Shown here: one piece after another, positions 1 through 35,588 of the stretch | How positions within the stretch are numbered: position 1 is the stretch's first letter | Layout of the letters: each line of letters begins with the position of its first letter | IMG/VR virus record: IMGVR_UViG_3300045933_000106 | Span: 1 to 35,588 of that record | DNA from: a virus | Direction: 5' to 3' (one strand) | Length of the DNA: 35,588 nt | Notes under the pieces: model-generated | Seen by the model: the letters and a program-made list of their open reading frames with translations, nothing else | What the model was told of the DNA's origin: nothing | The model's database searches: none | Program-made: the position numbers and the translations under genes

Positions 1-121
1 TTCCTCGACTTGATGCGCAAGGCCGAGCTTGCCCACCTCGCGCAGGTCCACAAGATCGATCTGCCCGAAGGCCGCAGGTCTTGGGACGCGCTCAAAGGGG
101 CAGAGATCAAGGCGGCGTTCA
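1..121. repeat. Terminal direct overlap, copy 1 (identical to 35468-35588). Indicates a circular or circularly permuted genome, or an assembler overlap.
   Basis: Base-by-base comparison of 1-121 with 35468-35588 shows identity. The ORF reading frame is continuous across the junction. Confidence 0.95.
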
Positions 122-246
122 TGGCGCAGCGCGAGAAGTGGCTGCGGCCGGCGCTGCTGGCCGACCTCTACCAGAGCGAGATCGGGCCGCCATACGTACC
201 GTGGCACCAATGCGGCGATAGCGATGACCTCGAGGACGCGGCATGA
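1..246 (+). CDS. C-terminal end of the ParB-like protein that starts at 34145 (wraps across the circular junction)
   Basis: Same frame as 34145-35588 once position 1 is equated with 35468. Stop TGA at 244-246 overlaps the next ATG (ATGA). Confidence 0.8.
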   Translation, partial: FLDLMRKAELAHLAQVHKIDLPEGRRSWDALKGAEIKAAFMAQREKWLRPALLADLYQSEIGPPYVPWHQCGDSDDLEDAA

Positions 247-902
247 AGCGCCGCCATTGGACGACCGCCGAGGTCGCGCTCCTGCGCCATCTGTACCCGA
301 GCACGAAGACAGCGATCGTCGCTGAACGCCTCGGGCGCTCTCTCTCAACGGTCTGCCAGAAGGCACAGAAGCTCAGGCTCAAGAAGACGCCCGAGTATCT
401 TGCGAGTTCCGATGCCTGCCGCCTGCGCCGTGGCGACAACACGGGTGCCGCCACCCGCTTTGCGCGCGGCGTGGTGCCGTGGAACAAGGGCACACACTTC
501 GTCGCCGGCGGGCGCAGTGCAGAGACGCGCTTCAAGCCCGGCAATCTGAGCGGTCGCGCGGCGCAGCGCATACAGCCGATAGGCGCTCTGCGCATCAATG
601 GGGACGGCTACCTCGATCGGAAGATGACGACCGCAGGCCGCGGCGCTCAACGCTGGACGGCCGTGCACCGCTTGGTATGGGAGGAGGCCAACGGGCCCGT
701 GCCGCGTGGCTCGGTGGTCGTGTTCCGGCCCGGCCGGCGCTCGACCGAGCTGGCAGACATCACGCTCGATGCCCTCGAACTCGTCACGCGCCGGGAATTG
801 ATGATGCGCAACACCGTGCAGCGCCTGCCGAAGGAGATCGTCCGCGTCGTGCAACTGCGCGGTGCACTCATGAGAAAGATCAACGAGAGGACCCGCGCAT
901 GA
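243..902 (+). CDS. SANT/Myb-like plus degenerate HNH_3-like (homing-endonuclease-like) DNA-binding protein
   Basis: N-terminal WTTAEVALLRHLYP. C-terminal HRLVWEEANGPVPRGSVVVF...LELVTRRELMMRN resembles the HNH_3 pattern HRlvwe..G.iP.g..VdH.dg...N..NLelvt..eN, but the His/Asn positions are replaced. Confidence 0.45.
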   Translation: MKRRHWTTAEVALLRHLYPSTKTAIVAERLGRSLSTVCQKAQKLRLKKTPEYLASSDACRLRRGDNTGAATRFARGVVPWNKGTHFVAGGRSAETRFKPGNLSGRAAQRIQPIGALRINGDGYLDRKMTTAGRGAQRWTAVHRLVWEEANGPVPRGSVVVFRPGRRSTELADITLDALELVTRRELMMRNTVQRLPKEIVRVVQLRGALMRKINERTRA

Positions 903-1150
903 AGAACAAGGTGGAGGATCTGCGCAATCACCTTTTCGAGACGCTCGAGGCGCTCAAGGACAAGGACGCGCCGATGGACATCGAGCCTGCACGCGCGATC
1001 GCGGACGTCGCCCAGACGATCATCAATTCCGCCCGCGTAGAGGTGGAATTCCTGAAGGCTACCGGAAACACGACCGGCTCCGGCTTCATCACGATCGAGG
1101 ATGCGTCGACACCACGCCATCCGGCAAGACTGGCAAAGGTGTCGCCGTGA
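899..1150 (+). CDS. Hypothetical early protein (83 aa)
   Basis: ATG at 899 overlaps the upstream stop (ATGA). The upstream part of the tracked ORF (479-898) overlaps the previous gene and is Arg-rich noise. Confidence 0.6.
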   Translation: MKNKVEDLRNHLFETLEALKDKDAPMDIEPARAIADVAQTIINSARVEVEFLKATGNTTGSGFITIEDASTPRHPARLAKVSP

Positions 1151-1470
1151 GCGACCAGATATGCGCCAGATGCGGTCGCCCGAAACACCGTGGTCGCTGC
1201 AAGGGGGGGGGTAGCGTGAAGCCTGCGACCGACTCTGCCGTCCGCGCGGTCCCGGAGCCAATCAAGCTGAACGGCTCGCTCGAGATCGCTGCCGGCTTCG
1301 GCATCCGTGCCTCGCTCGAGAACGGGACGTTGCAGCTCGAGCAGGACCGCCAGCAGGACGACATGATCTACACGCACACGATCTCGCTCGCGCCGCACGA
1401 GGCGCGTGAGCTGATCGATTTCGTGGAGCGGCACGTCAACCAAGATCGAACCGAGGAGACCCATCAGTGA
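1147..1470 (+). CDS. Hypothetical protein (107 aa) with N-terminal CxxC...C cluster
   Basis: GTG start overlapping the upstream TGA (GTGA). CARCGRPKHRGRC motif. Confidence 0.55.
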   Translation: MSDQICARCGRPKHRGRCKGGGSVKPATDSAVRAVPEPIKLNGSLEIAAGFGIRASLENGTLQLEQDRQQDDMIYTHTISLAPHEARELIDFVERHVNQDRTEETHQ

Positions 1471-2387
1471 ACGCCGTCACGAAGACGAACCCCGGCCGCG
1501 AGTTCGGCCTTCAACTCGTCGAGATGAAGAGCCACCTGGCGCAGGCCCTGCCAGCCGGGATTGCTGCGGACCGATTCATCCGCGTCACGCTCACCGCAAT
1601 CCAGTTGCAGCCGGAGCTGCTCGAATGCGATCGCAAGTCGCTGCTGCTCGCCTGCCTACGGGCCGCGAACGATGGGCTCATGCCCGATGGCCGCGAGGGC
1701 TCGTTCGTCGTGTTCAAGGACTCCAAGCGCAAGGTGAAACTCGCGCAATGGATGCCGATGTACCAGGGCTTGCTCAAGAAGGTCCGCAACACCGGCGAAC
1801 TCCGATCGATCAGCGCCAACGTGGTCTATGAGCGAGATCACTTCGACTACCAGCTCGGCGACGAGGAGCGGATCGTGCACAAGCCGGTGCTCGGCGATCG
1901 TGGGCAGCCGATCGCGGCCTACGCCATCGCGCACTTGGCCGACGGCGGGATCGCCCGCGAGGTGATGGACGCCGGTCAGATCAGGCAGGTGCAGGCCTCG
2001 AGCCGCGCGACGAGCGAGGAGAGTCCGTGGGCGAAGTGGCCCGACGAGATGGCGCGCAAGACGGTGATCCGCCGGCTCTACAAGCGCCTGCCCTCCTCGA
2101 CCGAGATGGACCGCTATCTGGGCGCCACGCCGGCGGTGGAGCGGGAGATCGCGCCGACCATCGCGGACCAGCTACGGACCGCGCGCCTGCCGGACGCGGA
2201 GAGCTACGAGTCCACCGCATTCCATCATGCGGCCGATGCGCAACTGGCGATCAGCGAGGCCGAGGATCCCGAGACGGTACAGCGGATCTACGCGGCCGTC
2301 GCGAACGAGCTTGCCGGCCTCGAGGCCGAGATGCCGGAGAGCCTGACAAGGGCGCGTGATGAGCGGCTCGCGGCGCTGGCGAAATGA
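1467..2387 (+). CDS. recT: RecT-family single-strand annealing recombinase
   Basis: DGLMPDGREGSFVVF...WMPMYQGLLKKVRNTGELRSISANVVYERDHFDY...WPDEMARKTVIRRLYKRLP matches the RecT family core pattern. Confidence 0.85.
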   Translation: MNAVTKTNPGREFGLQLVEMKSHLAQALPAGIAADRFIRVTLTAIQLQPELLECDRKSLLLACLRAANDGLMPDGREGSFVVFKDSKRKVKLAQWMPMYQGLLKKVRNTGELRSISANVVYERDHFDYQLGDEERIVHKPVLGDRGQPIAAYAIAHLADGGIAREVMDAGQIRQVQASSRATSEESPWAKWPDEMARKTVIRRLYKRLPSSTEMDRYLGATPAVEREIAPTIADQLRTARLPDAESYESTAFHHAADAQLAISEAEDPETVQRIYAAVANELAGLEAEMPESLTRARDERLAALAK

Positions 2388-2605
2388 GCCACCAGCTTTC
2401 CACCGTCAGCACCGTCATCGATCTTCTGGCGGTGATGCGGAAGGGTGCGCGACTGGTGCGCGCGGAGCGGTGGGAACTCGGCCAGGAGTACGCCTGGTTC
2501 ACCTATACCGCCCGGCTGCCGAACGGGGACTTCCATCCGGTGAGCGAGCGCATTGCGATCACGGCCGAGCGGCGCGGACTCGTGACGGTGGAGCGAGCGC
2601 CGTGA
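2384..2605 (+). CDS. Hypothetical protein (73 aa)
   Basis: ORF with start overlapping the recT stop. Balanced amino-acid composition. Confidence 0.5.
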   Translation: MSHQLSTVSTVIDLLAVMRKGARLVRAERWELGQEYAWFTYTARLPNGDFHPVSERIAITAERRGLVTVERAP

Positions 2606-2703
2606 ATCGCCGACGCGCCGAGGATCGGCTGCCGGAAACGCTGCTGCTCATCGTCGTCGCGTGGGCGATTCTGGCGGGCGTACTCTACGCCGTGGTGCCG
2701 TGA
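2602..2703 (+). CDS. Tiny single-pass membrane protein (33 aa)
   Basis: GTG overlaps the upstream TGA. Hydrophobic stretch TLLLIVVAWAILAGVLYAVV. Its stop overlaps the next ATG. Confidence 0.35.
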   Translation: MNRRRAEDRLPETLLLIVVAWAILAGVLYAVVP

Positions 2704-2915
2704 TGTTTCTCACGCGGAAAGAGGTCGCCGAGCTCACCGGCCTTAAGCGCAAAGGGGCGCAGCGCGCCTGGCTGCTCGCGCAAGGCTACGTGATCGAGCT
2801 CGACGCACAGGGGCATCCGAAAGTATTGCGCGCCGTGGTCGAGGCTAGACTCGGCGCCGTGGTCACTCATCAGAGACAGCAGCCGAATTTCGGTGCTATC
2901 CGTGGGCCGGCATAA
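2703..2915 (+). CDS. xis: DUF4224-type excisionase-like protein
   Basis: MFLTRKEVAELTGLKRKGAQRAWLLAQGY...GHPKVLRAVV fits the DUF4224 pattern usually found directly upstream of phage integrases. Confidence 0.7.
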   Translation: MFLTRKEVAELTGLKRKGAQRAWLLAQGYVIELDAQGHPKVLRAVVEARLGAVVTHQRQQPNFGAIRGPA

Positions 2916-3846
2916 GAAGCGCCACAAGCACCTTCCGCCGCGCATGCGGTTCGCGCACGGGGCGTATTACCACGCCGACGCGCGGGGCGGGCGTAAACCT
3001 TGGGTACTGCTCGGGAAGACCTACGCCGATGCCATCGTGCGCTACGGGCAGTTAGAGGCTGTCGCCGCGAACCGGCGCGACTTCGATGCGCTCGCCACGA
3101 AATACGTGGCCGAGGAACTGCCGTCCCGCTCGGCTACCACGCAGACCGTCTACCGCTCGATGCTGGCGAAACTGCGCGCCGTGTTCGGCGCCGTGTTGCC
3201 GGCCGACATCGAGCAGTTGCACGCCTATCGGTACATGGACGAGCGCCGCCTGCCGGTCGCCCGTCAGGAAATCTCCCTGCTCTCGGCCGTCCTGACCTTC
3301 GGCGTGCGCAAAGGGTGGCTGCGCAGCAACCCGCTGCACGGGATCAAGCTGGGGACACAGCGGCGGCGGAAGCGATACCTGACCGACGCCGAATTCGCGC
3401 ACCTGCTGGCCGCTGCGGAGCCCGAGGCGGCGCACGCGATCCGGTTCCTGTACTACACGGCCCTGCGCACGATCGATGCCCGGCGCGTGCGGTGGCGCGA
3501 CTGGCAGGCGGATGGGCTGCACGTGCGCGTCAGCAAGGTCGGCGCGGATCTCGTCTTCGAGCGCACGCCCGGCCTCGAGGCGCTGATGGCCGAGCTTAAA
3601 GGCCGGCGCGTGACGAGCCTCTACGTGCTCTCCGACCGCCAGGGGCGCCCGTGGACGTACCGCCGCCTGTACGCCGCGTGGCAGCGCGTGGCGCCTGAGG
3701 ATGCGAACCTGCACGACTTGCGGCGCAAGCGATTGACCGACTTGGCTCGCGAGCGCGGCATCGACTACGCGCAGCAGATCGCGGCGCACAGTGACCCGCG
3801 CATGACGCAGAGCTACGTCAGCGGCGAGCGAAGGGTGGCGATATGA
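2893..3846 (+). CDS. int: Tyrosine recombinase / phage integrase
   Basis: C-terminal catalytic region: ALRTIDARRVRW (Arg), HDLRRKRLTD (His-x-x-Arg), AAHSDPRMTQSYV (His...Tyr). GTG start at 2893 or 2902 is uncertain. Confidence 0.9.
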   Translation: MLSVGRHKKRHKHLPPRMRFAHGAYYHADARGGRKPWVLLGKTYADAIVRYGQLEAVAANRRDFDALATKYVAEELPSRSATTQTVYRSMLAKLRAVFGAVLPADIEQLHAYRYMDERRLPVARQEISLLSAVLTFGVRKGWLRSNPLHGIKLGTQRRRKRYLTDAEFAHLLAAAEPEAAHAIRFLYYTALRTIDARRVRWRDWQADGLHVRVSKVGADLVFERTPGLEALMAELKGRRVTSLYVLSDRQGRPWTYRRLYAAWQRVAPEDANLHDLRRKRLTDLARERGIDYAQQIAAHSDPRMTQSYVSGERRVAI

Positions 3847-4079
3847 GCATTGATCTCACTGAGTCCGCCGAGCTGCTCGAAGTGATCGCCGTCCTCGTCG
3901 ACGCGATGCGCCGCAGCGATCCGGATTACGTCATGACCCACGGTTGCGAACAGTGTTCGGATGAGGACTGGGACACGGCAATCGAAGCCGGCGAGGACGC
4001 GATGGAAATGGCTGAATTTTTGGATAAGGAACAGTCGCGTAACAGCGGCACCGGAACTGCCGCAGATTCAGCGACTTAG
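3843..4079 (+). CDS. Highly acidic hypothetical protein (78 aa)
   Basis: ATG overlaps the int stop. Asp/Glu-rich (DEDWDTAIEAGEDAMEMAEF). Confidence 0.5.
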   Translation: MSIDLTESAELLEVIAVLVDAMRRSDPDYVMTHGCEQCSDEDWDTAIEAGEDAMEMAEFLDKEQSRNSGTGTAADSAT

Positions 4080-4242
4080 GTGACGGCGAATTAGTGGGCC
4101 CCAATAATGCGGGAACAGCGGCGAAACGCCTTTAATTTGAGCGGAATTACCCGATTTGGTGTTGCCTTCGTTTAGGCAACATCTGGCCGCTAAGGCATTG
4201 ATTCATGGAGTTAGCGAGATTGGATAGGGAACAGCAAAGCGG
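4021..4242. promoter_or_regulatory. Candidate attP region with repeated GGAACAG-containing motifs (possible arm-type Int sites)
   Basis: TGGATAAGGAACAG at 4021-4034 and TGGATAGGGAACAG at 4221-4234, exactly 200 bp apart. GGGAACAGCGGCG at 4111-4123 and AACAGCGGC at 4041-4049. AT-richer noncoding stretch next to int, between convergent operons. Confidence 0.4.
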
Positions 4243-4336
4243 ACCCGAAAAACTGGCGGTCGGCATGGCGCTCGCCTGGTCTGTCTGGGTTGCCTTCTCT
4301 TTGGCCGCCGCCGCGGCATTCCTCTGGTTCAGCTAG
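4205..4336 (+). CDS. Possible small membrane protein (43 aa)
   Basis: ATG...TAG ORF read by hand: MELARLDREQQSGPEKLAVGMALAWSVWVAFSLAAAAAFLWFS. One hydrophobic helix. Below the ORF-track length cutoff. Confidence 0.25.
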   Translation: MELARLDREQQSGPEKLAVGMALAWSVWVAFSLAAAAAFLWFS

Positions 4337-4340
4337 TCGA

Positions 4341-4517
4341 CTACGGCCCCTGCTCGCACTCTGACGGCGGAAGCGTCGGCGCCGACGGCGGGAAGGCCTG
4401 CGCCTCCGCGGTCTGCTCGAGCCGTGCGCAGAGCCCCAGGCACACCATCGTCAGGGTGCCGATCCGGATCGGCGTGCAGCCGGCGAGGAGCAGCACAAGG
4501 AATGCGGCGCGGATCAT
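4341..4517 (-). CDS. Small lipoprotein (58 aa), Cor-like or o-spanin-like
   Basis: Hand translation: MIRAAFLVLLLAGCTPIRIGTLTMVCLGLCARLEQTAEAQAFPPSAPTLPPSECEQGP. Canonical lipobox LLAGC and Pro-rich tail. The ATG shares one base with the tail-protein stop (TGATG). Confidence 0.55.
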   Translation of the reverse strand: MIRAAFLVLLLAGCTPIRIGTLTMVCLGLCARLEQTAEAQAFPPSAPTLPPSECEQGP

Positions 4518-7500
4518 CAGCCGATCCGCCGGAGGTGCAACCGGCTGCCGGACCAGAACGTCACCGACGTCCCACTCGACGTATTTTGCTTGGCCCGCAC
4601 CTTGAGCGTGCCGGAAGTGGACACGACGAGTGTCCCGTGGATTACATGCTGATAGCCCGCCGTCAAGCCCATGCTCGCAACCATGGGCATGGTTGTATAA
4701 ATCTCAGCGGCCGGGTTACCCCCTGAGGATGAGAAGAGGAGCCGTAAAGCGGAGGCTTTCGTTACCGTCCCGCTATAGGACAGTTCCAGACTCATGCCCG
4801 GAGTAGCATTCGTCGTGGCTCTGAAATAGCACTCGACCGCATACGTGCCGGCCACCAGGGTCGTTGACAGCTCCGTGTCCTGATACGACGCATTGCTGGT
4901 AATGACCAGGTCATTGACCTGCACGATGTCCGCGAAGCCACCCGCCACGCCGACGGATACCCACGCCGCGCCTCCGGCACCGTCTGCCGCCAAGACAAGA
5001 CCGCTCGCGGCCGCGCCGGAACCGTGATCCGCCGCATCGATCGCCGCGTGGCGCCCCGTGGTGAGGTACTGGGTGTGATCGTCGTCCGCCAATCCGGTCA
5101 AGGCGCCGTGATCGGTGGCGCCCGGAACGGGCGGCATCACGCCGGCCTGCAGCTCGACATTGTCGATGTAGAAGCCGATCGCCGAGCTCGATCCGATCAC
5201 CGCGATGCGGAGCTGATTGCAGGAAAGCCCGCCCGCGGCGAAGGACGACACGGGAATCACAATCTGCTGATAGCTCGTCGTGTTCGCGCTGTCGAAAGAG
5301 AAGGTGCCGGTCTTGACCGTGATCGCGGTGCCGCGCTGCGCGCCGTTTTCGCGCAGCGTGAGCGAAAGGGATTTCTGGCTCGGCCATGCCGCCTTGCTGC
5401 GGATGTGCAGGATCAGCGAGTTGTAGGTCGCCGGATCGAAGGTCGATCCCTTCTGGAATTGGACGTAGTGACCATTGGCGACGGAAGTACCTTCGACGTC
5501 CTTTGTGCCCGCGTAGGGATTATTGGTGCTGGCGACGTTGATGGTTCCGCCGCTCGTGGACGTCGTCCATTCGACGTTCTCGCGGTAGATCGGCTCTACC
5601 GTGACGCCCGGAGTAGAAGCCGCCGCCGGGACGTAGACGAAGCTCAGTTCGAGCTCGGAGGCCGGATCGACGTCCGGCCGCTCCGGAGTCGCCGCCGGCG
5701 TCCCGGTCACGACTGAGGCAGTGCTCGTGTCGTCGACGATGATCACGTCGATGCGCGGGTTGGTCGCGTCCGCCGTGGCCAGCGTCACCGTTGTCTCGGG
5801 CGAGTTGTATTCGGTCCCGGCAATGACGTAGTTGGCCGCAGAGATGAGGAAGCTCAGGCCGCTGGTCCAGGCGACGCCACCGCCGGAGATGAGGTAATTG
5901 CCGGTCGCGGCCGTCTCGCCGAGCAGCCCCACGACTTCATCGATCGCCGCCTGCACGTCGGTTGCCGCGAGTCCCGACGTTGTGTTGTCGTAGGTCACAT
6001 CTTCGGCGTCGACCGGTCCACCGGGCCCGCCGCCGCCGCCGATGAAGAGCACCACGCTGACGTCGGTATTGGTCTGCGGCAGGAGGCCGCTCGAGATGAC
6101 GGTGACCGGCAACGTCCACCACGCGCCGTTATCCGTCGGTGCGGCGCTCAGCTCGACCCGGATGAATCGCGTGGCATCGAGACGCTGCTGGAACAGCATC
6201 TGCGTCCCGGCTTCGAGGAACGCGAAGACGCGCGAGCAGTCGGAACCCGCGCGATTCAATTCGTGAATGTAAATTTCCGTGACGCTCGCGGGTGTCGCGG
6301 AATTGAACCGCAGGTCACCGCTGCCGGGATCGCTCGATGTCGTCGACGGATCAAATCGCCACTGACCGTGGATCGATGGCCCGCCGCCGTTCGCCGCGAG
6401 CTCGTCGATGGCCTCCTTGACATCATCCGCGACGAGCCCCGAATCGGTGTTGTCGTAGCTGATGGCGCTCGCATCGTGCGCGTCCACGGGGTCAGCAAGG
6501 TGCGCCGCAAGCGTCGCGTCCTGCGCGGCGTCGGTCGCGTCCTGCGCCGTCTTGGTGTAGTAGCGCGCGTCACCACGCGCGTCGGTGTGGTACTGGGTAT
6601 GATCGTCATCGGCAAGGCCGGTGAGTGCGCCGTGGTCCGTGACTCCGCTGCTGCCGCCCCCCGTCGCGAACACGACCGCGAGCTCGACATTGGCTGCGGG
6701 CAGTGTCCCGCTCGCGTTGATGGCGACTGGCAGCGTCCACCAGGCGCCGTTGTCGGTGGGTGTGCCGGATAGTGTCGCCCGGATGTATTTCGCCGCGTCC
6801 GTGCGGTCCTGAACGACGAGCTGCGACCCACTGGCGAGCAGCTCGAGGACGTGCCCGTAGTCCGTGCCAGGTCGCGACGTCTGGCTCAGGTAGAGTGCCG
6901 TGACGGCCGCCGGCGTGGCGCTGTTGAAGCGCACATCGCCAGTTCCAGGGTCAGCCGCTGTCGTGCTCGTGTCGAAGCGCCACTTACCAGCGAGCGAGAT
7001 CCCGTCTGCCTCCCACGGCGCCGCACTCGTCGTGCCGTCCGCGTTCAGCACGACCCAGGTCGCGGAGCCCGTGTCGTAGATCAGCGTGCCGGCACCGACG
7101 TCGACGAACTGCCACGCGCCCTCATCCTCGTCCCAGACCGCGACTTCACCATCGTGGCCCGACCATGCGCCCGTGGCGCCCGTCGGGACATAGTAGGTAT
7201 CACCGTCCGCCGGCGAGCCAGGAGGCGTCGTCGTCGTGGTTGACTCGACCGTGCCGCTCGAGCTCGTCTCGTCGTCGGGCTCCGGCGGGCGCGTTGGTTC
7301 TGCATCGACCGGGATCGGCGTCGTGTACGAGGAAACCGACAGGCCGAAGACGTCCTGCGCGATGTCGATCTCGATCGAACCATCCTCAAGCGTGCCCTTG
7401 CGGATCGCCATGACCCGGTGCACGGACTCCGAGATGCCTTCCTTCTCCCAGGTGAACCGGAACACGTCGCCCTGCTGCAGCGCCCAGGCACGCCGGCTGC

Positions 7501-8716
7501 ACCGGATCGTGCCGCGACCGAGTGAGGTCGAGCGCATCGCGAGCTCGCGCGCCGCCACAGCCTTGGCGACGTCGTGATTGCGGATGCCTGAGAAATCAAC
7601 CTGCTGCGAGACGACCCCGCCCTGCGCGCGGATGCTGCCGAGATCCTGGACCGTGATGATCGTCGACTTGTAGGAGTCCGGATCGGTGTAGGAGACCGAC
7701 AGCTCGTTGACCACTTCGCCGAACCCCTGCCGTGCATAGCGAATGAGCTCTATGACGGAGGATTCGTCGATCAGCTCGAGGTCGTCGGCCTCGTAGTTGT
7801 CGCGCAACAGCGTGAGCGTGTACTTGCCCGTCGTCGGGTCTTGCCCGAGCACCATTCCGGCGTGCGAGCAGACCTCACCGAGAAACTCCTCGATCTTTTC
7901 CGGGTGGACCCACTGGAAATTGAGCCCGAAGTTTTCCTCGACGAACGTGTCCGCCGCCGCAGTGAAGCTCGCCTCGTTGATTGAGGTCGTCGGTTCACCG
8001 TAGCCGAAGTCGGAATTGGTCAGCACCTCGTAGATGATGTGTGCCGGATTCATCCCGCCGTCGACGGTCACGGCGGCCGGATACCAGGTGTCGCCCTGCC
8101 AGCCGGCGGCCGTGCGGCGTACGACAAACGCGACAGGCTTGATGTACTGTGACCGGCCGATGTAGCCGCCGTGCCAGACGATCGACAGCAGCCCCCGGTA
8201 GGCCGGCAGCGGGGCACCTAGATTCGCGAGCAGGTAAGGATCTACGGGCTGCGTGTCCTCGCCCATGCGGACCCAGAACGTGCCCTGCACCCCGCCTTCC
8301 GATTTCTTGCCGCCGAAAAGCCGCGGCTCGTCGATGGCCTGCAGGCCGCTCGAGGTGGCGTTGCCAGTCCACGCGGCCTTATCGTCCCAGTCCCACTGCA
8401 GGAATGCATCGACCGGGCCAAAACACAGGGCGAAGTGCAGACCAATGTTGTAGCGGTAGCCGATGGTGGTAGACGAAAAAAGCGAGCTCTGCGTGATCGG
8501 AACCTTGCTCAGGTCGCCGTACCAAATGACGTTCGGCCCGGTGATGCGGATCGTCCCGAAAACGACCGGAATCGCGCGGCCTTCCTCGGCCGTCGGGACC
8601 TGGAAGTCTTCGAGCGCCGCAGACTTCGGCCGCGGCGGCCGCGGGGCAAGGGCGATCGAAATGATCGTCGCGGCGACCATCCACAGCGCCTGGACTACCC
8701 ACGCCGGCCAGACCAT
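4517..8716 (-). CDS. Host-specificity / central tail fibre protein (1399 aa)
   Basis: Last and largest gene of the tail module. The N-terminus follows the GTA-g15/phage-tail_3-like pattern. It contains fibre motifs DHGALTGLADDDHTQY (x2) and I/V-x-YDNT-SGL-A-DV-AIDE (x2), and a duplicated ~110-aa domain. Confidence 0.8.
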   Translation of the reverse strand: MVWPAWVVQALWMVAATIISIALAPRPPRPKSAALEDFQVPTAEEGRAIPVVFGTIRITGPNVIWYGDLSKVPITQSSLFSSTTIGYRYNIGLHFALCFGPVDAFLQWDWDDKAAWTGNATSSGLQAIDEPRLFGGKKSEGGVQGTFWVRMGEDTQPVDPYLLANLGAPLPAYRGLLSIVWHGGYIGRSQYIKPVAFVVRRTAAGWQGDTWYPAAVTVDGGMNPAHIIYEVLTNSDFGYGEPTTSINEASFTAAADTFVEENFGLNFQWVHPEKIEEFLGEVCSHAGMVLGQDPTTGKYTLTLLRDNYEADDLELIDESSVIELIRYARQGFGEVVNELSVSYTDPDSYKSTIITVQDLGSIRAQGGVVSQQVDFSGIRNHDVAKAVAARELAMRSTSLGRGTIRCSRRAWALQQGDVFRFTWEKEGISESVHRVMAIRKGTLEDGSIEIDIAQDVFGLSVSSYTTPIPVDAEPTRPPEPDDETSSSGTVESTTTTTPPGSPADGDTYYVPTGATGAWSGHDGEVAVWDEDEGAWQFVDVGAGTLIYDTGSATWVVLNADGTTSAAPWEADGISLAGKWRFDTSTTAADPGTGDVRFNSATPAAVTALYLSQTSRPGTDYGHVLELLASGSQLVVQDRTDAAKYIRATLSGTPTDNGAWWTLPVAINASGTLPAANVELAVVFATGGGSSGVTDHGALTGLADDDHTQYHTDARGDARYYTKTAQDATDAAQDATLAAHLADPVDAHDASAISYDNTDSGLVADDVKEAIDELAANGGGPSIHGQWRFDPSTTSSDPGSGDLRFNSATPASVTEIYIHELNRAGSDCSRVFAFLEAGTQMLFQQRLDATRFIRVELSAAPTDNGAWWTLPVTVISSGLLPQTNTDVSVVLFIGGGGGPGGPVDAEDVTYDNTTSGLAATDVQAAIDEVVGLLGETAATGNYLISGGGVAWTSGLSFLISAANYVIAGTEYNSPETTVTLATADATNPRIDVIIVDDTSTASVVTGTPAATPERPDVDPASELELSFVYVPAAASTPGVTVEPIYRENVEWTTSTSGGTINVASTNNPYAGTKDVEGTSVANGHYVQFQKGSTFDPATYNSLILHIRSKAAWPSQKSLSLTLRENGAQRGTAITVKTGTFSFDSANTTSYQQIVIPVSSFAAGGLSCNQLRIAVIGSSSAIGFYIDNVELQAGVMPPVPGATDHGALTGLADDDHTQYLTTGRHAAIDAADHGSGAAASGLVLAADGAGGAAWVSVGVAGGFADIVQVNDLVITSNASYQDTELSTTLVAGTYAVECYFRATTNATPGMSLELSYSGTVTKASALRLLFSSSGGNPAAEIYTTMPMVASMGLTAGYQHVIHGTLVVSTSGTLKVRAKQNTSSGTSVTFWSGSRLHLRRIG

Positions 8717-9543
8717 TAGAAAACGCTCCCGCCGCCGAAGGGGTTTTTGCGCGGAATGTTCGGGAAGCCACCGTAGTTGGCCGAGTTGGCGAACTTGCTA
8801 TCGCACGTCTCGAGGTCGTGCGCGCAGCCGGCGGCGACGATCACGTCCTCGCCGGCGACCAGGTCAGGAATCCCATGCGTCAGCTCGATCTCATTGCCCT
8901 CGTGCCGGCGGATGCCGCGGTACTCGAGCCGGCCGCCTTCGGCCTGCCATTCGAAGTCGCCACCCGCGTAGTAGCCGTCCGGCTGCAGGGCGAAGGTCGC
9001 CGACTGAATCACGGCGTCGTCAACGGATGAGAGATTCGCAGTCGCAGAGAAGCTGAGCTTCACGGCGTTGCATTTGCGCAGGCCCGAGGAATAGAGGACG
9101 TGTGGACAGGCGCGCCCGTAGGATCGCGTGAGACCGAGGCGCCGGAAGCCGGTGAGCGTCGGCTCGCAGTGGAGCTTGCCGCGCAGCGAGCCCTCGGAGG
9201 CTGAATCGACGACGCGACCGCTCCACAGCATGGCCCGTTCGGTATCGCCCGAGAAAATGCGGTAGATGACCAGCCGCACGACGTCTGACTGAGGCACCGG
9301 CCGGAACAGATTCATGATCGCGAAATCGCGGGCGCACTCGATGTCGACCGGCGAGCGGGCCAGATCCCCGGAGTCCTCGATCTCCGTGCGCTTCAAGCTC
9401 GCCGCGGCGAACAGTTCGGTTCCGGCATAGAGAAAGTCCGAGTAGTGCGACGTGAACTGGTAGACCGTCACGCCAGATGTGAACTCATAGAGCTCGATCG
9501 GTTGCGCGTCCTGTTCGCTGCGCTCGTAGCTGTCAACGCTCAT
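8716..9543 (-). CDS. Tail hub protein, DUF2163 / phage BR0599-like
   Basis: C-terminal GCAHDLETCDSKFANSANYGGFPNIP matches the conserved BR0599 C-terminal signature (C....C...F.N..NFGGFP.iP). Position is directly before the host-specificity gene, as in GTA-type tail modules. Confidence 0.7.
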   Translation of the reverse strand: MSVDSYERSEQDAQPIELYEFTSGVTVYQFTSHYSDFLYAGTELFAAASLKRTEIEDSGDLARSPVDIECARDFAIMNLFRPVPQSDVVRLVIYRIFSGDTERAMLWSGRVVDSASEGSLRGKLHCEPTLTGFRRLGLTRSYGRACPHVLYSSGLRKCNAVKLSFSATANLSSVDDAVIQSATFALQPDGYYAGGDFEWQAEGGRLEYRGIRRHEGNEIELTHGIPDLVAGEDVIVAAGCAHDLETCDSKFANSANYGGFPNIPRKNPFGGGSVF

Positions 9544-11218
9544 TGCGGGGTCCGGTGAGGGTTAGCGTCGTTTCCGCCAGGCCTGCAGTGGGCCATTCGA
9601 TGTCGACCTCATCGGCGTCGAGCCTGGCGAACATCATCCACGAGATGAGCGCGACCTCCTCCGGATCGACCGTCGTCCCGAGTGCGGAGCTGATGGTCAT
9701 GCGCTCCGTCGATTCGTCCACGACGACGAACACGCTCACGCGCCGGTAATAAACCGTCCCGTCGATGAGCTCGATGCGGATGTCCTTGCGGTGGACGTCG
9801 GCCCCGACGAATTGCGTCAGGCCGCAGGCCTCGACGTCGATGTTCACTTCCGCTGGCCCGATCTGAGCCACGAGCCGCAGATCGGAGGAAAACGTCGGCA
9901 CCCAGATGCCCTTGAAGCGGCCGCGGCGGGAATAGAGGAAATTGCGTTGCTCGCCGACTTCGGCGCGGCCGAAGGCCGACCAGAGGAATGAGTGCACCGG
10001 CTCGGACAGATTGGAGCGGTCCTGCAGCAACACGGTCCCGGTCAGGTTGTCGAGGATCTCGACCTGGCGGCGGAAGTCCGCGCCCGGATGCTCGCGCCAG
10101 TTTGGCAACTGCTCGAGGATCGGCTGCCCGCGGTAGAGCGGTTCAGCGTCGGTGTCACGTTCGATCTGCTCGATGGTCTCGAAGCTGGCTGCCCCGGTCG
10201 CGTGACCCGTGGTGAACCGGGTCAGTCCCTGCGCGCTTTGCAATCGTGCCTGGCGCGCTGGGTAAACCGTCGTCCCGTAGCCCCAGTCGAAGAGCAGCGG
10301 TCGCGCGATGTCAATCGTGGTGGCGTTGACGGCCTCGATCTCAAAGGACTCGTAGGTCAGGCCGTCCTGAGATAGCAGGATGCCGATGCCGCCGACGTGA
10401 TAGTCACGGGTTGCCGTCGTGACGGGGATAGAGATCGCGCCGGCTAACAGCGGTGCCGTCAGCGGCTCGCCGTCGACGAATATCGGCAATGCCCAGATGC
10501 GGGCGCCCCAGGAATAGAGCTCGTGTTCGACCTGGCGGCGCAGCCGACCGTCGACGTCGAAGGTGAAGCGCCATGTCTGCCTAGGACCGGCGCGCAGTGC
10601 AATGCGCTGCTCCTCACCGGACTCCACGCGCTGTACGTCCGTCAGCCACGACAGGGACTCGAGTACCGGGTCGATCCAGTTCGGCGCCGCGCGCCACACG
10701 ACGATCCGGACGCCGGTAATATCGACCGTGATGTCGCGGACGTCGGTGTCGAAGGTGAGGTCCGCATCGATCGTCGGCGGACCTTCCGTCGAGATCGAGA
10801 GCTCGTATATCAGTTCCTCCCACGGCCGCAGCGTGTACGGCGTGGCAACAGGCTCGGTGAGCGACAGGCCCTCGCCATTGGCGAGCGTGACGTCGTTCAA
10901 CAGCCGATCGACGAAATAGGTCGAGAAGATCGACACCTCCCGCACCTGGGTCGATACGAGATTGCCGAGCGCGATCGTCATCGGCGTGACGTGGATCTTG
11001 TTGTACCAGTGCAGCCAGCCGTAGGCATCGGCGATGACGCCGGTCTGAGGATTTTGCGGCTCGGGGACGGGCTGCGTATCGTTGTGCACGCCATCGTCGG
11101 CAGCATCGACCAGCCACAATTGCGGGTCACCGATCGTGTCGCGGGAGCCCAGGTCCGGATTCGTCGGCTCGCTGGTGCTGATGGAACCATCGGCCTCATA
11201 ACCGGCAAAGGTCGCCAT
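9533..11218 (-). CDS. Tail tip / distal tail protein-like (561 aa)
   Basis: Position in the tail module. Middle segment ESGEEQRIALRAGPRQTWRFTF resembles the DUF2460 (GTA g12-like) motif. Confidence 0.45.
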   Translation of the reverse strand: MATFAGYEADGSISTSEPTNPDLGSRDTIGDPQLWLVDAADDGVHNDTQPVPEPQNPQTGVIADAYGWLHWYNKIHVTPMTIALGNLVSTQVREVSIFSTYFVDRLLNDVTLANGEGLSLTEPVATPYTLRPWEELIYELSISTEGPPTIDADLTFDTDVRDITVDITGVRIVVWRAAPNWIDPVLESLSWLTDVQRVESGEEQRIALRAGPRQTWRFTFDVDGRLRRQVEHELYSWGARIWALPIFVDGEPLTAPLLAGAISIPVTTATRDYHVGGIGILLSQDGLTYESFEIEAVNATTIDIARPLLFDWGYGTTVYPARQARLQSAQGLTRFTTGHATGAASFETIEQIERDTDAEPLYRGQPILEQLPNWREHPGADFRRQVEILDNLTGTVLLQDRSNLSEPVHSFLWSAFGRAEVGEQRNFLYSRRGRFKGIWVPTFSSDLRLVAQIGPAEVNIDVEACGLTQFVGADVHRKDIRIELIDGTVYYRRVSVFVVVDESTERMTISSALGTTVDPEEVALISWMMFARLDADEVDIEWPTAGLAETTLTLTGPRNER

Positions 11219-11221
11219 GAA

Positions 11222-12124
11222 TCAGGTCCGCAGGTAGGCGTAACCGTAATGGCTGCTCGAGGGTGTGCTCGAGGGATTCGCTCCGCTCGTGTCGGTGCGC
11301 GCGACCACCGGCCACAACTGCCAGTCGTCCCCACCGATGGAGAGCATTTCCCCAGGCGTGAAGTTACGCAGCGACAGATAGCGCATCGCGGGCACCCGGC
11401 CGACCGGCGAGCGCAGGCTGTCGGAGCGATTGACGAACAACTCGAGCGGCCAGAGCGGCGTGCGAAGGTTCCACCGCTGGTAGCCGACCGATGTCTGCCC
11501 GCGCCATTTGCCGTTGAATCGCGATACGCCAGTACCAAGTACCGTCGCTATGTGACTGTCCGCGCTATACACATGTGCCCAGTTCGGCGACACACCGTCG
11601 ACATCGCAACGGAAATGCCCTCGGTCGCTGCGATTCGTCCCCGTATCGCAGATATAGCGATGATTACTGCTGGCAGTGTTGTTGGTATCGTCGGACGTCG
11701 TGTCGTGGTAGACGGAGTCGGTATAGGCCCCACCCGTATAGCTGCCATACTTGATGAGGTCGGAGATGATGAAATGCCGGTAAACACCGGCTGACACTTC
11801 GACCACCGCGGCCAGCAATGGCTTGCTTTCTTCCATCTCGGCATAGAAGTGATAGGCGGTGTACGGCCCGGCGCCGATGTTGCAGACGTGCGAGACGGAC
11901 GCGGCATCCGTCTGCGCATTCCAGGCCGCGCCTGCGTTGTACGTGACGGCCGCACGACCATCGAGGGAGTCCGCATCGCCATTGACGCCCACGAGCACGG
12001 CTCCATTGATGAACACGCGACCGCTCGCCGGCGTGTTGACCGTCCAGCCGTTTGCGGCAGCGAAGGTAGCGAGGTCGCCGAGCAGATCCGAAGGGTCGCT
12101 CGCGGTCCCGGTTTGGTACGTCAT
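11222..12124 (-). CDS. Tail-associated structural protein (300 aa), paralog of 12131-13030
   Basis: Location after the tape measure. Shares GTASD..DL...L.TF at the N-terminus and IGG..(Y/W)Q(V/L)(F/W) near the C-terminus with its neighbour. Confidence 0.5.
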   Translation of the reverse strand: MTYQTGTASDPSDLLGDLATFAAANGWTVNTPASGRVFINGAVLVGVNGDADSLDGRAAVTYNAGAAWNAQTDAASVSHVCNIGAGPYTAYHFYAEMEESKPLLAAVVEVSAGVYRHFIISDLIKYGSYTGGAYTDSVYHDTTSDDTNNTASSNHRYICDTGTNRSDRGHFRCDVDGVSPNWAHVYSADSHIATVLGTGVSRFNGKWRGQTSVGYQRWNLRTPLWPLELFVNRSDSLRSPVGRVPAMRYLSLRNFTPGEMLSIGGDDWQLWPVVARTDTSGANPSSTPSSSHYGYAYLRT

Positions 12125-12130
12125 GCTCGC

Positions 12131-13030
12131 CTATTCCTCGAGGACCATCGCGTAGTTGTAGCGTGACGTGCGAAAGCAGTCCTGGAAGACCTGATAGGTC
12201 GCGCTCCCGATCGTGATTTCATCCTCGCTCGCGGTAGAGAAACCGCTCAAGGCGAACGCACCATCGAGCTCGCCGTAAGTGTCGTCGTTGGGTGATGACC
12301 CAGTGAGAATCAGCGGGAACCGCGTATAGGATCCATCGACGTTGTCGCGCAGCTCGCGAAACCGATCGCGCGGCTCGTCGGTGCCGTTCTGGTCCTGGTA
12401 GGGGTGGATATTGAGCGACGTCGAATCGCTCAGCGTGCCGCTGTTGTCGAAAAAGTTCGCGACTGCCTGCCACGATCCGGACGGCAACAGGATCTGGGCC
12501 CCAACGCCAGGATCCCAGAAGTTGCGGAAGTTGTGCGTCGTGGCGGAAAAGCGCACCGCCGCGCTGTATGGCATCCCGAGGTAGTACGGCTGACCGTACT
12601 CGCCTGGCGTCCCGTACTGCAGGAACTTTCCGAGGTAGCTCGCGGTGTACACCGTCGAGATCTTCGTGACGACGATGACCCGTTGCCCGTTGGCGTAGAA
12701 CCAGAATGGGATCGAGGTGTCCCACGTCGGGTGGAACCGGGTAGAGGAGGTCCCCGGCTGCGCCGTGTGCGCGAGACCGGCGTCGTAGGCGCGGAACATC
12801 CAGCCGTAGAAGCCGAACGTGTCGACATCCTCGTCCGCATAGAGGCTCAGCCCGACGTGGATCTCGTCGATGCCGCCGAGTCCCGGTGCCTCGAACAACA
12901 CCGAGCGAGCCCCGGTGTCGTAGTCGAGCTCGGTCCAGTTGACGCCGGTCCCGAGTCCCGTCGTCAGGAACGTGCGCAGCGTCTCGAACAGGTCGTCGTG
13001 ATCGCTCGCCGTGCCGAATAGGACCGCCAT
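12131..13030 (-). CDS. Tail-associated structural protein (299 aa), paralog of 11222-12124
   Basis: Immediately downstream of the tape measure stop. Shares terminal motifs with its neighbour. Confidence 0.5.
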   Translation of the reverse strand: MAVLFGTASDHDDLFETLRTFLTTGLGTGVNWTELDYDTGARSVLFEAPGLGGIDEIHVGLSLYADEDVDTFGFYGWMFRAYDAGLAHTAQPGTSSTRFHPTWDTSIPFWFYANGQRVIVVTKISTVYTASYLGKFLQYGTPGEYGQPYYLGMPYSAAVRFSATTHNFRNFWDPGVGAQILLPSGSWQAVANFFDNSGTLSDSTSLNIHPYQDQNGTDEPRDRFRELRDNVDGSYTRFPLILTGSSPNDDTYGELDGAFALSGFSTASEDEITIGSATYQVFQDCFRTSRYNYAMVLEE

Positions 13031-15376
13031 CTAGCCCCCCACGATGGATTTCAGCGCACGCGAGTTGCGCTGCAGCTTGCGGACCAGGAACCGGTCGAAG
13101 TCCTCGGTCTCGAGGTGCTTCATCACCAGCCCAGGCTCGAGCCCGACGACGCCGGCGAAGCCCGCCTGCTTGGCGGCCGGCGTACTGGCGCCGATGCCGG
13201 CAGCACTCGCCGCCTCGATGACGCCGCCAGAGGCATAGCGGGGCGGCCGGCGCAGCTCGGCGCGCGAGGCGATGATCCCGGCGTTCAAGTCGTGCAACAG
13301 GGCGAGCATCCCCGGCCGGTTGACGACCGCTGCCCGCACGACGTACTCCCCGCTGCTCACGAGCAGCGGCTTTCCCGTCGTCGTGATCGCCGCAATGCTG
13401 TCGCTCGTGCCAGTGCCTGGCCCGCGCAGGACGCCACCTGGGGTCGCATCAATGGCGCCGCCGCCGGCGTAGCCGATCAGGCCGCCGCGCTTCATGGGGC
13501 CGATACCACGACTGGCGAGCGCCGCCCCGGAACCACCACCACCCCCGCCGAAGGCACCCATCGCCGATTTGAGGAGCTGCGTCATGATGTAGGTCGCGAG
13601 CATTTCCGACGCCATCCGCTGCAGCGAGCCTGCAACCGTCGAGGCGAGCGAGCGAAAGACATCGCCGACCGACTCGAACTCCTGCAGGTTCGAGAGGACA
13701 TCGGTCAGGCCGCCGTGCAGCGCCTCCTCGGCGCCTTCGCGGAGCGTCGCGAAGCTGTCTGAGGCGTGCAGAACGGACACCTCGACCTGCCGTATCTGGT
13801 CGTTCAACGCCTCGGCCGCCGCAATGGCCTCAGGATCGCCGCTCGCCTCCGCCGCGGCCGTCGCCTGCGCCGCGAGGTCGCGCAGCACCTGGAGCCTCTC
13901 CTGTTCAATGGCGAGGAGCTGTTGCTGGCCCTGGTACTGCGAGAGGATGCCGAGCTCGACGTCCTGCTCGATCCGCGTGCGCACCCGGGCGAGATCCTCG
14001 AGCGACCTGCCCGCCTGCGTGGAGAGCTCTTCGAACTTGATCCGGGAGGCTTCGATCGACCGCACGCGGGCGATTGCCGCCTCGTCCTGCTCGGTCACGC
14101 CGCCCGTCGCAAGCGCGAGGATCTCGCGCTGCTTGGCCAACTCGGCATCGAGCGCCCGCAGCTTCGCCTCGCTGCCCTGGCCGCTCGCCTTGAGGATCTG
14201 CTGCTCGATCTCGAAGCGCTCCTCGGCCGCCGACTTGTCGAGCCGTTGCTGCTCCTCGGCCGCGCGCTTCGCTGCTTCGGCTGCCTGCTTGGCCTCGGCT
14301 GCGCGACGCTCGGCGGCCGCGGCGGCTTTCTTGGCACCCTCCTCCGCCGTGCGTTCGGCCTCGAGCTTGGCCTTCGCCGCCTCGATCTGCGCCTGGACGG
14401 CGGCGGATTCCTTCGCGGCGGCCTCCTCGGCCACTTTGGCAGATACTTTCTGCTGATCGAGGTAGATCTGCCGCTGCTTGATGACCTCGGCGAGGTCGGA
14501 CTTGATCTTGTCGAACCGCTCGCCACCCTCGGCACCGCCCATCAGTACCGATGAGAGACCCTGCAGGGCGGTGAGCTGCCCCTTCAGCTCCCGGATCTTG
14601 GCATTGAACTCGTCGAGCTTCTTGTCTCCGGTGCCAAGAATGGCGAGCGAGAGTTCGCCGAGCCACGACTGGATCTTGCCCTGCAGCGTCGCCTTGAGGC
14701 GCTTCGCCGCCTCGTCGAGACGCTCGACTCCCACGACCGTCGACTTCTGCAGCGTGATGCCAAGCCTGTCGGCCTCGACCTCCATCGCCGCGATGCCTTT
14801 CGATCCCGCGATCAACATTGGGATCATGTCGGTGCCGGCCTTCCCGAACAGCTCGAACGCAATCCGCGTCTGGTCGGCCGGATCCTCGATCGCCTTGAAC
14901 CGGTCGGCGATGATGCCGAGCTGCTTGTCGAAGTTGAGGCCCTGCAAGTCCTTGGCGGCCAGCCCGAGTCCCGCGAGCGCGTCCTGCGCCTTCTTGCCGT
15001 CCTCGCCGGCCGAGCTCAGGTTGATCTGGAACTTCTTGATGCTCGCCGCGAGCGGCTGCAGCTCGACGTCGAACTGCTTCGCGGCGTAGGCGAGCCGGGA
15101 GAATTCTGTCGCCGAGATGCCCGCCACCTTGGACGCATCCACGATCGCATCGGCGGCGACAAAGGCCGACTTCGCGATGCTCGTCATGCCGGTGACGACG
15201 GTCGCGACGCCGATCGTGGGCAGCAGTGACTTGAAATCCTTGAACGCGCCTCCCAGGACGCCGACGCCCTTCGCGGTCTTCTTCGCCTCGCGCTCGACCT
15301 GGCGCATCGCGTCGACGACGTCGCGAACGCCATCGGCCGAGAGCCGGACGCGGACCTGTGCGGCAGTGCTGCTCAT
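13031..15376 (-). CDS. Tail tape measure protein (781 aa)
   Basis: Long Ala/Glu/Lys/Gln coiled-coil centre. C-terminal GPGTGTSDSIAA...SSGEYVVRA motif typical of tape measures. Follows the G/GT chaperone genes. Confidence 0.9.
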   Translation of the reverse strand: MSSTAAQVRVRLSADGVRDVVDAMRQVEREAKKTAKGVGVLGGAFKDFKSLLPTIGVATVVTGMTSIAKSAFVAADAIVDASKVAGISATEFSRLAYAAKQFDVELQPLAASIKKFQINLSSAGEDGKKAQDALAGLGLAAKDLQGLNFDKQLGIIADRFKAIEDPADQTRIAFELFGKAGTDMIPMLIAGSKGIAAMEVEADRLGITLQKSTVVGVERLDEAAKRLKATLQGKIQSWLGELSLAILGTGDKKLDEFNAKIRELKGQLTALQGLSSVLMGGAEGGERFDKIKSDLAEVIKQRQIYLDQQKVSAKVAEEAAAKESAAVQAQIEAAKAKLEAERTAEEGAKKAAAAAERRAAEAKQAAEAAKRAAEEQQRLDKSAAEERFEIEQQILKASGQGSEAKLRALDAELAKQREILALATGGVTEQDEAAIARVRSIEASRIKFEELSTQAGRSLEDLARVRTRIEQDVELGILSQYQGQQQLLAIEQERLQVLRDLAAQATAAAEASGDPEAIAAAEALNDQIRQVEVSVLHASDSFATLREGAEEALHGGLTDVLSNLQEFESVGDVFRSLASTVAGSLQRMASEMLATYIMTQLLKSAMGAFGGGGGGSGAALASRGIGPMKRGGLIGYAGGGAIDATPGGVLRGPGTGTSDSIAAITTTGKPLLVSSGEYVVRAAVVNRPGMLALLHDLNAGIIASRAELRRPPRYASGGVIEAASAAGIGASTPAAKQAGFAGVVGLEPGLVMKHLETEDFDRFLVRKLQRNSRALKSIVGG

Positions 15377-16046
15377 TTCAGGATGCGCGGAACCTTGGGA
15401 GGCTTCAAGTTCTTACCCGAGTGCGGCGCGAGGATTGCCCACATCGTCTGCGCGTGCCGGTAGCTCGCAAGCGCCGAGTCCTTCCAGCATTCGATGAACG
15501 CGAGCAGGAGCTCGCGCACCGGCCAGCGTTCGATCGCCTGCATGCGGTCGAAGTCGCTCCGTGCGACCTCGCGCGCGAGCGCATAGAGCTCGCCATCTAG
15601 GACGCCGCGCTCCGCCCGCTCGGGTCGGCTGCCGCCATGGCGCCGTTCGTAGACTTGAGGGAAGTCTCGAGCGAGTGAAGCGCACGCCGAAAAAAACCGA
15701 GCAGGCACTCCATGACGAGGACGTCGACGAGCTGCCGGTCCTCCTCGGTATTGAGCCCTTCCAGGAATGTCTCGGTCTCGGCGGCGAGTTCCGTCGACCA
15801 GTCCGCCTCGGTCTTGCCCTCCGGCAGCACGAACGCGGCCAGGAGCTTGCACGCCTGACCGCTGTCGATCACCGCCGCGTGCAACTCGATGACGTAGGCG
15901 GCAGGCTCCTGCCCATCGACCGGCAGCCGGCGATCGAGTCCGCTCGCGCGGATGACCGCCGAGAGCCGGTGGTGATGGCGAACCGTGCGCCGCTCGAGGT
16001 CGGCAGCGATGTACCGCCGACCGCCGAGGACGTAGACCTCGGGCAC
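15373..16046 (-). CDS. Tail assembly chaperone frameshift product (gpGT analogue, about 224 aa) made by a -1 shift at 15690-15696
   Basis: Zero frame reads GGT TTT TTT CGG. The -1 frame continues TCG GCG TGC... (SACASLARDF...) down to TGA at 15373-15375, which overlaps the tape measure ATG. Confidence 0.75.
15597..16046 (-). CDS. Tail assembly chaperone (gpG analogue, 149 aa)
   Basis: Sits between the major tail and tape measure genes. Contains the slippery run and overlaps the -1 frame ORF. Confidence 0.8.
   Translation of the reverse strand: MPEVYVLGGRRYIAADLERRTVRHHHRLSAVIRASGLDRRLPVDGQEPAAYVIELHAAVIDSGQACKLLAAFVLPEGKTEADWSTELAAETETFLEGLNTEEDRQLVDVLVMECLLGFFRRALHSLETSLKSTNGAMAAADPSGRSAAS
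15690..15696 (-). promoter_or_regulatory. Programmed -1 ribosomal frameshift slippery heptamer T TTT TTT
   Basis: A7 on the plus strand, so T7 on the coding strand, positioned as X XXY YYZ in the gpG-like frame. Confidence 0.75.
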
Positions 16047-16049
16047 CGG

Positions 16050-16829
16050 TTACACGCGCTCGAGCGTGAAGAACGGCTCGGTCGGATGGTTGTTGGAGTC
16101 CGACAGGACCGCGAAGCGCAGCGAGAACGACGAGTAGTCATCCGAGATGAACTGCATGTCGCCGTCGGAGGCCACGCTCACCTTCCAGACCGTGAGCTTG
16201 TCCTGCGCCGCGTTGCCCTCGGTGTTGGCGTCGTCGGCCTGGTAGGTCAGCTTGTAGACCGGCGAGGCCACGACGCCGCCGCGGACCTTCTGCACCGTCG
16301 CCGCCGGCTGATCCCAGGTGATCGAGAGATCGTCCCCCGTCGCGATGGTGCCGCCCGACAGAATCGTGATCTGCCCGCTCGCGGCGTTGAGCAGGTAATC
16401 GGTGTCGAGTGCCTTGGCGACCGAGCCCTCGCTCACGACGACGTTCGTCACGTTGAGCGCGCCGAGCGAGTAGGTATCGCCGGCCGTGACGTCCGTCAGT
16501 GTCGCCGTGCCCGCACTCGAGACGGCCTGCGACACCGTCGTCGTGTCGCCGGACATGAAGAGCTTGAGATTGTGCATCGTGTGCTCGTCGCACGCGGCCA
16601 CGAGCTCGAACGCCTGCCGGATCACGCGCCGGTCGAGCAGCGGGCTCGATGCTTCCGTGCTCGAGTATTTCTCGCGCGTCTCGTTGCTGCTGTTGAGCGC
16701 GAGCGAAGTGACGTTGCCCAGGAACGTGCCCATATGGGCGGTGTTCGGTGGCGTCGACCCGCTCCACGGTGCGAGAAACACGGCACCCCGGCCGAGCTTC
16801 AGGTTTTCGGCGTTTGCGTGATAGGACAT
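16050..16829 (-). CDS. Major tail (tube) protein
   Basis: 259 aa, directly upstream of the chaperone pair. Strong AGGAG SD 7 nt before the ATG. Ser/Thr/Val-rich beta-type composition. Confidence 0.7.
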   Translation of the reverse strand: MSYHANAENLKLGRGAVFLAPWSGSTPPNTAHMGTFLGNVTSLALNSSNETREKYSSTEASSPLLDRRVIRQAFELVAACDEHTMHNLKLFMSGDTTTVSQAVSSAGTATLTDVTAGDTYSLGALNVTNVVVSEGSVAKALDTDYLLNAASGQITILSGGTIATGDDLSITWDQPAATVQKVRGGVVASPVYKLTYQADDANTEGNAAQDKLTVWKVSVASDGDMQFISDDYSSFSLRFAVLSDSNNHPTEPFFTLERV

Positions 16830-16847
16830 TGCTTGACTCCTCAGAGG

Positions 16848-17288
16848 TTACTGCGCGCGCTCCGGGTCGTCCCGTCGCGACTGGTAATGCACGATGGCCT
16901 GCACCGCCGCGGCCCCGTGCATCTGGGCGCGCTGCGCAAACTCGTAGTCGACGGACTGGATCAGGCAGTCGTGGACGTCGATCGACACGCCCTGGTAGCG
17001 CGCGAGCACCTGCTCCACCCGCGCAACGTAGGGATCGAGCAGCACGTCTGGATCGTCGCCCGAGATCCGCACCTCGACGGTGATCGCGAGCTCGCGCAGG
17101 ACGAGCGGGCCGGGCCGATTGGTCGCCGGTTGAACGACATCGCGCACCGGAAAGACCGAAATCGCTGGCAGCTCCTCGTTTTCGAGCTGGTGCAGCCGCA
17201 GCCGCGAGGCCACCGGAAACCCGCTCGGCGCGTCGGTGTTCAACGCCGTCACGATCTCCGTGACGATCTGGGTGCGCAGCGTGGTCAT
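16848..17288 (-). CDS. Tail terminator / tail completion protein (DUF3168-like)
   Basis: 146 aa immediately upstream of the major tail gene. N-terminal pattern M..L...I...L......VF. Confidence 0.5.
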   Translation of the reverse strand: MTTLRTQIVTEIVTALNTDAPSGFPVASRLRLHQLENEELPAISVFPVRDVVQPATNRPGPLVLRELAITVEVRISGDDPDVLLDPYVARVEQVLARYQGVSIDVHDCLIQSVDYEFAQRAQMHGAAAVQAIVHYQSRRDDPERAQ

Positions 17289-17578
17289 TCGGAGCAGAGC
17301 AGGCGGGTCAGTTTCCCGTCGCCCTCCTTGAGCCGCTGGCGCACGGTGAGCGTGCGGCTGTCGAGCACGAACGAATCGCCCACGAATAGCACCGGATAAT
17401 CGGTGCGCGTGACGACGGAGATGTACTCGCCCACGTCCGCCGCCTCGAACCGTCCGGTGTTCACGAGCTCGTCGATCTCATCGAGCAGGCCAGCTTTCTC
17501 GTACACGACCGAGCCGACGAGGATGTCGACGCCGAAGTCGCTGAAGAACACCGGCAGATCGTCGTCAACGAAGGACAT
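17285..17578 (-). CDS. Head-tail connector / head closure protein (97 aa)
   Basis: Size and position between the capsid and tail genes. Overlapping start and stop with both neighbours. Confidence 0.45.
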   Translation of the reverse strand: MSFVDDDLPVFFSDFGVDILVGSVVYEKAGLLDEIDELVNTGRFEAADVGEYISVVTRTDYPVLFVGDSFVLDSRTLTVRQRLKEGDGKLTRLLCSE

Positions 17579-18281
17579 CCGTCACCCTCGCGCGCCGCTG
17601 CTCCACGAGCCGCCGCGCGTCGTTCGTCGGCAGTTCCACCACGTCACCTGGCGCGAGCGGCTGCCCGCGCACCTTCGTCGCGACCTTGATCTGCACCACG
17701 GTCCCGCCGGCCGCCTTGAGCAGCGTCGCCCGCTCCGGCTCGACGTAGGACGGGAAGAGTTCCGCCGGGTCGTACGGCGGCACGAGCTCGGCGAGCGGCC
17801 CGCCCAGGCTGCGCACCGTCGCCGGCACGGCATCGAAACAGCGACGCCACGATCGCAGTTGCGATTCGACCGTCCGCCTTGGCCCAACGGCCGGCGCGGG
17901 CGCGCCGTCCCAGTAACGGCCACTCCGGTACAGGTCCATCCCGCACAGCAGGATCGGATAGCCACCCATGAGCCACGCGGCCCAGACGGCATGCTGCGAG
18001 GAGAACCCGAGCAGCGGCTGATCCATGACCCGGTACGTCGCCCACGGCAGCGGGCCCACGATCGGCACGCCCGTCGCCTCGAGCCGCGTGCGATGCTCCG
18101 GCGGCTTGCTGTCGATCGCGACGATGTAGTCGCAGCGTGCCAGCGCGCAGGCGTGGTGATTCACGGAGATCAGCACGCAGCCGGCCGGCAGCCGGCCGAA
18201 TTGCTCCGGCAGGCTGGGACCGGCGCCGAGGATCGCCACCGGACGGCCGGCGTGCGCCAGCACGAGGTCGCGGAAGTTCAC
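17565..18281 (-). CDS. DUF115 / MptE-like (Maf or GT42 sialyltransferase-like) Rossmann protein with a C-terminal small domain
   Basis: GTG start at 18281 overlaps the upstream TGA (GTGA). VAILGAGPSLPEQFGRLPAGCVLISVNHHACALARCDYIVAIDS and SSQHAVWAAWLMGGYPILLCGMDLY mirror the GNGPSL / D..v..D / GY.eIyL.GiD pattern of Cst-II and Maf-type enzymes. Confidence 0.45.
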   Translation of the reverse strand: MNFRDLVLAHAGRPVAILGAGPSLPEQFGRLPAGCVLISVNHHACALARCDYIVAIDSKPPEHRTRLEATGVPIVGPLPWATYRVMDQPLLGFSSQHAVWAAWLMGGYPILLCGMDLYRSGRYWDGAPAPAVGPRRTVESQLRSWRRCFDAVPATVRSLGGPLAELVPPYDPAELFPSYVEPERATLLKAAGGTVVQIKVATKVRGQPLAPGDVVELPTNDARRLVEQRRARVTDVLR

Positions 18282-18556
18282 CGCTTCGGAGGACGGCCTG
18301 GTTTGCGTGGCTCGATCACATGCCTCACCGGAGCCGGGGCGGGAGGTCTTTCCTCCGCCCGCGCCGGCTTGCCGCCCACCAGTTCCGCAGCACTTTCCGT
18401 CGTCATGGGACCGGAGTCCGGCGGCTCCTCCTCCACCGGCTCCAGCTTGCCGATCCACGCGAGCTCCCGGGCCGCTCGGTCCGGGAGCTCAATCGTGGTG
18501 CCGACTTCCTGGCGTTCCCCGCCGACGAGGAACGCCCGCAGCACTCGCGCTTTCAT
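18278..18556 (-). CDS. Small protein following the capsid gene (93 aa)
   Basis: ATG at 18556, 5 nt after the capsid stop. MKARVLRAFLVGGERQEVGTTIELPDRAARELAWIGKLEPV, then a Pro/Glu-rich tail. Confidence 0.55.
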   Translation of the reverse strand: MKARVLRAFLVGGERQEVGTTIELPDRAARELAWIGKLEPVEEEPPDSGPMTTESAAELVGGKPARAEERPPAPAPVRHVIEPRKPGRPPKR

Positions 18557-18561
18557 GGGCG

Positions 18562-20409
18562 TCAGGTGATCGTCGAACCGTAGGAGAAGGCCGCCGGATA
18601 GCGCAGCCCGACGTCGCAGGTGTACCAGCCGCGCACAGCCGTCAGTCCGCGGGTGAAGTCCGAGAACGGATTCGTCATCAGCTCGAGGACGCCCCATTCG
18701 GCCAGGATCACCGACGGCCACCAGCCGAAGAGCATCGTGGCCGTTGCCATCTGGTTGCTCGACATCGCCGGGAAGTTGAACAGCGACCCATCGAGCAGAT
18801 TGCCCTTCCACAGGCGCTCCGTTCCGGTCGACGGCAGCTCCGGACGAGCCGCGAGCAGCGCGGCCACGGCCGGCGTCGTCACGTAACCACAGCCCGGCAT
18901 GAGCGCGTTTGCCGCGGCCACGTCGCTCTGGAACTCCAGGATTCCAGCAGCGGCGAGCGAGGTGCCCGTCACGGAGCCGACGCCCACGGTGCCGACGATG
19001 CCCTGCGGCTGACCATCGGCATTCGTGCCACGCAGGATGCCGACGTCGACCGCCAACGCGATGTCACGCGCGATGGAGGTGAGCACCAGCGTCTCAGCAT
19101 CAGGCGTCGACTGCTGCATAAGCTGGTGCGAAAGCTCCGTGAGCGCGGCCACGTTCTTCGGCGCCAGGGCGAGCTGCCCGATCGTCGGCTGGCTCTCGGT
19201 GATCTGCGTCGCCTCGTCCGCCAGCCAGTAGGCCGTATTCCCGGCCGTCATCTTCGGGATCGTGACGTTGCCCTTGAGGCCCGACAGCCGCGTCGCCCCC
19301 ATGCGCAGCGCGACCGAGGTATTGCGCAGCAGCTCGATGAAGTTGCTCGCCAGGTTGTCGGTGCCGACGAGGTACTGCGATCCGGACACGCCCGCGACCG
19401 TCATGTCGCGCTTCTGGTGCTGCGGAACCTCGCGCAGCAGCACGTCGAGCGGCACGAAGAAAGCCGTCTCGGCACGCGGGATCTGGTTGAGGCGCGCCGC
19501 GATCGCCTTGTTGCACTCGAGCTCGAGGCCGGCGTCCTTCCAGTTCTTGTTGGTGGCCGCGCGCAGTGCCCGCATGAGCGAGTAGCGGCGCGTCTCGGCC
19601 CGCGACAGGTCGAGCATCGCTGGGCTCTCCGGATTCGTCCGGCCACGCTCCTCGAGGATCGCGATCAAATCGTCGGCGACCTTGTCGAGATCGGCGCCGC
19701 TGTCGATCCAGGTGCGCTCGTACCGGTCGTCCAGCCGGTTCGCCCTGCAGATCTTGGCGATCGCCGTCTTACGGGTCTTCTCGAACTCCACCGGATTGCT
19801 CATCCGGGTCTCGACTTCGGCGCTTGCGCCCGCCGGGGCGTTGACCTGGTCGGTCATGGCTGTGCTCCTGTCGGCGGTTTGCGCCGGGTTGATGGAACGA
19901 ACGGAAACTTCGAAGTCCTGAACACTGGAACGGCCGATGCCGACCGACGGGTCCGCGGGCACCGTGACGATTGACGCCTCATACGGCTCCCAGTCGGTAA
20001 CGCGGAATTCGCCGCTCTTGCGGTCCTCCTCCGCGTCATGGATCCGATAGCCGACCGAAACATTGCGCAGTCCGCCGGCGAGCATTGCCGCCACTTCGCC
20101 CGCGCGGCCCGTGTCGAACAAGTGAGCATCGACGAGCAGGCGCCCGTCTTCGAGCCGGCCAGCGTCGACCATGCCGATCGGGTCGTCCCAGTTGTGGTTG
20201 AAGAGCAGCGGCATCGCCTGACGGGATAGACGGCCCATGCGGACCGCACCGTCCTCGTGCGACAGGATCTCGGTGCCGAAGAACCGCTCCACCGGCTCGC
20301 TGGAGGAGAGCGCAAAGCTCAGCCGCTGCGCCTCGCCCTCCTTGCGCGTTTCGAGCGCGCACAGTTCAGCCTCCCGCAACTGCAGCGGGATCGATCGCTT
20401 TTCCGTCAT
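18562..20409 (-). CDS. Prohead protease - major capsid protein fusion (HK97 type)
   Basis: The N-terminal ~170 aa look like an S78-type prohead protease (LLFNHNWDDPIGMV..., ASIVTVPADP). The C-terminal ~400 aa look like an HK97-fold capsid protein (...GNVTIPKMT..., ...LRGTNADGQPQGI..., ...MTNPFS...). AGGAG SD. Confidence 0.85.
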   Translation of the reverse strand: MTEKRSIPLQLREAELCALETRKEGEAQRLSFALSSSEPVERFFGTEILSHEDGAVRMGRLSRQAMPLLFNHNWDDPIGMVDAGRLEDGRLLVDAHLFDTGRAGEVAAMLAGGLRNVSVGYRIHDAEEDRKSGEFRVTDWEPYEASIVTVPADPSVGIGRSSVQDFEVSVRSINPAQTADRSTAMTDQVNAPAGASAEVETRMSNPVEFEKTRKTAIAKICRANRLDDRYERTWIDSGADLDKVADDLIAILEERGRTNPESPAMLDLSRAETRRYSLMRALRAATNKNWKDAGLELECNKAIAARLNQIPRAETAFFVPLDVLLREVPQHQKRDMTVAGVSGSQYLVGTDNLASNFIELLRNTSVALRMGATRLSGLKGNVTIPKMTAGNTAYWLADEATQITESQPTIGQLALAPKNVAALTELSHQLMQQSTPDAETLVLTSIARDIALAVDVGILRGTNADGQPQGIVGTVGVGSVTGTSLAAAGILEFQSDVAAANALMPGCGYVTTPAVAALLAARPELPSTGTERLWKGNLLDGSLFNFPAMSSNQMATATMLFGWWPSVILAEWGVLELMTNPFSDFTRGLTAVRGWYTCDVGLRYPAAFSYGSTIT

Positions 20410-20412
20410 CGG

Positions 20413-21987
20413 TTATCTCCTCAACGCGACGATGAGCGCCGCATCCGGCTCGGACGCGGTCTCGTCCGACTCCGGTGCTGGCGTCGGTGCCGGTTCTGGA
20501 ACGGGTTCTGGCTTGACGTAGTTCTCGGGCGAGGTGTCGAAGCTCAGGTCGGCCGCCTCCATCTCGTCGAGCTCGCGGCGGCGCTGCTTGAGCACTTCGT
20601 CGAGATCGCGGCCGCCACCCGTCTCGGCGATCACATCCGCAACCGTCGTGAACCCGGCCATGACCGCCTGCTTGTAGGCTTCGACTTCCTTGGTCGGATC
20701 GACCCACTGCCAGCCGCGCGGCTTGAACGAGACGGCCTCGAACTTGGCAGGCGCGGCGGCATACTCGGCGAACGGCAATCCCGCAACAGCCCGCGCAGCC
20801 GTGGCCTGCTGCAGCCACACCCGATGCAGCGGCTCTCGGAAACTGCGAACGAACCACTGCTGCACGGCGCGCCAGGTGTCGCGATCCTCGAGCAGCGCGA
20901 GGCGCGAGCTCGAGTAGTTCGACTGCGAGTAGTCCCGCGACAGGCTCTCGTAGGAGGTGCCGACGCCGGCGGCCATCTCGCGCAGCATGTAGCGCAGGAA
21001 CGGATCGAGCGCGGTGTTCGGCCGGTTCGGGTTGACGAAGTTGAGCTTCTCGCCGGGCTTGAGCTTTTCCAGGATTCCCGGCTCGAGCGGCAGTTGGAAA
21101 TTCCCGTCCGACTGCTCCTCGCCGAGCGCGCCCATCTCGTCGGGCGTCTCGATCGTCCCGAAGTACATGGACGCCGCACGGGCCGCCACGATTTCCGCCT
21201 CGGTGTAGCCGTCGATGTCGGCGAGCTTGCGGATGACACAGTGCATCCACGGCTCACCGCGCACTTGCGGCCAGCGATCGATGATGCGCAGGTGGATGAT
21301 CTGGTCGGCCGGCACGCGCTCAACCCGATCGACCTGGTGCAGGTCGAAGCGCACCTCGCCGGGATGCAGGCGACGGATCCAGTACGCGACCGGCCGGTAG
21401 AAGTCGTCGACCTCGACGCCCTGGACCACCTTCGCGCCTCGCGCGATCGGGCCCGGCTCGACGTAGTTATCCGCAATCCGCTCCGGCTCGATGAGCTCGA
21501 GCGACAGCGGCACCGCCGAATCGCCCGTCGCAAAATAGTGCAGCCGGATCAGCACTTCGCCCGCGTCGAACACCTGGCCCATCGCGAGCCGTTCGAAGTC
21601 CGCGAAATGCAGTTGTCCCGCGATGTGGCAGCGATCCGCACGGCACCAGTCCCACCAGGCCTTCTCGATGGCGTCGTTCACCGTGGCGCGCAACGTGTCG
21701 CGCGTGTTGCGGACCTCGGCCTGCATGCCGATGCCGGTGCCGATGACGTTGTTCACGATGATCCGCTTCGCTCGTTTGGCGTAGGACGAGTCCCGGATCA
21801 GTTGCCGCGATCGGTCCCGCAGCGGGCGCAAGCTCGAGTGCAGCTCGGCATTCGCGCTGCTGTTCGAGCTCGTGAAATAGTTCCCCGTGAGCCGCGACGC
21901 CTTCGCGGCCTGGTACATGCGCACCCCGCTGCGCTTCGCCGCCGGTGCGACCCAGCGCGCGATCCTGCTGCGGAACTGCTCAAACAC
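20413..21987 (-). CDS. Portal protein, lambda (gpB) family
   Basis: YQAAKASRLTGNYFTSSNSSANAELHSSLRPLRDRSRQLIRDSSYAKRAKRIIVNNVIGTGI is the lambda-family portal N-terminal signature. Position is after TerL and gpW. Confidence 0.85.
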   Translation of the reverse strand: MFEQFRSRIARWVAPAAKRSGVRMYQAAKASRLTGNYFTSSNSSANAELHSSLRPLRDRSRQLIRDSSYAKRAKRIIVNNVIGTGIGMQAEVRNTRDTLRATVNDAIEKAWWDWCRADRCHIAGQLHFADFERLAMGQVFDAGEVLIRLHYFATGDSAVPLSLELIEPERIADNYVEPGPIARGAKVVQGVEVDDFYRPVAYWIRRLHPGEVRFDLHQVDRVERVPADQIIHLRIIDRWPQVRGEPWMHCVIRKLADIDGYTEAEIVAARAASMYFGTIETPDEMGALGEEQSDGNFQLPLEPGILEKLKPGEKLNFVNPNRPNTALDPFLRYMLREMAAGVGTSYESLSRDYSQSNYSSSRLALLEDRDTWRAVQQWFVRSFREPLHRVWLQQATAARAVAGLPFAEYAAAPAKFEAVSFKPRGWQWVDPTKEVEAYKQAVMAGFTTVADVIAETGGGRDLDEVLKQRRRELDEMEAADLSFDTSPENYVKPEPVPEPAPTPAPESDETASEPDAALIVALRR

Positions 21988-22516
21988 GGTTCAGCCTCGC
22001 GTACAAATGCCGCGATCCGCCGAGCTCTGCGGCGACCTCCATCTTCCACTTGTCCCGCTCGGCGAGGAGGTCCGCCCGTGACCATCGCGAGAGCGAGCGG
22101 CCACCCACCTGATAGCTTGCCGCCGTGAGATTCGTCGGATCGGTCAGATAGGCTTCGATCATTTCGAGTGCGATGCGGGCGGTCGATCGATAGTCGACAT
22201 TACCGACGGCGGCCGGGTCCGCGACTACCGTCGACCACCCTTTCTCAACCGTCCTGCGCACACTGTCCGCGATGCGCGTCAGGCTGAGCCACCAGCGGTA
22301 GGATCCCGGCAACAGACCGTCGATCGTGGTCGCGTCAATGCTCGCGATGTGCGTGTCGTCGCTGGCAGTTCCTTCCACCGAGAAGCCGAAGGTCGCATTC
22401 TCGAAGTGCCACTCGCTCGTCCATTCGGAGGCCGGATAGTCGGCAAGCGTGCGGGTCCATTCCCACGTATCGCCCCCGATCAGTTCGCCCGGGACTTGTG
22501 ACGGCGTGCTCGGCAC
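21980..22516 (-). CDS. gpW-like head-tail joining protein with an N-terminal extension (178 aa)
   Basis: GTG at 22516 preceded by GGAGGT. Sits between TerL and the portal like lambda W. C-terminal YQVGGRSLSRWSRADLLAERDKWKMEV resembles the gpW core. Confidence 0.5.
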   Translation of the reverse strand: MPSTPSQVPGELIGGDTWEWTRTLADYPASEWTSEWHFENATFGFSVEGTASDDTHIASIDATTIDGLLPGSYRWWLSLTRIADSVRRTVEKGWSTVVADPAAVGNVDYRSTARIALEMIEAYLTDPTNLTAASYQVGGRSLSRWSRADLLAERDKWKMEVAAELGGSRHLYARLNRV

Positions 22517-22517
22517 G

Positions 22518-24458
22518 TTACCTCCAACTGTTGACCCAGCCATTCGGCCGGCGCTGCATCGACCGACGAGCGGTCGCCTGTTTAGGCGGCACATCGGCCA
22601 CCCGTTCCGGTGGCGGTTCAGTGTCCGCAACCGGCATCACATGCGCCGCTCGCCGGCCGAGCAGTGCTGCGCCACCACGCGCAATCATCGCGGCGTAGGC
22701 ATACACGGTGCAGTCGAGCGCTTCCTGTCGAATGCCGAGGGAGCGCGGCCGGTACATCCGCACTCGCCGGCCCTGGCTCTGCTTCGTGACCACCGTCTCG
22801 GAGGTCAACTGCTCGAGCCAGGCGTCGTCCGTCTCGGCATCGAAATGCACGTAGCCCGGGCCCGGCGAGATGACCTTCTTCAGCCGGCCATAGATCACGT
22901 CCTTGATCGTGTCGACGCCGATCAGCCATACGTCGACCGAGCGCGCCTTCGCCCGACCGGGACGGCGCGGCCACACGAGCCGCCCGGGCCCGCCCGCACC
23001 TTTGATCGCGAATACGCGCTGTCGCTTGCGACGTGCGCAGTAGGCATAGACGGACTCGGTGAAATGACCTCCGGAGTCCACGCAGACCGCTTCGACTGTC
23101 AGTTGCCGGCCATCGTCGGTCGAAAACCGCGCCCGCAACAGCTCGTCATGCTCAGCCCACAGCGCCGATTGGCCGGGATCACCACGCAGGACGTGATGTC
23201 CGAGACGCCACGCCTCCTCCTCCGCGCCCCAGCCCCAGAACGTGCATTCGAGCCGATCGTCCTGGACGTCCGTCCCGAGCGTCACCAGGCGCACGCCCGC
23301 CGGCACGTTCTCGGCCGTGTATGGCTCGCGCCGGGACATCAGGCCGACCGCTTCGACCGTCTCGCCCGAGTCTTCCCACGTTTCGCCCAGGGACGTGTTG
23401 ATCCACGTCTGCAGCGTCTCAGGCAGGCGCTTGGCCCGCAGGAACGACACGGCCATTTCGCCCCATGTCGACCAGGGCGAGTACAGCTCTGAGATGTGAA
23501 ACCCGGCCACCCCGTCAAACGACTTGCAGCCGCGCCACTCCCCGCCCGCCAGCATCCCGGGCTTGTCGGCCTCGGTGAGCTCGACGCCGCAGTGCTGGCA
23601 GACGTATGCCGCCTCCTGAGGTCGGCCGTCCGGCCAGCGCACGTTTGCCCAGATGAGGCGCTGGAACTCGCCGCAGTGCGTGCACGGCACGAAGTAATAG
23701 CGCTGGTCGGACTGCTCGAAGCCGATCTCGATGCGGGAACTGCCTTTCACGGTCGGCGTGCTCCCGGCGAGGATCTTCCGGTTCCAGAACGTGCGGGCGC
23801 GCTTCACGCCGAGCGAAATCGGATCACCCTCCGTCCCGGCGCTCGCCGGGAATCGGTCGACCTCGTCGAACATCACGACCCGAATCGGCCGGCTTGCCAG
23901 TCCCGCCGGCGAGTTCGCACCCGCGATCGTCAGACGCCCGCCCGTGAAGCTCTTGTGCAGCAGCGTATTGCCACTGTCCCGCGCCTTCGCATCGGCAATC
24001 TTGCCCGTGATCGCCGGCGTGTCCCGGATCATCGGCGCCAGCCGATCCTTCGACCAGGCTTCCGCAAGCTCGAGCGTCGGCTGCACGAGCAGCATCGGCG
24101 CCGGGTCTTGATCCACATGGAACCCGACGACGTTGTTCAGTATCTCCGTCCAGCCGATCTGCGCTGATTTCTGGACCCAGACCTCCTTGACGGCCGGGTC
24201 GGAGATCGCGTCCATCATGCCCCGCTGATAGGGGGCGCGATCAGTTCGCCACTGGCCGGGCTCTGCGCTGCTTTCCGTTGACAGCCGCCGCTCGCGGTCG
24301 GCCCACTCGCTTACCGTGAGGATCGGCGGAGGCGTCCGGCTTGACCGCGTCGCCGCCCACCACTTCCGGAGATTCGACCGGCTCGAAATCGACGAACTCG
24401 GCGAGCGCGGCGATGACCTCCGCGCGGATCGCTGCGGCAATGACGTTTGCGTCCGCAA
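22518..24458 (-). CDS. terL: Terminase large subunit, GpA family
   Basis: TVSEWADRERRLSTESSAEPGQWRTDRAPYQRGMMDAISDP...VQKSAQIGWTEILNNVVG parallels lambda gpA (AVEWAD...GRW....PFQR.IM.A......V.KSARVGYS). The start is uncertain: ATG 24458 or TTG 24440. Confidence 0.85.
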   Translation of the reverse strand: MRTQTSLPQRSARRSSPRSPSSSISSRSNLRKWWAATRSSRTPPPILTVSEWADRERRLSTESSAEPGQWRTDRAPYQRGMMDAISDPAVKEVWVQKSAQIGWTEILNNVVGFHVDQDPAPMLLVQPTLELAEAWSKDRLAPMIRDTPAITGKIADAKARDSGNTLLHKSFTGGRLTIAGANSPAGLASRPIRVVMFDEVDRFPASAGTEGDPISLGVKRARTFWNRKILAGSTPTVKGSSRIEIGFEQSDQRYYFVPCTHCGEFQRLIWANVRWPDGRPQEAAYVCQHCGVELTEADKPGMLAGGEWRGCKSFDGVAGFHISELYSPWSTWGEMAVSFLRAKRLPETLQTWINTSLGETWEDSGETVEAVGLMSRREPYTAENVPAGVRLVTLGTDVQDDRLECTFWGWGAEEEAWRLGHHVLRGDPGQSALWAEHDELLRARFSTDDGRQLTVEAVCVDSGGHFTESVYAYCARRKRQRVFAIKGAGGPGRLVWPRRPGRAKARSVDVWLIGVDTIKDVIYGRLKKVISPGPGYVHFDAETDDAWLEQLTSETVVTKQSQGRRVRMYRPRSLGIRQEALDCTVYAYAAMIARGGAALLGRRAAHVMPVADTEPPPERVADVPPKQATARRSMQRRPNGWVNSWR

Positions 24459-24819
24459 TGTTCACCAGCCGTGGACTCAATTTGGTCCCAATGCCGAGAA
24501 ATTTCGCCCGAGCGGCCACCTGGCACTCGGCCCAAAAGCGCACGACGTCGGCCCGTGGCGCCAGCTCCCCACGGCGCACGGCATTATCGTGCTCGACCTT
24601 CTCGGCCTGCGCCGCCGCCAGCCGCTGACGCTGATCGTCGTACTCCATGCCATCGCCAGGCGATAGGTACAGAGCGGATAACGCAATCTCGGAGTCGTAG
24701 AGATCCGCGCGGCCTTGACGTCGACGTGGACGGATGGAAGCGGCCTCGAGCAACGCCTTGACCGTTCGCCACGTCTTACCAGTCAGCTCTGCCAGTTCGG
24801 AGCCGGAAATTTCGCGCAT
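24241..24819 (-). CDS. terS: Terminase small subunit (Nu1-like HTH)
   Basis: MREISGSELAELTGKTWRTVKALLEAASIRP resembles the Nu1 N-terminal winged HTH. Immediately upstream of terL. Basic C-terminal tail. Confidence 0.7.
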   Translation of the reverse strand: MREISGSELAELTGKTWRTVKALLEAASIRPRRRQGRADLYDSEIALSALYLSPGDGMEYDDQRQRLAAAQAEKVEHDNAVRRGELAPRADVVRFWAECQVAARAKFLGIGTKLSPRLVNIADANVIAAAIRAEVIAALAEFVDFEPVESPEVVGGDAVKPDASADPHGKRVGRPRAAAVNGKQRRARPVAN

Positions 24820-24909
24820 CCTGTTGCTGCCATAGAGCCCTGTGGCTGGAAAAACGGCACGGACCGAATAACCCTCAGGGCCCATCCCGGTCCAAGGACC
24901 CGTGACACC

Positions 24910-25644
24910 TCATACATCCCGTCCGAGTCGCATGTTCGCCGCGAGCCGCCACCGATCGACGTACTCACGCAGGTACGCTTGTGCAGCGATGCGCTTGAAG
25001 TCGAATCGCCGCTCGTAACGTGGCGTCCTCGAGCTGAACACGAGCACTGGCTGTAGCAATCCAGGCGCCACCCTCTGGTAGACGCCCGGATGCAGTCCAC
25101 TGCCAGCCTTGGCGGCGAAGTAGCCGACCCGCTTGCGTGCCTTGCCCCTGCGCTTGCTGCGGGTCGTCACGTTCTGCGTCGGGTCAGGCGAGGCGCGCAG
25201 CTGCGAGAGTATTCGCGTGATCGTGCCGGCCGGGATATTGCCCGCGGCATTGAGCTTGAACGATCGGGCCGGATACGCGTACTCGCTGTCCGTCAACGCA
25301 CCGACTGCCCGCAATGCACGCTCGAATCGCTTGGCTCGACGTGGCCCGCCATATACCTCCGGGCCCAGGTACTTGACTGGAGGTGTTCCCTTGGTGGCCT
25401 CGTCCCTCAGGAACACATCCCGCTGGAATGGCCCCCGCTTACTCGCATATCGGGTCAGCATCACTGCCCGTTGCGTGAACGGAACAGGCGCGTGGAATGT
25501 TCGCTGGACCTCTGCCGTCAGGACGTCACGGACGTACTCGGCAGTCCGGTTAACCGCTTGGGCCGTTATCGCCGGTAGGTGTTCCCGCTCGATCCGCTTG
25601 AACTTGCGTTCGAGGTCTTTCGTGTCGAAGTCGATCCGGACCAC
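24910..25644 (-). CDS. Hypothetical late protein (244 aa), weak HK97-gp10-like N-terminus
   Basis: KDLERKFKRIEREHLPAITAQAVNRTAEYVRDVLTAEVQRTF recalls the gp10-family N-terminus. Its position upstream of terS is unusual. Confidence 0.3.
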   Translation of the reverse strand: MVRIDFDTKDLERKFKRIEREHLPAITAQAVNRTAEYVRDVLTAEVQRTFHAPVPFTQRAVMLTRYASKRGPFQRDVFLRDEATKGTPPVKYLGPEVYGGPRRAKRFERALRAVGALTDSEYAYPARSFKLNAAGNIPAGTITRILSQLRASPDPTQNVTTRSKRRGKARKRVGYFAAKAGSGLHPGVYQRVAPGLLQPVLVFSSRTPRYERRFDFKRIAAQAYLREYVDRWRLAANMRLGRDV

Positions 25645-25742
25645 TGACTCGCGACCTCAGGCGAAGAGACGGCCCCGAGCACCGGCTGTGCGACATGGGA
25701 GACAAGGGGATGACAGCCGGGTCGGGGCCGGGCTTTTGCAAT

Positions 25743-26594
25743 TCAGCTCGGCATTACGCACCGCGCCAGCACCACCTGCGAACGGGGCTTGCGGTACAGA
25801 CTGACGTCCTCACGGCGCACGGCCCAGTACTCGGCCGGCACGTCCGCCTCGCCTCCCTGCACCGTGACGGGCTCGCGACCGACGCAGTCGACCCCGACTC
25901 CGATCGTGCCGACGTCGCGGCCCACGTAGATGCCTTCGCGACCCGGTATGGAATCCCACACCGTGCTGCCGATGGTGATGGCCGTCGGCGGCTTGGGGGT
26001 CGGCGGCGTTGTGCATCCAGCCTGGGCGGTCGCCGTGCCGACGGGCAGCACAATCGTTGTGGTCGCTGGGCCAGCCAAGTCCGAATCGAGGTAAGGGCTC
26101 ACGGCGCTCGTGGCGCGCACGCCGACGTAGCGCGGTCCGGCAGGCAGTCCGGTGAGGACATAGCTCGTCACGGCCGGCGCGAGAACGATCGGAGGTGCGT
26201 TCGCCACATCGCCGCTGATGGCCGAGTGGTAGATCTTGTTGCCTTTCAGGCTGACGGCAGTGCCGTCCACGTTCTGCGTTGGATTGGTCCAGCGTACCGT
26301 GGCGCTCTCCGTGGCCGCACTGCAGGTCAACGTGAAGGTCATCTGTGCGCTGGTCACGTCGGTCGTCTGCGAGCCCGAGGCGCCGGCAGGACCGGACCAC
26401 GAGCCTGACTTCGTGCAGGTTGATGCGTTTGTCGCGCTCCAACTCAAGTTCGTGCTGTAGGGGCACGTACCAGTCTGCGGAGACGCTGTGAGCGACACCG
26501 TGATCTGCGTTGCCTGTGGCGTGATGGTGACGAGCTCGCCACTGTGGGCGCAGCCCGTGAAGGTCAGGGCGAGCAGAGGCAGGATCAGGCGCAC
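25743..26594 (-). CDS. Secreted lipoprotein with Ig-like and fibronectin-III-like domains (283 aa)
   Basis: GTG start with GGAG SD. MRLILPLLALTFTGC signal/lipobox. Ig-like segment NLSWSATNASTCTKSGSWSG...FTLTC. FN3-like segment VRWTNPTQNVDGTAVSLKGNKIY...SYVLTGLPAGPRYVGVRA. Confidence 0.6.
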   Translation of the reverse strand: MRLILPLLALTFTGCAHSGELVTITPQATQITVSLTASPQTGTCPYSTNLSWSATNASTCTKSGSWSGPAGASGSQTTDVTSAQMTFTLTCSAATESATVRWTNPTQNVDGTAVSLKGNKIYHSAISGDVANAPPIVLAPAVTSYVLTGLPAGPRYVGVRATSAVSPYLDSDLAGPATTTIVLPVGTATAQAGCTTPPTPKPPTAITIGSTVWDSIPGREGIYVGRDVGTIGVGVDCVGREPVTVQGGEADVPAEYWAVRREDVSLYRKPRSQVVLARCVMPS

Positions 26595-26860
26595 GGGTTT
26601 CTCCGTTTACGTAGCTGATTCAGTTGCGCAGCGTTGCCCTTTGGATTGCGCACGGACTTGAGGTTGCAGCGGGTGCGCACGAATTCAGCAATGGGGGCAG
26701 CGGTGAAATCGCGCTGAAACTCGCTGGCGCGATCACGACAGGCGAGGAAGTCGTCCACGACCTGGTCACGGGGATTGCGTCGCATATGACGGCCAAAAGC
26801 ATCCCGGGCCGCCTCATGGCAGCCGGTTTTCGGGAGTAGTGGGAGTCGGTATTGCCTCAA
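26585..26860 (-). CDS. First late ORF, basic hypothetical protein (91 aa from TTG 26860, or 66 aa from ATG 26785)
   Basis: Frame chosen for balanced composition. The alternative frame (26620-26817) is Ser/Pro/Ala noise. The start is uncertain. Confidence 0.35.
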   Translation of the reverse strand: MRQYRLPLLPKTGCHEAARDAFGRHMRRNPRDQVVDDFLACRDRASEFQRDFTAAPIAEFVRTRCNLKSVRNPKGNAAQLNQLRKRRNPCA

Positions 26861-26881
26861 GGGGCAGTAACCGACGATGCG

Positions 26882-26910
26882 CTTTTAACCCCAAAATCCC
26901 GGGTTGTAAA
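26882..26910 (-). promoter_or_regulatory. Putative late promoter (PR'-like) downstream of the Q-like gene
   Basis: Minus strand reads TTTACA-17 nt-TAAAAG, in a conspicuous AT-rich patch between the Q-like stop (26926) and the first late ORF. Confidence 0.45.
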
Positions 26911-26925
26911 TGCGCACTGCGGAAT

Positions 26926-27324
26926 TTACGCCGGCTGGACACTCAGCCGGCCCTCGATGAAGGCCCTCGCCGACTCCACCAGGCGGAAGTACGTCGTGAC
27001 TGAAAGGCCGACGATCCTGGCTTTTTCGCCTGGCTGGCCTGGGATGACGTAGTGGACGTCCAGGATCAGTTTCCGCTTGGGAGTCGCCGCCCAATAGGCC
27101 GCATTGACCGCCTGAACGCTGCGGCCGGTGTAGATCTCCGGGTACGGCTGAGTGGCGTGGCCGTTGCCCTTGCCGTGCAGGCCTCGCCGATTGCCGAGCG
27201 TGCAGCGCACGGCGCCGAGGTATTCCCGTGCGGTCGCGGGATCCTCAACACCCACGATACGTCGTCGCTGCCGGGCCCAGTCCTCGATGACCCAGTCGAG
27301 TGCCTCACGGCGGCGGCGAGTCAT
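26926..27324 (-). CDS. Q-like late-gene antiterminator (132 aa)
   Basis: ATG at 27324 (MTRRRREALDWVIEDWARQ...). C-terminus LILDVHYVIPGQPGEKARIVGLSVTTYFRLVESARAFIEGRL fits the antitermination-Q pattern L.l.Yv...s...A...g.S...y...l..A..fieG.L. It is the last early gene before the late operon. Confidence 0.55.
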   Translation of the reverse strand: MTRRRREALDWVIEDWARQRRRIVGVEDPATAREYLGAVRCTLGNRRGLHGKGNGHATQPYPEIYTGRSVQAVNAAYWAATPKRKLILDVHYVIPGQPGEKARIVGLSVTTYFRLVESARAFIEGRLSVQPA

Positions 27325-27416
27325 GCGAAGACGGCAAGCGCGATCAGGGCGGCCGATCCGACGATCGCGATCACCACGAGGATCGCCTGGACGAAATGCT
27401 CGGTGTCGGGATCCAT
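27321..27416 (-). CDS. Tiny single-pass membrane protein (31 aa)
   Basis: GAGGAGG SD 6 nt before the ATG. MDPDTEHFVQAILVVIAIVGSAALIALAVFA. The stop overlaps the Q-like ATG (ATGA). Confidence 0.45.
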   Translation of the reverse strand: MDPDTEHFVQAILVVIAIVGSAALIALAVFA

Positions 27417-27427
27417 CTCGGTCCTCC

Positions 27428-27685
27428 TCATGGATTCTTGTCCGCGTGCCTCTGGCAGGCGTCCCGTGCGGCTTCGGCCGTCGGATAGCCGCCGATGAGA
27501 TCAGGCGCTTGCCACTTCGGACGGCGGCGCCAGACCAGGAACAGCTCACGCTCGAGCTTGCCGATCAGGTTCCGGCAGATCGTGTAGCGCTTGCAGGTGC
27601 TCTCGATGACGTCGGTGATCTTCTCGCCGGTCTTCGGCGAGACGGCTTGAGCCCAAGCCTCCCGGGTTCTGAGGTCCGGGCTCAT
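27428..27685 (-). CDS. Hypothetical early protein (85 aa)
   Basis: ORF coupled to the upstream gene (TGATG). Confidence 0.5.
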   Translation of the reverse strand: MSPDLRTREAWAQAVSPKTGEKITDVIESTCKRYTICRNLIGKLERELFLVWRRRPKWQAPDLIGGYPTAEAARDACQRHADKNP

Positions 27686-28251
27686 CAGGTGAGCCTGCGG
27701 GTGGCGTTAGTGAGTTCCGCTTTGAGTTTCTGGCTCCGATTCTCGGAAACGGGTTTTAACCCGTCCGGAGCGACGCCAGAGTTATCCACAGGTGTCAGGG
27801 TCGCGCGCGCGTTAGATCCGATCCTTTTAGATCCTTCCGATCCTTCCGATCCTTCCGATCCCTCACGATCCTTCGGCGCACGTTCGACGATGCGTCGTCG
27901 ATCATTCGACGATTCATCGACGAATGGGGGATATCGGGACTGTTTTGGCCGGTCGATCGACTGGTGATCGCGCCACGTTGGGAGCTCGTAGAGGTCGCCG
28001 TGCTCGCCGCCGGCGTATACGACTGCGAGACGTTGGCCGACGATGTCGGCGAGCCAGGAACGCACGCTCGCCGCGCTGCAATCATCGCCGCCGAAGATCG
28101 CCGCCTTGAGCCGGCGAGGATCGGCGCAGCCGCGGCCTTCGTCGTCGGCCTGGGTTATCAGGCCAAGGAACAGCAGCCGTGCGCCATGGCTCAAGTTCAT
28201 GACCTGAGGAGAGAGCCAGAGCTCGGGCTTGATCGTGCGGATGCGGGGCAT
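27685..28251 (-). CDS. Replication-initiator-like protein (lambda O / DnaD-like N-terminus) containing the putative origin
   Basis: MPRIRTIKPELWLSPQVMNLSHGARLLFLGLITQADDEGR is a pattern common in phage replication/primosome loaders. (GSE)3 is encoded by the internal iterons. Confidence 0.5.
   Translation of the reverse strand: MPRIRTIKPELWLSPQVMNLSHGARLLFLGLITQADDEGRGCADPRRLKAAIFGGDDCSAASVRSWLADIVGQRLAVVYAGGEHGDLYELPTWRDHQSIDRPKQSRYPPFVDESSNDRRRIVERAPKDREGSEGSEGSEGSKRIGSNARATLTPVDNSGVAPDGLKPVSENRSQKLKAELTNATRRLT
27815..27925. repeat. Iteron cluster / candidate origin of replication
   Basis: Seven GATC sites at 27815, 27820, 27830, 27839, 27848, 27857 and 27867, including GATCCTTCC x3 in perfect tandem. 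These are followed by four TCGACGA/TCGTCGA copies in 27884-27925. Confidence 0.5.
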
Positions 28252-28253
28252 GG

Positions 28254-28868
28254 CTACGCCTGCGTAGCCGGCGACCGAATCGTTACTCGCTGCCCGGCAT
28301 CGATCGCGAGTTCGCCCAAGTAGCCGGCCAGAGCTGCCGCGTACTCCGGGCCGCGAGCGGCGATGATGGTCTTGGCAGCCTGCTGAGGATCCTTCGCGAG
28401 CTGAACCTGCTTTGCTCTGAATCCAGCTTCGATCGCGGCGGCGTTTGCAGACAGTTCGCCGCGCACGACCTTCTCCGCCAGTGCCGGCGCATCGCGCTTC
28501 AGCCGGCGCAGGGTGTAGGTAGCAGCGTTGCCATGCTGAGTAGGTCTGACATTGTCAGAGCTACGCCCATTCCCTACTTCGCCGTTCGCAGGACCAGCAC
28601 TCACCGCCTCCCGGATCAGCGCCTGCGTGTCGGGGGACTTGCGGCAGAAGGCGAGCAGGTCGTCGACGCTGGACTCGAGCCCCTGCCAGAGCTGGTGCTC
28701 GACGAACGCCTCGAAACTGCGGAACGTCTCTCCGTGACGGTCGGTCGCCTTTTCCCACAGCCTGCCGCGTATGACGTTGGCGATCATGAACGGCAGTTGC
28801 TCGAATAGGTGCTCTTCGCCGCCGAGCATGGCGCGTTGCAGTTCACTGACGAACTCAGGCGGCTGCAT
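28254..28868 (-). CDS. Hypothetical DNA-binding protein (204 aa) with a ParB-HTH-like segment
   Basis: YTLRRLKRDAPALAEKVVRGELSANAAAIEAGFR resembles the HTH segment of ParB/KorB-type proteins. Confidence 0.4.
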   Translation of the reverse strand: MQPPEFVSELQRAMLGGEEHLFEQLPFMIANVIRGRLWEKATDRHGETFRSFEAFVEHQLWQGLESSVDDLLAFCRKSPDTQALIREAVSAGPANGEVGNGRSSDNVRPTQHGNAATYTLRRLKRDAPALAEKVVRGELSANAAAIEAGFRAKQVQLAKDPQQAAKTIIAARGPEYAAALAGYLGELAIDAGQRVTIRSPATQA

Positions 28869-30741
28869 TTGAATTTACCAGCATCGCCTTGAACATCTCC
28901 TCAACCTGCCGCATCACCTCGATCGGCTTGTTGTCCATGAGGTCGTCCAGGTTCCTGGCGCCAGTCCGGCGGAATACCGTCGACCACACCGCCTCAAAAT
29001 CTGGCTTGTAGGGATTGCGCTGGATGGCCAGCTGTCGCGCGAGCCTGTTCAGTTCCGTGCGAAGTTTCTTCTTCTGCAGGTGCAGCGGCTCCCCATGCTC
29101 AACCACGGGCGGCGGGATGACGCCCATCTTTCGCATCAGGTGAGCAATCTGCGCGACGCTGACGCCGGCCAGTTGCGGGTCATCGGACTTGTAGCGTTCC
29201 GCCGCAGTGATCTCTCCGGGGTGGAATGCTTCACCGAAGTCGCTAATGGCTCCGCCGTCCTCGTGCGTCGACCCAATAGGGACAAAACAGGAATTCTCGC
29301 TGCGCTCCGTCTGCTCGCCGCCGTCCCTCTTCTTCGCGTCATGCAGGCCAGCTTCCGCTTCGTTTGATATCTGCTCGGCCCACCTGAGCAGCTGCGGAAA
29401 CTTCGCCATGAACACCGTCGCGTCGCCAGGCTTGGCGGGATCATCCACGCGCACGACGCGCCCGATGAGCTGGCGGAACAGCAGTTCTGTGCCGGGACGG
29501 TTTGCCAGCACCTGCACTCGCAGACGCTTGATATCGACGCCCTCGGAAATCTTGCGAACACTGCAGATCCAACGCTGAGCGCCGCTGCGAAACCGCTCGA
29601 TCTTTGCGTTCGCCTCTGAGTCTTCGTGCGTGATGACTTCCGGCGCTTCCCCGGTCAATTCACGAACGAGCTTTGCCACCTGAAGTAGGTAGCGGTCATC
29701 TGTTTCGTCGACACCAGGGCGGCAGATGATGATTCCGCCAGCATCGATATCGTGCGTGCGGTATTCGTCGAGTTTCGCGTCGGCCTTGGTGATGACTTGC
29801 TGAAGCCATTCGCTGTCTTTCTTGAAAATCACCGCGGAAGCGCGGCCGGCATCGTCGTCTGCCTTCGCCTCAGACAAGCGAACCGACTGCTCTTCACCGT
29901 TGTGGATGAACTCCGCAATACCGTCGTCGATCATGAACAGGACGGGACGGCAAACCTTCTGGGTAACGGCTTCGCGGTAGGAATATCGATGGTCAGGAAT
30001 CGCGACGCCTTGGTCGTTGTACTCAACGAACCTGATCCTCTTCCCGTCGCCACGAAACGGCGTGCCGGTCATCGCGAGCGATCTCGCGGATACCGCCTGC
30101 AGTCGCTCGGCTGCATTTCCCCATACGTTCGACTCGCTGCCGTGGTGGATCTCGTCGAACACCGCGAAAAGACGCAGCCCCTTCCGCGCCCACGTCTCGA
30201 TCGTGCTCACGAGGTTCGGGAGCTGTGAGTACGTCGTGATGCCGCCCGCAAACTCCTTCGGAGCGTCACGGCTCTCCTTCAGGACCGGCGTGAGCTGCAC
30301 CCCGACCTTGTTCCAGTCGCCGAGAAAGCCTGCTTCCCTGTCTCCTTTGAGAGCCGTGGTAGGCACCACGACCACGCAAAACTCGATCCCCTCCCGCTCA
30401 CGAACATCGCGAGCGCACAACCCGGAAAAGATGGTCTTTCCCGCTCCAGGCGTTGCCTCAAGCAAGAAGCAACCGCCCTTCTTTTCATGAAACTTGCGCA
30501 ACGCGACACGCTGCCACCCTCTTGGCTCGATCATTCCCAACCTCCGATGAATCGCCGAATGGCACCCTGCGCAGAGCGCCATTGCATTGGTGATCTCGGT
30601 CACGCCGGCATCGGCGTACCGAATTACGTGGTGAGCCTCCCAGTCGTCCCGGAGAGGCCCGCCACATCGCTGACACCTGCCGTCGGCAGCGACGTACAGG
30701 TGTTTTCTTTGGGCTGACGTGAACAGCCGATTCAAAGGCAC
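28855..30741 (-). CDS. HNH nuclease - superfamily 2 (DEAD/DEAH, type III res-like) helicase fusion
   Basis: HNH: CQRCGG...EAHHVIRYADAG...NAMALCAGCHSAIH. Helicase: Walker A EATPGAGKT, motif II VFDEIHH, motif III LAMTGTPFR. Confidence 0.8.
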   Translation of the reverse strand: MPLNRLFTSAQRKHLYVAADGRCQRCGGPLRDDWEAHHVIRYADAGVTEITNAMALCAGCHSAIHRRLGMIEPRGWQRVALRKFHEKKGGCFLLEATPGAGKTIFSGLCARDVREREGIEFCVVVVPTTALKGDREAGFLGDWNKVGVQLTPVLKESRDAPKEFAGGITTYSQLPNLVSTIETWARKGLRLFAVFDEIHHGSESNVWGNAAERLQAVSARSLAMTGTPFRGDGKRIRFVEYNDQGVAIPDHRYSYREAVTQKVCRPVLFMIDDGIAEFIHNGEEQSVRLSEAKADDDAGRASAVIFKKDSEWLQQVITKADAKLDEYRTHDIDAGGIIICRPGVDETDDRYLLQVAKLVRELTGEAPEVITHEDSEANAKIERFRSGAQRWICSVRKISEGVDIKRLRVQVLANRPGTELLFRQLIGRVVRVDDPAKPGDATVFMAKFPQLLRWAEQISNEAEAGLHDAKKRDGGEQTERSENSCFVPIGSTHEDGGAISDFGEAFHPGEITAAERYKSDDPQLAGVSVAQIAHLMRKMGVIPPPVVEHGEPLHLQKKKLRTELNRLARQLAIQRNPYKPDFEAVWSTVFRRTGARNLDDLMDNKPIEVMRQVEEMFKAMLVNSNAAA

Positions 30742-30802
30742 CCCCGCCCGCGGTCCACCCGCGGGAGACTCGGCCAGGCGCCGGCCTGTGGACGGAGGTA
30801 TG

Positions 30803-31168
30803 TCATCGCGCCACCGCCCACCACAGGACGTGCCGTCGCCCGTTGACGATGCGGCACTCGCCCTGCTCCGGATCGCCCCGGCGCGCGTAGATCGGCACGA
30901 GCTCGGGTAGGCGTCGCGCGACCATCCAGCGGTCGCGCTGCATGCGCGCGGCGAGCTCGAGCGAGGTCAGCCCCGGCCAACGTCTCAGAGCGGCCAGAAC
31001 CTCGAGCTGCTGCCGGCCGAGCTCGCCCGATGCCTTGATGGCCTCTGCGGCCTCGTGACTGGTGACGACGTCCGTGCGTCGGGCGCGCGGCGTGTCCGTG
31101 AGGAGTTCAGCTCGTGGCCATCCACCGAGCGCCGGGACTAAGTCCAGTAGGCTTAGTTGCTCGCTCAT
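30803..31168 (-). CDS. Winged-helix (MarR-like) DNA-binding protein
   Basis: QQLEVLAALRRWPGLTSLELAARMQRDRWMVARRLPELV is a typical wHTH recognition segment. Confidence 0.5.
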   Translation of the reverse strand: MSEQLSLLDLVPALGGWPRAELLTDTPRARRTDVVTSHEAAEAIKASGELGRQQLEVLAALRRWPGLTSLELAARMQRDRWMVARRLPELVPIYARRGDPEQGECRIVNGRRHVLWWAVAR

Positions 31169-31371
31169 TCCCGTCCCTTCCCTGAAGTTCCATCGCGTGG
31201 GAACGCCTGCGCGAGTAGGACGGCGTCGTGAACGCGCTTACGGATCACCGGGACGAGCAACGCTTCGACGTAGTCGCCGATCGTGACGCCGTCGATTTCG
31301 CAGATGCGCAGCAGCGCGCGGTGATCGTCGTAGTCGATCTTGGTGCGCACGTCCTGCCTCGGGAGGGTCAC
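31165..31371 (-). CDS. Small RHH-like regulator (68 aa), in the cII position
   Basis: GTG start with GAGG 8 nt upstream. A beta-strand/helix/helix pattern: VRTKIDYDDHRALLRICEIDGVTIGDYVEALLVPVI. Confidence 0.35.
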   Translation of the reverse strand: MTLPRQDVRTKIDYDDHRALLRICEIDGVTIGDYVEALLVPVIRKRVHDAVLLAQAFPRDGTSGKGRE

Positions 31372-31381
31372 CGCATGAGCC

Positions 31382-31588
31382 TCAGACGGTTGGCAGCGGG
31401 TAGATGTCGGGGCGAAGCTCGTGACGCGATACGCCGGTCGTTTTTTCGATCTGTAGGACTCGCTCGGCCGGGACTCGGCGGCGGAATTTCTGCACAGCCT
31501 GATAGGTTACGCCGAGCGCCTGAGCCAACTGTCGCTGGCCTCCGACGATCCGGATAGCTCGGTCAATGGGCGATTCATGGTCGTTCAT
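31382..31588 (-). CDS. cro: Cro-like repressor (YdaS/Cro HTH family)
   Basis: IDRAIRIVGGQRQLAQALGVTYQAVQKFRRRVPAERVLQIEKTTGVSRHELRPDIY matches the YdaS/Cro pattern. Divergent from the cI-like gene. Confidence 0.8.
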   Translation of the reverse strand: MNDHESPIDRAIRIVGGQRQLAQALGVTYQAVQKFRRRVPAERVLQIEKTTGVSRHELRPDIYPLPTV

Positions 31589-31595
31589 GCAGTCG

Positions 31596-31672
31596 AATCT
31601 ACAACCGATAGTTGCAGCTAGTCAACAACTGATTCGTGGCCGTATTGCGTACACCATGCAACCAGTGGTTGC
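31596..31672. promoter_or_regulatory. Right-operator-like region: cro promoter plus inverted-repeat operators
   Basis: Minus strand has TTGACT (31620-31625), 18 nt, then TAGATT (31596-31601). Operators are CAACCGATAGTTG (31602-31614) and the perfect palindrome GCAACCAGTGGTTGC (31658-31672). Confidence 0.6.
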
Positions 31673-32183
31673 GGCAGCTAAAGACGATGAGCGGAAAGCG
31701 TTTGCCAGGCGGCTAAACGAGGCCATCGATCGCATCGCCGCAGCGCCTCAGCGCGGACGGCCAGCGTGGCTAGTCATTCAGTTGAGGCGCACAGATCCGC
31801 GCCTGAAGCTGTCGCAGGAAGCCGTTCGGAAATGGCTGTCGGGCGAGTCGATGCCCGACCAGACGCACATGGCGATGCTTGCCCGGCTCGTCGATGTCGA
31901 CAGCGATTATCTGCACACTGGCAGGCAGACCAAGACTCACGAACGCCACGGCGTTCGTGATGGACGTCCGAAGTACCACGGCGTCATCGTGTCGCACGAG
32001 GGCGCGATGCTGGGGGCGGAATGGGACAAGTTGCCGGATGATCTGCGGCAAGCATTGGCGATGCAGATACACTGCCTGGTCGCCGCGAAGGTTCGAGGCG
32101 AGCTTTCGGAACTCAAGACCAAGGCCGCCAAGGCGCCTCGGAAAACGATTCGGCCTGATGCAGTAAACGAAGTTCAGAATTGA
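31656..32183 (+). CDS. cI: CI-like repressor (XRE-type HTH, no S24 peptidase domain)
   Basis: Divergent from cro. FARRLNEAIDR...LSQEAVRKWLSGESMPDQTHMAMLARLVDVDSDYLHTG is HTH-like. The ATG at 31656 lies next to an operator palindrome. Confidence 0.65.
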   Translation: MQPVVAAAKDDERKAFARRLNEAIDRIAAAPQRGRPAWLVIQLRRTDPRLKLSQEAVRKWLSGESMPDQTHMAMLARLVDVDSDYLHTGRQTKTHERHGVRDGRPKYHGVIVSHEGAMLGAEWDKLPDDLRQALAMQIHCLVAAKVRGELSELKTKAAKAPRKTIRPDAVNEVQN

Positions 32184-32190
32184 ACCTCAC

Positions 32191-32616
32191 ATGCCATCTG
32201 TGCCACCCGCTGTACACGCCGCGATCGCAGCAGCTGCGATATTCGCGCTCGCCGTAGCCTTCCGTGAGCGGACCCCCGGTCAAACCGTAGTCGAAGCAGG
32301 CAATGCTGCCGCTGAAGCCGCGCGAAATCGCATCGACAAAGGGCCGGAGATCCAGGCCGATCGCGCGAGATTCATCGCGCAATTACAGGCCGAGGGTGTT
32401 CTCGGGAAGGTCAACTGCAGCACCTATGCTGCCGACGCCAAGGTCACGGCCGCATTCGATGCACTGCCGTTCGATGAAAAGCAGAGCGCGCTCGGTGTCG
32501 TGTATGCGTTCTGCTTCGACAGCAAGAAACTCGGCAATTTCGTAACCCTCCGCAGCCAGACGACCAACAAGGATCTCGGCACCTATACGGTCGAGCGCGG
32601 GCTGGTCATCGAGTAA
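32191..32616 (+). CDS. Membrane-anchored protein co-oriented with cI (141 aa)
   Basis: Starts 8 nt after the cI stop. N-terminal TM helix AVHAAIAAAAIFALAVAF followed by a ~110-aa soluble domain. Confidence 0.6.
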   Translation: MPSVPPAVHAAIAAAAIFALAVAFRERTPGQTVVEAGNAAAEAARNRIDKGPEIQADRARFIAQLQAEGVLGKVNCSTYAADAKVTAAFDALPFDEKQSALGVVYAFCFDSKKLGNFVTLRSQTTNKDLGTYTVERGLVIE

Positions 32617-32670
32617 TCCGCAGCGGTTTTCGCGGCCTGTGTCACAGGTCGAATCCGTCTCACCCGCTAC

Positions 32671-32714
32671 TGCAACTATTGGTTGTTGACGACTGCAACC
32701 AGTAGTTGTAGTCT
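32671..32714 (+). promoter_or_regulatory. Left-operator-like region: rightward early promoter plus two operators
   Basis: TTGACG (32686-32691), 17 nt, then TAGTCT (32709-32714). Operators are CAACTATTGGTTG (32673-32685) and CAACCAGTAGTTG (32696-32708). Confidence 0.6.
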
Positions 32715-32752
32715 GCATCCCACGCCCGCGCACCGGGCATGGGAGACAAGAG

Positions 32753-32974
32753 ATGCCTACCGCCAAGACCGCCCTCGAACTGATCGAGATCGCCGAAGCC
32801 TATGCGCTCAACAGTTCCGCTGCGGCCGCGTGCCTCGCCAGCGCGCGGATCTGCTTCATCGACCGCAACTACCGTAGCGCGGCCAATCGCGCGCTCGGCT
32901 CGCTGGAGAAGTCCGTCGGGATCTTCGACGCCCAGTACATCCGCGCCGCCGCGCTCGTGAAGGAGGCCGCGTGA
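32753..32974 (+). CDS. Hypothetical early protein (73 aa)
   Basis: GGGAGA SD before the ATG. It is the first gene behind the rightward promoter. Confidence 0.55.
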   Translation: MPTAKTALELIEIAEAYALNSSAAAACLASARICFIDRNYRSAANRALGSLEKSVGIFDAQYIRAAALVKEAA

Positions 32975-33084
32975 CCTCCTTCGACACGACTGCCTTCTTC
33001 GACCTCGCCGGCACCGTCGTCCAGGGCGGCTACGCGATCGCCATCCTCCTCGGCCTTCTCACGCTCGCAAGGCTCACGCGATGA
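32971..33084 (+). CDS. Tiny membrane protein (37 aa)
   Basis: AAGGAGG SD 4 nt before the GTG, which overlaps the upstream TGA. GGYAIAILLGLLTLA. The stop overlaps the next ATG. Confidence 0.45.
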   Translation: MTSFDTTAFFDLAGTVVQGGYAIAILLGLLTLARLTR

Positions 33085-33449
33085 ACCCGCAAGACGCACA
33101 CGAGGCCGCGCTCGAATTGCTCGCCCAGGTTCCTGCGAGCCGCTCGGACTCCGCGATCAAGCGTGCGCTGCGCCTGGCGTGGCTGCGCGGGTACACGGCG
33201 GCGCTGGAGGCCGATCGCAAGCTGCAGCGCGAGATCGGCAATCTGCCGGAATCTGACACTGCCTCCGACACGCCGCGCCAGCTCTCCTGCGGCTGCTGCA
33301 CCGGCATCGCCGTCGACGGTGACCCGATGCGACTCGACCAGTGCGTCTGCATGGTCCACCAGGACATTCCGCGCGGCAGGCCCTCGCGCTGCTGCGCATT
33401 CCACCGACCCTCACGCTCACAAGGAGCCGTTGACCATGCCAGAGACTAA
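33081..33449 (+). CDS. Cys-rich hypothetical protein (122 aa)
   Basis: LSCGCCTGIAVDG...CVCMVHQD...RCCAFH, possibly metal-binding. Confidence 0.45.
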   Translation: MNPQDAHEAALELLAQVPASRSDSAIKRALRLAWLRGYTAALEADRKLQREIGNLPESDTASDTPRQLSCGCCTGIAVDGDPMRLDQCVCMVHQDIPRGRPSRCCAFHRPSRSQGAVDHARD

Positions 33450-33711
33450 TCCTTCGCCCGCCCGCCTCGTGATCGCGATTCTCGATCGCGGCTGGGTATT
33501 CATCGGCCGCGCGACCGAGACGCCGGCGGCCGTCCAGCTCGAAAACGCCGACTGCGTCCGCCGATGGGGCACCACGAGAGGCATCGGCGAACTCGCGCTC
33601 GACGGCCCTCGCTCCGAAACCAAGCTCGATCCGGCAGGCACGGTGACCGTACCTCGCACGGCCGTGATCGCGCTCATCGACGCGAACGAATCGTCATGGC
33701 CGGGCCGATAA
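33436..33711 (+). CDS. Conserved-looking hypothetical protein (91 aa)
   Basis: AAGGAG SD. LVIAILDRGWVFIGR...VRRWGTTRGIGELALDGP motif. Confidence 0.55.
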   Translation: MPETNPSPARLVIAILDRGWVFIGRATETPAAVQLENADCVRRWGTTRGIGELALDGPRSETKLDPAGTVTVPRTAVIALIDANESSWPGR

Positions 33712-33962
33712 GTACGCTGCCTAAGGACGGCTTCGGCTACGGCTTCGGCTACGGCTACGGCGACGGCGACGGCTACGGCGACGGCTACGGCGACGGCTAC
33801 GGCTACGGCTTCGGCTACGGCTACGGCTTCGGCGACGGCTTCGGCTTCGGCTACGGCTTCGGCGACGGCGACGGCTACGGCTTCGGCGACGGCGACGGCT
33901 ACGGCGACGGCGACGGCGACGGCTACGGCGACGGCTACGGCTTTCCGGGGACTACATCGTGA
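33696..33962 (+). CDS. Gly-(Tyr/Phe/Asp) dipeptide-repeat protein (88 aa)
   Basis: MAGPISTLPK, then 73 residues in which every second residue is Gly and the others are only D, F or Y, then PGTTS. Start and stop both overlap neighbours. Confidence 0.6.
   Translation: MAGPISTLPKDGFGYGFGYGYGDGDGYGDGYGDGYGYGFGYGYGFGDGFGFGYGFGDGDGYGFGDGDGYGDGDGDGYGDGYGFPGTTS
33726..33944 (+). repeat. Hexanucleotide tandem array built only of GGCTAC, GGCTTC and GGCGAC units (about 36 units)
   Basis: Direct reading: only four codons (GGC, TAC, TTC, GAC) are used over 219 nt. Confidence 0.95.
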
Positions 33963-34141
33963 TCGACGAGACCGCAGTGCAGTTGTTCTGGATGGGCGCC
34001 ATCGTGCTCGGCTTCATCGTGCCGCTCATCGTGGGCGCGATCTACATCGAGTTGTTAGCGCCCAAGTCGCGCGCCTGGCTGCGCCGCGTCCGCGGCATCG
34101 AGGCCGGCAAGCGCGCGATGTCCACGCACAAAGGGAGCTGA
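33959..34141 (+). CDS. Small membrane protein (60 aa)
   Basis: GTG overlaps the upstream TGA. LFWMGAIVLGFIVPLIVGAIYI helix followed by a basic tail. Confidence 0.5.
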   Translation: MIDETAVQLFWMGAIVLGFIVPLIVGAIYIELLAPKSRAWLRRVRGIEAGKRAMSTHKGS

Positions 34142-34144
34142 GCC

Positions 34145-35588
34145 GTGAAGACGAAGAAGCGAGCCGGCGCAGCGTCGGCGGAGATGGCACCATCGACCCC
34201 GGCGCCATTGCTCGAGCCAGGTGTCGTCGCCGTCATCCTGACGGGCCATGTGCACCCCGATCCAGATCAGCCGCGACGGAGCTTCGACGAGAAGGCGCTC
34301 GAGTCGCTCGCAGACAACATCCGCGAGCGTGGCGTGCTGCAGCCCATTCTCGTCCGCCAGGACGGGGCGAGGCTCCTGATCGTCGACGGTGAGCGCCGCT
34401 GGCGCGCAGCGAAACGCGCCGAGCTGCCGATCGTCCCGGTGCTACTGACGCCTCCAGCCGAGAGCCAGCAGCTCCGCCTCGACCAGCTGAGCGTCAACGA
34501 ACTCCACGAACGCCTGAAGCCGATGGATCTCGCGCACGTCCTGCGAGGCCTGCGCGACGCCGGCAAGACGACGAATGACATCGCCGCGACACTCGCCAGG
34601 CAGGGCCACCCGGCGATGAAGCCTGCGGCCATCGATCAGCTCGCCAAACTCACCGATCTACCCGCCTGGACGCAGGAGCTCGTCAACGACGACCGGCTCG
34701 AGATCAAACACGCCGGCGAGCTGCTCGGGCTCCTCGAGCGGCCGGGACTCGAAAAGCATGTCCGCAAGTCGATCCAGCAGGCCTTGAGCTATGCCGGCCA
34801 GCTGCTCGGCCACAACGTCCGGCACGCCGGCGACCAGGCGCTCGCGGCGGCCGGCGGCATCGACCTCGACAACATCGAATCGTGGCACTCCGAGCCGCGG
34901 GTGCACTTCGCGTGGAAGACCCGCTGCAAGGGCTGCGAGCACCTGCAGCGCTGGGCCGAAGGCGCGTTCTGCATGAGCAAGAAGCGCTTCGAGGAGCACA
35001 ACCAGGAGGCTAAGGACGCCGGCCTGCTCCCGGGCGGCAGACTCCCCGAGAAACCGAAGCAGGCAAATGGCAAGGCGGCTGAAAAGGCCGCCAACGAGAA
35101 GTGCGAACAGCGCGAGGCCTCGCTCGGCGAGAAGGCTCGCGCCTACCTCCACGCCTACCTGTGCGTGGCGCTCGTCCAGGAGCTGCCGAGACGCGATTCG
35201 CTGCAGATCGCGCTTTCGATCTGGCGCGCATTGAAGTCTCCGGGCAGCAACGGCTCGCGAGGCGCCTCGGCCGTCGACGCCGCGATCCCGGCGAGCTACC
35301 GCTCGATCGAACAGATCACCGGAGAACTGTCGGTCGACCAGCTGCAGAAGGCCGCGTTCGATGCGGCACTCAACGTCATCAACGAACTGCCATGGCGCGA
35401 GGTGCACGCGCTGTCGCGCCAGCTGTGGGGCGATGACCTGCACCTGGTCTGGAACCCGGAGGAACCGTTCCTCGACTTGATGCGCAAGGCCGAGCTTGCC
35501 CACCTCGCGCAGGTCCACAAGATCGATCTGCCCGAAGGCCGCAGGTCTTGGGACGCGCTCAAAGGGGCAGAGATCAAGGCGGCGTTCA
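34145..35588 (+). CDS. ParB/Srx-like N-terminal domain protein (about 522 aa in total; continues at 122-246 through the circular junction)
   Basis: Not in the ORF track because it is open at the window end. Hand translation gives HPDPDQPRRSFDEKALESLADNIRERGVLQPILVRQDGARLLIVDGERRWRAAKRAELP, which is the ParB box (DGERRWRAA). Start is GTG 34145 or ATG 34184. Confidence 0.8.
   Translation, partial: MKTKKRAGAASAEMAPSTPAPLLEPGVVAVILTGHVHPDPDQPRRSFDEKALESLADNIRERGVLQPILVRQDGARLLIVDGERRWRAAKRAELPIVPVLLTPPAESQQLRLDQLSVNELHERLKPMDLAHVLRGLRDAGKTTNDIAATLARQGHPAMKPAAIDQLAKLTDLPAWTQELVNDDRLEIKHAGELLGLLERPGLEKHVRKSIQQALSYAGQLLGHNVRHAGDQALAAAGGIDLDNIESWHSEPRVHFAWKTRCKGCEHLQRWAEGAFCMSKKRFEEHNQEAKDAGLLPGGRLPEKPKQANGKAAEKAANEKCEQREASLGEKARAYLHAYLCVALVQELPRRDSLQIALSIWRALKSPGSNGSRGASAVDAAIPASYRSIEQITGELSVDQLQKAAFDAALNVINELPWREVHALSRQLWGDDLHLVWNPEEPFLDLMRKAELAHLAQVHKIDLPEGRRSWDALKGAEIKAAF
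35468..35588. repeat. Terminal direct overlap, copy 2 (identical to 1-121)
   Basis: Exact identity over 121 nt. Confidence 0.95.

Follow-up and report, generated by a model that had tools for sequence, protein, structure and literature searches.

The window analyzed here, a stretch of DNA of 35,588 nucleotides that makes up a complete 35-kb temperate phage genome, carries in its head operon a gene for a protein of two domains, in which a Rossmann-like core resembling the GT42 sialyltransferases and MptE-like enzymes is followed by a small beta domain that is homologous to the protein encoded directly upstream. On the basis of sequence comparisons, the two-domain architecture and the C-terminal homology to the adjoining small protein are new here. 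We tentatively propose that the target protein is a CMP-ulosonate-type transferase that would dock on proheads and decorate a head protein. The features of the gene and of its surroundings are collected in Table 1.

Table 1. Positions in the window of the target gene, of the two parts of its product, and of the adjoining head and tail genes.
Feature	Positions	Strand	Description
Target gene	17565..18281	(-)	238 aa, two domains: MptE-like/GT42-like core and DUF7210-like C-terminal domain; stop codon counted in
Catalytic-type core, residues 1-175	17757..18281	(-)	Rossmann-like phosphonucleotide-binding fold
Linker and C-terminal small beta domain, residues 176-238	17568..17756	(-)	DUF7210-like, gpFI-C-terminal-like; proposed head-binding tether
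S78 prohead protease and HK97-type major capsid fusion	18562..20409	(-)	PF05065 1.7e-33, PF04586 1.5e-9, phrog_617 4.7e-108
Small 92-aa gene, directly after capsid gene	18278..18556	(-)	Weak PHROG matches
gpFII-like head-tail attachment (Phage_attach)	17285..17578	(-)	PF05354 E=0.0045; start 14 nt inside target
Tail terminator	16848-17288		
Tail tube	16050-16829		

The preliminary description of this DNA, made from its letters, had reported a gene with translationally coupled ends, and both ends were indeed found to overlap neighboring genes. The GTG start (18281-18279) shares bases with the TGA (18280-18278) that ends the upstream gene, which gives GTGA, and the stop codon (17567-17565) lies past the ATG of the next gene at 17578, for an overlap of 14 nt. 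We favored this short GTG start over a 297-aa alternative because a called gene in a public collection (P0001) encodes a 238-aa protein identical to the target and because the homologues begin at the same residue as the target; the longer version (start at 18458), which overlaps the small gene in another frame, was rejected. The earlier order of the structural genes (capsid, small protein, connector, terminator, and tube) was confirmed, with the capsid gene proving to be a protease fusion, and the full succession is capsid fusion, small gene, target, gpFII-like gene, tail terminator, and tube. Syntenic gpFII-like genes occur in the relatives L002 (2e-5) and L106 (a weak precomputed PF05354 match). 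The target had been singled out as the exception in the cassette, and the cultured phages VP882 and Mano, which have the same head module, run from capsid through small protein to gpFII-like gene without a target-type gene; the target is therefore an insertion. Between positions 15000 and 25000 no promoter-like or terminator-like site was detected, and because the target is coupled inside the late operon without such a site, expression in the lysogen is unlikely. The window holds no second sugar gene besides the target and no flagellin or sugar-synthesis genes, and neither a signal peptide nor a transmembrane (TM) segment was found in the target protein.

The AlphaFold model of the target (pLDDT 92.6, pTM 0.89) was compared with the PDB by Foldseek, a check that the preliminary description had called for, and the best match was Cst-II of GT42 (1.5e-4), followed by the archaeal MptE/HPPK protein MjHPPK (4e-4), with SteA and thiamin pyrophosphokinase (TPK) also returned. 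The probability was 1.0 for MjHPPK, TPK, and Cst-II, and the MptE/TPK matches (E=4e-4 to 9e-4) had an rmsd of about 4 A, below that of Cst-II. A structural connector fold was rejected, since the search returned enzymes and no connector matches. The Pfam model PF01973 (MptE-like) matched residues 10-58 only of the target at E=1e-4, with 22.6 bits against a gathering cut-off of 34.6. Three relatives drawn from the same family profile exceeded that cut-off (P0026, 45.2 bits; P0032, 36.7; P0023, 35.3), and the PF01973 match was precomputed in 12 of 20 target homologues. When a profile of 149 family sequences (A4) was compared with the PDB, the GT42 enzymes Cst-II (1.2e-5), Cst-I (1.4e-4), and P. 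multocida ST (PmST; 1.6e-3) were matched, as were, outside GT42, MjHPPK (0.029) and Maf (5MU5; 0.038); a second family profile (A1) matched GT42 at 7e-5. In these profiles GT42 outscores MptE by some three orders of magnitude; the relation to GT42 is remote and covers about 50 residues and the N-terminal loop. The Pfam GT42 model had no match on the target at E<=1, and PHROG and NCBIfam returned nothing on it. At the level of sequence the homology of the target is more than chance (PF01973 at 1e-4, 20 homologues reaching E<=1e-11, and 198 representative clusters reaching E<=1e-30), and the original assignment to a DUF115/MptE and GT42 fold holds in the structural matches, in the GT42 profile matches, and in the relatives that pass PF01973.

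The closest match of the target in both fold and profile is Campylobacter jejuni Cst-II/Cst-I (CAZy GT42; 1RO7, 2P2V). In common with Cst-II, the target has a G-x-G-P-S-L loop at the N-terminus, an Asn that follows strand 2, a helix that begins with S-G, and a G-(I/M)-D-x-Y...Y block; the target core of 175 aa is shorter than Cst-II (about 260 aa) and is without its lid and membrane-association parts. The motifs of the core are G19-x-G21-P-S-L-P, N41-x-H43, D57, S94, G114-M-D116-x-Y118, Y123, and W145, among which the loop, the strand-end Asp (D57), and the G-x-D after the fourth strand (G114-D116) make up the Rossmann signature. The three motifs quoted in the preliminary description are all present and fall on the most conserved columns of the family (G19-L24; D51, Y52, V54, and D57; G106, P109, L112, G114, D116, and Y118). 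Family residues S94, D116, Y118, and Y123 align with S132, D154, Y156, and Y162 of Cst-II and are conserved in 98% (as S/T), 88%, 84%, and 83% of 170 family representatives, respectively; in Cst-II, the tyrosines Y156 and Y162 hold the CMP phosphate. The catalytic base is His188 in Cst-II and His202 in Cst-I (PMC4202792). The alignments to Cst-II end before His188; at column 141, the nearest candidate, 58% of the family have His and the target has Gln. H43, which is invariant in the family, lies away from this column. At column 82 the family has Asp in 84% of its members and the target has Thr.

The Maf flagellin nonulosonic-acid O-glycosyltransferases (M. magneticum 5MU5, CbMaf, and GkMaf) belong to the same PF01973 superfamily as the target. 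In the cytoplasm, these enzymes attach CMP-activated acidic sugars, Kdo among them, directly to Ser/Thr residues of a structural protein that self-assembles, and by analogy they would be the closest functional parallel to capsid decoration. The PF01973-containing enzymes CbMaf and GkMaf add Neu5Ac and Kdo to Ser/Thr of proteins, and residues E324 and D415 of MmMaf and D272, S334, and D357 of CbMaf are essential by mutation (bioRxiv 10.1101/2020.06.03.131540). The conserved D57, S94, and D116 of the target are spaced similarly to the essential Maf residues, a candidate equivalence taken from the spacing and not from an alignment to Maf. Maf proteins differ in being three-domain proteins of ~600 aa, with PF01973 in the center and flagellin-binding flanks, and in lying in flagellar or nonulosonate loci, whereas the target consists of a 175-aa core and a 60-aa phage domain encoded in a head operon.

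The pocket common to this fold fixes phosphonucleotide binding only and not sugar transfer, and it serves ATP-dependent pyrophosphokinases and the non-enzymatic SteA as well. The target might be a pyrophosphokinase, or another nucleotide-dependent enzyme directed at a small molecule or DNA and linked to packaging. Such an enzyme would transfer pyrophosphate from ATP to the hydroxymethyl or hydroxyethyl group of a metabolite or of a hydroxymethylated DNA base during packaging, with the gpFI-like domain setting it at the prohead-terminase interface. The archaeal MptE (6-hydroxymethyl-7,8-dihydropterin pyrophosphokinase, 8SD5) and thiamin pyrophosphokinase are similar to the core in size and fold, MptE-like is its sole Pfam match, MjHPPK and TPK score as well as Cst-II in Foldseek at a lower rmsd, and gpFI acts in packaging; the sequence likeness of MptE to the family, however, is limited to the N-terminal loop (E=0.007-0.03), and the profile preference for GT42 runs against this assignment.

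The DUF7210-like beta domain of the target, joined to the core by a short linker, comprises residues 176-233. The Pfam model PF23843 (DUF7210, 38 residues) matched the target at E=0.042 with 13.8 bits against a cut-off of 27, and it matched P0096 (1.9e-4), a 62-aa gene of L008 (0.007), and an 87-aa gene of L002 (0.042) among the relatives. Foldseek against BFVD matched the domain to small phage proteins annotated as DUF7210 with probabilities of 0.98-1.0. About 50 of the 170 family members have such an extension, which is N-terminal in two, and in L008 the domain is a separate gene adjoining the enzyme gene. When the 499 ORFs of the window were searched with a profile of the family C-terminal extensions, the small 92-aa ORF was matched at E=2.4e-7; the homology is visible by this profile only, as BLASTP of the C-terminal domain against the upstream small protein gave no match. 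The small protein has an N-terminal DUF7210-like domain, a Pro/Glu-rich linker, and a basic C-terminal patch, and the same architecture directly after the capsid gene was seen in L002, L026, L037, L066, L072, and L102. The small gene is a paralogue of the target C-terminal domain, and its product a candidate gpFI analogue, partner, or acceptor. Docking would most likely be on the capsid fusion, which is a candidate acceptor as well.

The resemblance to lambda gpFI is one of position and, at weak statistical strength, of fold. A family gene occupies the lambda FI slot, between the capsid and FII-like genes, in the window and in L002, L014, L047, and L106, most clearly in L106, which is without a separate small gene. 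In lambda, gpFI is likewise encoded between the E-type capsid gene and FII, and it has a small beta domain of possibly similar fold and two parts joined by a flexible linker; in the stand-alone small protein found here the domain order is reversed. The domain model matched the gpFI C-terminal domain (2LSM) with a TM score of 0.60-0.65 (probability 0.99, E=0.17), with GINS B-domains ranking higher; hhalign against lambda FI residues 77-132 was not significant (P=0.035), hmmsearch gave nothing significant for the lambda FI sequence, and the Packaging_FI Pfam model had no match. The C-terminal domain of gpFI reportedly binds gpE, and we know of no case in which a gpFI-type domain is joined to an enzyme. 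The gpFI protein bridges the capsid and terminase-DNA (PMC13595911). The FI slot of the target, the absence of a separate small gene from L106, the lack in the target of the family-typical polar residues D82 and H141, and the example of SteA, a regulator of the same fold with a conserved phosphonucleotide pocket, would all suit a non-catalytic assembly or packaging factor, that is, a gpFI-like chaperone with nucleotide sensing by its N-terminal part (as proposed for SteA) through which the metabolic state would act on head assembly or packaging. We consider such a role quite improbable: the conserved polar residues N41, H43, D57, D116, Y118, and Y123 are more typical of an enzyme, the fusions to methyltransferase and pyruvyl transferase and the enzyme-rich cassettes of relatives argue for chemistry, and the separate small DUF7210 gene of the window could already fill the FI role.

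The unstudied family is known solely from metagenomes, where it numbers about 200 close representative clusters and about 1,800 distant ones; we found nothing relevant in the literature on DUF7210 or on MptE-like/DUF115 proteins in phages. A tblastn search of 50,697 phage records with the target and one short-form member yielded one uncultured genome only and no detectable homologue in cultured phages. Genomic context was surveyed for 70 non-redundant family genes, with the neighborhood counts obtained by a crude gene caller that forces profile-positive ORFs, BLAST clustering, and Pfam searches of cluster representatives only. The family is confined to phage head modules. At least 41 of the 70 genes immediately precede the portal gene; for 26 of these, TerL lies upstream. 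All long forms (10 of 10) follow the capsid gene, and the majority of the family lies between terminase and portal. At about 20 of 40 short-form loci a conserved small protein with two TM segments is encoded immediately downstream, and therefore a membrane rather than the capsid is indicated for these forms.

The preliminary description had offered as its alternative a moron acting on the host surface. The enzyme would in this case act at the inner membrane in late infection and add a sugar, as Cst-II does, to host LPS/LOS or a different glycolipid, so as to block superinfection or to prevent progeny from adsorbing again to debris. Among solved structures, the nearest relatives (Cst-II, Cst-I, and PmST) sialylate lipooligosaccharide, the two-TM mini-protein of the short forms is a possible membrane anchor, and the GT9 neighbors of some relatives belong to the LPS heptosyltransferase family. 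The target itself is nevertheless without signal peptide or TM segment, has a domain in common with a head-module protein, and is translationally coupled in a late structural operon where no promoter-like or terminator-like site sets it apart. Conversion genes usually lie near integrase or tail-fibre genes, whereas the positions of this family are specific to the head module. The glycolipid acceptor of Cst-II/Cst-I cannot be assumed for the target, and an envelope modifier appears unlikely, with the two-TM partner of about half of the short forms remaining in its favor.

Close relatives were compared at the slot that the target occupies. The cassette of L106 contains Md, a GT9-like gene, a methyltransferase, and GT9; L107 has class I and FkbM methyltransferases; L014 has TylF-like and class I methyltransferases; and L002 has a second paralogue, methyltransferases, a CTP-dependent-kinase-like domain, and a PIG-L-like deacetylase. 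The enzyme is fused to a methyltransferase in L021 and to a pyruvyl transferase in P0096, and a PseF/KdsB-like cytidylyltransferase gene adjoins the family gene in two other loci, L007 and L089; no identification was obtained for the first 219 aa of P0092, a fusion protein. Sugar-related neighbors are occasional and not universal. The same survey bears on the pyrophosphokinase, for which the proximity of the family to terminase, portal, and capsid genes and the occurrence of a TET-associated DNA glycosyltransferase as 1 of 123 neighbors can be cited. We nonetheless judge that enzyme improbable, as pterin, thiamin, hydroxymethylase, and TET genes were found neither in the window nor in the inspected relatives, and as the recurrent neighbors are of the sugar type (GT9, TylF/FkbM, cytidylyltransferase, and pyruvyl transferase).

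The results suggest, short of proof, that the phage attaches acidic sugars to its own head. The virion decoration proposed in the preliminary description gains from the head-module domain and from the glycan-type cassettes of relatives, and its chemistry is left by the pocket of the fold at phosphonucleotide binding. As a prohead-docked transferase, the target would be expressed from the late operon along with the head proteins, and its C-terminal domain would tether the enzyme to proheads or capsids or else to the small paralogue encoded just upstream. Using a CMP-activated ulosonic acid of the cytoplasm, either CMP-Kdo taken from LPS synthesis in the host or a nonulosonic acid, the core would then decorate a head protein. 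In relatives, the GT9-like transferases, sugar-type O-methyltransferases, deacetylase, and pyruvyl transferase of the same slot may extend and trim the glycan, and the window would represent a minimal version with the transferase only. In this scheme we infer the CMP-sugar donor (rather than ATP), the head-protein acceptor, and the binding of the capsid by DUF7210. Its extension to a dedicated capsid-glycosylation system in many uncultured tailed phages, with a minimal GT42-like transferase, gpFI-like docking, and methylated acidic head glycans built from nonulosonic acids or from precursors of the host LPS core (CMP-Kdo, ADP-heptose, or CMP-Pse/Leg), is a good deal more doubtful.

Covalent glycosylation of phage virions is, to our knowledge, documented in few actinophages only. 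In the mycobacteriophages Che8, Corndog, and Myrna, phage-encoded transferases reportedly act in the cytoplasm to decorate the subunits of capsid and tail tube; as far as we know these are conventional nucleotide-diphospho-sugar glycosyltransferases unrelated to the fold of the target, with no gpFI-like tether reported. If the dedicated capsid-glycosylation system is real, a virion coat like the LPS core or like sialic acid would exist outside the actinophages. Should heads be decorated by this family, acidic-sugar virion coats would be a widespread and unrecognized phage trait with consequences for how the immune system recognizes therapeutic phages, for adsorption and aggregation, and for the mimicry of host surfaces, and the target would be the smallest enzyme known among those like Cst-II and Maf. 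Joining it to a head-binding module would be a simple and portable means of targeting an enzyme to the assembling capsid, which would be of interest for engineering. Even with another chemistry, a conserved enzyme in the terminase-portal-capsid block is an unexplained part of head morphogenesis.

The enzyme gene comprises 238 codons and a stop. It begins with a GTG (18281-18279) that overlaps the TGA of the upstream gene to give GTGA, and its own TGA (17567-17565) lies 11 nt past the ATG (17578) of the next gene, a gene overlap of 14 nt. These coordinates and overlaps, together with a matching public protein, agree with the GTGA-coupled gene of the preliminary description, and the flanking genes are as it had them: capsid, small protein, enzyme, connector, terminator, and tube. 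A 297-aa alternative beginning at GTG 18458 would overlap the small gene in another frame; it is disfavored because the public collection holds the exact 238-aa protein and the nearest homologues start at the same residue. No promoter-like or terminator-like sites were found within 15000-25000. The GC content is 0.72 for the enzyme gene and 0.70 for the small gene versus 0.63-0.68 in the flanking structural genes, and the higher value across 17565-18556 could reflect either a mosaic insertion or just an Ala/Gly/Pro/Arg-rich composition.

Coordinates of the enzyme gene and other features (window positions)
Feature	Positions	Strand	Remark
HNH_3 endonuclease	243-902	+	
RecT	1467-2387		
Integrase	2893-3846		
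Distal tail genes	4517-9543	-	
Tape measure	13031-15376		
Tail-chaperone ORFs	15373-16046	-	two, overlapping
Major tail protein	16050-16829		
Tail terminator	16848-17288		
gpFII-like head-tail attachment gene	17285-17578		
Enzyme gene	17565-18281	-	
Small gene	18278-18556	-	starts 5 nt past capsid stop codon
S78 protease + HK97 capsid fusion	18562-20409		
GpA-type terminase	22518-24458		
Helicase	28855-30741	-	

Positions 1-121 and 35468-35588 form an exact 121-nt end repeat, so the window represents a closed circle with a true genome of ∼35,467 bp (∼35.47 kb). A temperate siphovirus-like phage appears to be represented in full. The genes of the distal tail belong to the RcGTA/alphaproteobacterial type (BR0599, Phage-tail_3, and DUF2793), which hints at an alphaproteobacterial host. 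The tail-chaperone ORFs, upstream of the tape measure gene, contain a slippery TTTTTTTC run near 15696 in the classic G/GT-type layout of a programmed -1 frameshift. At its N terminus, the helicase has an HNH domain (HNH + ResIII + Helicase_C). The separate HNH_3 endonuclease may represent the HNH protein that in cos phages typically accompanies the terminase.

The fold originally suggested for the enzyme, a DUF115/GT42-like Rossmann fold, is supported by Foldseek searches with an AlphaFold model and by family profiles. In Pfam, the one meaningful match was to MptE-like (PF01973; E = 1e-4, residues 10-58), at 22.6 bits and below the cut-off of 34.6 bits; PHROGs and NCBIfam gave no match. A word-indexed search returned only 20 homologues, 12 with a precomputed PF01973 match, and an exhaustive profile search returned 198 representative clusters at E ≤ 1e-30 and 1,827 at E ≤ 1e-3. 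Several family members pass the Pfam PF01973 threshold. The model, built from a 21-sequence alignment (pLDDT 92.6, pTM 0.89), has a core of alternating strands and helices (residues 1-175), joined by a linker to a small beta domain that includes one helix (∼190-233). Its top Foldseek match in the PDB was the GT42 sialyltransferase Cst-II (E = 1.5e-4), followed by M. jannaschii HPPK/MptE, SteA (a regulator of cell division), and thiamin pyrophosphokinases, all with a probability of ∼1. Sequence profiles are more discriminating than Foldseek among these candidate relatives: a family profile of 149 sequences searched against the PDB gave E values of 1.2e-5 for Cst-II, 1.4e-4 for Cst-I, 1.6e-3 for the Pasteurella CMP-Neu5Ac sialyltransferase, 0.029 for MjHPPK, and 0.038 for Maf 5MU5, and a second family profile behaved similarly. 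Judged by sequence and modeled fold, the closest counterparts of the enzyme in mode of action would be the GT42 and Maf transferases. One alternative is a pyrophosphokinase of the MptE/TPK kind that would modify a metabolite, or DNA as it is packaged; this reading shares the Foldseek likeness and stands lower in the profile search, and we consider it unlikely.

In the profile alignment, S94, D116, Y118, and Y123 of the family correspond to S132, D154, Y156, and Y162 of Cst-II, where Y156 and Y162 hold the CMP phosphate. Polar conservation among 170 representatives was high at N41 (96%), H43 (94%), D57 (94%), S/T94 (98%), D116 (88%), Y118 (84%), Y123 (83%), and W145 (95%), and all three motifs quoted in the preliminary description are present, at the positions where family conservation is strongest. 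The pocket common to this fold is a phosphonucleotide site only, holding AMP in the pyrophosphokinases and CMP in Cst-II, and is also used by SteA (PMC12977500). The catalytic base of Cst-II, His188 (PMC4202792), falls outside the aligned block; at the sole candidate column, 58% of family members have His and the enzyme has Gln. Column 82 is Asp in 84% of the family and Thr in the enzyme. Membership of GT42, Maf, or MptE proper is not demonstrable because size, domain content, and model thresholds fall short and the catalytic histidine has no placement. We place the enzyme in the PF01973 superfamily as a divergent member. The core also occurs in fusions, with a 219-aa N-terminal domain bearing a DLD motif (residues 1-219 of homologue P0092), a Nu1/DUF1441 small-terminase-like C terminus (P0046), or an N-terminal HTH_17 domain (P0032).

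A C-terminal extension of ∼60 residues with a common pattern is found in ∼50 of the 170 representatives and is N-terminal instead in two. Its profile matches the small ORF just upstream of the enzyme gene (E = 2.4e-7; the next window ORFs were all at ≥0.1), and the small protein and the C-terminal domain are therefore paralogues; plain BLASTP did not detect the homology. Sub-threshold matches to Pfam DUF7210 were obtained for the enzyme (weak, residues 205-228, E = 0.042), P0096 (1.9e-4), and small genes of two homologue-bearing loci (62 aa in L008, 0.007; 87 aa in L002, 0.042), and the domain matches structurally DUF7210-annotated small phage proteins, including those of VP882 and P74-26. In stand-alone DUF7210-like proteins, an acidic Pro/Thr/Glu linker joins the beta domain to a basic C-terminal patch, and across unrelated loci their genes come after the capsid gene. 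The small protein of the window combines a DUF7210-like beta domain with a Pro/Glu-rich linker and the basic C-terminal patch RKPGRPPKR; this three-part protein, recurring after the capsid genes of many unrelated loci, may be a widespread gpFI analogue.

When modeled separately (pLDDT 78.6), the C-terminal domain best matched GINS B-domains. Against the solution structure of the lambda gpFI C-terminal domain (2LSM), it gave a TM score of 0.60-0.65, a probability of 0.99, and E = 0.17, and hhalign aligned its profile to lambda FI residues 77-132 at only P = 0.035. In lambda, gpFI forms a bridge between capsid and terminase (PMC13595911). Lambda FI lies between E and FII, and the gene bearing the C-terminal domain occupies the equivalent position here; in locus L106, the two-domain enzyme directly follows a lambda-E-type capsid gene. 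Popovic et al. in 2012 reportedly found that the gpFI C-terminal domain binds the head protein, and by reasoned inference we treat the DUF7210-like domain as a putative head-binding tether. That the whole protein is a non-catalytic, ligand-sensing gpFI-like chaperone, a reading that bears on both this domain and the pocket shared with SteA, seems very improbable to us.

All inspected homologues lie in phage or prophage contexts. Neighborhoods were counted for 70 non-redundant family genes from 105 loci, using a crude home-made gene caller and neighbors annotated through representatives. For at least 41 of the 70, the portal gene is just downstream, and 26 of these have the large terminase upstream. 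Most of the others adjoin head genes; the long forms, which carry the DUF7210-like domain, follow the capsid gene in 10 of 10 cases. In the cultured phages VP882 and Mano, the same head module (capsid, small protein, gpFII-like) lacks the enzyme, which marks the gene as an accessory insert in a defined slot. No homologue was detectable in cultured phages of a 50,697-record collection, and a literature search found no publications on the family. As far as could be found, a PF01973-type core joined to a DUF7210/gpFI-like domain inside a head operon has no earlier description.

In the closest relatives, the capsid/FII-like slot is expanded into cassettes, and it behaves as a variable cargo site. 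In L002 (5703-10702, a close relative phage), two enzyme paralogues bracket a seven-gene cassette in this slot: after a small DUF7210 gene and the first paralogue come a 71-aa gene, a weak CheR-like methyltransferase, a gene without assigned family, a weak PIG-L-like deacetylase, a methyltransferase with a CTP-dependent-kinase-like domain, and an N6/N4 methylase fragment, and then the second paralogue. Other close relatives have, at this slot, GT9-like, methyltransferase, and GT9 genes after the enzyme (L106), class I and FkbM methyltransferases (L107), TylF-like and class I methyltransferases (L014), an FkbM methyltransferase (L011), and an upstream methyltransferase (L001). The enzyme and DUF7210 domain are fused to a methyltransferase in L019-L021 and to a pyruvyl transferase in P0096. 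In the unrelated loci L007 and L089, a PF02348 cytidylyltransferase scoring best against PseF and KdsB models adjoins the enzyme or sits two genes off. L089 (7863-11030, a Dehalococcoidales MAG contig; also L015/L022) has two family paralogues upstream of a GpA terminase, with the cytidylyltransferase directly after one and a DUF1643 protein between them. Such neighbors are occasional, only a handful of the 123 distinct non-head neighbor clusters being sugar-related. In the window, no sugar gene was recognized besides the enzyme, which with the small DUF7210 gene forms the minimal version.

We tentatively favor, with less than even confidence, a CMP-ulosonate-type transferase docked on proheads and decorating a head protein, for which we infer both the donor and the acceptor. 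The enzyme would be made together with the head proteins, its C-terminal domain would dock it on proheads or on the small paralogue, the core would decorate a head protein, and relatives would contribute extending and methylating enzymes. Among the usual LPS precursors of the cytoplasm are CMP-Kdo and ADP-heptose. CbMaf and GkMaf, which have a PF01973 domain, put Neu5Ac and Kdo on flagellin Ser/Thr in the cytoplasm (bioRxiv 10.1101/2020.06.03.131540) and therefore provide precedent for the proposed chemistry and acceptor type.

One observation that does not fit head decoration is a conserved 53-80-aa protein predicted to have two transmembrane helices. It follows the enzyme in ∼20 of 40 scorable loci, nearly all with short forms, which lack the DUF7210-like extension, and lies between the enzyme and the portal gene (L024, L035, L065, L088, and ∼16 other loci). 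This neighbor would suit a membrane-anchored enzyme and so a modifier of host glycolipids, which we nevertheless judge an improbable role for the enzyme of the window. The preferred reading, decoration of the virion, is strengthened by gene context and is still putative. We speculate that a common catalytic core may be localized by differing partners, either a membrane anchor or a head-binding module.
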